From assembly GCF_001644705.1 (NCBI RefSeq), contig NZ_CP015137.1, positions 1,230,001 through 1,262,000 of the forward strand: a stretch of DNA of 32,000 nucleotides, read 5' to 3'. The position numbers were made by a program, and so were the translations under genes. Positions 1 through 32,000 of this stretch are shown here, in pieces. Every line of letters starts with the position of its first letter. The first letter of the stretch is position 1. This stretch comes from Dickeya solani IPO 2222 (GTDB lineage: Bacteria > Pseudomonadota > Gammaproteobacteria > Enterobacterales > Enterobacteriaceae). The notes beneath the pieces are model-generated. The model made no database searches. It saw only the letters and a program-made list of their open reading frames with translations, and was not told where the DNA came from.

Positions 1-968
1 AACTGCAACGCCGTCAGGATCATCAGCACCAGCCCCATCAGCACCGACGCCGCCGACGCCAGCCCGTACTGCGACGCGTTGGACGAAAACGCGGTCTGAT
101 AGATGTACTGCACAATAAAGTTGTTGGCGGTGCCCGGTCCGCCACCGTTGGTCAGCACCCAGGCTTCGTCGAAAATCTGCACGCTGTTGATGGTCAGCAG
201 GATCACCACCACCAGAATGTTGGGCGCCAGCAACGGCAACGTCAGGCGATAGAAACCGCGCCAGCGCGAGGTGCCGTCCACCGCCGCCGCTTCGTAGATA
301 TCACGCGGGATCGCCTGCAACCCGGCCAGCAGAATCAGGGTATAAAAACCGACGTGAAACCACACCGACACGAACACCACCCAGAAGCGCGCCAGCGACG
401 GCTCCAGCAAAAACGTGACAGGCTGGCCACCCAGCGACGATAGCATCAGATTCAGCAGCCCGTTGCGGTTAAGGAACCACTGCCACACCAACCCGACCAC
501 CACCGGCGACAGCAGCACCGGGTAGAAAAAGATGGCGCGGAAGAAACCGCGGGCGATGATCTTGCGGTTGAGGATCAGCGCGGTGACCAGCGCCACGCCG
601 AGCGTGCACGTCACGTTAAAAAAAGTGAACGAGACGGTGTTGTAGACGCCGGTCCAGAACAGGTCCTGCTCGCAGGTGGCGGGCACCGTGTACTGCTCGC
701 AACTCAGCAGGGTAGTGAAGTTCTGCAACCCGACGTATGGCCGGTCCCACAGCAGGATGTTGGTGCCGCCGGTGAAGGCGTAGCACACCGCCAGCAGGAT
801 CGGAATAAACACGAACACGGCGAACAGCAGCATGTTCGGCGCGATGAAAAACCACGGCATCACCCGGCGGCCGCCGAATTTTTGCAGCAGATTGACCGAT
901 TTTTCCACCGGCGTCACCAGCGTATCCACCAGCGACGCGCCGGGCTGAATCAACGATTTTCGATTCAT
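1..968 (-). CDS. Carbohydrate ABC transporter permease, MalF/UgpA type (N-terminal part; gene runs off the left edge)
   Basis: Absent from the ORF track because it is open at the window edge. My reverse-strand translation from ATG 968-966 gives MNRKSLIQPGASLVDTLVTPVEKSVNLLQKFGGRRVMPWFFIAPNMLLFAVFVFIPILLAV... It is hydrophobic throughout and has the EAA-loop signature of binding-protein-dependent permeases (DIYEAAAVDGTSRWRGFYRLTLPLLAP). It lies on the same strand directly downstream of the ATPase gene. Confidence 0.85.
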   Translation of the reverse strand, partial: MNRKSLIQPGASLVDTLVTPVEKSVNLLQKFGGRRVMPWFFIAPNMLLFAVFVFIPILLAVCYAFTGGTNILLWDRPYVGLQNFTTLLSCEQYTVPATCEQDLFWTGVYNTVSFTFFNVTCTLGVALVTALILNRKIIARGFFRAIFFYPVLLSPVVVGLVWQWFLNRNGLLNLMLSSLGGQPVTFLLEPSLARFWVVFVSVWFHVGFYTLILLAGLQAIPRDIYEAAAVDGTSRWRGFYRLTLPLLAPNILVVVILLTINSVQIFDEAWVLTNGGGPGTANNFIVQYIYQTAFSSNASQYGLASAASVLMGLVLMILTALQ

Positions 969-1049
969 GTTCGTCTCCTGATCATGTTCGTCTCCTGATC
1001 ATGTTCGTCTCCTGATCATGGTTGTCTCCTGATCATGTTCATCTCCCGC
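966..1049 (-). repeat. 17-bp tandem repeat (about 4 full copies plus a degenerate copy), each unit carrying a Shine-Dalgarno sequence and an ATG
   Basis: The plus strand reads catgttcgtctcctgat x3 (966-1016), then catggttgtctcctgat, then catgttcatctcccgc. On the coding (minus) strand the unit is ATGATCAGGAGACGAAC. It fills the whole ATPase-permease intergenic gap. Confidence 0.95.
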
Positions 1050-1051
1050 AA

Positions 1052-2152
1052 TCAGGCTTTCTGTTCCGCCAGACGCGGCAGCGCCTGACCGCTGTCGGCA
1101 TCAAACAGGTGGCAATAGTCTTGCGGGAAGCGGACAAACACCAGCTCGCCGGTGCGGAATTCGTGGTGTCCCGGCAGGTGCACGATCAGCTCGTCGTCGA
1201 TGCCGGCGCAGCGTCCATAGATAAAGGTTTCGTGCCCCATCATTTCGCAGCGGTCGATGCACAGCGACACGCCGTCGTCATGCTCGCTCACCAGTTGACA
1301 GTGCGAGGGACGAATGCCCAGTTCCACCGTTTTCCCCTCTTCGCCGCGAAACGGCAGCCGCAACAGGTTGCCGGATGGGCAGCGGACGTCCACCCCGTCA
1401 TCCGACGCGCTGCTGATGGTGGCGGGGAACATATTCATACGCGGCGAACCGATAAAACCGGCCACAAACTTGTTTTTCGGCCGGTTGAACAGCTCCAGCG
1501 GCGTGCCCACCTGTTCGATGCGTCCGCCGTTGAGCACCACGATGCGCTGGGCCATGGTCATCGCCTCCACCTGATCGTGGGTGACGTAAATCATGGTGGT
1601 GCGCAGCTTCTGGTGCAGCCGGGTCAGCTCGCCGCGGGTCTGTACCCGCAGCTTGGCGTCAAGGTTGGACAGCGGCTCGTCAAACAGGAACAGGTCCGGG
1701 TCGCGCACGATGGCGCGGCCGATGGCGACGCGCTGCTGTTGCCCGCCGGACAGCGCCCGCGGCTTGCGTTCCAGATACGGTTCCAGCCCCAGCATGCGCG
1801 CGGCGTCCCCGATGCGCCGTTCAATTTCGTCTTTGGGGAAATGCAGGTTTTCCAGCCCGAACGCCAGATTCTTGCGCACCGACAGGTGCGGATAGAGCGC
1901 GTAGGACTGGAACACCATGGCGATTTTGCGCTCCGCCGGGCCAAGATCGTTGACCTTGCGATCGCCGATCCACAGCTCTCCGTCGGTGATCGGCTCCAGA
2001 CCGGCGATCATCCGCAACAGCGTGGATTTACCGCAGCCGGACGGCCCGACGAACACCATGAACTCCCCGTCGCGGATGATCAGATCCACGCCTTTGATAA
2101 TCTGTATCGACCCATAGCTTTTATGGACGTTTTTCAGTTCCAGACTCGCCAT
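1052..2152 (-). CDS. Sugar ABC transporter ATP-binding protein (MalK/UgpC/MsiK family)
   Basis: Walker [10 protein letters not shown], signature [14 protein letters not shown] and Walker B LFLFDEP are present, with a C-terminal MalK-type regulatory domain. The track ORF starts at GTG 2155. ATG 2152 has GAGGA 7 nt upstream and is the more likely start ([14 protein letters not shown]...). Confidence 0.9.
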
Positions 2153-2167
2153 CACCGTTTCCTCAAC

Positions 2168-2204
2168 CTGTTTCTGTTTTCAAACCCGTTTCTGTTTTTC
2201 AAAC
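2168..2204. repeat. Tandem duplication (18 + 19 bp) at the hydrolase-ATPase junction
   Basis: ctgtttctgttttcaaac (2168-2185) is followed directly by ccgtttctgtttttcaaac (2186-2204). The second copy contains the stop codon (2199-2201) of the upstream hydrolase gene. Confidence 0.85.
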
Positions 2205-3311
2205 AGAATGCCGCTGCGCCAGCAGCATCAGCATGACCAGCGCCTGCCCGTACGGCACGGCGACATTGGGGATATCGTGATAAAACTGCAGGTCGTGGCC
2301 CATCGCGGTGCCGTCCGACACCCCTTGTACCACGCCCTGTTCATCAATCTGCGCCATCACCGCCGCCAGCCCTTTATCCAGCGCCGCCTGCGGGAAATCC
2401 GCCAGCATGCCGAGCTGACGGGCGGTGAGAATGCCGGCGATGAAACCGGCGCTGGCGGAGGTTTCCAGCGGCGAATCTGGGTCGTTGAGCAGGGTGTGCC
2501 ACAGCCCGGAATCATGCTGACAAGCCGCCAGCGTGCGAGTCTGCTGGGCGAGGATCGCCTCCAGCGTGCGGCGCACCGGCGCCGAGAGCGGTGAGTCCGT
2601 CAGATAGCAGATTTCCGGCAGCACCAGCGTCACCCAGGCGTTGCCGCGCCCCCAGAACGCCCCGGCGTAATGGTGGCGACCCAGGAACGTCCAGCCGTGA
2701 TACCACAGCCCGCTGGCGGCGTCCGCCAGATAGCGGGCGTGGGTCAGCAACTGGTATTCCGCTTCCTCCAGCAGTTCCCGACGTTTGAGCACCCCGGCGC
2801 TGACCACCAGAAACAGCCCGGCCATAAATAGCGTGTCGTCCCACAGTTGCCCGGTGTTGGGACGCTCCTTGACCGTGTGCTGGAAGCCGCCGTCTTCGGT
2901 TTTCGGCAGCGAATGCAGTAGCCAGTCCGCCCACTCTTCCACCGCCGCCAGCCAGTGCGGACGGGGGTTATCGCGGCACAGCAGCGCCAGCACCAGCATC
3001 GGCGCGGTAGAGTTGATTTGCCGCGGCGGCAGCCCGGCCTGCAATTTTTGCTCGTACCACTGTTCCAGCGCCGCCAGCATGGCGTGGTCCTGCCGCTGCC
3101 GCGCCAGTTTCCAGAAGCCGTACAGGCCGACGCCCACTTCCCAGTCCCACTCTTCGAACTGGATGGTCAGTGCCTCGCCGGCCGGCGCACCGTCGTTCAT
3201 GTCGGTCACGCTGTTGATAGCTTTCAGGCGGCAAAACGCCAGCGCCACCTTGTCCAGCAGCGCATCAATCTGCCGGGTGCCGGAGAGTCCGTTGATGGAT
3301 TGTGTTGTCAT
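2199..3311 (-). CDS. Unsaturated glycuronyl / rhamnogalacturonyl hydrolase family protein (PF07470-type, GH105/GH88)
   Basis: 370 aa with no signal peptide. The composition suggests an (alpha/alpha)6-type fold, and the motif LWDDTLFMAGLF resembles the catalytic-Asp motif of YteR/YesR-type GH105 enzymes. Other family-like stretches are GRGNAWV and YGQAL. The start ATG is 1 nt after the stop of the upstream 826-aa gene, and GAGGAGGA lies in that gene's 3' end. Confidence 0.75.
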   Translation of the reverse strand: MTTQSINGLSGTRQIDALLDKVALAFCRLKAINSVTDMNDGAPAGEALTIQFEEWDWEVGVGLYGFWKLARQRQDHAMLAALEQWYEQKLQAGLPPRQINSTAPMLVLALLCRDNPRPHWLAAVEEWADWLLHSLPKTEDGGFQHTVKERPNTGQLWDDTLFMAGLFLVVSAGVLKRRELLEEAEYQLLTHARYLADAASGLWYHGWTFLGRHHYAGAFWGRGNAWVTLVLPEICYLTDSPLSAPVRRTLEAILAQQTRTLAACQHDSGLWHTLLNDPDSPLETSASAGFIAGILTARQLGMLADFPQAALDKGLAAVMAQIDEQGVVQGVSDGTAMGHDLQFYHDIPNVAVPYGQALVMLMLLAQRHSV

Positions 3312-3312
3312 G

Positions 3313-5793
3313 TTACCGATCCTCCTCGGTACGCTCAGGTATCACCGATACCGTGTCGGGAAATGCGAAGGGGTGATGATTGACGGCGAAACCGCTCGCC
3401 GGATGCCAGTCCATCAGGCCGTAGTCCGGGTCGTCGAACTGCGCCGCGCCGTCATCCGACCGCTGCGCCTGACGGTGGCGGAAGCGTTCGATAAACGCCG
3501 GGAAATCCGCCGCGCCCTGCCCGCTGTCCACCGCGATATACCAGACGTTATGCTCGCCGAAGGCGCGCAATTCGCTGTCCGGCTGCCCGCCGTCCGGGGT
3601 GTGGGTTTGCAGCCCGGCCGGGTTGTGCAACGCGGCATAGCCGTTGCCGCCGCGCACGAAACACCAGTGCGTCTCCACCACCACCTCGTCCAGCGCGGTA
3701 CGCGGCAGGTAAAGGTGGGTCCAGCGACGCAGGTCGTGCTGCAAATCGAAAATCATCCAGGCGCGGTTGCGATGCTGCATCACGTGCGGCAGGCGGCCGT
3801 TGCCGGCCCAGTAGGACGGGCGGTGCACGCCGTCCGGGCGATCTTCGCCGGGATGGTTGACCCACAGCCGGGCGGCGTAGTGGCGGCCGAGGCGGATATC
3901 CAGCACATGCTGCTGGTGTCCCGGCTGGCCGGGGTGGTGATCGAACACCGAGGAAAACGCCACGTCCGGCTGTTTCCAGGCGATGACGCGGGCGCTACGG
4001 TTCAGCCCCTGTACCCAGCGCGCCTGCGCCCCTTGCGGTGACTGCCAGTGGGCGATGGCGTACGTCTCTTCAGGCGGCTGGTACTGGCTCAGGCACAGCA
4101 ACGGCAGCGCCGCACAGTGCGGGATCAGCCAGCCCTCGCCCCAAATCAGCGCGCACAGGCCGGACAGTTCGGTCAGCATGCCGGAGCGCAGTTCCTTGTC
4201 GTAAGCGCGCCCCATGGTGCCAACCGCCACACCGTTCTGGTGCACCCAGGCGGTCATTAGCAGAATACGGTCGATAACCGTGCGGGCGCGTTCGCGCAGG
4301 CTTTCATCACTAGCCAGCTCGGCCAGCGCCACCAGCCCGATCAGATCGATGGGGTAATAGGCGGCGGAGTTCCACTCCACCAGCCCGTGTTCCAGAATGG
4401 CGTCGAACCAGCGCTCCAGCCGCTGGCGGGCGATAGCCTGCTGCTCGCGGCCCTGACGACCGCTGCACACGAAGACCGAATCGGGAAAGTTTTGCCCGGC
4501 CAGATACTGCGCCACATGGAAACAGAGGCAGTGGTTCTCGCTCCAGAACCACATGGTGTCGTTGCCCGGCTCATCGATCCAGTAACGAAAACCGAGGATC
4601 ACGCTGCGAACGCGCCGCCAGTCATGGGCCGTCAGCCGCTGGCCCTGATAGCGCTGCCACAGCCAGATCAGCGGCACCAGTTGAAAGTCGGCGCAGTCTT
4701 CCCGACGGCTGATCTTGTGCAGCGCCTGATTGAGGCTCGGCATGATGTTCGCCGTCCCTTCGCCGGTGGCGAAGATAGCCAGCACCCGGCCGATGCGCTC
4801 GAAACCGTGCAACGCGGTGTGGCGCAGCAGGTAGTCGCGCCGGGCGGCCAGCGTCGACAGCGACGGCATGGCTTGTGTGGACATAGTTTGCGCAGGCAGG
4901 CGGCCGAAACTGATGCTGCGCGTCAGGGTGATGCCGTCGCACACCGCGCGGCAGACCAGATCGTAATACCCCACCAACCCCGCCGGCAGCGCCACCGGCC
5001 AGCCGGTATTGCCCGCCGCCAGCGGCGATTGTTGCCGCCAGGACGGCGCCGATTCGTTAACGTTGCACACCAGATGGTGATGGATATCGACCGCTTCCGG
5101 CAACGGCGTGGCGGCGCGCAGGGTCAGGGTATCGTGGTCAATCAGGTTGTCGGCCAGCGACAGGCTGTTGATCCAGCCGTCCAGCGCCTGGATGCGTTCG
5201 CTGCAGGCGGCGTCCGGCGCGGCCTGCCAGCGCAGCGGCGTCTCACCAAGGTAACGCAGGCTGAACAGGTAGTCGGTATCGCGTTCACACAATTCCTCGG
5301 CATGCACCACCAGCGTGTTTAACCCCAGTTGCAGCGGCAGCGTCAGTTCGCACTGCTGTTCGGTGTTACGGCTAAACGGGGTGAAACGGCAGATCTGACG
5401 ACCATTAAGCCAAACGGTTACGCCGCCGCAGGTAGACAGCAGGAAACGCGCCGGTTGCAGGCTATCGCTGTGCAGATAGCAGCGGGCGAAGCGTTGCACA
5501 TGGGTGGGGCAAGGCCAGAAATCGCTGAAATTGACCGACTGGCTGTCATCGCCGCCGCTCCACAGGGTGTGAAAACGGCGATGCTCCGGCAGGCTGACGG
5601 CGCGCAGCGCGGTTTCTTGCAAGAACCGCACCCGACAAGGCAAGACGCCGACATCCACAAAGCCATTAATAAAGCGGTAATTAACATTATCCGGCAAGGT
5701 ATCCGCTTCTGCAGGATAATATTTTTCCTCCAGATCGCTAATCATAAACCGGTTAATCACGCTATTTTTCTTTAACACCCAACCGATATTCAT
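3313..5793 (-). CDS. Large cytoplasmic heparinase II/III-like (polysaccharide/oligosaccharide lyase-fold) protein, function unknown
   Basis: 826 aa, with AAGGA 6 nt before ATG 5793 and no signal peptide. The central region (WFWSENHCLCFHVAQYL..., WNSAAYYPIDL) looks like an alpha/alpha toroid. The C-terminal region contains GHQQHVLDIRLG, which resembles the GHxHxD motif of the heparinase II/III C-terminal beta-sandwich domain. There is an extra N-terminal domain of about 200 aa. The assignment rests on by-eye motifs only. Confidence 0.55.
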   Translation of the reverse strand: MNIGWVLKKNSVINRFMISDLEEKYYPAEADTLPDNVNYRFINGFVDVGVLPCRVRFLQETALRAVSLPEHRRFHTLWSGGDDSQSVNFSDFWPCPTHVQRFARCYLHSDSLQPARFLLSTCGGVTVWLNGRQICRFTPFSRNTEQQCELTLPLQLGLNTLVVHAEELCERDTDYLFSLRYLGETPLRWQAAPDAACSERIQALDGWINSLSLADNLIDHDTLTLRAATPLPEAVDIHHHLVCNVNESAPSWRQQSPLAAGNTGWPVALPAGLVGYYDLVCRAVCDGITLTRSISFGRLPAQTMSTQAMPSLSTLAARRDYLLRHTALHGFERIGRVLAIFATGEGTANIMPSLNQALHKISRREDCADFQLVPLIWLWQRYQGQRLTAHDWRRVRSVILGFRYWIDEPGNDTMWFWSENHCLCFHVAQYLAGQNFPDSVFVCSGRQGREQQAIARQRLERWFDAILEHGLVEWNSAAYYPIDLIGLVALAELASDESLRERARTVIDRILLMTAWVHQNGVAVGTMGRAYDKELRSGMLTELSGLCALIWGEGWLIPHCAALPLLCLSQYQPPEETYAIAHWQSPQGAQARWVQGLNRSARVIAWKQPDVAFSSVFDHHPGQPGHQQHVLDIRLGRHYAARLWVNHPGEDRPDGVHRPSYWAGNGRLPHVMQHRNRAWMIFDLQHDLRRWTHLYLPRTALDEVVVETHWCFVRGGNGYAALHNPAGLQTHTPDGGQPDSELRAFGEHNVWYIAVDSGQGAADFPAFIERFRHRQAQRSDDGAAQFDDPDYGLMDWHPASGFAVNHHPFAFPDTVSVIPERTEEDR

Positions 5794-5974
5794 GACGAAT
5801 CCTTGTTACCGCGCGAGTGAATAAATGAAATATCGAGAATGCATTGCCAAATAAAAATACTAATGAATAAAAAAATACCTGACGGCATTTATTTGCACCG
5901 TTATTGTGCGCGTGCTGCCTTTATTTAGCGCAATGCAGTTTTTCAGTGCCAGCCTCAAAAATCGGCGGCGATAA

Positions 5975-5989
5975 ATGCAAAATTTGCAT
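5975..5989. promoter_or_regulatory. Palindromic candidate operator ATGCAAA-A-TTTGCAT in the divergent promoter region
   Basis: Perfect 15-bp palindrome in the AT-rich 5794-6283 intergenic region. Related half-sites TTTGCA(C/T) occur at 6000-6006 and 6020-6026. Confidence 0.5.
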
Positions 5990-6168
5990 AATCTGGCAAT
6001 TTGCACTTAACATCGTATTTTTGCATTATAGAGTAAATTATCGCGTGAACAATATGCGATTCTTATCACAAAAAGACGTTGACTCAGCCATGAGTCGAAA
6101 TATATTTAATATGCCTCACAAAAAAGAACGCGATTTTTGTTCATGATTAGTCGCCGAATAGGCTATTC

Positions 6169-6182
6169 ATGCAAATTTGCAT
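6169..6182. promoter_or_regulatory. Second palindromic candidate operator ATGCAAATTTGCAT
   Basis: Perfect 14-bp palindrome with the same half-sites as 5975-5989. It lies about 100 bp upstream of the binding-protein gene start. Confidence 0.5.
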
Positions 6183-6283
6183 CATGCATCAGGAGCCGTC
6201 GAATATACCCGGAGTAATAAAGCCAACGCGCCTGAAACTTGAAGTATGACGGGTATATATATACATATGGGTGGGAGAGTAGA

Positions 6284-7594
6284 ATGAATCGCTATCAGCA
6301 CGCGCTGTTATTTTCCTTTATGACGCTGGGCGCTTTCGCCAGCAGCAATGCCATTGCCGCCAAAACGCAAATCACCTTTTTATACAGCGACGACGACCCG
6401 GAACTGGTCCATTTCATGGAACAGAAGGTGAAGACGTTTTCACAAAACAACGATCACATCGACGTGAATTTCGTCAGCACCGGCTACAACGCACTGCAAA
6501 CCCAGTTGCCGATGCAATTGGCCGCCGGTCTGGGGCCGGATATCGCCAAAACCACCCAGATGGGCCTGCTCTCCTACACGCTCGACCTGCGCCCTTATCT
6601 GGCCGATCCGGCCGGTTTCGAAAAACGCTACGGTGCCAGTATTGAAAAAATCATGCGCATCAACGGGGTACACAAGGATAACGCCCTGCCGGGCTTCGTC
6701 GCCTCCTGGACCGCCGACCTGCCGTTCGTCAACGTAACCCTGTTCCAGCAGGCCGGCGTGCCGCTGCCGCAACCGGGTTACACTCTGGAACAGCTGATGC
6801 AGGCGTCGAAACAGGTGGCGGCAAAAACCGGCGTTGCCATTCCCTTCACCATCGACCGCAGCGGTTTTCGCTTCTCCGGCCCGGCCTACTCCTACGGCAC
6901 CCGCTACGACAAAGACGGTCTGATCAACTTCCCGGACGCCGCCGCGCAGGCGTGGATCAAAGACCTGAAACGCTGGTCGGACGATGGCATCTTCCCGCGT
7001 GAAATGTGGGGTGCCGCCGGCGGCGGTCAGTACAAGAGCATGGCCGACGACTTTGTGAACGGCAACATCGTCACCTACTTCTCCGGCAACTGGCAGTTGA
7101 ACCAGTTCAGCAAGCAGATCGGCAACGGTTTCGACTGGAAAATGCTGCCCGCGCCCTGCAAGGAAAAATGCATCTCGATGGGCGGCGCCACCTTTATCAT
7201 GCCGTTCAAGACCAGCAAGCATCCGAAAGAAGTGGCGGAATTCATGGAATGGCTGGGCAGCGACGCCATCCAGCGTGAGATCGCCGAACACTTCAATATC
7301 ATCGTCGGTGCCGATATTCCGGATCTGCATTACCAGACCAAGGATCAGCACGTGATCGACGGGTTGAACACCGCCCGCGCCGAGATCGCTAAAATTCCAG
7401 CCTACGTGTTCGACTGGGAAAAAATGGAAAGTCTGGGCGGCAGCGAGCTGTATCCGATCATCCTGACCCGCTTTACCCAGTACCTGAACAATCAGGTGTC
7501 GTATGACGAGTATCTGCGCCTGACGGAAAACGACGTGAAACGGCTTAACCAGATCATCGCCGCCAACCGGCAGCAACAGCAGAAAGCCCAGTAA
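6284..7594 (+). CDS. Carbohydrate ABC transporter periplasmic solute-binding protein (family 1)
   Basis: The track ORF begins at TTG 6239. ATG 6284 is preceded by GGGAGAG and gives a clear signal peptide, MNRYQHALLFSFMTLGAFASSNAIA-AK. The length and composition are typical of a family 1 solute-binding protein. Confidence 0.85.
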   Translation: MNRYQHALLFSFMTLGAFASSNAIAAKTQITFLYSDDDPELVHFMEQKVKTFSQNNDHIDVNFVSTGYNALQTQLPMQLAAGLGPDIAKTTQMGLLSYTLDLRPYLADPAGFEKRYGASIEKIMRINGVHKDNALPGFVASWTADLPFVNVTLFQQAGVPLPQPGYTLEQLMQASKQVAAKTGVAIPFTIDRSGFRFSGPAYSYGTRYDKDGLINFPDAAAQAWIKDLKRWSDDGIFPREMWGAAGGGQYKSMADDFVNGNIVTYFSGNWQLNQFSKQIGNGFDWKMLPAPCKEKCISMGGATFIMPFKTSKHPKEVAEFMEWLGSDAIQREIAEHFNIIVGADIPDLHYQTKDQHVIDGLNTARAEIAKIPAYVFDWEKMESLGGSELYPIILTRFTQYLNNQVSYDEYLRLTENDVKRLNQIIAANRQQQQKAQ

Positions 7595-7618
7595 CGAAGG
7601 AGTCAGTAACGGAGGAGT
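7591..7618 (+). repeat. Two-copy tandem duplication of a stop/SD segment (GTAACGAAGGAGT / GTAACGGAGGAGT, 15-bp period)
   Basis: The sequence is gtaacgaaggagtca gtaacggaggagtat followed by ATG 7619. The first copy contains the binding-protein stop codon TAA (7592-7594), and both copies carry GGAG. Confidence 0.8.
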
Positions 7619-8167
7619 ATGAAACGCCAGCTGATTCACCAGCCTATCGACGGCGACGCGCCGTTTGACTGGCAGACGGAAAACGACCTCTGCCAGCAAC
7701 GGTGGCCGGATGAAGACCGGTGTTTGGTGGTGACCGGCACCTTCACCCGGCTGCTGTGCTGGCAGCAGGGTCGGCTGCAACGCCACGGCGGCAGCCTGTT
7801 TCCGGTGGGCGATCCGGCCAGTCAGGCGCGGCTCGGGCTGTGGGCCGTGCAGGCGATGCTGCAGGCGGTGGAAGGCATGACGCCACTCACACCGCTGGCC
7901 AGCACACTGTTTGCCCGTTTCGACAACCACATCGAACAGGTGGTGGACTGGTCGAAACAGGCGCAGGCCGGCGATTACGCCGCGCTGGCGGCCGATATTC
8001 TCGCGCAGCCGGACGACCCGCTGGCGGTGCCGCTGCTGAAACGCGCCGCCCGTGAGCTGGCTACGTTGCTGCGCCTGTCTGACGCACGCCAGCCGGAACA
8101 GGTCTGCTTTAGCGGCGCGCTGGCGGCGGCCTGTCTCCCTTATCTCGCTCAGGAGGCGCGCTCATGA
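7619..8167 (+). CDS. Truncated, degenerate paralog of the downstream BadF/GlcNAc-kinase-family kinase (possible pseudokinase or gene remnant)
   Basis: 182 aa with a strong GGAGGAG RBS. It aligns by eye to residues of about 120-270 of the next protein. Compare VVTGTFTRLL..GGSLFPVGDPASQARLGLWAVQ...FDN...GDYA...ARE with VIAGTGSCGL..GGHEFPISDQGSGARLGLAALQ...FDN...GDYA...ARE. It lacks the N-terminal DGGGT phosphate-binding motif and the C-terminal tail. Its stop overlaps the next start (ATGA, 8164-8167). Confidence 0.6.
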   Translation: MKRQLIHQPIDGDAPFDWQTENDLCQQRWPDEDRCLVVTGTFTRLLCWQQGRLQRHGGSLFPVGDPASQARLGLWAVQAMLQAVEGMTPLTPLASTLFARFDNHIEQVVDWSKQAQAGDYAALAADILAQPDDPLAVPLLKRAARELATLLRLSDARQPEQVCFSGALAAACLPYLAQEARS

Positions 8168-9063
8168 CCACGACCGCCACACCTTATGCCGGCGAAACGC
8201 TTTATGCCGGCGTTGACGGCGGCGGCACCGGCTGCCGGGCGCGAATTTACCGGGCCGACGGTACGCCGCTCGGTCAGGGCAGCGGCGGTCGCGCCAATCT
8301 ACTGCTGGGCGTGGAAACGGTGCGTCAGGCGGTGGACGACGCGCTGATGCAGGCGCTGAAACACAGTGGACTGAGCGAGCAGGATCGCCCGCGTCTGTAC
8401 GTCGGGCTGGCGCTGGCCGGCGCAGAACACCGCAGCGCCTATCAGGCGTTTCTGACTTTGCCGCATTCCTACGCCGCGCAGGTGTTGAATACCGATGCGC
8501 TGGGCGCCTGTCTGGCGGTCAATCAGGGGGACGACGCCGGGGTGGTGATCGCCGGCACCGGCTCCTGCGGGCTGGCGTGGCATCAACGCGTCATCACCGC
8601 TTACGGCGGCCACGAGTTTCCGATATCCGATCAGGGCAGCGGCGCGCGTCTCGGGCTGGCGGCCCTGCAATACCTCTGGGGCGTCAAACAGGGCTGGGCG
8701 CCGCCGTCGGCATTAAGCCAGCAGCAGACGCTGCCGTTTGACAACGAAGCGGAAGCGGCGGCCTGGTTGCATCAGGCCAGGCCGGGCGACTACGCCCATT
8801 TCGCCCGACCGGTGTTTGATTGCGCCCGTCAGGGCGATGCGCTGGCGACCGGCCTGCTGCAACAGACCGCCCGCGAAATTGAAGGGTTACTGGCGGCGGT
8901 AGCGACACACCCACTGCCCCGCCTGTCGCTAATGGGTAGCATCGGTCTGCATATCCGGCCCTGGCTGGACGAAGCATGGCAACAACGGCTGTCGCCGCCC
9001 GCCGGCGATGCGTTGGACGGCGCGCGACTGATCGCCGTCAACCGCTACGCGCTCTACGTCTGA
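8164..9063 (+). CDS. BadF/BadG/BcrA/BcrD-type ATPase, N-acetylglucosamine/glucosamine kinase family sugar kinase
   Basis: 299 aa with the N-terminal motif AGVDGGGTGCRARI, the central motif IAGTGSCG and the motif DQGSGARLG, which are typical of the ASKHA-fold GlcNAc-kinase family. Confidence 0.8.
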   Translation: MTTTATPYAGETLYAGVDGGGTGCRARIYRADGTPLGQGSGGRANLLLGVETVRQAVDDALMQALKHSGLSEQDRPRLYVGLALAGAEHRSAYQAFLTLPHSYAAQVLNTDALGACLAVNQGDDAGVVIAGTGSCGLAWHQRVITAYGGHEFPISDQGSGARLGLAALQYLWGVKQGWAPPSALSQQQTLPFDNEAEAAAWLHQARPGDYAHFARPVFDCARQGDALATGLLQQTAREIEGLLAAVATHPLPRLSLMGSIGLHIRPWLDEAWQQRLSPPAGDALDGARLIAVNRYALYV

Positions 9064-9082
9064 CGCTCACCCGTCTTAACGC

Positions 9083-9835
9083 TTATGCACACGCCTGCCG
9101 GCGCGTTGCCCAACGCAGGCAGAGCAACGGCAGCGGCAAGGTCATCATCAGCAGCAGCCACACCAACGCGTATACCGCGTCCACGCCGTCGTTTTGCAGG
9201 TTGATGTACAGCTTGACCGGGATACCTTGCGGAAAATAGGCGAAAATCATCACGATGCCGAACTCGCCCATCGCCCGCACCCAGGCGATGGCGACTGCCG
9301 CCGCCAGCCCGGAGGCCGCCTGCGGCAAAGTCAGGTAAATCAGGCGTTGCCAGGCGCTCGCCCCCAGAATACGCCCGGCTTCGTCCACCGAGGCGGGAAT
9401 GCCGGCGAAAGCGGAACGCGCCGCGGTGATGAAATAAGGCAACGCGCCATAGACCTGCGCCACCACGAACGCCGCCGGATTGTTCACCAGCGCCAGCCCG
9501 GCGCGAGATAACAGACTGCCGATCGGGCTGTACGGCCCGTAGACCGACACCAGCAGGATCCCCATCGCCAGCGGCGGCGTCAACAGCGGGATCATCACCA
9601 GCAGTTCCACCAGCCAGCGGCGGCGCGAATTGTTCGCACGCGCCAGCCAGAGCGCCACCGGCAGCCCCAGCAGTATCACCAGCGCTATCGCCAGCAGGCC
9701 GAGGCCGACGGAAACGGCGATAGCGTCGCCGTCGCCCCACGCCAGTTGGAAATGATGCCACGGCGTAATCCCGAGCAGGGTGACAAACGGCACCGCCAGC
9801 AGCAGCAATGCCGGTATCGCCAGCCAGAACGCCAT
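9083..9835 (-). CDS. ABC transporter permease, ModB/CysT-like (oxyanion type)
   Basis: The track ORF extends to 9958 and overlaps the upstream gene. ATG 9835 lies 7 nt after the binding-protein stop and gives MAFWLAIPALLLLAVPFVTLL... The protein has multiple transmembrane segments and an EAA-type loop, SVDEAGRILGASAWQRLIYLTLPQAASGL. Confidence 0.8.
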   Translation of the reverse strand: MAFWLAIPALLLLAVPFVTLLGITPWHHFQLAWGDGDAIAVSVGLGLLAIALVILLGLPVALWLARANNSRRRWLVELLVMIPLLTPPLAMGILLVSVYGPYSPIGSLLSRAGLALVNNPAAFVVAQVYGALPYFITAARSAFAGIPASVDEAGRILGASAWQRLIYLTLPQAASGLAAAVAIAWVRAMGEFGIVMIFAYFPQGIPVKLYINLQNDGVDAVYALVWLLLMMTLPLPLLCLRWATRRQACA

Positions 9836-9842
9836 ACTCCGG

Positions 9843-10790
9843 TTACTTCGCGGCGTAGAGCGCCGCGCCTTTCGGTACGTCGTAACCGTTCTGGCGGAAC
9901 AGCGCCTGCCCTTCCGGGCTGAGCATAAAGTTGACGAATTTGCGGGCCTGCGCCGCATCGGGCGCGTTTTTCAGCACCGCGGCGTAGAACACCAGCGGCT
10001 GGGTGTGCAACACCTGATCCTTGCCGGCGCTGTCTTTGATGGTGAAGCTGACGGTGTCGTACCACTGTTTCGACATCGCCGGGTTGCTGAGGTTGATTTC
10101 ATCCGGCAGCGACACATACGGCAGTGTGGTGGAGCGCACCGCGCTCTCGTAACCGGAGGTGGCGTCGATCTGCCCGGACTCCAGCCGGGTCAGCAGCCCG
10201 CCTTCCATGAACACCTGCGCCGGGTTCTGCACCTCGCCCAGCGCCTTTTTGGCCGCATCCGGCTGATGGTAGTACTTCTCGGCCAGCAACATGGTGAAGA
10301 CGATATTCTGGCCCTGCGGGTCGTTATACGGGTCGGTGCGGCCGAATTTCAGCGATTTGTCCTGTAACACGTTCAGCCAGTCGCTATTCTTCGCCTTATC
10401 GGAGGCCGCCAGCCTGGCGGCAAACGGACTTTTGGGATTGTAGGCGATGACCATACGGGTACTGGCAACCGGAATGGCGTCGTCGATCAGTCCGGCGTCT
10501 TTCAAAATCTGCATCGGTCCCGGCGTGATGGACACGAACACGTCCGCCACCACTTTTTTGCTGGCCAGCAGGCGCGCCATGCCGTACGCCCCTTGTCCCT
10601 GCCCCTGATAAGCCAGGTTCTCTTTTTTGGCGAACGTCGGCCCCAACGCCTTGTCCATCACCACACCCATCGACCCGGCGTAGGTTAACTGAATTTTATC
10701 CTGCGCCTGTGCCGCGCTGCCTGCGAATAACGCGGCCGCCAATACGACTGCCAGCGGATATTTACCCCGAATGTTCACTCTCGACTCCAT
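9843..10790 (-). CDS. Periplasmic solute-binding protein, ModA/WtpA-like (molybdate/tungstate/sulfate-type fold), ligand unknown
   Basis: 315 aa with a signal peptide (..KYPLAVVLAAALFAGSAAQA-QD). It has type-2 periplasmic-binding-protein character and is co-transcribed with the ModB-like permease. GTG 10778 with GGAG upstream is an alternative start. Confidence 0.65.
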   Translation of the reverse strand: MESRVNIRGKYPLAVVLAAALFAGSAAQAQDKIQLTYAGSMGVVMDKALGPTFAKKENLAYQGQGQGAYGMARLLASKKVVADVFVSITPGPMQILKDAGLIDDAIPVASTRMVIAYNPKSPFAARLAASDKAKNSDWLNVLQDKSLKFGRTDPYNDPQGQNIVFTMLLAEKYYHQPDAAKKALGEVQNPAQVFMEGGLLTRLESGQIDATSGYESAVRSTTLPYVSLPDEINLSNPAMSKQWYDTVSFTIKDSAGKDQVLHTQPLVFYAAVLKNAPDAAQARKFVNFMLSPEGQALFRQNGYDVPKGAALYAAK

Positions 10791-11026
10791 CCGTTATATA
10801 CAAAAAGAAACAACGAGATTCCTCCTGAATGCGGGCAAATTCAAAAAATAAAATGCGACAAAATATGTGACCCCGATCGTTCGCTCAGGCGTTACAGGTC
10901 AATCATCTGCGTCAATACATTGAAATTCCTGCATAACGCCTTTCACCACGACGTTTTCTTCATTGGCTTGCCGCTTCACGACTCAGACACATTTTTTTAC
11001 CTCTCGCCAACCGATGAAAAATCGTT

Positions 11027-11043
11027 ATGTTATATTATAACGA
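11027..11043. promoter_or_regulatory. Zur box (zinc uptake regulator operator)
   Basis: ATGTTATATTATAACGA contains the perfect palindrome GTTATA-T-TATAAC. It matches the gammaproteobacterial Zur consensus core TGTTATAWTATAACA at nearly every position. It lies about 20-35 bp upstream of the small ORF and the znuC-like operon. Confidence 0.8.
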
Positions 11044-11060
11044 TAATAAGGGAGAATATT

Positions 11061-11165
11061 GTGACCAGTCTTTACGCTTTTTCCGCTGTTGTCCGGCTGG
11101 GTATCGCCGGGGTTTTGCTAGCGCTGTTATGGGGTTTGATTTCCTGGGCGGTGACGCTGGCATGA
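11061..11165 (+). CDS. Possible 34-aa hydrophobic leader/membrane peptide
   Basis: GTG 11061 is preceded by AAGGGAG at 6-nt spacing. The product VTSLYAFSAVVRLGIAGVLLALLWGLISWAVTLA forms a single predicted transmembrane helix. Its stop overlaps the ATPase start (ATGA at 11162-11165). I recognise no homolog. Confidence 0.4.
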   Translation: MTSLYAFSAVVRLGIAGVLLALLWGLISWAVTLA

Positions 11166-11878
11166 CTGCACCATACATGATCGCACTGCATACATTGATG
11201 TTTGGTTATCCGGGCCAGCCGCCGCTGGGCACGCTGGACGGTTGTTTTGACAGCGGTTCGCTGACCGCGATCGTCGGCGCCAACGGCACCGGTAAATCCA
11301 CCCTGCTGAAAACGCTGGCCGGTTTGTTACCGCCGCTTGGCGGTCATTTCTGCATGGCGCCGCAGGCACGTCGTCAATTGGGCTACCTGCCGCAACTGGC
11401 CGAATTCGATCGTCAGTTTCCGCTCAGCGTCAACGATCTGGTGCTGATGGGCTGCGTGCCGCATTGCGGTATGTTCGGCCGTATTTCCGGCGCATGGCGG
11501 AAAAAGGCCCACGACGCGCTGGACACCGTCGGCATGGCGGAGTTCGCGCTCGCGCACATCGGCACGCTCTCCGGCGGCCAGTTGCAGCGCGTGCTGTTTG
11601 CCCGGTTGCTGGTGATGCAGTCGCCGGTGATCCTGCTGGATGAACCCTTTACCGGTATCGATGCCCAGACTACCCGCACGTTATTGACGGTTATCCGGCA
11701 GTTGCATCAGGAAGGGCGCACCATTCTGACGGTGCTGCACGACCTGGAACAGGTGGAAGCCCACTTCCCGCGCGTACTGATGCTCCGCCCGGAAGGCCAC
11801 CGCTGGGGCGACTGCCGCGAGGTGCTGTCGTCCACGCCCGCCGTGACCACTCCGCCGCAACTGAGGGTGGTGCCATGA
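11162..11878 (+). CDS. Metal (zinc/manganese-type) ABC transporter ATP-binding protein, ZnuC-like
   Basis: Walker A GANGTGKST, signature LSGGQLQRVLFARL and Walker B ILLDEP are present. ATG 11162 is chosen because the upstream part of the track ORF (from 11027) crosses the Zur box and has no protein-like character. Confidence 0.85.
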   Translation: MTAPYMIALHTLMFGYPGQPPLGTLDGCFDSGSLTAIVGANGTGKSTLLKTLAGLLPPLGGHFCMAPQARRQLGYLPQLAEFDRQFPLSVNDLVLMGCVPHCGMFGRISGAWRKKAHDALDTVGMAEFALAHIGTLSGGQLQRVLFARLLVMQSPVILLDEPFTGIDAQTTRTLLTVIRQLHQEGRTILTVLHDLEQVEAHFPRVLMLRPEGHRWGDCREVLSSTPAVTTPPQLRVVP

Positions 11879-12729
11879 TGTTGATTCATCTGTTGACCGA
11901 ACCGTTCGGCGATTTTGGCTTCATGCGCCGGGCGCTGGTGGGCTGTCTGGCGCTGACCCTGAGCGCTGCGCCGCTCGGCTGTTTTTTACTGTTGCGCCGC
12001 ATGAGCCTGATCGGCGACGCATTGTCTCACGCGGTGCTGCCCGGCGTGGCGATCGGCTACCTGATTTCCGGCATGTCGCTGGTGGCAATGGGCGTAGGCG
12101 GGTTTATCGCCGGGCTGGCGGTAGCGATGCTGTCCGGCGTGGTCAGCCGCCACACCGAGTTGAAGGAAGACGCCAGTTTCGCCGGGTTCTATCTCGGCTC
12201 GCTGGCGCTGGGGGTGACGCTGGTGTCGCTGCGCGGTTCCAGCGTCGACCTGCTGCACGTGCTGTTCGGTTCCATTCTGGCTATCGACGCCAATGCGCTG
12301 ATCACCATTGGTGCCATCAGTTCCTGCTCAGTGCTGGTACTGGCGTTGATCTACCGGGCGCTGGTGATCGAATCGTTTGACGTCACCTTCCTGAAAATCC
12401 TGTCGCGCCGGTCGCGGGCGCTGATCCACGGCCTGTTTCTGTCGCTGGTGGTGCTGAATCTGGTGGCGGGCTTCCAGTTGCTCGGCACACTGATGGCGGT
12501 CGGCATGATGATGCTGCCCGCCGCCTGCGCCCGCTTCTGGTCCCATCGCCTGCCGGTCATGCTGCTGACCGCGGTGGGTATCGGCGCCTGCGCCAGCCTG
12601 GTGGGGCTGACCTGGTCTTATTACGCCGATCTGCCCGCCGGTCCGGCGGTGATCCTTACCACCACGTTGCTGTTCTGTTTTTCGGTTTTGTTCGGTTCCA
12701 ATGGCGGCATGTTACGCGCACGTCGCTGA
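11875..12729 (+). CDS. Metal ABC transporter permease, ZnuB/TroCD-like
   Basis: 284 aa, highly hydrophobic and ABC-3 family-like (GDALSHAVLPGVA...). Its start overlaps the ATPase stop (ATGA at 11875-11878). Confidence 0.85.
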   Translation: MMLIHLLTEPFGDFGFMRRALVGCLALTLSAAPLGCFLLLRRMSLIGDALSHAVLPGVAIGYLISGMSLVAMGVGGFIAGLAVAMLSGVVSRHTELKEDASFAGFYLGSLALGVTLVSLRGSSVDLLHVLFGSILAIDANALITIGAISSCSVLVLALIYRALVIESFDVTFLKILSRRSRALIHGLFLSLVVLNLVAGFQLLGTLMAVGMMMLPAACARFWSHRLPVMLLTAVGIGACASLVGLTWSYYADLPAGPAVILTTTLLFCFSVLFGSNGGMLRARR

Positions 12730-12772
12730 CAGTTGATGGTTTTTGCATGGCAAATACACGAAGAGGGAAAAA

Positions 12773-13651
12773 ATGAAACGTTCTGTTTTGGTTATGGCGC
12801 TGTCCAGCCTGCTGCTGAGCCCGCTGGCGATGGCGAAAGATCTGAATGTGGTGGCGAGTTTTTCCGTACTGGGCGACATGGTCAGCCAGATTGGCGGCCA
12901 GCACGTGCACGTGACCGACCTGGTGCAGCCGAACGGCGACCCGCATGAATTCGAACCGTCGCCGAAAGACAGCAAAACCCTGTCGCAGGCCGACGTGGTG
13001 TTCGTCAGCGGGCTGGGGCTGGAAGGCTGGCTGGACCGGCTGATCAAGGCGTCCGGCTACAAAGGCGAGGTGATCACCGCGTCCAAAGGCATCAAAACCC
13101 TGAAAATGGAAGAAGACGGCAAAACCGTGACTGACCCGCACGCCTGGAACAGCATGAAAAACGGCATTGCTTACGCCCACAATATCGTCGATGCGTTGGT
13201 CAAGGCTGACCTGGAGCACGCCGACGAGTACCGCAAACAGGGCGACAGCTACATTCAGCAGTTACAGCAACTGGATGACTACGCCACCCAGACGTTTTCC
13301 GCCATTCCGAAAGAAAAGCGCAAGGTGCTGACCAGTCATGACGCCTTCGGCTATTTTGCCGCCGCCTACGGCGTGCATTTCCTGTCGCCGATTGGTTATT
13401 CCACCGAGTCCGAAGCCAGCAGCAAAACCGTGGCCAAACTGATCAACCAGATCAAGAAAGAACACGTGAAACTGTACTTCATTGAGAACCAGACCGATCC
13501 GCGTCTGGTGAAACAGATCGCCGACGCCAGCGGCGCGCAGCCGGGCGGCGAACTCTATCCGGAAGCGCTGACCGACAGCAACGGCCCGGCCGCCACTTAC
13601 ACCGCCGCGTTCAAGCACAATGTCGATACCATCGCGGCAGGCATGAAGTAA
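12773..13651 (+). CDS. Cluster A-I metal-binding periplasmic protein (ZnuA/AztC/TroA-like, no His-rich loop)
   Basis: ATG 12773 gives the signal peptide MKRSVLVMALSSLLLSPLAMA-KD. Candidate metal-ligand motifs are GDPHEFEP, DPHAW and SHDAFGYF (His at the third ligand position, as in zinc-type members), plus a C-terminal Asp region. The His/Asp-rich flexible loop of canonical ZnuA is absent. Confidence 0.8.
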   Translation: MKRSVLVMALSSLLLSPLAMAKDLNVVASFSVLGDMVSQIGGQHVHVTDLVQPNGDPHEFEPSPKDSKTLSQADVVFVSGLGLEGWLDRLIKASGYKGEVITASKGIKTLKMEEDGKTVTDPHAWNSMKNGIAYAHNIVDALVKADLEHADEYRKQGDSYIQQLQQLDDYATQTFSAIPKEKRKVLTSHDAFGYFAAAYGVHFLSPIGYSTESEASSKTVAKLINQIKKEHVKLYFIENQTDPRLVKQIADASGAQPGGELYPEALTDSNGPAATYTAAFKHNVDTIAAGMK

Positions 13652-13660
13652 GTCATCAGG

Positions 13661-13681
13661 TTGCCCGGTTTTGCCGGGCAA
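13661..13681 (+). terminator. Hairpin downstream of the metal-binding protein gene (weak terminator candidate)
   Basis: ttgcccgg-ttttg-ccgggcaa forms an 8-bp stem 10 nt after the stop codon. No clear U-tract follows. Confidence 0.35.
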
Positions 13682-13842
13682 TCGTGCCGTTCGCCGCCCC
13701 CCCGCTCCGCATCCCCTCATCAGTTCGATAGCCCCTGATTCCGGTTTCGATTATGCTGATGGCGCACGGTAAACCCCGGTTCATCGTATGGATTCAGAGA
13801 CTATTCGCCTCCCCGCCGCCACCTGACGGGCGGCACCGATAA

Positions 13843-13973
13843 ACTCAGAACCTATCCCAATAGGCGTCGTTAGCGCAGCGAGTATGGGTGCTTACACGCA
13901 GTACGTGAGGATTTCGAGCACTGCCCAGATCCAAAATGGCGGATAAAATAGCCTATTGGGATCGGTTCTTAGT
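13843..13973. repeat. ERIC/IRU-like imperfect palindromic intergenic element (MITE-like)
   Basis: Terminal inverted repeats are actcaGAACCTATCCCAATAGGC (13843-13865) and GCCTATTGGGATCGGTTCttagt (13951-13973), about 21 of 23 complementary. The interior segments cgtgtaagcaccc (reverse strand) and agtacgtgagg resemble the ERIC core (TGTAAGCTCC / AGTAAGTGAC). Confidence 0.55.
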
Positions 13974-13989
13974 TCACATAAGGAATACT

Positions 13990-14556
13990 ATGTTGAAGTT
14001 CGGCGTATTTTGCGGTTCAGCCCCCGGCAACAACGCGATTTACCAGCAGCAGACGGAAGCCCTCATCCGTTATCTGGTCGGCAAAAACGCCGGAATTGTC
14101 TACGGCGGCGGAAAAGTGGGCCTGATGGGGCTGGTGGCGGATACCGCGTTGCAGCACGGCGGCTCCGTAACCGGCGTGATGCCTGTGCATCTGGTGGAAA
14201 AAGAGATTGCGCACCCGAAACTGACGGAGCTGGTCATCACTGCGGACATGCATGAGCGCAAAGCGAAAATGGCCGAACTGTCGGATGTCTTCATCGCGCT
14301 GCCCGGCGGCGCCGGTACGCTCGAAGAGATCATCGAACAGTGGACCTGGGCGCAGTTGGGCATTCATCACAAGCCCTGCATTCTGTTCAACGTGAATGGC
14401 TACTACGACGAATACATCACCTTCGTGAACAAGGTAGTCAACGAAGGCTTCATGAAAAAAGAGTACCTCGACATGCTGATCGTGTCGGATAGCGCCGAAA
14501 CGGTGCTGGACAAGGCATTATCCTACCAGCCGCCCAAAGCCAAGTGGGACAAATAA
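13990..14556 (+). CDS. LOG-family protein (TIGR00730-type; cytokinin riboside 5'-monophosphate phosphoribohydrolase / nucleotide nucleosidase family)
   Basis: ATG 13990 with AAGGAA upstream gives MLKFGVFCGSAPGNN... The motifs GGGKVGLMG and PGGAGTLEE are the hallmarks of the family. The track start at 13936 lies inside the ERIC-like element. Confidence 0.85.
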   Translation: MLKFGVFCGSAPGNNAIYQQQTEALIRYLVGKNAGIVYGGGKVGLMGLVADTALQHGGSVTGVMPVHLVEKEIAHPKLTELVITADMHERKAKMAELSDVFIALPGGAGTLEEIIEQWTWAQLGIHHKPCILFNVNGYYDEYITFVNKVVNEGFMKKEYLDMLIVSDSAETVLDKALSYQPPKAKWDK

Positions 14557-14567
14557 CCGGCGTCATA

Positions 14568-14591
14568 CGCTGAGGCGGCTGCGCCTCAGCG
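14568..14591. terminator. GC-rich hairpin between convergent genes (candidate bidirectional terminator)
   Basis: cgctgaggcg-gctg-cgcctcagcg forms a 10-bp perfect stem between the LOG stop (14556) and the VOC stop (14602). Confidence 0.5.
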
Positions 14592-14601
14592 CCATGCTTC
14601 A

Positions 14602-15099
14602 TCAACCAAAACGCGCCAGTTCCCGGTCGAAATCCAGCGGCTGAATGCCCTGTTGGTCGCGGTCCGCGTCCGTCAGTTGGTCGGCGGGAATAAACCAGGT
14701 TACCTCAAACAGCAGGCCGTCCGGGTCGTGGCCGTACACGCTCTTGTGTACGCCGTGATCTTCCTCCAGTCCCAAGCGCCCGTCTTGCGCCAGCCGATCA
14801 CGAATCCGCTTCAGTTCCTGCAACGTATCCACTTCCCACGCCAGATGGTACAGCCCCGCCGGCGGCTCGTGTTCGCCGGGCTGCTCGCCGCGGGCGCGAA
14901 ACACGCCGGCCCGCTGCTGGCCGAGATTTTTGGCGAACAATGCCAGATCGTGATCGTTATCCGATTCCGCCGCCTGGGTAAACACAGCCTGACTGCCGCC
15001 CGGTTTGGGGCGAAATCCCAGAGTATCACGGTAGAATGCGGTGCTTTTCTCCACGTCGGACACATACAGCACCGCGTGATTCAGGCGGGTAATCCCCAT
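14602..15099 (-). CDS. VOC-family protein (glyoxalase/bleomycin-resistance/extradiol dioxygenase fold)
   Basis: MGITRLNHAVLYVSDVEKSTAFYRDTLGF... is a typical VOC N-terminus, and LYHLAWEV belongs to the second beta-alpha-beta-beta-beta module. ATG 15099 has AGGAG 6 nt upstream. The track start at 15198 adds an implausible extension. Confidence 0.8.
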   Translation of the reverse strand: MGITRLNHAVLYVSDVEKSTAFYRDTLGFRPKPGGSQAVFTQAAESDNDHDLALFAKNLGQQRAGVFRARGEQPGEHEPPAGLYHLAWEVDTLQELKRIRDRLAQDGRLGLEEDHGVHKSVYGHDPDGLLFEVTWFIPADQLTDADRDQQGIQPLDFDRELARFG

Positions 15100-15230
15100 A
15101 GTCATCTCCTGGTGGCCTGATGGCGTAAGCTGCCATCCTGACACACAACGACCGCGGGATATATGCCGATTTCCGGCAACCAAAGTCGCCGCACGCATGA
15201 ACCGGTGGCCATCGAAACGGGAAAGAAAAC

Positions 15231-15278
15231 GAAGGGAAAAGAAAGCGAAGGGAAAAGCGCGTGAAGGGAAGGCCGCCG
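15231..15278. repeat. Three-copy 16-bp purine-rich tandem repeat (GAAGGGAAAAG core)
   Basis: gaagggaaaag occurs at 15231 and 15247, and gaagggaagg at 15263. On the minus strand this forms a CT-rich tract directly after the DeoR-gene hairpin. Confidence 0.7.
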
Positions 15279-15289
15279 ATCAGCGGCCT
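15270..15289 (-). terminator. Hairpin overlapping the DeoR stop codon, followed on the minus strand by a T/C-rich tract
   Basis: aggccgc-cgatca-gcggcct forms a 7-bp stem with the stop codon TGA (15282-15280) in the loop. Downstream on the minus strand is TTCCCTTCACGCGCTTTTCCCTTCGCTTTCTTTTCCC. Confidence 0.45.
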
Positions 15290-16050
15290 GCACTCACCAG
15301 TTGCAGATTGAACGGCTGCGCCCGAAGCTGACGCTCCACCTCCGGCGGCAAACTGCTGTCGGTGATGATATCGGTCAGTTCAGACAACGGCGAGACGCAA
15401 AACAGCGAGTAAGCACCGTATTTGCTGCTGTCGGCCAGCAACACCCGGCGGCTGGCGTTAACGCCTAAATCCTGCTTGATACCCGACTTTTCTTCAGTGG
15501 GGGTGGTGATACCCTTCTCCAGGCTCCAGGAGTTACAACTGATAAAGGCGATGTCCGGGTAGACGCTGCGCAGCAAACGACGACCGTGTTCGCCGATGCA
15601 GGACTGGCTGCTGTCGTCGATACGACCGCCGATGATCGTCACTTCGATCTGCTTGAACTCGGAGAGAAACAGCGCGATCTGCAAGTCGGCGGTGATCACC
15701 CGCAGCGGCAGATGAGTCAGGTTGCGCGCCAGCTCCATCATGGTGGTACCGGCGTCCAGCACCACCGCGTTGCCGGGCTGCACCAGCGACGCCGCATACC
15801 GCGCAATAGCCTGTTTTTCCGACAGATTGCGCTGCAACTTTTCATTGGTGGTCGGCTGGGAAGGGATAAAGCGGTTGAGCGTCACCCCGCCGTGGCTACG
15901 GCTGATGACGCCCTGCTCGTCCAGCTTGATCAAATCGCGGCGAATCGTCGCCGGGGACGCATCAATGACTGTCACTAGTTCATCCACCGTCACCAGATTA
16001 TGGCTTTTCAGATAATCCAGAATCTGATCGAGACGGCTTTGTCCTTTCAC
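15280..16050 (-). CDS. DeoR-family transcriptional regulator
   Basis: N-terminal winged HTH ([50 protein letters not shown]) and a C-terminal DeoR sugar-phosphate sensor domain. I prefer GTG 16050 (GGAGAA 4 nt upstream). The longest ORF starts at TTG 16083. Confidence 0.85.
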
Positions 16051-16131
16051 TCGTTCTCCATTTACACGCAACGTATCAGTCAATGTGTGTGCCCCACGAC
16101 GTATTCAACGGTTCCATACTCTGCGATTCTA

Positions 16132-17112
16132 TCAGGCCAGTTGCATCGCTAATTTGATAGAGATCGCCATGCTCTCAGACTTCGCTTTACCTGTCCAGGC
16201 GATATCAAACGCGGTGCCGTGGTCCGCGGAGGTGCGGATAAACGGCAGTCCGGCGGTGATATTCACGCCATCATAAAAGCCCAGCAGCTTGAGCGGAATG
16301 TGCCCTTGATCGTGGTACATCGCCACCACCATGTCGTATTGCCCCTCGTACGCCTGCAGATAGACGGTATCCGGCGGGCACGGGCCGTAGGCGTCGATGC
16401 CTTTGGCTTTCATCGCCTCGATGGACGGGCCGACGATGGTGATCTCTTCGTCGCCGAACAGGCCGTTCTCGCCCGCGTGCGGGTTCACCCCAGCCACGGC
16501 GATGCGCGGCGACTGATAACCAACGCGTTTCAGGAAGGTGTCCGCCATCGCAATCACGGTTTCCACCCGCTCACGGTTAAGCGTATCCAGGAATTTGCGC
16601 AGCGCAATGTGGGTGGTGACGTGGATCACCTTCAGTTTGTCGGTATACAGCACCATCGCGTAGTCGCGGCTGTTGGTCAGTTTCGCCAGCAGCTCGGTGT
16701 GCCCCGGATAAAGATGTCCGGCGGAGTGCAACGCTTCCTTATTGAGCGGCGCGGTGGCAATCGCTTGCACCTCGCCCGCCATCGCCAGTTCGGTAGCGCG
16801 CTTCACGCAGCGATACGCCAGATCACCGGCCTGCGCCTGCACCACCCCTTTTTTCAGACCCTGCGGATCGGCCAGCGGTTCGTCGATCACGTTGATAACG
16901 CCGGGAGCGAAACGCGCGTCGGCGGGACGCTCAATCTCATTGAGTTCCACCTGCGGCACAACGCCTAACGCCAGAATGCGGCGCAGCGTCTGCACGCAGC
17001 CCACCACCACCGCCGGCGCGCCGGACAGTTCACCTTCGGCCAACGATTTGATGATGATTTCCGGGCCGATACCCGCCGGGTCGCCCATGGTTACCGCAAT
17101 AATTTTACTCAC
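16132..17112 (-). CDS. pdxA2: PdxA-family NAD-dependent oxidative decarboxylase, PdxA2-type (4-phospho-D-threonate / 4-phospho-D-erythronate dehydrogenase)
   Basis: PdxA family motifs are present: [42 protein letters not shown] and [17 protein letters not shown] 17112 with GAGGAGA upstream overlaps the kinase 3' end by 8 nt. The PdxA2 subtype is inferred from pairing with a DUF1537 kinase. Confidence 0.8.
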
Positions 17113-18391
17113 ACACGCTCTCCTCAATAAAACGCAATACATTCAGCAGGGTAGCTTCATCGCCAAACCCGCCCGCTTTCGTCATCACGGGAATATCGCC
17201 CACCAGACTGTCCAGTAGACGCCCCCAGGGTACGCAGGAAGCAATCTGTCCATTGATGCGGAATCCGCTGGCCTCCAGTGCGGTTGCCGCGGCAATGGCG
17301 ATATCTCCGCCGGATAAATAGAGCCCGCCCGGCCGCTGACGCTGCACAATGTGCCGCGTTAGCTCGCCCAGCCGGCGACTGATCGTCTCTCCCAGTTGCT
17401 GACGGCTCATGCCGTAGCGCTGGCACAGACGGTCCACCTCAAATCGCTGGTTATCATCGTGGCAGGTACGAATCACGCAGTGACGGCCTGCCGCCAGCGT
17501 CGACGCCGCCTGCCGGCACGTTTGCGCCAGCGTATCGTCGCCAGTCGCCAGCAACCCGGCGATATCCAGGTCAATCAGCGTGACGTCCGGCCGCTGGCTG
17601 ACCGCCTTGATCTGCAATTGAGCGATTTCACTCATCGAACCAATCACCGCCAGCAACGCGCGGCAGGGCGCCGGAAACGCCAGATGCTGCGCCAGCGCCT
17701 CGCTCAGCCCGGCAGAGCCGACCAGCAGCGGTTTTTCCGCCAGTTGAGCCGCCGCCGCAATAATACGGTCGAGATCCTGCTGACATTCGGCGTCCAGCAC
17801 CACCAGCCGTATCCCGCTGTGTTGCAACTGTTGCAGCCGCGCCGCCAGATCGCCGTAGCGAACCTCGTTCAGGGACAGCGCTGCCTGCGCCAGGCCGGTC
17901 TGTTCCGCCAGCCGCTCACCGATTGACGCCGAACACACCGGCGTTTTCGGGTCGCTGGCGAACTCGGTATCGGTCAGCAATTTACCGTGCACCCATACCT
18001 GCCCGTCGCGGGTGATGCGACCCAGCGCCGGCGCCGCAGGCGCTATCAGTGCCAGCGACAGATCGGCGGCGTTCAGCGCGGCTTCAATTTCCGCGCCTGG
18101 ATTGCCGCGCAGCGTGGAGTCCACCTTTTTGACAATCCAGCCGTGCGCGCCGCTCTTGCGCCACATTTCTACCGCCTGTGCGGTACGTTCCGCCGCCAGC
18201 GAGGCCGCGACCGCGCGGCTGTCGGTGTTGACCACCAGCGCGTCGTCCGGCTGCCCGGCACGGATCGCCGCGGCGTCAAACATCACATTCACCCGTGCGC
18301 CCTGCAGCGCCAGTCCGACGCCTGCATCATTGGCGCCGGTGAAGTCATCCGCCACTACCAATATCCGAGTGAGTTCACGCCTGTCCGGCAT
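17105..18391 (-). CDS. DUF1537-family four-carbon acid-sugar kinase (DtnK/DenK/OtnK family)
   Basis: 428 aa. The N-terminus [15 protein letters not shown] is the conserved DDxTGxxD motif of DUF1537 kinases. The two-domain length and the adjacency to a PdxA-family gene fit the family. Confidence 0.8.
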
Positions 18392-18405
18392 AGCCGCTCT
18401 CCGTC

Positions 18406-18478
18406 AGTTCGATGTTAGTTCGATTACCTGAAATTGATTATATTGAATCACGTTTGATTATATGTGAGCAACATCAAA
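18406..18478. promoter_or_regulatory. Cluster of direct repeats and a CRP-like site in the divergent control region
   Basis: AGTTCGAT occurs twice (18406-18413 and 18417-18424). TTGATTATAT occurs twice exactly 20 bp apart (18434-18443 and 18454-18463). TGTGAgcaacaTCAAA (18463-18478) matches the CRP consensus TGTGA-N6-TCACA at 9 of 10 positions. An inverted repeat TCACAT-N7-ATGTGA lies at 18542-18560. Confidence 0.4.
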
Positions 18479-18616
18479 TTATTCGAAACCAATTTAACCT
18501 ATAAATTATCCACACAATGCGAGCAAAACGATTTTTTTCTGTCACATAAAAGAAATGTGATTGAAAAAAATCAGACTTATCCCGCTGAAGTCACAGCGAA
18601 AAGACAAGGTAACAGT

Positions 18617-19753
18617 ATGAATATCAACAGCACCCTCATCAGCGGTTATCAGGCACTTCAGGATTTGGGCTACCTCCTGCGCGGCAGGCAGCACGTGCTG
18701 CTGGTGACGGACAAAAATATCGTGGGGCTGGCCGGGGTACAGGCCCTGATCGCGCAACTGAAAGCGGGCGTGCCGCAACTGTCCCTGATAGATAATGTGC
18801 CGGCCGAACCCAGCCAGCATGATGTGGCTGCTGTGCTGCAACAGTTGCCGGCCACGCAGCCGGACCTGGTGGTCGGCGTGGGCGGCGGCAGCGTGCTGGA
18901 CGTGGCGAAACTGCTGTCGCTGCTGTGCGCCGGTGAAGAGGGCATCACGCTCGACAGCCTGCTGGAAGGCCGCAAGCCGACACGCCGCACTACCTCTCTG
19001 TTGATCCCAACCACCGCCGGCACCGGCTCTGAAGCCACGCCGAACGCTATTCTGGCGATCCCGGAGAAAGAAACCAAAGTCGGCATCATCACCCCGGTCA
19101 TGCTGCCGGATTACGTGGCGCTGGTGCCGGAGCTGACCACCAGCATGCCGGCGCATATCGCCGCGTCGACCGGCATTGATGCACTGTGCCACCTGATCGA
19201 ATGTTTCACCGCCACCATCGCCAACCCGGTAGCGGACAACTACGCGCTGATCGGCATGAAGAAGCTGTTCGCCAACATCGAAACCGCGGTGAACGAGCCG
19301 GACAACCTGGAAGCCCGCCTGAATATGCTGTGGGCCTCCTACTATGGCGGCGCGTCCATCGCGCATTCCGGCACCCATCTGGTGCACGCCATGTCTTACC
19401 CGCTGGGCGGCAAGTACCACATCCCGCACGGGGTGGCGAACGCCATTCTGCTGGCGCCCTGCATGCGCTTTGTTCAGCACGCGGCGGCGGAAAAATTCGC
19501 ACAGGCCTACGACCTGCTGCCGGATGCCGACCTGTCGCTGAACACCGAACAAAAAGCCCAGGCGCTGGTGGATTACTTCACTGCGCTGGTGAAACGGCTG
19601 AATTTGCCGTCTTCGCTGCAACAACTGGGGATCAGCCCGGACCACCTGCCGTATCTGGTGGAATCCGCACTGCAAGTGCAGCGGCTGATGAAAAATGTCC
19701 CGACCGCCGTTACGGCGGAAGACGTTCACGCCATTTATTCAACGTTGTTTTAA
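18617..19753 (+). CDS. Iron-containing (group III) alcohol dehydrogenase family oxidoreductase
   Basis: ATG 18617 gives MNINSTLISGYQALQDLG... Family motifs are GVGGGSVLDVAK, TTAGTGSE and the metal-binding His cluster (CHLIE..., HSGTHLVHAMSYPLGGKYHIPHG). The track start at 18464 lies in the AT-rich promoter region. Confidence 0.85.
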   Translation: MNINSTLISGYQALQDLGYLLRGRQHVLLVTDKNIVGLAGVQALIAQLKAGVPQLSLIDNVPAEPSQHDVAAVLQQLPATQPDLVVGVGGGSVLDVAKLLSLLCAGEEGITLDSLLEGRKPTRRTTSLLIPTTAGTGSEATPNAILAIPEKETKVGIITPVMLPDYVALVPELTTSMPAHIAASTGIDALCHLIECFTATIANPVADNYALIGMKKLFANIETAVNEPDNLEARLNMLWASYYGGASIAHSGTHLVHAMSYPLGGKYHIPHGVANAILLAPCMRFVQHAAAEKFAQAYDLLPDADLSLNTEQKAQALVDYFTALVKRLNLPSSLQQLGISPDHLPYLVESALQVQRLMKNVPTAVTAEDVHAIYSTLF

Positions 19754-19821
19754 GCGCGCGTTTTAGTCGCGCATTTTACCAACGTCGCTCTGGATGATGA
19801 AAATACCGAGGAACAATAACG

Positions 19822-20706
19822 ATGACTAGACCGATTACGGGCGTACTGACGGCGATCGTCACGCCTTTTGACCATCAGGGGGAATTTAGCCCCGCCGCTA
19901 TGCGCCAGCAGGTTCAACGCCAGATGCGCTACGGCAACGGCATTTTCTGTAACGGCACCAACGGCGAGTTCTTTGTACTGCACACCGATGAAAAGGTGGC
20001 CGTCACCGAAACCTGCGTTGATGAAGTCGCCGGCAAGGTGCCGGTGGTGGCGCACATCGGGGAAATCTCCACCCGTGAAACCATCAAGCTCGGCAAGCGT
20101 ATCGCCGCGCTGGGCGTGGATGCGGTGTCGGTGATCACCCCTTACTTTGTGCCGCTCAAACAAAGCGAGCTGATCGCGCACTACCGCGAAGTGGCGGACG
20201 CGCTGCCGGTGCCGATATTCCTGTATAACATTCCGGCCCGCACCGGCAACACCCTGCAGCCAGAGACAGTGCGGATTCTGGCGGATCATCCCAACATCAT
20301 CGGCATCAAAGACAGCGCCGGCAGCTATGAAAGCCTGAGCGGTTTCCTGCAAGCGGTGAAAGACATGCCGAACTGCGACGTGCTCAACGGGCCGGACTCA
20401 CTGATCCATCAGGGGTTTGTCGACGGCTGTTCCGCCTGTATTTCCGGCCTCGCCAACGTGGCGCCGGAAGCCATCAGCCAAATCTGGCACCGTTTCCACG
20501 CTGGCGATATCGAAGGCTCCCGCCTGGCGCAGGAGCAGGTGAGCGAACTGCGTAAAACGCTGTACGCGGTGGCGTTCTCCCCTGCGGTGGTGAAAAAGGC
20601 GCTGACGCTGATGGGACAGGATGTGGGCGTCAGCCGTTACCCGATTCAGTTCTCACAACAAGACGAAGATACCATTCGCGCCATTATCAAACCGTTCTCG
20701 CACTGA
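19822..20706 (+). CDS. DapA/NanA-family class I pyruvate aldolase (N-acetylneuraminate-lyase-like; substrate unknown)
   Basis: 294 aa with the motifs GTNGEF (GxxGE), YNIP (catalytic Tyr) and IGIKDS (Schiff-base Lys). Confidence 0.85.
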   Translation: MTRPITGVLTAIVTPFDHQGEFSPAAMRQQVQRQMRYGNGIFCNGTNGEFFVLHTDEKVAVTETCVDEVAGKVPVVAHIGEISTRETIKLGKRIAALGVDAVSVITPYFVPLKQSELIAHYREVADALPVPIFLYNIPARTGNTLQPETVRILADHPNIIGIKDSAGSYESLSGFLQAVKDMPNCDVLNGPDSLIHQGFVDGCSACISGLANVAPEAISQIWHRFHAGDIEGSRLAQEQVSELRKTLYAVAFSPAVVKKALTLMGQDVGVSRYPIQFSQQDEDTIRAIIKPFSH

Positions 20707-20743
20707 ATGAGAACTTACCCTTACTCCTACAGGATCGAAAACC

Positions 20744-22165
20744 ATGAACCATTTTGATCTGACAGACACACTTATCATCGTCGGGATAATTGTCGTCTAC
20801 ATCGCCCTTACATCCTTGCTGACCTTGCGGCTGCGCAGTAATTCCAACTCGGAATTCATGGAAGGTTCGCGCGCGTTGCCGGCGTTTATCGTCGGCGTGC
20901 TGCTGATGACCGAGTTTATCGGCGCCAAGTCTACGGTCGGTACCTCACAGGCGGCCTTTGAAAGCGGTATCGCCGCGTCCTGGTCGGTGATCGGCGCCGC
21001 CATCGGCTTCCTGCTGTTCGGGATGATTCTGGTGAAAAAGATCTATAACACCGGGAAAATCACTATTTCTGGCGCTATCGCCGAACGCTATGGCAATACC
21101 ACCAAGAATATTATCTCCATCATCATGATCTACGCGCTGTTGCTGGTTAACGTGGGTAACTACGTCAGCGGCGCCGCCGCCATTTCCACCGTACTGAAAG
21201 TGAGCCTGCCGGTCGCGGCGCTGATTACCGCCATCGTCAGTACCTTCTACTTCTACTTCGGCGGCATCAAAGGCGTGGCGTACGTGACGCTGATCCACAG
21301 CGGCATGAAATACATCGGGGTGATGGTCATTCTGTTCGTGGCGTTGAAAATGACCGGCGGCATTACACCGATGGTCGAGAAGATGCCGGAGTTCTACTGG
21401 ACCTGGGACGGCAACATCGGCGCCAGCACTATCGGTGCATGGCTTATCGGCACCATCGGTTCCATTTTCTGCACCCAGTTCGTGATTCAGGCTATCGCTT
21501 CCACCAAGGATGAGAAATCCGCCAAACGCGCGACCTGGATTGCATTCCTGTTCTGTATGCCGATCGCGCTGGCGATTGCGATTATCGGCGTCGCCGCCAA
21601 ATTCGTACATCCGGAAATCAAGAGCCTGTACGCCCTGCCGATCTTCCTGCAGGACATGAACCCCTGGCTGGCTGGCTTAGTGACCACCTCGTTGGTGGCG
21701 TCCATCTTCATCAGCGTCAGTACCGTTGCGCTGGCGATCGCTTCGCTGGTCGTGAAAGATTTCTACGTGCCTTATTGCAAACCGACGCCGGAAAAAGAGT
21801 TCAAGATGACCCGCGTGTTCTCGCTGATCATCGGTTTCCTGCCGCTGGTGTTCGTGCTGCTGGTGCCGGAAGTGCTGAAGCTGTCGTTCTTCACCCGCGC
21901 CATTCGCCTGTCGATTTCCGTGGTGGCGATGGTCGCCTTCTACCTGCCGTTCTTCAGTAGTTCCCGTGGCATCAACACCGGTCTGATCCTGTCCTGCGTG
22001 GTCACATCCATCTGGTACATAATGGGTAACCCGTTCGGCATCGACAATATGTACATTGCGCTGTTGACCCCGGCAGTGGTGATGGTTATCGACCGTCTGA
22101 TCCCCAACAAGGCGGCGAAGACCAAACAGCAAACCGAACCCTCCATACCTCATTCTGGAGCATAA
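20744..22165 (+). CDS. Sodium:solute symporter (SSS) family transporter
   Basis: 473 aa with about 13 hydrophobic segments and an SSF-like N-terminus (FMEGSRALPAFIVGVLLMTEFIGAKSTVG). Confidence 0.85.
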   Translation: MNHFDLTDTLIIVGIIVVYIALTSLLTLRLRSNSNSEFMEGSRALPAFIVGVLLMTEFIGAKSTVGTSQAAFESGIAASWSVIGAAIGFLLFGMILVKKIYNTGKITISGAIAERYGNTTKNIISIIMIYALLLVNVGNYVSGAAAISTVLKVSLPVAALITAIVSTFYFYFGGIKGVAYVTLIHSGMKYIGVMVILFVALKMTGGITPMVEKMPEFYWTWDGNIGASTIGAWLIGTIGSIFCTQFVIQAIASTKDEKSAKRATWIAFLFCMPIALAIAIIGVAAKFVHPEIKSLYALPIFLQDMNPWLAGLVTTSLVASIFISVSTVALAIASLVVKDFYVPYCKPTPEKEFKMTRVFSLIIGFLPLVFVLLVPEVLKLSFFTRAIRLSISVVAMVAFYLPFFSSSRGINTGLILSCVVTSIWYIMGNPFGIDNMYIALLTPAVVMVIDRLIPNKAAKTKQQTEPSIPHSGA

Positions 22166-22171
22166 ATAGTC

Positions 22172-23347
22172 ATGACGACCGAAACCATTACCATCGAACG
22201 CAGCGGCCTGGTTCATGCGGCAGACAACGACAGCCAGCGTATTGACGCCTACATCCCGTCGGAACGCCCGCAGAATCACGCAGCCAACCTGCTGCACCTG
22301 CCTAACGGCGACGTGCTGTGCGTCTGGTTTGGCGGCACCCAGGAAGGGGTGTCGGACATCTCGATTTATCTGTCGCGGCTGGTGAAAGGGAGCGGGCAAT
22401 GGACGCCCGCCGTTAAACTCTCCGACGACCCGATGCGTTCCGAGCAGAACCCGGTGCTGTTCCTGGCGCCGGACGGCGTGCTGTGGTTACTGTACACCGC
22501 GCAGAAATCCGGTAATCAGGACACCGCCATCGTGCGTTACCGTCAGTCGCTGGATCAGGGCTACACCTGGGGCGACATCGGCACACTGCTGGAGCAGCCC
22601 GGTACTTTCATCCGCCAGCCGATTACCGTGCTGTCCAACGGCGACTGGCTGCTGCCGGTGTTCTACTGCCGCACCCAGCCGGGTGAAAAATGGGTCGGCA
22701 ACGACGACATCAGCGCGGTAAAAATCTCCAGCGATCAGGGTAAAACCTGGCGTGAATCGGTGGTGCCGAACAGCACCGGTTGCGTACACATGAACATTAC
22801 GCCGCTCAAAGACGGTTCTCTGCTGGCGCTGTTCCGCAGCCGCTGGGCTGATTGTATCTACCGCAGCCACTCCACCGACGGCGGCGAAACCTGGTCTGAA
22901 CCGGTGCCGACCGTGCTGCCCAACAACAACTCGTCCATTCAGGTGACCACGCTGGACAACGGTCATCTGGCGCTGGTGTTCAACGCCATGAGCGCCGAAG
23001 GCGCCACCGAACGCCGTCTGTCGCTGTATGACGAAATCGAGGACGAAGAAGAAAACGACGCCAAAATGCCGGAGGTCTCGTCCGGACGCAGCGCCTTCTG
23101 GGGTGCGCCGCGCGCGCCGATGACGCTGGCGATCTCCGAAGACGGCGGGAAAACCTGGCCGTGGCAGCGCAATCTGGAAGTGGGCGACGGTTACTGCATG
23201 ACCAACAACTCGACCGAGAAGCTCAACCGCGAGTTTTCCTACCCCAGCATCAAGCAGGGGCCGGACGGCAAGCTGCACATCGCCTTTACCTACTTCCGGC
23301 AGGCCATCAAGTACGTCTGCGTCAGCGAAGAGTGGGTCAAGGGTTAA
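22172..23347 (+). CDS. BNR/Asp-box repeat sialidase-fold protein (exo-alpha-sialidase-like, PF13088-type), cytoplasmic
   Basis: Four Asp boxes are present: SLDQGYTW, SSDQGKTW, STDGGETW and SEDGGKTW. The N-terminal QRIDAYIP sits where the sialidase (F)RIP arginine motif would be. The C-terminal EFSYPSI resembles the nucleophile-Tyr context. There is no signal peptide. Confidence 0.8.
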   Translation: MTTETITIERSGLVHAADNDSQRIDAYIPSERPQNHAANLLHLPNGDVLCVWFGGTQEGVSDISIYLSRLVKGSGQWTPAVKLSDDPMRSEQNPVLFLAPDGVLWLLYTAQKSGNQDTAIVRYRQSLDQGYTWGDIGTLLEQPGTFIRQPITVLSNGDWLLPVFYCRTQPGEKWVGNDDISAVKISSDQGKTWRESVVPNSTGCVHMNITPLKDGSLLALFRSRWADCIYRSHSTDGGETWSEPVPTVLPNNNSSIQVTTLDNGHLALVFNAMSAEGATERRLSLYDEIEDEEENDAKMPEVSSGRSAFWGAPRAPMTLAISEDGGKTWPWQRNLEVGDGYCMTNNSTEKLNREFSYPSIKQGPDGKLHIAFTYFRQAIKYVCVSEEWVKG

Positions 23348-23358
23348 TACCTCGCTCG

Positions 23359-23381
23359 CCCTCCCCCGCTCAGGGGGAGGG
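23359..23381 (+). other. Intercistronic GC hairpin (9-bp stem)
   Basis: ccctccccc-gctca-gggggaggg lies 12 nt after the BNR-gene stop. No U-tract follows. Confidence 0.5.
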
Positions 23382-23450
23382 ACAACACAAGTTCCCCCAC
23401 TTGCCGACGCACGGCGCCGCCCGGTGGGTTGCCACATCCATTGCCTTCAG

Positions 23451-23482
23451 GGAGGCTATCGTCGCCTCCTTCAGTTAAGGAG
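23451..23482 (+). promoter_or_regulatory. Candidate SD-sequestering switch (GGAGGC / GCCTCCTT / AAGGAG)
   Basis: CTCCTT (23466-23471) is perfectly complementary to the yhcH-like RBS AAGGAG (23477-23482) across a 5-nt loop. The overlapping GCCTCC (23464-23469) is also perfectly complementary to the upstream GGAGGC (23451-23456). The two pairings are mutually exclusive. Confidence 0.35.
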
Positions 23483-23488
23483 TCATCC

Positions 23489-23962
23489 ATGATCGCAGGC
23501 AATCTGAATTATCTGCCGCTGGCGACGTTACCCGAGCCGCTGTGGCGTATTCTTTCCGGTTTCACGCTCGACCAGTTAAACGCCCTGCCGGAAGGCAAGT
23601 ACCAGCCGGACGGCGTTGACTGGTTCTACTCCATCGGTACCGTCTCCACCGCCCCGAAAGCCGAACGTCATACCGAATTCCACCGCCGTTTTCTCGATAT
23701 TCAACTGATTCTCGCCGGTGAAGAGATCATCGGTTACGACCTGAATGACGCCGGCGATCGCGCCGCGATCGAACGCAAACCAGACCTGTTCATTCTGGAA
23801 CAGCCGCAGGTGCCGCATGCCATCCGGCTGGCCGCCGGGGATTTCGTCACCTTCTATCCAGGCGAACCGCATCAGGCGCTGTGCGCAATCAACGACCAGC
23901 CGGCACCGGTGAAAAAAGCAGTGTTCAAGGTGCCGGTCGAACTACTGAACGCACCGAGGTAA
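23489..23962 (+). CDS. YhcH/YjgK/YiaL-family protein (DUF386; NanQ/EbgC-like cupin)
   Basis: ATG 23489 with AAGGAG upstream gives MIAGNLNYLPLATLPEPL..., and the motifs HRRFLDIQLILAGEE and FYPGEPH are characteristic of the family. The track start at 23429 lies in the structured intergenic region. Confidence 0.75.
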   Translation: MIAGNLNYLPLATLPEPLWRILSGFTLDQLNALPEGKYQPDGVDWFYSIGTVSTAPKAERHTEFHRRFLDIQLILAGEEIIGYDLNDAGDRAAIERKPDLFILEQPQVPHAIRLAAGDFVTFYPGEPHQALCAINDQPAPVKKAVFKVPVELLNAPR

Positions 23963-23968
23963 CGCCGA

Positions 23969-24652
23969 ATGTCAGGACAAAAACAGGCAGTGATCACCGG
24001 CAGCAGCTCCGGCATCGGCGCCGCCATTACCGCCACCCTGCTGGCGGCGGGCTGGAAGGTTGTCGGGCTATCGCGTCAGCCGGGCGCGCATCAGCACCCG
24101 AACTTTACGCATCACCCGCTGGATATCACCGATACACCGGAGCTTATCGCGTTGCTGGACAGCCTGCCCGCCGTCGATGCGGTGATTCACGCCGCCGGGG
24201 TGATGAAAGCCGCAACGCTGGGCTCGCTGTCATACGCCGACAGCGAGCAACTGTGGAAGCTGCATATTCAGGTCGCCGAAGTGCTGGCCGACCGGCTGGT
24301 GGACAAACTGCCGCAGGGCGGCCGCATCGTCCTGCTGGGTAGCCGCACATCCAGCGGCGCTGCCGGGCGTAGCCAGTACGTCGCCACCAAGTCGGCGATG
24401 ATCGGCATGGTGAGAAGCTGGGCGGCGGAACTGGCGCCGCGCGGCATTACCGTCAATATCGTAGCACCAGGCGCCACCGAAACGCCGATGCTGAATCAGC
24501 CAGGGCGGCAAAGCTCGCCGCCGAAACTGCCGCCGATCGGTCGGTTTATCCAGCCGCAGGAAGTGGCGGATCTGGTGGCGTACCTGTTGTCGCCTTCAGC
24601 GGCGGCCATCACCGGACAACAACTGGTGATCTGCGGCGGCGCCTCGTTATAG
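23969..24652 (+). CDS. Short-chain dehydrogenase/reductase (classical SDR)
   Basis: Cofactor motif TGSSSGIG, catalytic motif YVATK (YxxxK), and NIVAPG. 227 aa. Confidence 0.85.
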   Translation: MSGQKQAVITGSSSGIGAAITATLLAAGWKVVGLSRQPGAHQHPNFTHHPLDITDTPELIALLDSLPAVDAVIHAAGVMKAATLGSLSYADSEQLWKLHIQVAEVLADRLVDKLPQGGRIVLLGSRTSSGAAGRSQYVATKSAMIGMVRSWAAELAPRGITVNIVAPGATETPMLNQPGRQSSPPKLPPIGRFIQPQEVADLVAYLLSPSAAAITGQQLVICGGASL

Positions 24653-24741
24653 CGATATCTTGTTATAGCTATATTTCGTTATAACTACATCTCGTTATAG
24701 CGACATCATGATAATCGCGACACCATGATAGTCACGGTCAG
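24645..24741. repeat. Iteron-like tandem array, 16-17-bp period, about 6 copies (4 good and 2 degenerate)
   Basis: The copies are cgttatagcgatatct, tgttatagctatattt, cgttataactacatct, cgttatagcgacatca, tgataatcgcgacacca and tgatagtcacggtcag. The first copy contains the SDR stop codon. The array ends just before the predicted TerC-gene promoter and contains the 10-bp palindrome TATAGCTATA (24664-24673). Confidence 0.85.
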
Positions 24742-24747
24742 CCACAG

Positions 24748-24776
24748 TTAACCCATACGTCAGACGGGGGTATAAT
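24748..24776 (+). promoter_or_regulatory. Sigma-70-type promoter candidate for the TerC-family gene
   Basis: TTAACC (24748-24753), a 17-bp spacer, then TATAAT (24771-24776). It lies about 50 bp upstream of ATG 24827, which has AAGGAG at 24815-24820. Confidence 0.55.
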
Positions 24777-24826
24777 CAACCGGACCTCGACGCCGCCACC
24801 GCGACGCCCGGAAAAAGGAGTCCCCC

Positions 24827-25567
24827 ATGTTGATGTGGCTGGCCGATCCCAACGCCTGGCTGACCTTGTTCACCCTGACATTGCTGGAAATCATCCTCGG
24901 TATCGACAACATTATTTTTCTGTCCATCGTCGTCGCCCGGCTGCCGCGCGCTCAACAGCCTCGTGCCCGTTTTACCGGGCTGGCGGGCGCAATGCTGATG
25001 AGGCTGTCGCTGCTGGCCTCGATAGCCTGGCTGATGCACCTCACCGACCCGCTGTTTACCGTCGCCAATCGCGCACTTTCCGCCCGCGACCTGATCCTGC
25101 TGACCGGCGGCCTGTTTTTGATTATCAAATCCAGCGGCGAGATTCGCGCCATGCTGGCAGGGGAAGAAGAGGCGCAACGCCGCAGCCGCACCACCGCGTT
25201 CTGGGGCGCGATCGTGCAGATCATGCTGCTGGATATCATCTTCAGTCTGGATTCGGTGATTACCGCGGTCGGGCTGTCGCAGCACCTGCTGATCATGATG
25301 CTGGCGGTGGTGCTGGGCGTAGTGATCATGATGCTGGCGGCGCGAACCATCGGCGAATTTATCGATGCGCACCCGTCAGTCAAAATGCTGGCGCTGGCGT
25401 TTCTGATTCTGGTAGGCGGCACCCTGATGCTGGACAGCCTGCAAATCCATGTGCCCAAAGGCTACGTCTACTTCGCCATGTTCTTTACCATCGGCGTGGA
25501 GATACTCAATCTGGCGCGCCAACACAGGCATCACCCGGCGCTGGAAACGCGCCTCAGCGAGCAGTAA
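24827..25567 (+). CDS. TerC-family integral membrane protein (YgdQ-like)
   Basis: 246 aa with TerC signatures LEIILGIDNIIFLS and IVQIMLLDIIFSLDSVITAVG, and a strong RBS. The overlapping 253-aa frame (24835..25596) is Arg/Pro/Gly-rich noise. Confidence 0.85.
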   Translation: MLMWLADPNAWLTLFTLTLLEIILGIDNIIFLSIVVARLPRAQQPRARFTGLAGAMLMRLSLLASIAWLMHLTDPLFTVANRALSARDLILLTGGLFLIIKSSGEIRAMLAGEEEAQRRSRTTAFWGAIVQIMLLDIIFSLDSVITAVGLSQHLLIMMLAVVLGVVIMMLAARTIGEFIDAHPSVKMLALAFLILVGGTLMLDSLQIHVPKGYVYFAMFFTIGVEILNLARQHRHHPALETRLSEQ

Positions 25568-25591
25568 TCCGTATTCTTGCCGCTTCGTTTA

Positions 25592-25617
25592 CCTGACCCG
25601 GTTGCATCCGGGTCAGG
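25592..25617. terminator. Hairpin shared by the convergent TerC-family and yacL genes
   Basis: cctgacccgg-ttgcat-ccgggtcagg forms a 10-bp perfect stem. The yacL stop codon (25613-25615) lies inside the right arm. Confidence 0.55.
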
Positions 25618-25975
25618 ACTTGTCGACAAACGCCCGGTATTTCTCCAGTAACTCCAGAAAGTCTTCCAGCCCGCACAGCGACAGGCTTTCTTCATCGTAA
25701 TAACTCATGCCTTCTTCCAGCTCGTCGGTTTCAAACGCCAGCTGATTGGCACGCACCATCACTTCTTCGCTGTCCAGCAATAGCGTGTATTCGTGGCCGG
25801 CGCGTTCCCACTGGCGCTCGCTGCCGGCCAGTTCACGAACCGCGGCTTCCACTTCATCCAGCACCGCCTGCTGACCCTTGACCTCTTCATTCAGCCAGTG
25901 CCCTACCGCTTCATGGCCCATCGACATCCGGACCACCACCTGCCCGGTCACATCACGCAAAAATTCATAGTCCAT
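25613..25975 (-). CDS. yacL: UPF0231 family protein YacL
   Basis: [32 protein letters not shown]...[16 protein letters not shown] closely matches my recollection of E. coli YacL. It sits next to acnB, as in E. coli. Confidence 0.85.
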
Positions 25976-26019
25976 GATCGTTCTCCTCTGCCTGATTCAC
26001 TATCGCGCGCCACAACAGT

Positions 26020-26046
26020 AAAAAAAGGGAGGCCTGTCGGCCTCCC
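26020..26046 (-). terminator. Rho-independent terminator of acnB
   Basis: On the minus strand, GGGAGGCC-GACA-GGCCTCCC is followed by TTTTTTT (A-run 26020-26026 on the plus strand). It lies 30 nt after the acnB stop. Confidence 0.85.
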
Positions 26047-26076
26047 TTCCTGTCAATTGCTGCGAACTATAGCGGT

Positions 26077-28674
26077 TTACACGGCGGTCTGGAAGATCAC
26101 CTTGTCCGCTTTGTTGGTGTACTGCTGCAACTGGTCAAAGTTCAGATAGCGGTAGGTGTCGTCCGCGGTCTTGTCCACCTGCGCCATATACTGCTGGTAC
26201 TCGTCCGGCGTCGGCAGACGCCCCAGCAGCGAGGCTATCGCCGCCAGTTCGGCCGACGCCAGATACACATTCGCGCCCGCGCCCAGACGGTTCGGGAAGT
26301 TTCGGGTCGATGTCGACACCACCGTCGCCCCGTCCGCCACCCGCGCCTGGTTGCCCATGCACAGCGAACAGCCGGGGATTTCGACCCGCGCACCACTCTT
26401 GCCGAACACGCTGTAGTACCCTTCTTCGGTCAGTTGCGCGGCGTCCATCCGGGTCGGCGGCACCACCCACAGCCGGGTCGGCAGCTGCCCCTTGTGCTGA
26501 TCCAGCAGCTTGCCCGCCGCCCGGAAGTGACCGATGTTGGTCATGCACGAGCCGATGAACACTTCATCGATTTTATCGCCCTGCACCGTGGACAGCAGAC
26601 GCGCATCGTCTGGGTCGTTCGGCGCGCACAGGATCGGCTCCCTGATGTCCGCCAGATCGATGTCGATCACCGCGGCGTATTCCGCATCGGCGTCGGCTTC
26701 CAGCAGTTGCGGGTCCGCCAGCCATTTTTCCATGCCCTGCACACGACGCTCCAGCGTGCGGCGATCGCCGTAGCCTTCGGCAATCATCCACTTCAGCAGG
26801 ATGATGTTGGAGTTCAGGTACTCGACGATCGGCTCTTTGTTGAGCTTGATGGTACAGCCCGCCGCGGAGCGCTCCGCCGAGGCGTCGGTCAGTTCGAACG
26901 CCTGCTCCGCTTTCAGGTCCGGCAACCCTTCGATTTCCAGGATGCGGCCGGAGAAGATGTTTTTCTTGCCCTTCTTCTCCACGGTCAGCAGACCCTGTTT
27001 GATCGCGTAGTACGGGATCGCGTGCACCAGATCGCGCAGCGTGATACCCGGCTGCATCTGGCCGGTGAAACGCACCAGCACCGATTCCGGCATATCCAGC
27101 GGCATCACGCCGGTGGCGGCGGCAAACGCCACCAGACCGGAGCCGGCCGGGAAGGAAATCCCGATCGGGAAACGGGTGTGAGAATCGCCGCCGGTGCCGA
27201 CGGTATCCGGCAGCAGCATGCGGTTCAGCCAGGAGTGGATCACGCCGTCGCCCGGACGCAGCGACACGCCGCCGCGGTTCATGATGAAATCCGGCAGGGT
27301 GTGGTGGGTGTTGACGTCCACCGGCTTCGGATAGGCGGCGGTGTGGCAGAAGGACTGCATCACCAGATCGGCGGAGAAGCCCAGACAGGCCAGGTCTTTC
27401 AGTTCGTCACGGGTCATCGGACCGGTGGTGTCCTGAGACCCGACCGACGCCATCTTCGGCTCGCAGTAGGCGCCGGGGCGAATGCCGGCGACGCCGCAGG
27501 CACGGCCGACCATCTTCTGCGCCAGCGAGAAACCGCGGCTGCTCGGCGCCACGTCTTTGGCCTGGCGGAACACCTCACTGTGCGGCAGGCCGAGCGACTC
27601 GCGCGCTTTAGAGGTCAGGCCGCGGCCGACAATCAGCGGGATACGGCCGCCGGCGCGCACTTCATCCAGCAGCACGTCGGTTTTCAGTTCGAAGCTGGCC
27701 AGCAGTTCGTTGCTGTCGTGGTGGCGCACTTCACCCTGGTACGGGTAGATATCAATCACGTCGCCCATGTTCAGTTGGGCGACGTCGACTTCGATCGGCA
27801 GCGCGCCGGCGTCTTCCATGGTGTTGAAGAAAATCGGCGCGATCTTGCCGCCCAGCACCACGCCGCCGCCGCGCTTGTTCGGCACGTTCGGGATATCGTC
27901 GCCCATGAACCACAGCACCGAGTTGGTGGCGGATTTACGGGACGAGCCGGTACCGACCACGTCGCCGACGTAGGCCAGCGGGAACCCTTTCCGGTTCAGC
28001 GCCTCGATCTGTTTGATCGGGCCGACGGCGCCGGGTTGATCCGGCTCGATGCCGTCGCGGGCGTTTTTCAGCATCGCCAGCGCGTGCAGCGGAATGTCCG
28101 GACGCGACCAGGCGTCCTGCGCCGGGGACAGGTCATCGGTATTGGTTTCGCCGGTGACCTTGAACACGGTGACGGTAATTTTTTCCGCCAGCGCCGGGCG
28201 GGACAGGAACCACTCGGCGTCAGCCCAGGATTTGACCACCTGCTGCGCGTGGGTATTGCCGGCGTTGGCCTTTTCTTCCACGTCGTAGAAATTGTCGAAC
28301 ATCAGCAGGGTATGCGATAAGGCGTTGACGGCGACCGGGGCCAGAGCGGGATTATCCAGCGCTTCAATCAGCGGCTGAATGTTGTAGCCGCCCTGCATCG
28401 TGCCCAGCAGCTCGATGGCCTTTGCCGGGGTAATGAGGGGAGAAACGGTCTCGCCTTTGGTGATGGCAGCCAGGAAACCGGCTTTGACGTAGGCCGCCTC
28501 ATCAACACCCGGCGGAACGCGATTGACTAACAGATCGACTAAAAACTCTTCTTCTCCGGCGGGGGGAGTTTTCAACAATTCCACCAGCGCCGCCATTTGC
28601 GAAGCCTCTAGCGGTTTGGGTACGATCCCTTGTGCAGCCCGCTCGGCTACGTGCTTGCGATAATCTTCTAGCAC
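26077..28674 (-). CDS. acnB: Aconitate hydratase B / 2-methylisocitrate dehydratase
   Basis: 865 aa, near-colinear with E. coli AcnB as I recall it ([19 protein letters not shown]...[17 protein letters not shown]...[14 protein letters not shown]...FQTAV). This includes the Fe-S cluster Cys ligand motifs. Confidence 0.97.
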
Positions 28675-28823
28675 GACGTTCTCCTCGCTCTCATTGTCTA
28701 ATTATGCCCGGCGCTCAGTTCCAGGTTTAGGCTGATTATCAGCTATGGATAAGTAAGGTCAGAGTGCCCGGTCCAGCCCGTTGAGCATATCAGAGTTTGA
28801 ATTGATTGTTAATTCGTTTACAT

Positions 28824-28855
28824 AAAGGCAACATTTTATAAATACGTTGCCCTTT
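28824..28855 (-). terminator. Weak terminator candidate downstream of the esterase gene
   Basis: On the minus strand, AAAGGGCAAC-13 nt AT loop-GTTGCCTTT is followed by ATGTAAAC. The stem is imperfect (one bulged C). It also lies in the acnB upstream region. Confidence 0.3.
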
Positions 28856-29031
28856 CAGAGGTATTGCTGCGTTCAGAAGCATAAATCCGGGTGTTCTGAC
28901 TCCAGGCCAGCATAGCAGTTAGCGGCAAAATCAACCACCGGTTACCCCGCAGAAACGACAAGGACAATAAAGAAAACGTGCGTGCGTCGCGGGTGCCGGA
29001 CGCATTATCGCACGCCCGGCGTCTGACGCCG

Positions 29032-29883
29032 TTACAACGGCTGGAAGTGATGGCGTAAAGCGTGCAGCAGGGCGGGAAAGGACGCCGACATATGGGACTG
29101 CCCGGCGTAAACCTGCAAGGTGACCTCAAGCAACGGCGTCTTCAGGCGCAGCTGCGTCGCCAGTTCCCGAATGCCATCCACCATACGCCGCTGGCCGCGG
29201 TGCTGGCGCAGCCAGTGTTGCCGCTCTTCAGGCAATCGCTGCTCCCACGCTTCCAGCGATTGTTCGTGCTCGCCCACCGACAACGCCAGACTCACCGGCC
29301 TATGCAATGGTCGCGCATCCACGCGCGCGATAAACGCCTCGGCCTGCCGGGACAGGTAGCCGCCATTCCACCACACCGACGGGCTGGAGGCATAAAAACA
29401 CTGGAAGCTGTCCGGCTGTTCAAGCAGCGTATCCACGGTGAACAACCCGCCGTAAGAGTGGCCGAACAGCGCCTGACGCTGGCTGTCGATGTCGTAACGC
29501 TGCTGGATGAACGGTGTGAGTTCTTCCAGTAAAAAACGGCGAAAGCCGGCGGCATCCCCTTGTTCGCCGGGGGAACGGAATCCGCCCGCCGGGTCAGGCT
29601 CCGGAATCAACTGCCCTACCGCCGGACGGTAGTCCCGGTCGCGCCGGGTCGGGCCGTCGTAATCAATCGCCACCATAACGCCTGGCGTCATGCCGCCGCG
29701 AGGCTCGCGCATCGCCGCCAGCAGCGATACCGCCGTGGCAAAGTAGCGCTCGCCGTCCAGCAGGTACATCACCGGCCAGCCCTGCTCGGGCGCCGGGCCG
29801 TCAGGCCAGGCGGTCAACAGGCGGTAGTGACCGCACGCCGCCGACGCAAACGTCTCAACCCGGGTGTTGGACAACTGGTACAT
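29032..29883 (-). CDS. Alpha/beta-hydrolase esterase of the siderophore-esterase type (PF00756-like, IroE/BesA-like)
   Basis: 283 aa with the nucleophile elbow GHSYGG and the N-terminal pattern WPVMYLLDGERYF typical of this esterase family. It is co-oriented with and 69 bp downstream of the catecholate-type receptor gene. Confidence 0.7.
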   Translation of the reverse strand: MYQLSNTRVETFASAACGHYRLLTAWPDGPAPEQGWPVMYLLDGERYFATAVSLLAAMREPRGGMTPGVMVAIDYDGPTRRDRDYRPAVGQLIPEPDPAGGFRSPGEQGDAAGFRRFLLEELTPFIQQRYDIDSQRQALFGHSYGGLFTVDTLLEQPDSFQCFYASSPSVWWNGGYLSRQAEAFIARVDARPLHRPVSLALSVGEHEQSLEAWEQRLPEERQHWLRQHRGQRRMVDGIRELATQLRLKTPLLEVTLQVYAGQSHMSASFPALLHALRHHFQPL

Positions 29884-29952
29884 ATCGACATTCTCACTGA
29901 TTGTTTACGGTATCGGCCAGCGCCAACGCACCGGCCGTTTCACCGCTTATTG

Positions 29953-32000
29953 TTAGAAGTGGGTGTTGACGCTCATGTAGAAGGTTCGGCCAGACTCATT
30001 GTAGGTCGCCGCCCCGGCGCCGGCGATGTTAATGGCGCTGCAACTGCCGTCGGACGCAACGGTACAACCGGCTGAGGCATTGCCGCGGCGGAACTGGCGT
30101 TTGTCGAACAGATTGCTGACCCCGCCGGTCACGCTGACGTTCTTGGTGATGGCATAGGTGGCGCTGGTTCCCACCACCGCGTACGGGCTGAGCTCGTTCA
30201 GTTCATCACCCGAAGCGGCCATGCCGCGATAGTTGTATTTCTTCGGTTTCTGACGGCCGTACCAGGTCAGCGTCGATTGCAACGACAGATCGTCCGTCGC
30301 CTGCCAGCTCAGCGTAGAGTTCAGCGTGAACTCCGGCGTTACCGACAAAATATCGCCGGTGCTCTTGTTCTTCGAACGCAGCATCCAGGTGATATTGTTA
30401 TTCCACTTGATGCTTTCCGACACCGGCACGTTCAGCGTACCTTCCAGCCCCTCGACTACCGCACGGGGAATGTTCTCCCAACGGTAGACATTGGTTTTAC
30501 CGTTAGTGGTGATACCCACCGGCGTCAGCCCGGATTCAATCTTGTTGCGATAATCGTTGCGGAAATACGTCACACCGGCCTGATAGCCATTGCGCTTGAA
30601 TTCAAGACCGATCTCTTTGTTGACGCTGGTTTCCGCCTTCAGCTCCTCGTTACCGATCAGATAACAGTTATTGCTGGCGCCGTTGATCAAATAGCAGCCC
30701 TGCCCCCGGCTATAGAGCATATAGTTGGGGTTGACCTGGTACAGGTTGGGCGCTTTGTAAGCCTGCGCAATGCCCATTTTCAGGGTGAAATCATCACCCA
30801 GACCTTGCGACAGATTCAGACCGGGGCTGACCTTGCTGCCCGCCAGCGAGTGGTAGTCAAAACGCAGCGCCGGGGTCAGCATGGTGCTTTGCGTCAGCTC
30901 CACGTTATCTTCAGCGAACAGCGCGAAGGTATGGGCCTTGATATCACCGCTACGATTACTGCTGTTATAACCCGCAATCACACCGGTGGACGACATGTCA
31001 TACGAAGTGGAGCCGGGGTCCGTCATCCGCTGATCCGACGCCTCGATACCCAGGGTAGCGGTCTGGCTGAAGTACGCCTCAAACGGGATATTCACCTCGC
31101 TGTGGGCGGTCAGGGTATCCAGCTTGACGGTAGTGTAATCGCCAGCGGAAGAGAAAATCCCCTCGGTGCCGCCCGCCAGCCCCTCGCTGATACGGGTGTT
31201 CTGGGTGCGCTCGTATTGCAGATAAGACGTGGAGCTGACGCCGCTGTCCCAGAAGCCGCGATGCGTCACGGCATAGTTCTGCCGGTACATGCGATTGGTT
31301 TCTTTACCGTAGTTGCTGGCGACATAGTTGTTGGTGTTGGTGTTCTGGGTGTCGCCGGCATAGATATTGCCCTGGCGACTGGAGCCGACTTCAAACTCCA
31401 GCGACTGCTGTTTGGTGATATCCCAACGCAGCACGCCGTTGATATCCTTGTTGAGCACCCCTTCCCGGCCAGCCGGCACCGAACTGGCGTAGCTGCCGAT
31501 GCGAGCGGATTTATAGGGTTCGTTGATGTCGGCGGCATCCGCCTGCGTCTTGTTGAGGTTGCCGTACAACCGCAGGCTCAGGTTGTCGCTCAAGCCGCCG
31601 GACAGGCTGAAATCGGTGCGTTTGGTAGCGCCTTCCGCTTTATGTACCGGCGCATTGAAATAGGTATTCCAGCTGCCGTGCCACTCCTGGCCCGGTTGTT
31701 TGGTGATAATGTTGATCACCCCGCCCATCGCGCCGGAACCGTAGCGCGCCGCCGCCGGGCCGCGCAGCACTTCGATGCGCTCCACCATGTCGGACGGCAC
31801 CCAGTTGGTATCGCCGCGACTGTCGCGCTCGCCGCGCCAGCCGTAACGCACGGCATTGCGGCTGGACACCGGCTTGCCGTCCACCAGAATCAGGGTATTC
31901 TCCGGCCCCATGCCGCGAATATCGATCTGACGGTTGTTACCGCGCTGCCCGCTGCTGGAGTTACCGGTCAGGTTCACCCCCGGCTGGGTACGGATGATGT
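29953..32000 (-). CDS. fepA: TonB-dependent catecholate siderophore receptor, FepA/PfeA/IroN family (N-terminus beyond the right edge)
   Basis: Strong colinearity with E. coli FepA as I recall it (GNNRQIDIRGMGPENTLILVDGKPVSSRN, VERIEVLRGPAAARYG, FTLKMGIAQAYKAPNLYQVNPNY, terminal YMSVNTHF). The reading frame stays open past the track's internal Met (31977) to the window end. The actual ligand is unverified. Confidence 0.85.
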   Translation of the reverse strand, partial: IIRTQPGVNLTGNSSSGQRGNNRQIDIRGMGPENTLILVDGKPVSSRNAVRYGWRGERDSRGDTNWVPSDMVERIEVLRGPAAARYGSGAMGGVINIITKQPGQEWHGSWNTYFNAPVHKAEGATKRTDFSLSGGLSDNLSLRLYGNLNKTQADAADINEPYKSARIGSYASSVPAGREGVLNKDINGVLRWDITKQQSLEFEVGSSRQGNIYAGDTQNTNTNNYVASNYGKETNRMYRQNYAVTHRGFWDSGVSSTSYLQYERTQNTRISEGLAGGTEGIFSSAGDYTTVKLDTLTAHSEVNIPFEAYFSQTATLGIEASDQRMTDPGSTSYDMSSTGVIAGYNSSNRSGDIKAHTFALFAEDNVELTQSTMLTPALRFDYHSLAGSKVSPGLNLSQGLGDDFTLKMGIAQAYKAPNLYQVNPNYMLYSRGQGCYLINGASNNCYLIGNEELKAETSVNKEIGLEFKRNGYQAGVTYFRNDYRNKIESGLTPVGITTNGKTNVYRWENIPRAVVEGLEGTLNVPVSESIKWNNNITWMLRSKNKSTGDILSVTPEFTLNSTLSWQATDDLSLQSTLTWYGRQKPKKYNYRGMAASGDELNELSPYAVVGTSATYAITKNVSVTGGVSNLFDKRQFRRGNASAGCTVASDGSCSAINIAGAGAATYNESGRTFYMSVNTHF

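Follow-up and report, generated by a model that had tools for sequence, protein, structure and literature searches.

Organisation of the ATPase-permease junction

The window analysed here (the whole stretch of 32,000 nt from Dickeya solani IPO 2222) opens on two minus-strand genes of a sugar-transporter operon, which encode the ATPase and a permease of one heteromeric ABC transporter. The exact protein match of the ATPase carries the name D. solani ABC ATP-binding protein. The permease, which is 333 aa long in relatives, is 98% identical to a D. dadantii sugar ABC permease (P0001), and the gene calls of the independent NCBI assembly L001 place its start at the same ATG. The features considered below are the following:

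1..968, minus strand: ABC permease 1 gene (BPD_transp_1), ATG at 968-966, cut by the window edge (similarity and gene calls)
969..985, minus strand: repeat unit 4, ATGATCAGGAGACGAAC (sequence, motif count, translation)
986..1002, minus strand: repeat unit 3, ATGATCAGGAGACGAAC (sequence, motif count, translation)
1003..1019, minus strand: repeat unit 2, ATGATCAGGAGACGAAC (sequence, motif count, translation)
1020..1036, minus strand: repeat unit 1, ATGATCAGGAGACAACC (sequence, motif count, translation)
1037..1051, minus strand: lead module, TTGCGGGAGATGAAC (sequence)
1052..2152, minus strand: ABC transporter ATPase gene, MalK/UgpC-like, 366 aa (ORF list; Pfam ABC_tran, OB_MalK, TOBE_2)
2165..2204, minus strand: second tandem repeat, at the GH88-ATPase junction, unit of about 18-19 nt (GTTTGAAAAACAGAAACGG) that includes the GH88 stop codon (TRF)

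The spacer between the ATPase stop codon and the permease ATG is 83 nt long. Read on the minus strand, it consists of a lead module that carries a Shine-Dalgarno (SD) sequence, followed by four 17-nt units of the form ATGATCAGGAGAC(AACC/GAAC). The full order is the ATPase TGA (1054-1052), TTGCGGGAGATGAAC, ATGATCAGGAGACAACC (1036-1020), three copies of ATGATCAGGAGACGAAC (1019-1003, 1002-986 and 985-969) and ATGAATCG, with the permease ATG at 968-966. An earlier note on this DNA had described an SD+ATG module repeated every 17 nt ahead of the permease, and the minus-strand letters are exactly as it claimed. The first SD, GGGAG (1047-1043), lies in the lead module and serves ATG 1036; the same module holds an extra in-frame ATG (1042-1040) that results from a C to T change relative to GAGACGAAC.

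TRF reports the array at 965-1046 (period 17, 4.8 copies, 92% matches) with a score of 143, the best of any array in the window. Its head-to-tail copies stand well above chance: allowing up to three mismatches, the 17-mer occurs four times in the window against 0.05 expected from shuffles. All four occurrences fall in the array. Among all 293 fetched loci, the 13-mer core of the unit is likewise restricted to the ATPase-permease junction.

A chain of mini-ORFs with usable Shine-Dalgarno sequences

Translation of the spacer gives four consecutive mini-ORFs: MIRRQP (1036-1016), then MIRRRT three times (1019-999, 1002-982 and 985-965). From ATG 1036 onwards each is six codons long and ends on a TGA contained in the following ATGA, the last TGA overlapping the permease ATG. 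The window therefore holds four co-directional ATGA overlaps of the termination-reinitiation type, the last being the permease start itself (968-966), and both the stop-start chaining of the 6-codon ORFs and the number of junctions agree with what had been noticed at first reading. AGGAGA was found 5 nt upstream of each ATG, as had also been claimed. For all modules alike, the real permease ribosome-binding site (RBS) among them, the SD:anti-SD duplex is predicted at -7.4 kcal/mol. The AGGAGA of unit 4 is the functional permease RBS. The layout also corresponds to a bicistronic design as defined in 10.1101/2023.02.09.527918, namely a first SD with a short leader ORF, a second SD embedded in it and a leader stop at the next start, again with -7.4 kcal/mol per module.

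The first ORF had been given as MNMIRRQP. This product can be read from ATG 1042, but GGGAG directly abuts that codon and the best predicted duplex there is only -2.2 kcal/mol. Since this SD appears too close to work, ATG 1036 (MIRRQP) is predicted to be the better-served first start. ATG 1036 lies 15 nt past the ATPase stop, and the stop-to-start distance in single-module species is 14-15 nt. A longer permease N-terminus starting at ATG 1019, which shares the frame of ATG 968, was considered and rejected, this frame being closed by the TGA at 1001-999. The mini-ORFs also contain AGG-AGA-CGA, the three rarest arginine codons here (each about 1 per 1000).

Copy number across Dickeya and Pectobacterium

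The repeat is a derived state. At the orthologous junction no repeat is present in Pectobacterium (23 nt, 10 genomes), in D. zeae/oryzae (14 nt) or in D. fangzhongdai and D. undicola (15 nt). D. dadantii has a 28-nt junction with one decayed extra unit, in which the ATG has become ATA and the lead SD is deleted; this form is identical in 19 fetched loci (18 distinct ones, L116 duplicating the contig of L082), which carry two ATPase variants. In D. solani, we found alleles of 83 nt (four units) and 66 nt (three units), the latter in L110 and L111, where one ATGATCAGGAGACGAAC is missing and the three identical copies are indistinguishable as to which was lost. D. dianthicola has alleles of 49, 66 and 100 nt (two, three and five units) with different unit variants. 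Copy number, which the earlier note had proposed to compare among strains, is thus not invariant: the orthologous locus carries 0, 1 (decayed), 2, 3, 4 or 5 units across Dickeya. The locus look-up merges strains with identical neighbouring proteins, and these alleles are counted among distinct neighbourhoods.

Differing alleles were found between strains whose flanking ATPase and permease DNA diverges by only 0.6-1.0%. Such differences (three versus four units in D. solani; two, three or five in D. dianthicola) support the proposal of a slippage-prone tract of variable copy number. The unit that was amplified also differs by lineage, being ATGATCAGGAGACGAAC in D. solani, ATGATCAGGAGACAGAC in L084 and ATGAGCGGGAGACAGCC in L085, which argues for recurrent independent expansions. 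The alternative wording of the earlier note, a fossil of repeated junction duplication, fits as well, a single module being kept in the outgroups. The tree gives no settled branching order among (solani, dadantii), dianthicola and (fangzhongdai, undicola), and the repeat may have had one origin followed by loss, or two separate origins.

The chain is intact in all expanded alleles: the first upstream ATG follows the ATPase stop by 15 nt, the ORFs have six codons, an ATGA stands at each junction and the upstream SDs have predicted duplexes of -5.6 to -7.8 kcal/mol. When the unit variants are compared, the ATGA and GAGA(C) positions are constant while positions 5, 7, 8 and 14-16 vary. Such constancy might be a sign of selection acting on every upstream module, but the recent shared ancestry of the units and selection on the last copy confound this signal.

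A second variable junction and similar duplications elsewhere

The ATPase-permease spacer is not the only variable junction of this operon. The GH88-ATPase spacer, which holds the second tandem repeat, measures 2 nt in Pectobacterium and 28, 46-48, 67 or 94 nt in Dickeya. Further tandem repeats in the window are likewise located at gene ends. Together, the second copy-variable junction and the gene-end repeats point to mutation of a general kind, with tolerance acting as the filter.

When the region was compared with plasmids by megablast, only distant ugpC-like genes were returned, which argues that the element is not plasmid-borne. Scanning genome contigs with the ATPase protein gave generic ABC ATPases at 48-68% identity and no Dickeya or Pectobacterium locus. 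Independent duplications of a 17-nt SD+ATGA module, in two to three copies before long ORFs, were found in unrelated metagenome contigs (L131, L132, L133, L135, L137, L140 and L141). Viral contigs also contain SD+ATG duplications, with periods of 16, 17, 19 and 20; fixed-period scans left two true duplicates at period 16, one at 17, one at 19 and about three at 20, too few to speak for or against a tolerance filter that favours 3n+2 periods. In a variable-gap viral scan for GGAG-N6-ATGA pairs, any signal was drowned by in-frame coding repeats (periods of 15, 18, 21 and 24).

Proposed origin and tolerance of the array

We propose that the array is a variable-number tandem repeat (VNTR) built from the permease's own SD+ATG+codon 2 module, varied by slippage and tolerated through its frame geometry, and we regard this as the probable explanation. 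The starting point would be the single-module state of D. fangzhongdai and D. undicola, TGA-TGGC-AGGAGACAAGC-ATGAAC. On the branch that gave rise to D. solani, D. dadantii and D. dianthicola, SD, spacer, ATG and codon 2 would then have been duplicated in tandem as a 17-nt block. With a pair of nearly identical copies in place, replication slippage or unequal exchange could have made the array grow and shrink independently in different lineages. With an ATGA start and a period of 17 (3n+2), each upstream ATG opens a 6-codon ORF closed by the TGA of the next ATGA. The array would be tolerated, and close to neutral, because this geometry prevents any out-of-frame reading into the permease gene and because the last copy is an unaltered RBS.

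Experiments have established that ATGA overlaps mediate tight termination-reinitiation coupling in E. coli (PMC6728339). An untranslated gap of 38 nt lowers reinitiation by 80-100% (PMC10666635). On this basis, a plain spacer of 83 nt would uncouple the two genes, while the array offers a relay: ribosomes coming from the ATPase stop or from the internal SDs could in principle be handed from one ATGA junction to the next until they reach the permease start. The effect on permease output would probably be modest and could have either sign. Extra SDs and the relay might increase it; competition between overlapping initiation sites and the decoding of AGG-AGA-CGA might decrease it.

Regulatory and other readings

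Beyond a tolerated VNTR, copy number might tune permease translation, as the earlier note had suggested, in a selected, contingency-like translational rheostat. Here, copy number would set the permease:ATPase synthesis ratio and would be kept and varied for that reason, each extra SD+ATG module adding ribosome loading or multiplying imperfect reinitiation, so that slippage yields heritable expression variants. Copy number varies within species where the flanking DNA differs by no more than 1%, and the array expanded independently at least three times, both of which are consistent with this idea. So is the retention of upstream ATGs, TGAs and usable SDs (-5.6 to -7.8 kcal/mol) in all expanded alleles, with variable unit positions that avoid ATGA and GAGA, and the two genes belong to a class, subunits of one heteromeric complex, reported as enriched in coupling (PMC10666635). 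Young duplicates, however, are expected to have intact signals anyway. The extra module of D. dadantii is doubly inactivated (ATG to ATA, SD deletion) and unchanged in its 19 fetched loci, while four Dickeya species and Pectobacterium use one module for the same operon. Moreover, the GH88-ATPase repeat, which carries a stop codon and not an RBS, is equally variable, suggesting mutational pressure rather than design. Finally, no monotonic change in RBS accessibility was seen in an in silico copy series, the opening energies for 0-6 units being 13.2, 7.6, 10.6, 7.2, 8.6, 7.5 and 8.8 kcal/mol, values that are model-dependent. We consider the rheostat unlikely. No promoter-like site was found in the spacer. 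An ON/OFF phase-variable contingency locus was also tried and rejected: the permease ORF and the proximal SD-ATG spacing are identical in the alleles of 0-5 units.

A more specific form of regulation seems improbable to us. In it, the serial ATGA mini-cistrons would act as a naturally evolved, slippage-adjustable relay that carries ribosomes from the ATPase stop to the permease over a distance that would otherwise uncouple the two genes, and copy number, possibly together with the supply of rare Arg-tRNAs or with RsmA bound to the GGA motifs at their 17-nt spacing, would set the permease:ATPase ratio.

In soft-rot Pectobacteriaceae, RsmA ranks among the major regulators, and the array might be seen as an RsmA/CsrA landing pad: five single-stranded GGA motifs (CAGGAGA) spaced by 17 nt, at which dimer bridging would repress the permease, or through which the mRNA would titrate RsmA. 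CsrA needs single-stranded GGA, and its dimer bridges sites 10-63 nt apart with an optimum at 18 nt (PMC3856055); the array presents a GGA every 17 nt and has no stable structure (folding z-score -1.56). Yet a GGA-like sequence occurs in any SD, so that the motif comes free with duplication, and the match to the SELEX consensus RUACARGGAUGU is limited to its GGA/CAGGA core. Folding shows no hairpin-loop presentation, and the GCGAGAGAC-type units of D. dianthicola (GAGAGA units of L085 and L122) have no GGA at all. An RsmA role for the array is accordingly very unlikely.

It is less credible still that the spacer is a structured RNA (riboswitch, sRNA or attenuator) or a repeated DNA-binding site in which SD and ATG are coincidental. 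Each D. solani unit does contain a TGATCA palindrome with a Dam site (four GATC at 17-bp spacing), but GATC/TGATCA is missing from most units of L085 and L122. Three consecutive very rare arginine codons recall leader-peptide sensors, but they follow automatically from an in-frame AGGAGA-CGA. Neither a leader-peptide attenuator nor a known cis-regulatory RNA was retained as a candidate: the spacer gave no Rfam match at E<=1, shows no folding advantage over shuffled sequences (z -1.56, MFE frequency 0.016) and contains no terminator-like site.

Short tandem repeats are sometimes mis-assembled, and the earlier note had raised an assembly artefact; a repeat collapsed or expanded relative to the real organism can practically be dismissed, since the identical 83-nt spacer is present in L001 (the exact ATPase is on 24 contigs in 42 index blocks, the spacer itself being seen in L001 only), related alleles occur in the complete genomes CP136339.1, CP162003.1 and CP051429.1, an ordered allele series is found in complete genomes and Logan re-assemblies, and an array of 83 nt should be shorter than a typical sequencing read.

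Significance

Even if merely tolerated, the array is a clean natural case of a gene-start duplication made harmless by an ATGA start and a 3n+2 period. It is a highly discriminating typing marker, separating near-clonal D. solani (three versus four units) and D. dianthicola (two, three or five). It also provides a natural allelic series of 0-5 serial ATGA junctions with identical SDs, from which the reinitiation efficiency per junction could be derived in vivo. Should copy number alter permease output, this plant-pathogen operon would harbour a contingency locus of a new form, graded and acting at the level of translation. If the slippage-adjustable relay were true, Dickeya populations would contain variants that differ, heritably and reversibly, in how strongly they express a plant-oligosaccharide importer, and the SD+ATGA duplications of unrelated metagenomic and viral contigs would represent an unrecognised class of evolvable intercistronic elements.

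Comparison with known systems

The earlier note knew of no described regulatory device of this kind. Within the literature searched this holds for the ensemble, but not for its ingredients (Dickeya VNTRs, ATGA coupling and SD-embedding leader cistrons), which are well known.

Contingency (phase-variation) simple sequence repeat loci of bacterial pathogens are also slippage-prone, adjoin gene starts and have heritable length variants. Their repeat units are typically 1-8 nt long, whereas the unit here is 17 nt. They further differ from the array in that its unit number leaves the permease frame and the promoter spacing unaltered, so that at most a graded change is predicted.

In Beggiatoaceae, intergenic TAACTGA direct repeats stand in 2-6 tandem copies directly upstream of start codons and are suspected of translational regulation (MacGregor 2015, PMC4679880). 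The Dickeya array is also tandem and immediately precedes a start codon. However, the Beggiatoaceae heptamer is found genome-wide at 169 loci and supplies stop codons but no SD or ATG (PMC4679880), while the Dickeya unit copies the local RBS and is confined to this one junction among the 293 fetched loci. With the GGA arrays of the CsrB/RsmB type (PMC3856055), the array shares repeated single-stranded GGA motifs at a spacing that fits CsrA dimer bridging; unlike them, it lies in an mRNA spacer, has no hairpin-loop presentation, matches the core only and lacks GGA in some alleles.

The synthetic bicistronic design (BCD; bioRxiv 10.1101/2023.02.09.527918) offers another parallel, each pair of units having an SD1 leader ORF, an embedded SD2 and a leader stop at or overlapping the next start. 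In contrast to BCD, the array is natural, born of duplication and iterated two to five times in series, and its leaders are just six codons long and made of rare codons.

In ATGA coupling (Huber et al. 2019, PMC6728339; 2023, PMC10666635), the ATGA (-4 nt) overlap is the commonest arrangement among coupled gene pairs. The junctions of the array share this overlap, with the SD inside the upstream ORF, and the products of its flanking genes belong to a single heteromeric ABC transporter. Here, however, no real genes serve as upstream partners; their place is taken by a series of four 6-codon ORFs that stem from duplication, and the ATPase itself does not overlap, its stop codon lying 15 nt before the first upstream ATG of the array. 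VNTR loci, for their part, are used for Dickeya strain typing (Parkinson et al. 2014, cited in PMC6127512). Like them, the array is a short tandem repeat with copy differences among D. solani and D. dianthicola strains; its special feature is that each unit comprises an entire SD+start module between two cistrons. Altogether, the array combines two known kinds of element, a VNTR and the overlap geometry of ATGA coupling.

Anatomy and genomic context of the array

The repeat lies on the minus strand, between the following features:

1052-2152, minus strand: ATPase gene (TGA stop at 1054-1052)
968-966, minus strand: ATG start codon of the permease 1 gene

The 83-nt ATPase-permease spacer reads, on this strand, TTGCGGGAGATGAAC, then ATGATCAGGAGACAACC, then three copies of ATGATCAGGAGACGAAC. 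Tandem Repeats Finder places the array at 965-1046 (period 17, 4.8 copies, 92% matches), and its score of 143 is the highest in the window. When up to three mismatches were allowed, the unit matched four times in the window, always within the array, against 0.05 matches expected from shuffles. Translation confirmed the chain of short ORFs described in the earlier note: MIRRQP is encoded from ATG 1036 (MNMIRRQP if begun at the in-frame ATG 1042), MIRRRT is encoded from each of the ATGs 1019, 1002 and 985, and every terminal TGA overlaps the following ATG, giving four ATGA junctions, the last of which is the permease start. The proposal that a Shine-Dalgarno (SD) sequence precedes each ATG by 5 nt holds for the repeat-unit ATGs and the permease, with AGGAGA at this distance (GGGAGA in the lead module) and a predicted anti-SD duplex of -7.4 kcal/mol at each array ATG, the same as for the permease's own RBS; at the additional ATG 1042 the SD is too near for use (predicted duplex -2.2 kcal/mol). 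No terminator was found in the spacer.

Every D. solani unit also carries a GATC inside the palindrome TGATCA, making four Dam sites at an exact 17-bp spacing (980-1034, minus strand). This motif is missing from most units of two D. dianthicola alleles (L085 and L122).

The window's ATPase and GH88 proteins are exact matches to proteins named from Dickeya solani. The minus-strand operon encodes, in order, an 826-aa protein, a GH88/105-type hydrolase, a MalK/UgpC-like ATPase, permeases 1 and 2 and a LacI-family regulator, and a solute-binding-protein gene is divergent from it. Family names suggest a cluster that takes up its substrate through an ABC importer and degrades it, the substrate being probably an unsaturated plant oligosaccharide. 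The 826-aa protein (3313-5793, minus strand), directly upstream of GH88, has no Pfam hit, and no PDB entry is related to it at a level detectable by sequence; proteins of 821-836 aa in Dickeya and 820 aa in Pectobacterium occupy the same position, and this may be an enzyme of the cluster that is still uncharacterised.

Allelic variation at the orthologous junction

Orthologous junctions were fetched from many genomes via exact-protein look-ups, and the spacer sequences were extracted.

Alleles of the ATPase-permease spacer
Pectobacterium (10 genomes): 23 nt; single SD, no repeat
D. zeae / D. oryzae: 14 nt; TTGCGGAGACAACC, single module
D. fangzhongdai / D. undicola: 15 nt; TGGCAGGAGACAAGC, single module
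D. dadantii: 28 nt; TTGCGACAGCC-ATAATCAGGAGACAGGC, one additional unit, ATG changed to ATA, lead SD deleted
D. solani (L110, L111): 66 nt; 3 units
D. solani (window, L001): 83 nt; 4 units
D. dianthicola: 49 nt, 2 units (L122); 66 nt, 3 units (L084); 100 nt, 5 units (L085)

Rather than being invariant across Dickeya, copy number differs within D. solani (3 vs 4 units) and within D. dianthicola (2, 3 and 5), as expected of the copy-number-variable tract that the earlier note had suggested. That note had also raised the prospect of an assembly artefact, which is contradicted by independent assemblies and by the ordered allelic series. Different lineages amplified different units (ATGATCAGGAGACGAAC for D. 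solani, ATGATCAGGAGACAGAC for L084, ATGAGCGGGAGACAGCC for L085), which implies at least three independent expansions. The 13-mer core ATGATCAGGAGAC was found at this junction only, among 293 fetched loci. In a neighbour-joining tree built on the flanking ATPase and permease DNA, the single-module D. zeae/D. oryzae and Pectobacterium fall outside, and this DNA is only 0.6-1.0% divergent between strains of unlike copy number. The repeat is therefore derived, restricted to the D. solani, D. dadantii and D. dianthicola group, and copy-variable over a short evolutionary time.

In D. fangzhongdai and D. undicola (L109 3599-3603, L123-L128), an out-of-frame ATG overlaps the ATPase stop as TGATG (TGATGGCAGGAGAC...) and opens a short ORF spanning the permease start; this overlap is absent from other species. 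In D. oryzae drafts (L098-L101, GCA_0545897xx/0545896xx), permease 1 is called as pieces of 117 and 215 aa, and at some of these loci GH88 or the LacI regulator is likewise split; the broken genes are frameshift pseudogenes or else errors of the draft assemblies.

Further repeats at gene ends

Five tandem arrays lie at or beside gene ends in the 32 kb (TRF score 53-143), including:

2165-2204, minus strand: GH88-ATPase junction, 18-19-nt tandem repeat GTTTGAAAAACAGAAACGG, 2.2 copies, GH88 stop codon inside the unit
7589-7618, plus strand: 15-nt two-copy duplication of last codon, stop and SD (CAGTAACGAAGGAGT / CAGTAACGGAGGAGT), between the solute-binding-protein gene (6239-7594) and the ATG (7619) of a 182-aa ORF, which has no Pfam hit
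15222-15257: purine-rich 16-nt repeat AAAGAAAGCGAAGGGA, 2.2 copies, between minus-strand ORFs 15280-16083 and 14602-15198
24643-24707, plus strand: degenerate 16-nt repeat CTCGTTATAGCGACAT, 4.1 copies, 81% matches, from the final codons and TAG stop of ORF 23969-24652 into the intergenic region

Copy number also varies at the GH88-ATPase junction, the second such junction in this operon. Pectobacterium has a spacer of 2 nt there, and the Dickeya spacers measure 28, 46-48, 67 or 94 nt; L084 has in addition three copies of a separate 16-nt unit.

Proposed origin and relay

The allele alignment suggests a start from a single-module junction (...AGGAGACAAGC-ATGAAC-CG...), in which one 17-nt tandem duplication of SD, 5-nt spacer, ATG and codon 2 would yield the observed architecture. 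The shared change of AAC to ATC in the duplicated codon 2 would mark the copy common to all three species. With an ATGA start context and a period of 17 (3n+2), any frame opened at an upstream ATG runs for six codons and stops at the TGA within the following ATGA; the geometry of the chain is automatic and no evidence of design. As a consequence, upstream initiation would never enter the permease gene out of frame, and a ribosome that terminates would be released right at the following start codon, which has an SD close ahead of it.

The mini-ORF codons AGG, AGA and CGA slow ribosomes in enterobacteria; they make up 1.26, 0.92 and 1.26 per 1000 codons in genes of the window, where CGC reaches 28. 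In E. coli, termination and reinitiation are strictly coupled at ATGA overlaps (PMC6728339), and an untranslated gap of 38 nt, once opened, abolishes 80-100% of reinitiation (PMC10666635), so that the permease should lose its coupling to the ATPase if the 83 nt between them were inert. Each expanded allele has its first upstream ATG 15 nt past the ATPase stop, as far from that stop as the permease start lies in single-module species, and the chain runs on from this ATG without a break. The array could thus serve as a relay to the permease start, while five equal SDs inside 83 nt should compete sterically. We infer that the array is tolerated because of this relay capacity and of its intact terminal RBS.

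Selected or tolerated

The array is most likely a near-neutral, tolerated VNTR. That copy number is instead under selection and sets permease output is a minority possibility. It would fit with the upstream ATGs, TGAs and SD cores being intact in each expanded allele, and with the unit-variable positions (5, 7, 8, 14-16) steering clear of ATGA and GAGA; however, the units are young copies of the terminal module, which is itself selected. Moreover, the extra copy of D. dadantii lost both ATG and SD and stays in that state (the 28-nt spacer is invariant across 19 fetched loci with two ATPase variants), some D. dianthicola units have a weakened SD (GAGAGA, -5.6 kcal/mol), and one module suffices in four Dickeya species and Pectobacterium. 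The mutational context, with further gene-end repeats, points the same way. We prefer a near-neutral VNTR because of this counter-evidence, the second variable junction and the other gene-end repeats of the window.

Putative RsmA/CsrA binding to the GGA motifs is a low-probability lead: their 17-nt recurrence fits the 18-nt optimum reported for CsrA dimer bridging (PMC3856055), but GGA comes free with any SD and is missing in some alleles, the match is limited to the motif core, and there are no hairpins. The defining feature of a phase-variation switch is lacking, since the permease frame and proximal RBS are constant across all alleles. A structured RNA is rejected, with no Rfam match and folding on par with shuffles (z -1.56).

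Comparison with known systems

Coupling at ATGA junctions is already known, as are leader cistrons that contain an SD. VNTRs are known from D. solani and D. dianthicola (Parkinson et al. 2014, cited in PMC6127512), and the present array may be among them. The literature searched contains no description of copy-variable, complete SD+ATG modules forming serial ATGA-coupled mini-ORFs; to the extent of these searches, the view that no such device has been described stands for the whole ensemble, its ingredients being known singly. The array is well documented in structure and by comparison, and any role in translation is putative.

When metagenomes were scanned for a pair of GAGAC-N4-ATGA modules spaced 17 nt apart, 17 loci matched. 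At least seven of these (L131, L132, L133, L135, L137, L140, L141) also agree between copies at the positions that the pattern leaves free, and have a long ORF starting from the final ATG; three modules are present in L132, L137 and L141. In viral contigs, fixed-period scans revealed true SD+ATGA duplications with periods of 16, 17, 19 and 20, too few to tell whether 3n+2 is favoured.

SD+ATGA duplications in metagenome and viral contigs
L137 2802-2831: metagenome
L132 12201-12230: metagenome
L141 1126-1155: metagenome
L277 13514-13545: viral
L288 8087-8121: viral

These contigs are unrelated, and tandem duplication of an RBS with its start codon thus recurs in unrelated genomes. The duplications lie directly ahead of long ORFs, and those of 17 nt yield the same 6-codon, ATGA-overlapping mini-ORFs. 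While they have two or three copies, the Dickeya array expands to three to five, with allelic variation.

Follow-up and report, generated by a model that had tools for sequence, protein, structure and literature searches.

How are the genes at the left edge of the window used by Dickeya solani IPO 2222, and on what kind of sugar? The window is the whole stretch of 32,000 nucleotides that was analysed, and exact protein matches assign it to D. solani. The reading that we consider reasonably probable is a LacI-controlled catabolic locus in which a candidate lyase, a GH105-type hydrolase and a kinase process an imported acidic oligosaccharide. The overall interpretation of the sequence-only reading is supported wherever an in silico check is possible (fold, hydrolase, kinase and pairing).

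Gene layout, transporter and regulation

All genes named in the sequence-only reading were confirmed in place, and family matches are strong for each of them except the 826-aa protein. The minus-strand operon runs in the order described, from the 826-aa gene (3313..5793) through the hydrolase (2199..3311) and the ATPase (1052..2155) to ABC permease 1 (1..968). The permease is partial and extends past the window start; its translation, MNRKSLIQPG..., begins with the ATG at 968-966. The one-nucleotide gap reported between the 826-aa ORF and the hydrolase is real, with position 3312 as the sole intervening base. The divergent plus-strand arm contains, as expected, a binding protein (6284..7594), a 182-aa kinase-like ORF (7619..8167) and a 299-aa kinase (8164..9063). 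Direct inspection of both enzyme sequences found no N-terminal hydrophobic signal sequence, in agreement with the cytoplasmic placement. Downstream uronate genes of the kduI/kduD type are absent from the window.

The transporter can be identified because of its family matches; its substrate we infer. The MalK/UgpC-type ATPase contains PF00005, OB_MalK and TOBE_2 and scores 487 bits against the NCBIfam UgpC subfamily (cut-off 432); its true start is likely the ATG at 2152. The CUT1-type periplasmic solute-binding protein matches SBP_bac_8 (E = 5e-21) and SBP_bac_1 (E = 4e-16). Its ORF spans 6239-7594 on the plus strand, and the ATG at 6284 is likely the true start, which would yield the predicted Sec-type signal peptide MNRYQHALLFSFMTLGAFASSNAIA. 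The permease 1 orthologue of D. undicola (L003, 14755-15756) matches PF00528, and in sister loci permease 1 is followed by a second permease and then a LacI gene.

The spacer between the ATPase and permease 1 is occupied by a 17-bp tandem repeat of 4.8 copies (965..1046, minus strand; TRF score 143, 92% matches). Each copy contains AGGAGA and an ATG, giving chained mini-ORFs that read MIRRRT-stop. The corresponding spacer in D. undicola, between the ATPase ORF end at 14739 and the permease start at 14755, is only 15 nucleotides and therefore has no room for the array.

The claim that no regulator is visible holds for the window itself, where none was found for this locus, but a LacI gene is expected just outside and predicted operators lie inside. 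In D. undicola (LacI gene at 16822-17880) and in a Pectobacterium locus (L005), the gene next after the second permease encodes LacI, which is therefore expected here just past the left edge of the window; its orthologue is present in 70 loci. The palindrome ATGCAAA(N0-1)TTTGCAT is present twice in the window, where the chance expectation is 0.00. Both are in the divergent promoter region, at 5975..5989 (ATGCAAAATTTGCAT, operator 1) and 6169..6182 (ATGCAAATTTGCAT, operator 2), neither being assigned a strand. A sigma-70-like site (6079-6106, TTGACT/TATATT, 10/12 matches) lies upstream of operator 2. The core TGCAAA(N0-1)TTTGCA is found upstream of the 826-aa gene in 16 of 16 Pectobacteriaceae loci, and also in eight marine gammaproteobacterial locus records. 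From sequence conservation, the palindrome is likely the operator of the LacI regulator.

The enzymes and their pairing across genomes

The 826-aa protein has zero sequence matches in Pfam, NCBIfam and the PDB. These searches gave neither a sequence-level link to any lyase family or solved structure nor a match to a well-characterised non-lyase family. Some orthologues carry the automatic UniRef name "Heparin-sulfate lyase N-terminal domain-containing protein". The AF2 model (pLDDT 87-88, pTM 0.89-0.91) contains an alpha/alpha toroid at residues 315-581 and a beta-sandwich at residues 589-822. Residues 1-300 are predicted to form two beta domains, one PA14/CBM-like and one Ig-like, so that the extra N-terminal region, put earlier at about 200 aa, is nearer 300 aa.

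Residues 305-826 of the predicted structure were compared with the PDB using Foldseek. The best 13 matches are 12 polysaccharide-lyase chains and the dermatan-sulfate epimerase 6hzn, with E values of 4e-7 to 3e-3 and TM-scores of only 0.3-0.5. The lyases belong to PL15 (3a0o), PL8 (2wda, 2x03, 2brv, 1hn0 and 7eip), PL17 (4ojz, 7bjt and 7bm6), PL12 (4mmi) and PL39 (6jpn). Glycoside hydrolases appear from rank 18 (E at least 0.014). The lyase-type fold proposed earlier is upheld by the ten best matches, all at probability 1.00 and all polysaccharide lyases or the epimerase.

Candidates for the catalytic His, Tyr and Asn are present as well. Among 61 relatives reaching down to 20% identity, conservation is 90% or more at Asn420-His421 and at Tyr479, and N420, H421, Y479, R529, Y531 and H693 are nearly invariant in this set. 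In the model, N420-H421 opens helix 419-435 and Y479 opens helix 480-493. The spacing of 58 residues between the His/Asn pair and the Tyr resembles the 54-56 of PL12, PL15, PL17, PL21 and dermatan-sulfate epimerase. By conservation and spacing, Asn420/His421 and Tyr479 are probably the catalytic residues. The protein is probably a sequence-orphan member of the alpha-toroid and beta-sandwich lyase superfamily, a candidate lyase by its predicted fold.

The cytoplasmic 370-aa hydrolase matches PF07470 (Pfam E = 8e-82). Its best PDB sequence matches are GH105-type entries (E = 1e-82 to 1e-66), among them 3qwt and 4xuv, which are labelled GH105; the closest is 3pmm ("putative cytoplasmic protein"). 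The choice between GH105 and GH88 left by the sequence-only reading falls to GH105, with the catalytic Asp kept: D159 aligns with D143 of YteR. None of the residues H145, D158, D159, H205, R222 and W226 varies across 72 relatives. By sequence, the hydrolase is GH105-type with its catalytic residues kept, and the corresponding activity is predicted.

The 299-aa kinase is BadF/NagK-like, as proposed, by its matches to PF01869 (E = 1e-26) and to the NagK model. It scores 219.8 bits against NagK_SO3507, below the equivalog cut-off of 370, and its PDB matches are 1zc6 (probable GlcNAc kinase), 2e2n (Sulfolobus hexokinase) and human NAGK; a hexose or hexosamine kinase is the predicted function. Its ORF overlaps the preceding 182-aa ORF by ATGA. 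That ORF matches only positions 119-270 of the 295 in the NagK model, which is the C-terminal subdomain. It had been taken for a fragment but is instead a conserved gene, intact in 15 Pectobacteriaceae loci with dN/dS of 0.13-0.34.

The enzyme pair is found in many plant-associated and marine bacteria. Among 89 related loci from Pectobacteriaceae, Rhizobiaceae, Vibrionaceae, Alteromonadales, Enterobacteriaceae and Aeromonas, a GH88/105 gene lies directly downstream of the 826-aa gene on the same strand in 87; the exceptions are one Palleronia (L087) and one Devosia (L040) locus. The 826-aa protein is fused to PF07470 in three single polypeptides (P0065, P0066 and P0107) and to a ROK sugar kinase in a fourth (P0214). 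The surrounding genes vary. Pectobacteriaceae loci have an ABC importer and a BadF kinase, and marine loci a GPH symporter with a Mak-like ROK kinase or a mannose-isomerase-like AGE protein. Loci of Buttiauxella, Klebsiella sp. and Aeromonas have an alpha-glucoside PTS IIBC (TIGR02005, 652 bits, cut-off 607) and no kinase; in Buttiauxella a KdgM-family porin is upstream. Use of this PTS implies that the substrate ends in an alpha-hexosyl group whose O6 is free. The strict adjacency, the fusions to GH88 and ROK kinase, and the replacement of the kinase by a PTS independently support the pathway logic.

Proposed pathway and alternatives

An intact, saturated oligosaccharide would be imported by the secreted binding protein together with the ABC importer, which consists of two permeases and the MalK-like ATPase. 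The probable core of this oligosaccharide is hexose(amine)-(1->4)-uronic acid-(1->x)-aglycone. Beta-elimination by the 826-aa protein, probably through Asn420/His421 and Tyr479, may then break the C4 bond of the uronate, so that the hexose is freed and the aglycone keeps a 4,5-unsaturated uronate. The GH105 enzyme would hydrate the vinyl ether through Asp159 and release unsaturated uronate and aglycone. The hexose or hexosamine set free would be phosphorylated by the BadF-type kinase, perhaps jointly with its conserved truncated paralogue, and a LacI-family repressor would bind both palindromes. An acidic plant-type sugar chain is probably broken down inside the cell by candidate lyase, partner hydrolase and sugar kinase. 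Speculatively, this chain is a GIPC sphingolipid head group of plant origin.

Alternatively, secreted pectate or rhamnogalacturonan lyases could act before uptake, so that the substrate is already unsaturated when imported. Many pectic lyases are among the enzymes that Dickeya secretes. The GH105 enzyme would then act first, and the 826-aa protein would be a hydrolase or a binding or accessory protein for what is left of the oligosaccharide, for example rhamnogalacturonan-I fragments. Some sources name the hydrolase "unsaturated rhamnogalacturonyl hydrolase YesR", the binding protein has its best PDB match, a weak one (E = 6e-8), in YesO from the rhamnogalacturonan system of B. subtilis, and the Rhizobiaceae version of the locus includes a GH28 gene. 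However, the fold of the 826-aa protein points to lyases and the epimerase rather than to glycoside hydrolases, and the pair is kept in marine Photobacterium, Catenovulum and Psychromonas and in Palleronia, where no other lyase gene was seen in the inspected loci. The ROK kinase fusion and the alpha-glucoside PTS also indicate a hexose product, not rhamnose. We regard this alternative as unlikely.

Somewhat less credible still is a lyase-type site that releases no sugar, the 826-aa protein acting as a uronate C5-epimerase, or as a 4,5-dehydratase that makes the GH105 substrate from a terminal uronate, with the hexose as aglycone. The epimerase 6hzn is the second-best Foldseek match and ranks first by query-normalised TM-score (0.50), but epimerization would leave the GH105 pairing unexplained. 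A dehydratase would account for the strict pairing too, although the "beta-D-glucuronate dehydratase" structure 9o4u is only among the weak toroid matches (E = 0.11). For both, the terminal alpha-hexosyl group implied by the PTS agrees better with a non-reducing-end hexose than with a hexose as aglycone.

Very improbable is a true beta-galactosidase acting on a neutral galactoside, with an unrelated role for the 826-aa protein: the hydrolase exceeds the cut-off of NCBIfam equivalog NF051900 "beta-galactosidase BglB" (457.7 bits against 420), that is its current NCBI name and the name PGAP applies to Dickeya orthologues, and the Agrobacterium orthologue adjoins a gene named PglB by NCBIfam, but the residues for GH105 vinyl-ether hydration (D159, H145, H205, R222 and W226) are invariant, the close solved relatives are all GH105-type, the partner has a predicted lyase fold, and we know of no GH88 or GH105 enzyme that cleaves saturated galactosides. 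Mathews et al. 2019 (AEM) is said to underlie the name of the NCBI model, and BglB and PglB reportedly both derive from one mutant study. Review passages on that study describe glycoside hydrolase mutants with reduced virulence (PMC10530663; PMC6683767).

Comparison with known systems

The proposed lyase pathway has partial counterparts in several systems. Atu3025 (PL15, 3a0o) and Alg17c (PL17, 4ojz), the first and sixth Foldseek matches, share the toroid and beta-sandwich predicted for the 826-aa protein. Both are cytoplasmic exo-oligoalginate lyases for imported oligosaccharides, and N420, H421 and Y479 are plausible counterparts of their His/Asn and Tyr arrangement. In contrast, sequence similarity is not detectable, the 826-aa protein has the additional 300-aa pair of beta domains, and it is accompanied by a GH105 hydrolase and a hexose kinase instead of alginate genes. 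The product therefore would remain glycosidically bound and need a hydrolase.

Heparinase II/III (PL21, PL12; 4mmi) and the PL8 chondroitin/hyaluronate lyases, working with GH88 unsaturated glucuronyl hydrolase, have the same fold class and the two-step logic proposed here: beta-elimination at hexosamine-(1->4)-uronate, after which the unsaturated uronate is hydrated. These lyases, which are secreted or periplasmic, have Pfam matches to Hepar_II_III or Lyase_8 and pair with GH88, whereas the 826-aa protein is cytoplasmic, matches neither model and pairs with GH105.

The B. subtilis rhamnogalacturonan-I system (YesW/YesX of PL11, YesOPQ, YteR/YesR) likewise combines GH105 with a CUT1 ABC importer. 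Unlike in the D. solani locus, its lyases are extracellular beta-propellers, rhamnose is released and there is no hexose kinase.

Dickeya itself has routes for oligogalacturonides (TogMNAB-Ogl) and rhamnogalacturonides (RhiT-RhiN), which import acidic plant oligosaccharides and process them in the cytoplasm by a lyase (Ogl) or a GH105 enzyme (RhiN). They differ in their transporter genes, in their lyase family (PL22 for Ogl) and in lacking a hexose kinase.

The pglB-bglB locus of Agrobacterium tumefaciens (Atu4560 region) has an orthologous core in the same order: a binding protein and, divergently, a homologue of the 826-aa protein, a GH88/105 gene (NCBIfam BglB), an ATPase and two permeases. 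No name for this homologue was found in the literature searched. This locus differs in its extra GH28 gene ("PglB"; Atu4560 is given as PglB in PMC6683767) and in having no BadF kinase. Further along come genes for an IolG-like dehydrogenase, two xylose-isomerase-like TIM-barrel proteins and LacI.

Layout of the locus and its predicted control

The ORF map agrees with the gene order and coordinates of the sequence-only reading, which proposed that a uronate-containing oligosaccharide is imported, cleaved by beta-elimination, trimmed and phosphorylated in the cytoplasm. As far as computation goes, this interpretation is supported, with corrections. The 826-aa ORF (3313–5793, minus strand) is separated from the 370-aa hydrolase ORF (2199–3311, minus strand) by a single nucleotide, as had been read. 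These are followed on the minus strand by an ABC ATPase gene (1052–2155), whose product has ABC_tran, OB_MalK and TOBE_2 domains, and by a partial permease gene, recognized by translation, that starts with an ATG at 968–966 and runs off the window start. On the plus strand lie the binding protein gene (SBP_bac_8 and SBP_bac_1), with an ORF from 6239 and an ATG at 6284 that gives a typical Sec signal peptide, a 182-aa ORF (7619–8167), and a 299-aa kinase ORF (8164–9063) that overlaps it by ATGA. Every gene of the locus except the 826-aa gene has a strong family match. The proteins of the window match Dickeya solani exactly, and in D. dadantii 3937 the counterpart of the 826-aa protein (orthologue Dda3937_03081) is annotated as a hypothetical protein.

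The transport genes have the components of a CUT1-type carbohydrate ABC importer, namely an SBP_bac_1/8 binding protein, BPD_transp_1 permeases and a MalK-type ATPase with OB/TOBE domains. The second permease is seen in sister loci only. The spacer between the ATPase and permease genes (965–1046) is filled by a 17-bp tandem repeat of 4.8 copies with 92% matches. Each copy carries AGGAGA and an ATG on the coding strand, giving a chain of six-codon mini-ORFs (MIRRRT*), linked by ATGA overlaps, that runs into the permease start. The corresponding D. undicola spacer (locus L003), at only 15 nucleotides, is too short to hold this array, whose role may be to adjust permease translation. Between the binding protein stop and the 182-aa ORF start, at 7589–7626, there are 2.0–2.3 copies of a 15-bp unit with AAGGAG in it, which amount to a predicted doubled ribosome-binding site.

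The claim of a BadF-type kinase is confirmed by a PF01869 match (BadF/BcrAD, E = 1e-26) for the 299-aa protein. Its score against the NagK_SO3507 equivalog is 219.8 bits, under the cut-off of 370, and it is placed by its sequence in the BadF/COG2971 kinase family, to which it belongs. The 182-aa product had been called a kinase-like fragment. The partial match stands, as it aligns to positions 119–270 of the 295-position NagK model and nowhere else, but the gene is not debris. In 15 Pectobacteriaceae loci its reading frame is unbroken and its length does not vary, with dN/dS of 0.13–0.34 compared with 0.12–0.17 for the full kinase, which rules out a decaying pseudogene. The 182-aa ORF is a conserved gene without the N-terminal ATP-binding subdomain, and its product may associate with the kinase in a non-catalytic role.

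The statement that the window holds no regulator gene is true of the window itself; from sister loci, a LacI gene is expected just beyond position 1. This gene follows the second permease gene in D. undicola and Pectobacterium, and an orthologous LacI gene is present in 70 loci. The divergent intergenic region contains two predicted operators, ATGCAAAATTTGCAT (5975–5989) and ATGCAAATTTGCAT (6169–6182), each a perfect palindrome, against 0.00 matches expected by chance. Each of the 16 Pectobacteriaceae loci has the core TGCAAA(N0-1)TTTGCA in the equivalent position, as two sites approximately 195 bp apart. Eight marine gammaproteobacterial records carry one such site each, upstream of the 826-aa gene, so that the predicted operators are kept in 24 related locus records. 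In the proposed scheme, the LacI-family protein would control the locus through these palindromes.

Directly past the kinase gene (9083–10790) are a permease gene (BPD_transp_1) and a gene for an SBP_bac_11 binding protein, which lack an adjacent ATPase gene. The equivalent position in Pectobacterium and Brenneria is taken by a gene for a secreted metallophosphoesterase of approximately 630 aa. A second sugar-acid cluster, unrelated to the lyase-fold locus, extends from 15280 to 24652. It encodes a DeoR regulator, a PdxA-like dehydrogenase, a four-carbon acid sugar kinase (SBD_N/NBD_C), an Fe-ADH, a DHDPS/NanA-like aldolase, an SSF symporter, a BNR_2 sialidase-like protein, a YhcH/YjgK protein and an SDR. 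Its gene content suggests a threonate/erythronate-type module combined with a sialic-acid-like one.

Fold and candidate catalytic residues of the 826-aa protein

The 826-aa protein has no match in Pfam or NCBIfam. Hepar_II_III, Hepar_II_III_N, Alginate_lyase and Lyase_8 were absent from 34 homologues even at E ≤ 5. In the PDB, neither phmmer nor profiles built from 34 and 61 sequences gave a match to the catalytic part of the protein. Weak PA14/CBM-like signals are confined to the N-terminal domain, with PA14 weakly detected in 13 of the 34 homologues. A match to a known non-lyase family, which would have told against the lyase assignment, was found in none of the Pfam, NCBIfam and PDB sequence searches.

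The full-length AlphaFold2 model, built from a 34-sequence alignment, has a pLDDT of 87.3 and a pTM of 0.89. It is composed of two beta domains (residues 1–300), a helical toroid (315–581) and a beta-sandwich (589–822). An extra N-terminal part had been described, and it is present in the model; its size is approximately 300 residues in two beta domains, not the approximately 200 aa first given. Foldseek results for the whole model are dominated by GH2-like matches to these domains (TM of approximately 0.12), which are similar to sugar-binding and Ig-like domains found in GH2 enzymes.

Residues 305–826 were therefore predicted again separately (pLDDT 88.3), and Foldseek was repeated with this model to remove the dominance of the N-terminal domains. 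Of the 13 best PDB matches, 12 are lyase chains and one is human dermatan-sulfate epimerase 1. The lyases include Atu3025 (PL15), chondroitin AC, hyaluronate and chondroitin ABC lyases (PL8), Alg17c and a Zobellia enzyme (PL17), heparinase III (PL12) and Dp0100 (PL39). These 13 matches have E-values from 4e-7 to 3e-3 and query-normalised TM of 0.30–0.50, with a probability of 1.00 for the first ten. For toroid-type glycoside hydrolases (GH63, GH94, GH92, GH52, GH95 and GH9), the E-values begin at 0.014. The model shows the two-domain arrangement of the heparinase II/III-like lyase superfamily (PL8, PL12, PL15, PL17, PL21 and PL39), in which an incomplete alpha/alpha toroid precedes an antiparallel beta-sandwich. 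The lyase-type fold claimed earlier is thus borne out by the predicted structure and Foldseek, at the level of fold and not of sequence family.

Seven residues (N420, H421, Y479, R529, Y531, H693 and E741) are at least 90% conserved in 61 relatives with identities down to 20%, as is an acidic/aromatic block at D366–F370 and R403–M414. In the AlphaFold2 model, N420 and H421 are at the start of helix 419–435, and Y479 is at the start of helix 480–493. These three residues are candidates for the catalytic Tyr and His/Asn that lyases of this superfamily have in the toroid cleft. The N-H...Y spacing is 58 residues. This resembles the spacing of 54–56 residues in heparinase II/III, Alg17c, Atu3025 and DS-epimerase. 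The proposed activity is a putative beta-elimination yielding a 4,5-unsaturated uronate.

A profile search gave a family of 2469 clusters at 50% identity with E ≤ 0.001. Among the 150 matches listed, there were close family members only and no bridge to a known lyase family. One-genome-per-species contigs contain 383 relatives, and RefSeq annotates the family as hypothetical. Two relatives, P0123 (1551 aa) and P0128 (1515 aa), are approximately double the usual size, each with two regions that match the family profile. No Pfam domain was found in P0123. Each may have arisen by tandem duplication or by fusion to an unknown domain.

The GH105-type partner and conservation of the pair

The hydrolase had been assigned to GH88/GH105, and PF07470 is confirmed (E = 8e-82). 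Comparison of the catalytic Asp positions places it with GH105: D143, the catalytic Asp of YteR, aligns with the invariant D159. Its nearest solved structures are GH105-type entries (3pmm, 3qwt and 4xuv, E = 1e-82 to 1e-66). YteR is matched at E = 5e-11, and the GH88 entry 5noa is more distant still (E = 1e-6). Seven residues (D159, H145, D158, H205, W207, R222 and W226) are invariant in 72 hydrolase relatives from related loci.

The hydrolase also passes the NCBIfam equivalog NF051900, 'beta-galactosidase BglB (Agrobacterium)', with 457.7 bits against a cut-off of 420, and PGAP already uses the BglB name in Dickeya. A literature search on Atu and Dda3937 locus tags and BglB found nothing useful. 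The conserved GH105 catalytic set, together with the obligatory lyase-fold partner, makes an unsaturated uronide more likely as the substrate than a beta-galactoside.

The GH88/105 gene is directly downstream of the 826-aa gene, on the same strand, in 87 of 89 fetched loci. The pair is locked together across soft-rot pathogens, rhizobia, agrobacteria and marine bacteria. Natural fusions of the 826-aa protein to PF07470 exist (P0065, P0066 and P0107, approximately 1190–1200 aa), as does one to a ROK sugar kinase (P0214). The two loci without the downstream gene are from Palleronia (L087) and Devosia (L040). Both have a Glucosamine_iso (NagB-like) gene past the LacI gene.

The genes around the pair vary by lineage. 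Pectobacteriaceae have the binding protein and ABC importer with the truncated kinase, the kinase and LacI. Rhizobiaceae have an ABC importer and a GH28 gene ('PglB'), and the kinase is absent. Photobacterium, Catenovulum and Psychromonas have a GPH symporter with a Mak-like ROK kinase or a mannose-isomerase-like AGE protein. Buttiauxella, Yokenella, Klebsiella sp. and Aeromonas lack the kinase and have an alpha-glucoside-specific PTS IIBC (TIGR02005, 652 bits against a cut-off of 607), sometimes with a KdgM porin. The exchange of kinase and PTS between lineages marks a hexose-phosphorylating step as a recurrent companion of the pair, and the alpha-glucoside PTS implies a terminal alpha-hexosyl residue.

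A 555-aa cytoplasmic protein is encoded directly upstream of the 826-aa homologue in Klebsiella sp. BIGb0407 (L086, 7061–8728) and in two further loci (L031 and L063). It has no Pfam or NCBIfam match and may be a further enzyme of the pathway.

Candidate substrates and comparison with known systems

The phosphorylation step, the PTS, the lyase fold and the GH105 enzyme together fit a substrate of the form hexose(amine)-(1->4)-uronate-(1->x)-aglycone. The lyase-fold enzyme would free the hexose, and the GH105 enzyme would then free the aglycone.

One such compound is the sugar head group of plant (and algal) GIPC sphingolipids, meaning here Man/GlcN/GlcNAc-alpha1,4-GlcA-alpha1,2-inositol(-phosphate). 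That the locus is a bacterial pathway consuming this head group is a tentative proposal, which we consider rather unlikely. The 826-aa protein would be a new lyase family cutting the hexose-alpha1,4-GlcA bond, a linkage type also cut by heparinase III. The GH105 enzyme would free inositol, the kinase or PTS would capture the hexose or hexosamine, and the secreted metallophosphoesterase of approximately 630 aa would remove or expose the phosphate in Pectobacterium, Brenneria, Klebsiella sp. and Catenovulum.

Several contextual hints fit the GIPC head group. The metallophosphoesterase gene adjoins the locus in these four genera, representing three lineages, and the copies are orthologous over their full length at 34% identity. 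Catenovulum has a Ca-dependent PI-PLC beside the locus. Palleronia has a true iolG, an iolC/J and an iolD-like gene past the locus, with nagA- and nagB-like genes nearby. In Agrobacterium, an IolG-like gene (521 bits, cut-off 540) lies past the locus between two xylose-isomerase-like TIM-barrel genes. Mannose-, glucosamine- and glucose-type helper enzymes, which also fit, are spread over the locus versions. Once a fungal 630-aa GIPC-PLC has acted, soluble Man-GlcA-Ino(-P) and its GlcN(Ac) counterparts build up in necrotroph-infected tissue (PMC11496612).

The GIPC proposal is held at this low level because the metallophosphoesterase family occurs elsewhere, in Microvirga, Phyllobacterium and Rhizobium contexts without the enzyme pair, because the GH28 gene of the Rhizobiaceae is left unexplained, and because the evidence is all contextual. 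The metallophosphoesterase is absent from Dickeya. Its sole PDB match is Lmo2642 (E = 3e-8), and this search gave no link to acid sphingomyelinase. Pectic (rhamnogalacturonan-type) or microbial exopolysaccharide fragments are possible substrates as well.

The Agrobacterium orthologue is not the picA/pglA (Atu3129) locus, as the adjacent GH28 protein fits PglB (724 bits, cut-off 600) and not PglA (112 bits). The orthologous Agrobacterium locus thus contains genes of the families named PglB and BglB by NCBIfam. The less virulent mutants of A. tumefaciens reportedly include pglB and bglB. Passages in reviews describe glycoside hydrolase mutants of this species as less virulent (PMC10530663). Together with the PglB and BglB families at the orthologous locus, this suggests that the substrate may matter in plant infection.

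The 826-aa family has neither a Pfam or NCBIfam model nor a solved relative. If the protein is shown to be a lyase, it would define a new polysaccharide-lyase family, and this activity would also correct the spreading 'beta-galactosidase BglB' annotation. If the substrate is the GIPC head group, the locus would be the first bacterial route consuming the main sphingolipid glycan of the plant plasma membrane.

The glycosaminoglycan, rhamnogalacturonan-I and oligoalginate routes likewise combine a lyase with an unsaturated-uronyl hydrolase. Unlike in those three routes, the lyase-fold enzyme here is cytoplasmic, falls in no family described by Pfam, NCBIfam or the PDB, has 300 extra N-terminal residues, and is coupled to a GH105 enzyme and hexose phosphorylation.

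Follow-up and report, generated by a model that had tools for sequence, protein, structure and literature searches.

Organisation of the locus

The window analysed here, a stretch of 32,000 nucleotides from Dickeya solani IPO 2222 (contig NZ_CP015137.1), contains a divergent locus, and all nine open reading frames of the original prediction were recovered at the predicted positions and in the predicted families (ORF list, Pfam, NCBIfam). The minus arm encodes a DUF1537 four-carbon acid-sugar kinase of the DtnK type (17105..18391, minus strand), the decarboxylating D-threonate 4-phosphate dehydrogenase PdxA2 (16132..17112) and a DeoR-family repressor with HTH_DeoR and DeoRC domains (15280..16083), given here as the maximal ORF, in which an internal GTG may be the true start. 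The plus arm encodes a group-III iron alcohol dehydrogenase with Fe-ADH and ADH_Fe_C domains (18617..19753, plus strand), a DapA/DHDPS-family class I aldolase (19822..20706), a permease of the sodium:solute symporter (SSS) family with an SSF domain (20744..22165), a sialidase-fold BNR_2 protein (22172..23347; E = 3.9e-67), a YhcH/YjgK/YiaL protein with a DUF386 domain (23489..23962) and a short-chain dehydrogenase/reductase (SDR) with adh_short domains (23969..24652). The intergenic gaps of this arm measure, in order, 68, 37, 6, 141 and 6 nt.

The favoured starts are GTG 17112 for PdxA2, ATG 18617 for the Fe-ADH and ATG 23489 for YhcH, which give proteins of 326, 378 and 157 amino acids, equal to the public calls in Musicola and D. 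oryzae. With its GTG start, PdxA2 shares 8 nt with the end (stop) of the kinase gene, as predicted, and an identical overlap is annotated in E. coli. A TerC-family membrane protein with a TerC domain (24827..25567, plus strand) is an uncertain tenth gene that may play a part in the locus. Among the 80 loci compared below, its homologues (57-62% identity) occur solely within the cluster, where Klebsiella, E. coli and related bacteria have them between the aldolase and BNR genes; Musicola and D. oryzae do not have the gene at the position that it takes in the window. The predicted absence of NanK and NanE was confirmed, as Pfam and NCBIfam searches of the nine or ten locus genes gave no NanK-like or NanE-like match.

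Control region and predicted operators

The two arms are separated by a divergent control region of 225 bp (18392..18616), whose AT-richness, already noted in the original prediction, corresponds to 34.7% GC as opposed to 60% for the whole window. The repeats previously placed at 18406-18478 were retained in part: the elements at 18435-18450 and 18455-18483 are conserved, while the tandem GTYAGTTCGAT copies (18403-18424) are restricted to Dickeya. The conserved elements are the predicted operator O1 (TGATTATATTGAATCA) and the predicted operator O2 with a CRP-like half-palindrome (TGATTATATGTGAGCAACATCAAATTATT), respectively. A third TGATT-N6-AATCA site is the predicted operator O3 (18558-18573; TGATTGAAAAAAATCA), and a candidate -10 box, TATAAA, is located at 18500-18505. 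Of 51 Enterobacterales intergenic regions, 49 contain a TGATTA pair with a spacing of exactly 20 nt; a stretch of about 45 nt hardly varies, and the sequence on either side of it diverges. Judged by this conservation, both arms are served by one operator region, at which DeoR is predicted to repress and CRP would probably activate. The nearest NCBIfam model to the DeoR protein is YgbI, with 180 bits far under the 400-bit cut-off.

Co-conservation and distribution

The comparison set consisted of 80 loci with the BNR gene, whose products are 66-98% identical across several phyla (98% for the Dickeya dadantii homologue); the 65 fully flanked loci were used for neighbour counts, scored within 10 kb of the BNR gene. 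PdxA, Fe-ADH and the DapA-like aldolase were all present in 52 of these loci, all missing in 12 and partially present in one. This all-or-none set was found in Enterobacterales, Pasteurellaceae, Burkholderiaceae, Rhizobiaceae, Bacillus, Paenibacillus and Negativicutes, and it is kept despite rearranged gene order in Bacillus, Paenibacillus, Priestia, Lucifera, Pasteurellaceae and Propionivibrio. The Rhizobiaceae version has a BNR-PdxA-FeADH operon divergent from DapA-ABC, and the Caballeronia version is a single operon with a DUF1537-PdxA (kinase–PdxA) fusion. Individually, the Fe-ADH gene was found in 53, the DeoR gene in 48, the SDR gene in 46 and the YhcH gene in 44 of the 65 loci; the E. 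coli and Rhizobiaceae versions lack the SDR.

The proposed union of BNR protein, aldolase, DUF1537 kinase and PdxA2 in one co-conserved unit is thus borne out by the linkage across several phyla, the gene fusion and the shared operator, and the two arms form a single unit. The linkage is kept in pectinolytic Dickeya and in far wider taxa. Its novelty had been overstated, since the clustering of DUF1537-PdxA2 with sialidase, DapA and ADH genes is already in print; that source assigns no substrate (PMC12928451, citing Thiaville et al. 2016), and none was found for the cluster in the searchable literature.

Intact clusters occur in hundreds of plant- and gut-associated species. Plasmid-borne matches belong mainly to Rhizobium, Sinorhizobium, Pantoea, Ralstonia and Agrobacterium, and chromosomal matches include Dickeya, Pectobacterium, Erwinia and Rahnella, a host range which suggests a link to plants and counts for a plant-derived substrate.

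Enzyme assignments

The predicted D-threonate assignment of the kinase and PdxA2 holds, as both score above equivalog cut-offs in NCBIfam and are close to solved structures. DtnK reaches 614 bits to the D-threonate kinase model NF047819 (cut-off 450) and 527 bits to PDB 4XFM/4XGJ; PdxA2 reaches 688 bits to NF002891 (cut-off 583), 595 bits to PDB 2HI1 and 585 bits to PDB 6E85, named "D-threonate 4-phosphate dehydrogenase" by its depositors. By these scores, the minus arm represents a D-threonate module. Within the set the kinase is the most divergent protein, with orthologues 28-62% identical, so that D-threonate specificity may not hold everywhere.

For the aldolase, NCBIfam scores rejected both DapA (191.7 vs a cut-off of 206) and NanA (129.6 vs 382 and 163.7 vs 281). 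It is 30% identical to E. coli NanA, and K163, Y135 and a GTNGE motif are invariant in the orthologue alignment. R140, kept in 61 of 63 orthologues, aligns with R138 of DHDPS and L142 of NanA. Failure in both NanA models and the Arg in place of this Leu place the enzyme outside the canonical Neu5Ac lyases.

The top sub-threshold NCBIfam match of the Fe-ADH is 4-hydroxybutyrate dehydrogenase, and its PDB neighbours are aldehyde reductases of the DhaT/FucO type. YhcH passes the TIGR00022 subfamily model; its score to the NanQ equivalog is 98.9 bits, under the cut-off of 160 (NCBIfam). A PDB search with the SSS permease returned no sialic-acid transporter at E <= 0.001. Elsewhere this permease is swapped for an SLC13, CitMHS, MFS or Nramp-like carrier or an ABC system. 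The SLC13 (DASS) and CitMHS versions, found in E. coli, Klebsiella and Pasteurellaceae, are by analogy carboxylate carriers and would favour a di-acid substrate.

Proposed substrate and route

We read the locus, with belief and doubt about evenly balanced, as a DeoR-repressed and probably CRP-activated divergent catabolic unit for an imported plant C7 3-deoxy-hept-2-ulosaric (pyran-2,6-dicarboxylic) acid, namely Dha and/or daucic acid. Daucic acid is a widespread plant di-acid (C7H8O7, [M-H]- 203.02) with 4'- and 5'-hydroxyls. It is lighter than Dha by the mass of one water, and we regard it as the glycal (2,3-dehydrated form) of Dha, with a configuration which we take to be D-lyxo.

The acid would be taken up by the SSS permease, and the sialidase-fold protein, predicted to be cytoplasmic, would provide free Dha by hydration of the glycal (daucic acid) or by cleavage of a small Dha ketoside. 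YhcH might accelerate anomer interconversion and ring opening. The aldolase, with R140 gripping the distal carboxylate in the manner of DHDPS, would then cleave Dha in its open-chain form, releasing pyruvate together with threuronate, a C4 aldehydo-acid whose aldehyde the Fe-ADH would reduce to give D-threonate. Phosphorylation by DtnK would give D-threonate 4-phosphate, and oxidative decarboxylation by PdxA2 would yield DHAP and CO2; the SDR may be accessory. The carbon balance is closed (C7 = pyruvate + DHAP + CO2), and as logic this conversion is well supported. The aldol cleavage of a C7 3-deoxy-ulosaric acid, already put forward in the original prediction, gains support from R140, the 4-hydroxybutyrate dehydrogenase match of the Fe-ADH and the dicarboxylate-type transporters, and the Fischer-projection argument leading from Dha to D-threonate was correct on re-derivation. 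The claim that no Dha catabolic pathway had been described also stands within the searchable literature, where none was found.

Some observations point against this explanation. In ten loci of Pantoea and two of Bacillaceae, the BNR gene is in most cases accompanied by SSS and SDR genes but has no PdxA/Fe-ADH/aldolase set within 10 kb; non-pectinolytic E. coli (1049 of 5426 complete genomes) and Pasteurellaceae commonly carry the cluster; and the Rhizobiaceae version has an Opp/Dpp-type ABC importer, a type which usually carries larger or nitrogenous ligands.

The sialidase-fold protein and alternative readings

The BNR protein has exactly four S-x-D-x-G-x-x-W Asp-boxes (residues 126, 186, 234 and 322) and, on inspection of its sequence, a hydrophilic N-terminus in which a signal-like hydrophobic stretch is absent, in accordance with the prediction of a signal-less four-box protein. 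The top Foldseek matches of its AF2 model (pLDDT 85, pTM 0.88) are GH33 sialidases (TM ~0.7, 13-17% identity). In weak local alignments, H206 is located at the position of the sialidase catalytic Glu, R222 at that of the second Arg and Y357 at that of the nucleophile Tyr. The catalytic-Glu position is His or Gln in 27 of 27 diverse family members, and the protein may be a daucic acid hydratase instead of a glycosidase.

The substrate originally favoured, a Dha glycoside from RG-II, requires the latter: an imported oligosaccharide would be cleaved by a cytoplasmic Dha-specific glycoside hydrolase, with the remaining route unchanged. The fold, the Asp-boxes and the conserved Tyr agree with this, as do the parallel of YhcH to NanQ, which works after sialidase, the pectinolytic Dickeya host and the Rhizobiaceae importer, which could move an oligosaccharide. 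However, the missing Glu speaks against it, no SLC13 or CitMHS permease is known to carry disaccharides, and aglycone-processing or secreted RG-II/pectin enzymes were never linked in the cluster versions examined. The protein also has no meaningful similarity to PDB 5MQR (E = 0.07), which we take to be BT1020 (GH142/GH143) with the GH143 Dha hydrolase. Together with the frequency of the cluster in non-pectinolytic hosts, this leaves the RG-II proposal unsupported, and we consider it improbable.

Equally doubtful is that the same architecture handles another 2-keto-3-deoxy acid, either a 6-amino analogue leading to 4-hydroxy-L-threonine or a C7 mono-acid (3-deoxy-heptulosonate) whose tetrose is oxidised, possibly by the SDR, to D-erythronate or D-threonate. 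According to summaries of the work, 4-hydroxy-L-threonine is a substrate of some DUF1537 kinases, and PdxA2 is able to substitute for PdxA (Thiaville 2016). The low conservation of the kinase would also fit, but the equivalog scores of DtnK and PdxA2 do not, the R140 clamp and carboxylate-type permeases point to a di-acid, some versions lack the SDR, and no aminotransferase, lactonase or aldehyde dehydrogenase is co-conserved with the cluster. Thiaville and co-workers reportedly considered PLP salvage a side activity.

Two unrelated neighbours, one a nan-like sialic-acid locus and the other a separate system for the use of D-threonate, are very hard to credit. The sialidase, DapA/NanA, SSS and YhcH families individually resemble nan components, and DtnK/PdxA2 presumably also occur without the partner set, as in Salmonella STM0162. 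This reading is, however, largely refuted by a linkage that is all-or-none in different phyla, where gene order is shuffled, operons are mixed and one fusion occurs, and the failed NanA models, the absence of NanK and NanE, a permease unrelated to solved sialic-acid transporters and the common operator region also oppose it.

Comparison with known systems

Under the preferred reading, catabolism of Dha and/or daucic acid, the BNR protein would be an unusual intracellular sialidase-like enzyme: it has the sialidase fold, four Asp-boxes and a Tyr at the nucleophile position, but the catalytic Glu is replaced across its family. The top sub-threshold match of the Fe-ADH, 4-hydroxybutyrate dehydrogenase, reduces an omega-aldehydo-acid. 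The aldolase is closer to DHDPS than to NanA, and it keeps the Arg that binds the distal carboxylate of aspartate-semialdehyde, whereas NanA has Leu there. The product of DHDPS has a C7 2,6-dicarboxylate skeleton, the same as that of the substrate proposed here.

Organisation of the locus and its control region

The nine-gene locus is probably a ulosonic-acid catabolic operon assembled from known families. Pfam and NCBIfam searches recover all nine open reading frames at the positions and in the families of the original prediction, with the DeoR regulator (15280..16083), PdxA2 (16132..17112) and the DUF1537 kinase DtnK (17105..18391) on the minus arm, and the Fe-ADH (from 18617), the aldolase (19822), the SSS permease (20744), the sialidase-fold BNR protein (22172-23347), the YhcH protein (23489) and the SDR (23969-24652) on the plus arm. 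The best-supported starts are GTG at 17112 for PdxA2, ATG at 18617 for Fe-ADH and ATG at 23489 for YhcH, and the resulting lengths are identical to those annotated publicly for Musicola and D. oryzae. Given the GTG start, the 8-nt overlap described earlier between the PdxA2 and kinase genes is present, and it is likewise annotated in E. coli. Other early observations were also reproduced: the BNR protein contains four Asp-boxes, its N-terminus is hydrophilic, and no protein of the nine- or ten-gene locus matches the NanK or NanE families in Pfam and NCBIfam.

The arms are separated by a control region of 225 bp (18392-18616), which is AT-rich as described, with a GC content of 34.7% against 60% for the window. 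In the intergenic regions of 51 Enterobacterales loci, a block of about 45 nt is almost invariant and its flanks diverge. The region contains the conserved element O1 (TGATTATATTGAATCA, 18435-18450), the element O2 (TGATTATATGTGAGCAACATCAAATTATT, 18455-18483), which includes a CRP-like TGTGA-N6-TCAAA, a conserved TATAAA (18500-18505) and O3, a third TGATT-N6-AATCA site (18558-18573). O1, O2 and O3 are likely candidate DeoR operators for both arms. Both the HTH_DeoR and the DeoRC sensor domain were found in the regulator with Pfam, and operators of the TGATT-N6-AATCA type are predicted in the divergent promoter. The promoter scan gave a single weak match, on the minus strand. A tandem repeat GTYAGTTCGAT (18403-18424) was dropped as an operator, as its conservation is confined to Dickeya. 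In the leader of the plus arm, an 18-nt inverted repeat (18530-18572; 89% complementary, 7-nt loop) overlaps O3; among the aligned intergenic regions its left arm occurs only in Dickeya, and its right arm, the TGATT-N6-AATCA site, is the conserved part.

Conservation and distribution

By BNR alignment against one genome per species, at least 574 relatives were detected; 80 loci were retrieved, and all nine window proteins were compared with them by tblastn. Of these loci, 65 have complete flanks of 10 kb; PdxA, Fe-ADH and aldolase are all present in 52 of the 65, all absent in 12 and partially present in one. The two arms are thus co-conserved in other genomes, a point on which the original prediction had made itself dependent. 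The gene set is kept in the Bacillus pumilus group, Paenibacillus, Priestia, Lucifera (Negativicutes), Pasteurellaceae and Propionivibrio, and the distant versions differ in gene order and regulators, for example with PrpR-sigma54 types in Firmicutes. On Rhizobiaceae megaplasmids, a BNR-PdxA-FeADH operon is divergent from DapA-ABC genes with the kinase nearby. In Caballeronia, the entire set is a single operon, which includes a porin gene and in which DUF1537 and PdxA are fused into one gene. Since the set is kept across phyla in rearranged form, including a fusion, two unrelated neighbouring loci are largely ruled out.

In E. coli, 1049 of 5426 complete genomes carry the genes as an island, essentially always whole, that is flanked by glnS and nagE. 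The copies are always chromosomal and 90-95% identical to an Escherichia sp. copy; this version (e.g. L081, NZ_CP123315.1) has an SLC13 permease and TerC and no SDR. The island also occurs in soft-rot pathogens, rhizobia, Ralstonia and strains of the Bacillus pumilus group. The presence in E. coli and in plant-associated hosts may mark an overlooked plant-derived nutrient niche in gut and rhizosphere.

Between Dickeya and Firmicutes or Negativicutes loci (L043, L055, L061, L068, L070, L073, L076, L080), the BNR protein retains 66-75% identity, and its partners in the same distant operons show about 40% (aldolase), 36% (Fe-ADH), 30% (kinase), 50% (PdxA) and 56% (SSS). Either an unusually strong constraint on the BNR protein or a separate SSS-BNR transfer would be in line with these values. 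Twelve loci encode a BNR protein without aldolase, Fe-ADH, kinase or PdxA within 10 kb, namely L020, L021, L025-L027, L031, L037, L039, L045 and L062 in Pantoea and L055 and L066 in Bacillaceae. Most of them keep SSS and SDR, and YhcH is kept in some. L020 has an isocitrate/tartrate-dehydrogenase-family gene and a LysR regulator next to these genes, L031 a Peripla_BP_2 binding protein and a GDSL esterase. These reduced loci may be a paralogous front-end module for another route.

The D-threonate module

The kinase passes the D-threonate kinase equivalog NF047819 with 614 bits (cut-off 450) and scores 527 bits against PDB 4XFM/4XGJ; 4XFM is presumably the Pectobacterium kinase on which Zhang et al. 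2016 reportedly worked. For PdxA2, the D-threonate 4-phosphate dehydrogenase equivalog NF002891 gives 688 bits, above its cut-off of 583; the protein reaches 585-595 bits against PDB 6E85 and 2HI1, and shares about 80% identity with 6E85 and the solved Salmonella PdxA2. With both scores above the equivalog cut-offs, the original assignment of the minus arm as a D-threonate kinase/PdxA2 pair is well in keeping with the protein sequences.

Aldolase and accessory enzymes

The aldolase scores below the NanA models (TIGR00683, 129.6 against 382 bits; NF003164, 163.7 against 281 bits) and just under the dapA model TIGR00674 (191.7 against 206.15 bits). The second-best related model, TIGR02313, gives 152 bits, far below its cut-off, and the PF00701 score is 222 bits. 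The identity to E. coli NanA is 30%, and in this comparison, with a hand-entered NanA sequence, L142 and E192 of NanA correspond to R140 and S193. The nearest solved relatives in the PDB are DHDPS enzymes. Across 63 aldolase orthologues, the Schiff-base lysine K163, the catalytic tyrosine Y135 and the GTNGE motif are invariant, and R140, which aligns to Arg138 of DHDPS, is Arg in 61 and Lys in the remaining two. In DHDPS, Arg138 binds the carboxylate of aspartate semialdehyde, a C4 aldehydo-acid, and the product is a C7 ring with 2,6-dicarboxylates, the aza-analogue of Dha pyranose. The equivalence of R140 with Arg138, together with the C7 2,6-dicarboxylate product of DHDPS, independently supports a C7 di-acid as substrate, with a C4 aldehydo-acid released from it.

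The best NCBIfam match of the Fe-ADH, below threshold, is 4-hydroxybutyrate dehydrogenase, an enzyme that reduces an omega-aldehydo-acid; otherwise it resembles a generic aldehyde reductase. YhcH reaches 98.9 bits against the NanQ equivalog NF040884 (cut-off 160), and only the broad YhcH/YjgK/YiaL subfamily model is passed.

The BNR protein

The BNR protein is 98% identical to a D. dadantii protein. Its AF2 model (pLDDT 85, pTM 0.88) is a six-bladed beta-propeller with Asp-boxes, which Foldseek matches to 1EUS, 1WCQ and other GH33 sialidases with a TM of about 0.7; the sequence identity to any solved sialidase among these matches is 13-17%. PDB searches with the BNR sequence or profile align the Asp-box-rich middle part only. 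NanC is the top PDB profile match, confined to the Asp-box region, and the alignment with 5MQR, which we take to be BT1020 (GH142/GH143), covers only the Asp-box stretch and is not significant (E = 0.07-0.24, 13-15 bits). The family is large, with 299 clusters at 50% identity for E <= 1e-30 and 5803 for E <= 1e-3.

Residues were mapped by local HMMER alignments to NanB, NanC and the leech and R. gnavus sialidases. These place H206 at the position of the sialidase catalytic Glu, R222 at the second triad Arg and Y357 at the nucleophile Tyr, so that the GH33 pair of a nucleophile Tyr with its Glu partner is not found in the protein. In a set of 27 diverse family members (32-56% identity), position 206 is His in 14, Gln in 13 and Glu in none, and Y357 is kept in 24. 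The best-conserved residues are H36, E58, N93, R148, R222, R224, N251, R314, Y357, P358 and R376. From the Asp-box spacing, R314 is probably the third triad Arg. An N-terminal RIP motif is not evident in the sequence, and H36, kept in 25 of the 27 members, appears from motif and spacing to lie at the RIP position. Residues 287-307 (window about 23030-23092) form a highly acidic loop, DEIEDEEENDAKMPEVSSGRS, with a model pLDDT below 50 at residues 289-296; the corresponding columns are gaps in most aligned distant family members.

Transport and metal-handling genes

For the SSS permease, the PDB search returned no sialic-acid symporter at E <= 0.001, and its best NCBIfam models, the generic sss family and PanF, both remain under their cut-offs. 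The permease differs between versions of the cluster: SLC13/DASS in E. coli, a protein matching both the CitMHS and the Na-sulfate-symporter (SLC13) families in Klebsiella, CitMHS in Pasteurellaceae, MFS in Lucifera, an Nramp-like LeuT-fold carrier in Priestia and an Opp/Dpp-type ABC system in Rhizobiaceae. The recurrence of carboxylate carriers favours a small di- or tricarboxylate over an oligosaccharide.

A TerC-family membrane protein is encoded directly 3' of the SDR gene (24827-25567, plus strand). Among the 80 loci it has homologues (57-62% identity) only in Klebsiella, E. coli, Kluyvera and Pseudocitrobacter, where the gene belongs to the cluster and stands between those for the aldolase and the BNR protein. 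The TerC gene was dropped as a firm tenth gene because synteny does not extend to Musicola or D. oryzae: the slot after the SDR gene is empty in the former and occupied by a chemoreceptor gene in the latter. Further cation-handling proteins in the cluster are a Na/Ca exchanger (Necropsobacter, L074), CitMHS and the Nramp-like carrier. Iron-siderophore-type ABC genes (Peripla_BP_2, FecCD, ATPase) lie immediately upstream of the Bacillus safensis cluster (L061, 3017-6274), and a Peripla_BP_2 protein adjoins the Pantoea mini-cluster (L031, 6550-7563); these neighbours may be there by chance, or may hint that the substrate is carried as a metal chelate. A pyran-2,6-dicarboxylate may be imported as a Ca/Mg or Mn chelate, and such uptake would account for the recurrent TerC, Na/Ca-exchanger and CitMHS genes.

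Substrate and proposed pathway

In the proposed pathway, a C7 3-deoxy-hept-2-ulosaric acid would be imported and cleaved by the aldolase to pyruvate and threuronate. Threuronate would be converted to D-threonate and this to D-threonate 4-phosphate, which would finally yield DHAP and CO2. The unity of the locus and the logic leading from a C7 di-acid to D-threonate are well supported, and the specific substrate and the reaction of the BNR protein are put forward as hypotheses.

For the substrate, we consider daucic acid, which may be the compound taken up. It is a plant dihydropyran-2,6-dicarboxylic acid (C7H8O7) with 4'- and 5'-hydroxyls, which carrot, sweet potato and banana contain in free and esterified form. 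Chemically it is 2,6-anhydro-3-deoxy-hept-2-enaric acid, presumably with D-lyxo configuration. It is lighter than Dha by one water and thereby the equivalent, for Dha, of Neu5Ac2en, a compound that sialidases hydrate. The BNR protein would then be a dedicated cytoplasmic glycal hydratase, not a glycosidase, and would convert daucic acid and water to Dha; we offer this function tentatively and rate it as rather unlikely.

The original prediction saw in the BNR protein a glycosidase releasing Dha from pectic RG-II. Its stereochemistry was re-derived and stands: once cleaved, reduced and renumbered, D-lyxo C4-C6 becomes D-threonate. The glycosidase itself did not fare as well, since aglycone or secreted pectin genes are never linked to the cluster, the permeases are of types for small carboxylates, E. 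coli and Pasteurellaceae are among the hosts, and the catalytic set of the BNR protein is altered, all of which argues against it. Chelidonic acid was rejected as a substrate, because its hydration would give a triketo-diacid and leave the tetronate kinase superfluous. Kdo, KDN and Neu5Ac were rejected since their aldehyde products would be C5 or C6, and a canonical nan locus on the NanA, NanK/NanE and transporter tests.

To our knowledge, Dha and daucic acid are unusual plant acids with no known catabolic route. If the glycal hydratase is real, the locus would represent the first catabolic pathway for both and the one that physiologically supplies DtnK/PdxA2 with D-threonate, in a route that plant pathogens would share with rhizobia and with about 19% of the complete E. 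coli genomes. It would also tell what a large orphan branch of the sialidase superfamily does, explain the wide bacterial spread of D-threonate enzymes and describe how bacteria consume Dha or daucic acid.

Other features of the window

An 826-aa open reading frame on the minus strand (3313-5793) has zero Pfam or NCBIfam matches. On its flanks are a GH88-family gene (2199-3311) with a score above the cut-off of the NCBIfam equivalog 'beta-galactosidase BglB', and genes for an extracellular solute-binding protein (6239-7594) and BadF-type sugar kinases; the region looks like a separate, uncharacterised glycan-utilisation locus. On the plus strand, the NagK_SO3507-type N-acetylglucosamine kinase model is matched by two adjacent frames, over its C-terminal half only by the first (182 aa, 7619-8167) and over its full length by the second (299 aa, 8164-9063); the pair may be a partial duplication or gene fragment.

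Comparison with known systems

The clustering of DUF1537-PdxA2, sialidase-like, DapA and ADH genes was noted for 'GR 6' of E. coli BEN2908 and for S. meliloti pSymB (PMC12928451, citing Thiaville et al., 2016). In its passages on these clusters, that paper lists the genes and discusses PLP salvage, with neither substrate nor pathway assigned (PMC12928451, citing Thiaville et al., 2016). The searchable literature yielded no functional study of the cluster, and substrate and pathway are nowhere assigned in it. 'GR 6' and pSymB share with Dickeya the DeoR/GlpR, PdxA2, DUF1537, Fe-ADH, DapA, COG4692 sialidase-like and YhcH/EbgC-like genes, but use an SLC13/CitT or ABC transporter where Dickeya has SSS; the E. 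coli version has TerC and lacks the SDR.

The D-threonate catabolic module, reportedly described by Zhang et al. in PNAS in 2016, comprises DtnK and PdxA2 with a DeoR-type regulator. The minus arm is alike, with translationally coupled genes; here, however, the module is joined to an upstream six-gene arm, presumably an intracellular source of D-threonate, and the locus has no tetronate-type permease. With DHDPS and the HpaI-like aldolases of the DapA family that use C7 dicarboxylates, the Dickeya aldolase has the Schiff-base Lys, the catalytic Tyr and the R138-equivalent Arg in common, and its proposed substrate would have the same C7 2,6-dicarboxylate skeleton as the DHDPS product, whereas the gene stands in a catabolic operon and the motif is GTNGE instead of GTTGE. 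The GH143 Dha hydrolase BT1020 acts on Dha, but the BNR protein and 5MQR are not significantly similar. GH33 sialidases with glycal-hydratase activity, such as S. pneumoniae NanC, have the same six-bladed propeller and Asp-boxes, whereas the BNR protein is predicted to be intracellular, shares 13-17% identity with solved sialidases, and has His or Gln in place of the Glu partner of the nucleophile.

The nan loci, with sialidase, NanT/SiaT, NanQ/YhcH, NanA, NanK and NanE, have protein folds in common with the Dickeya locus and follow the same order of chemistry, in which a ulosonic acid is freed, opened and cleaved to pyruvate and an aldehyde. In contrast, the Dickeya aldolase is not NanA (30% identity, Arg for Leu142), the locus lacks NanK and NanE, the BNR protein is predicted to be cytoplasmic and carries His where sialidases have the catalytic Glu, and the aldehyde product would proceed through a tetronate kinase.
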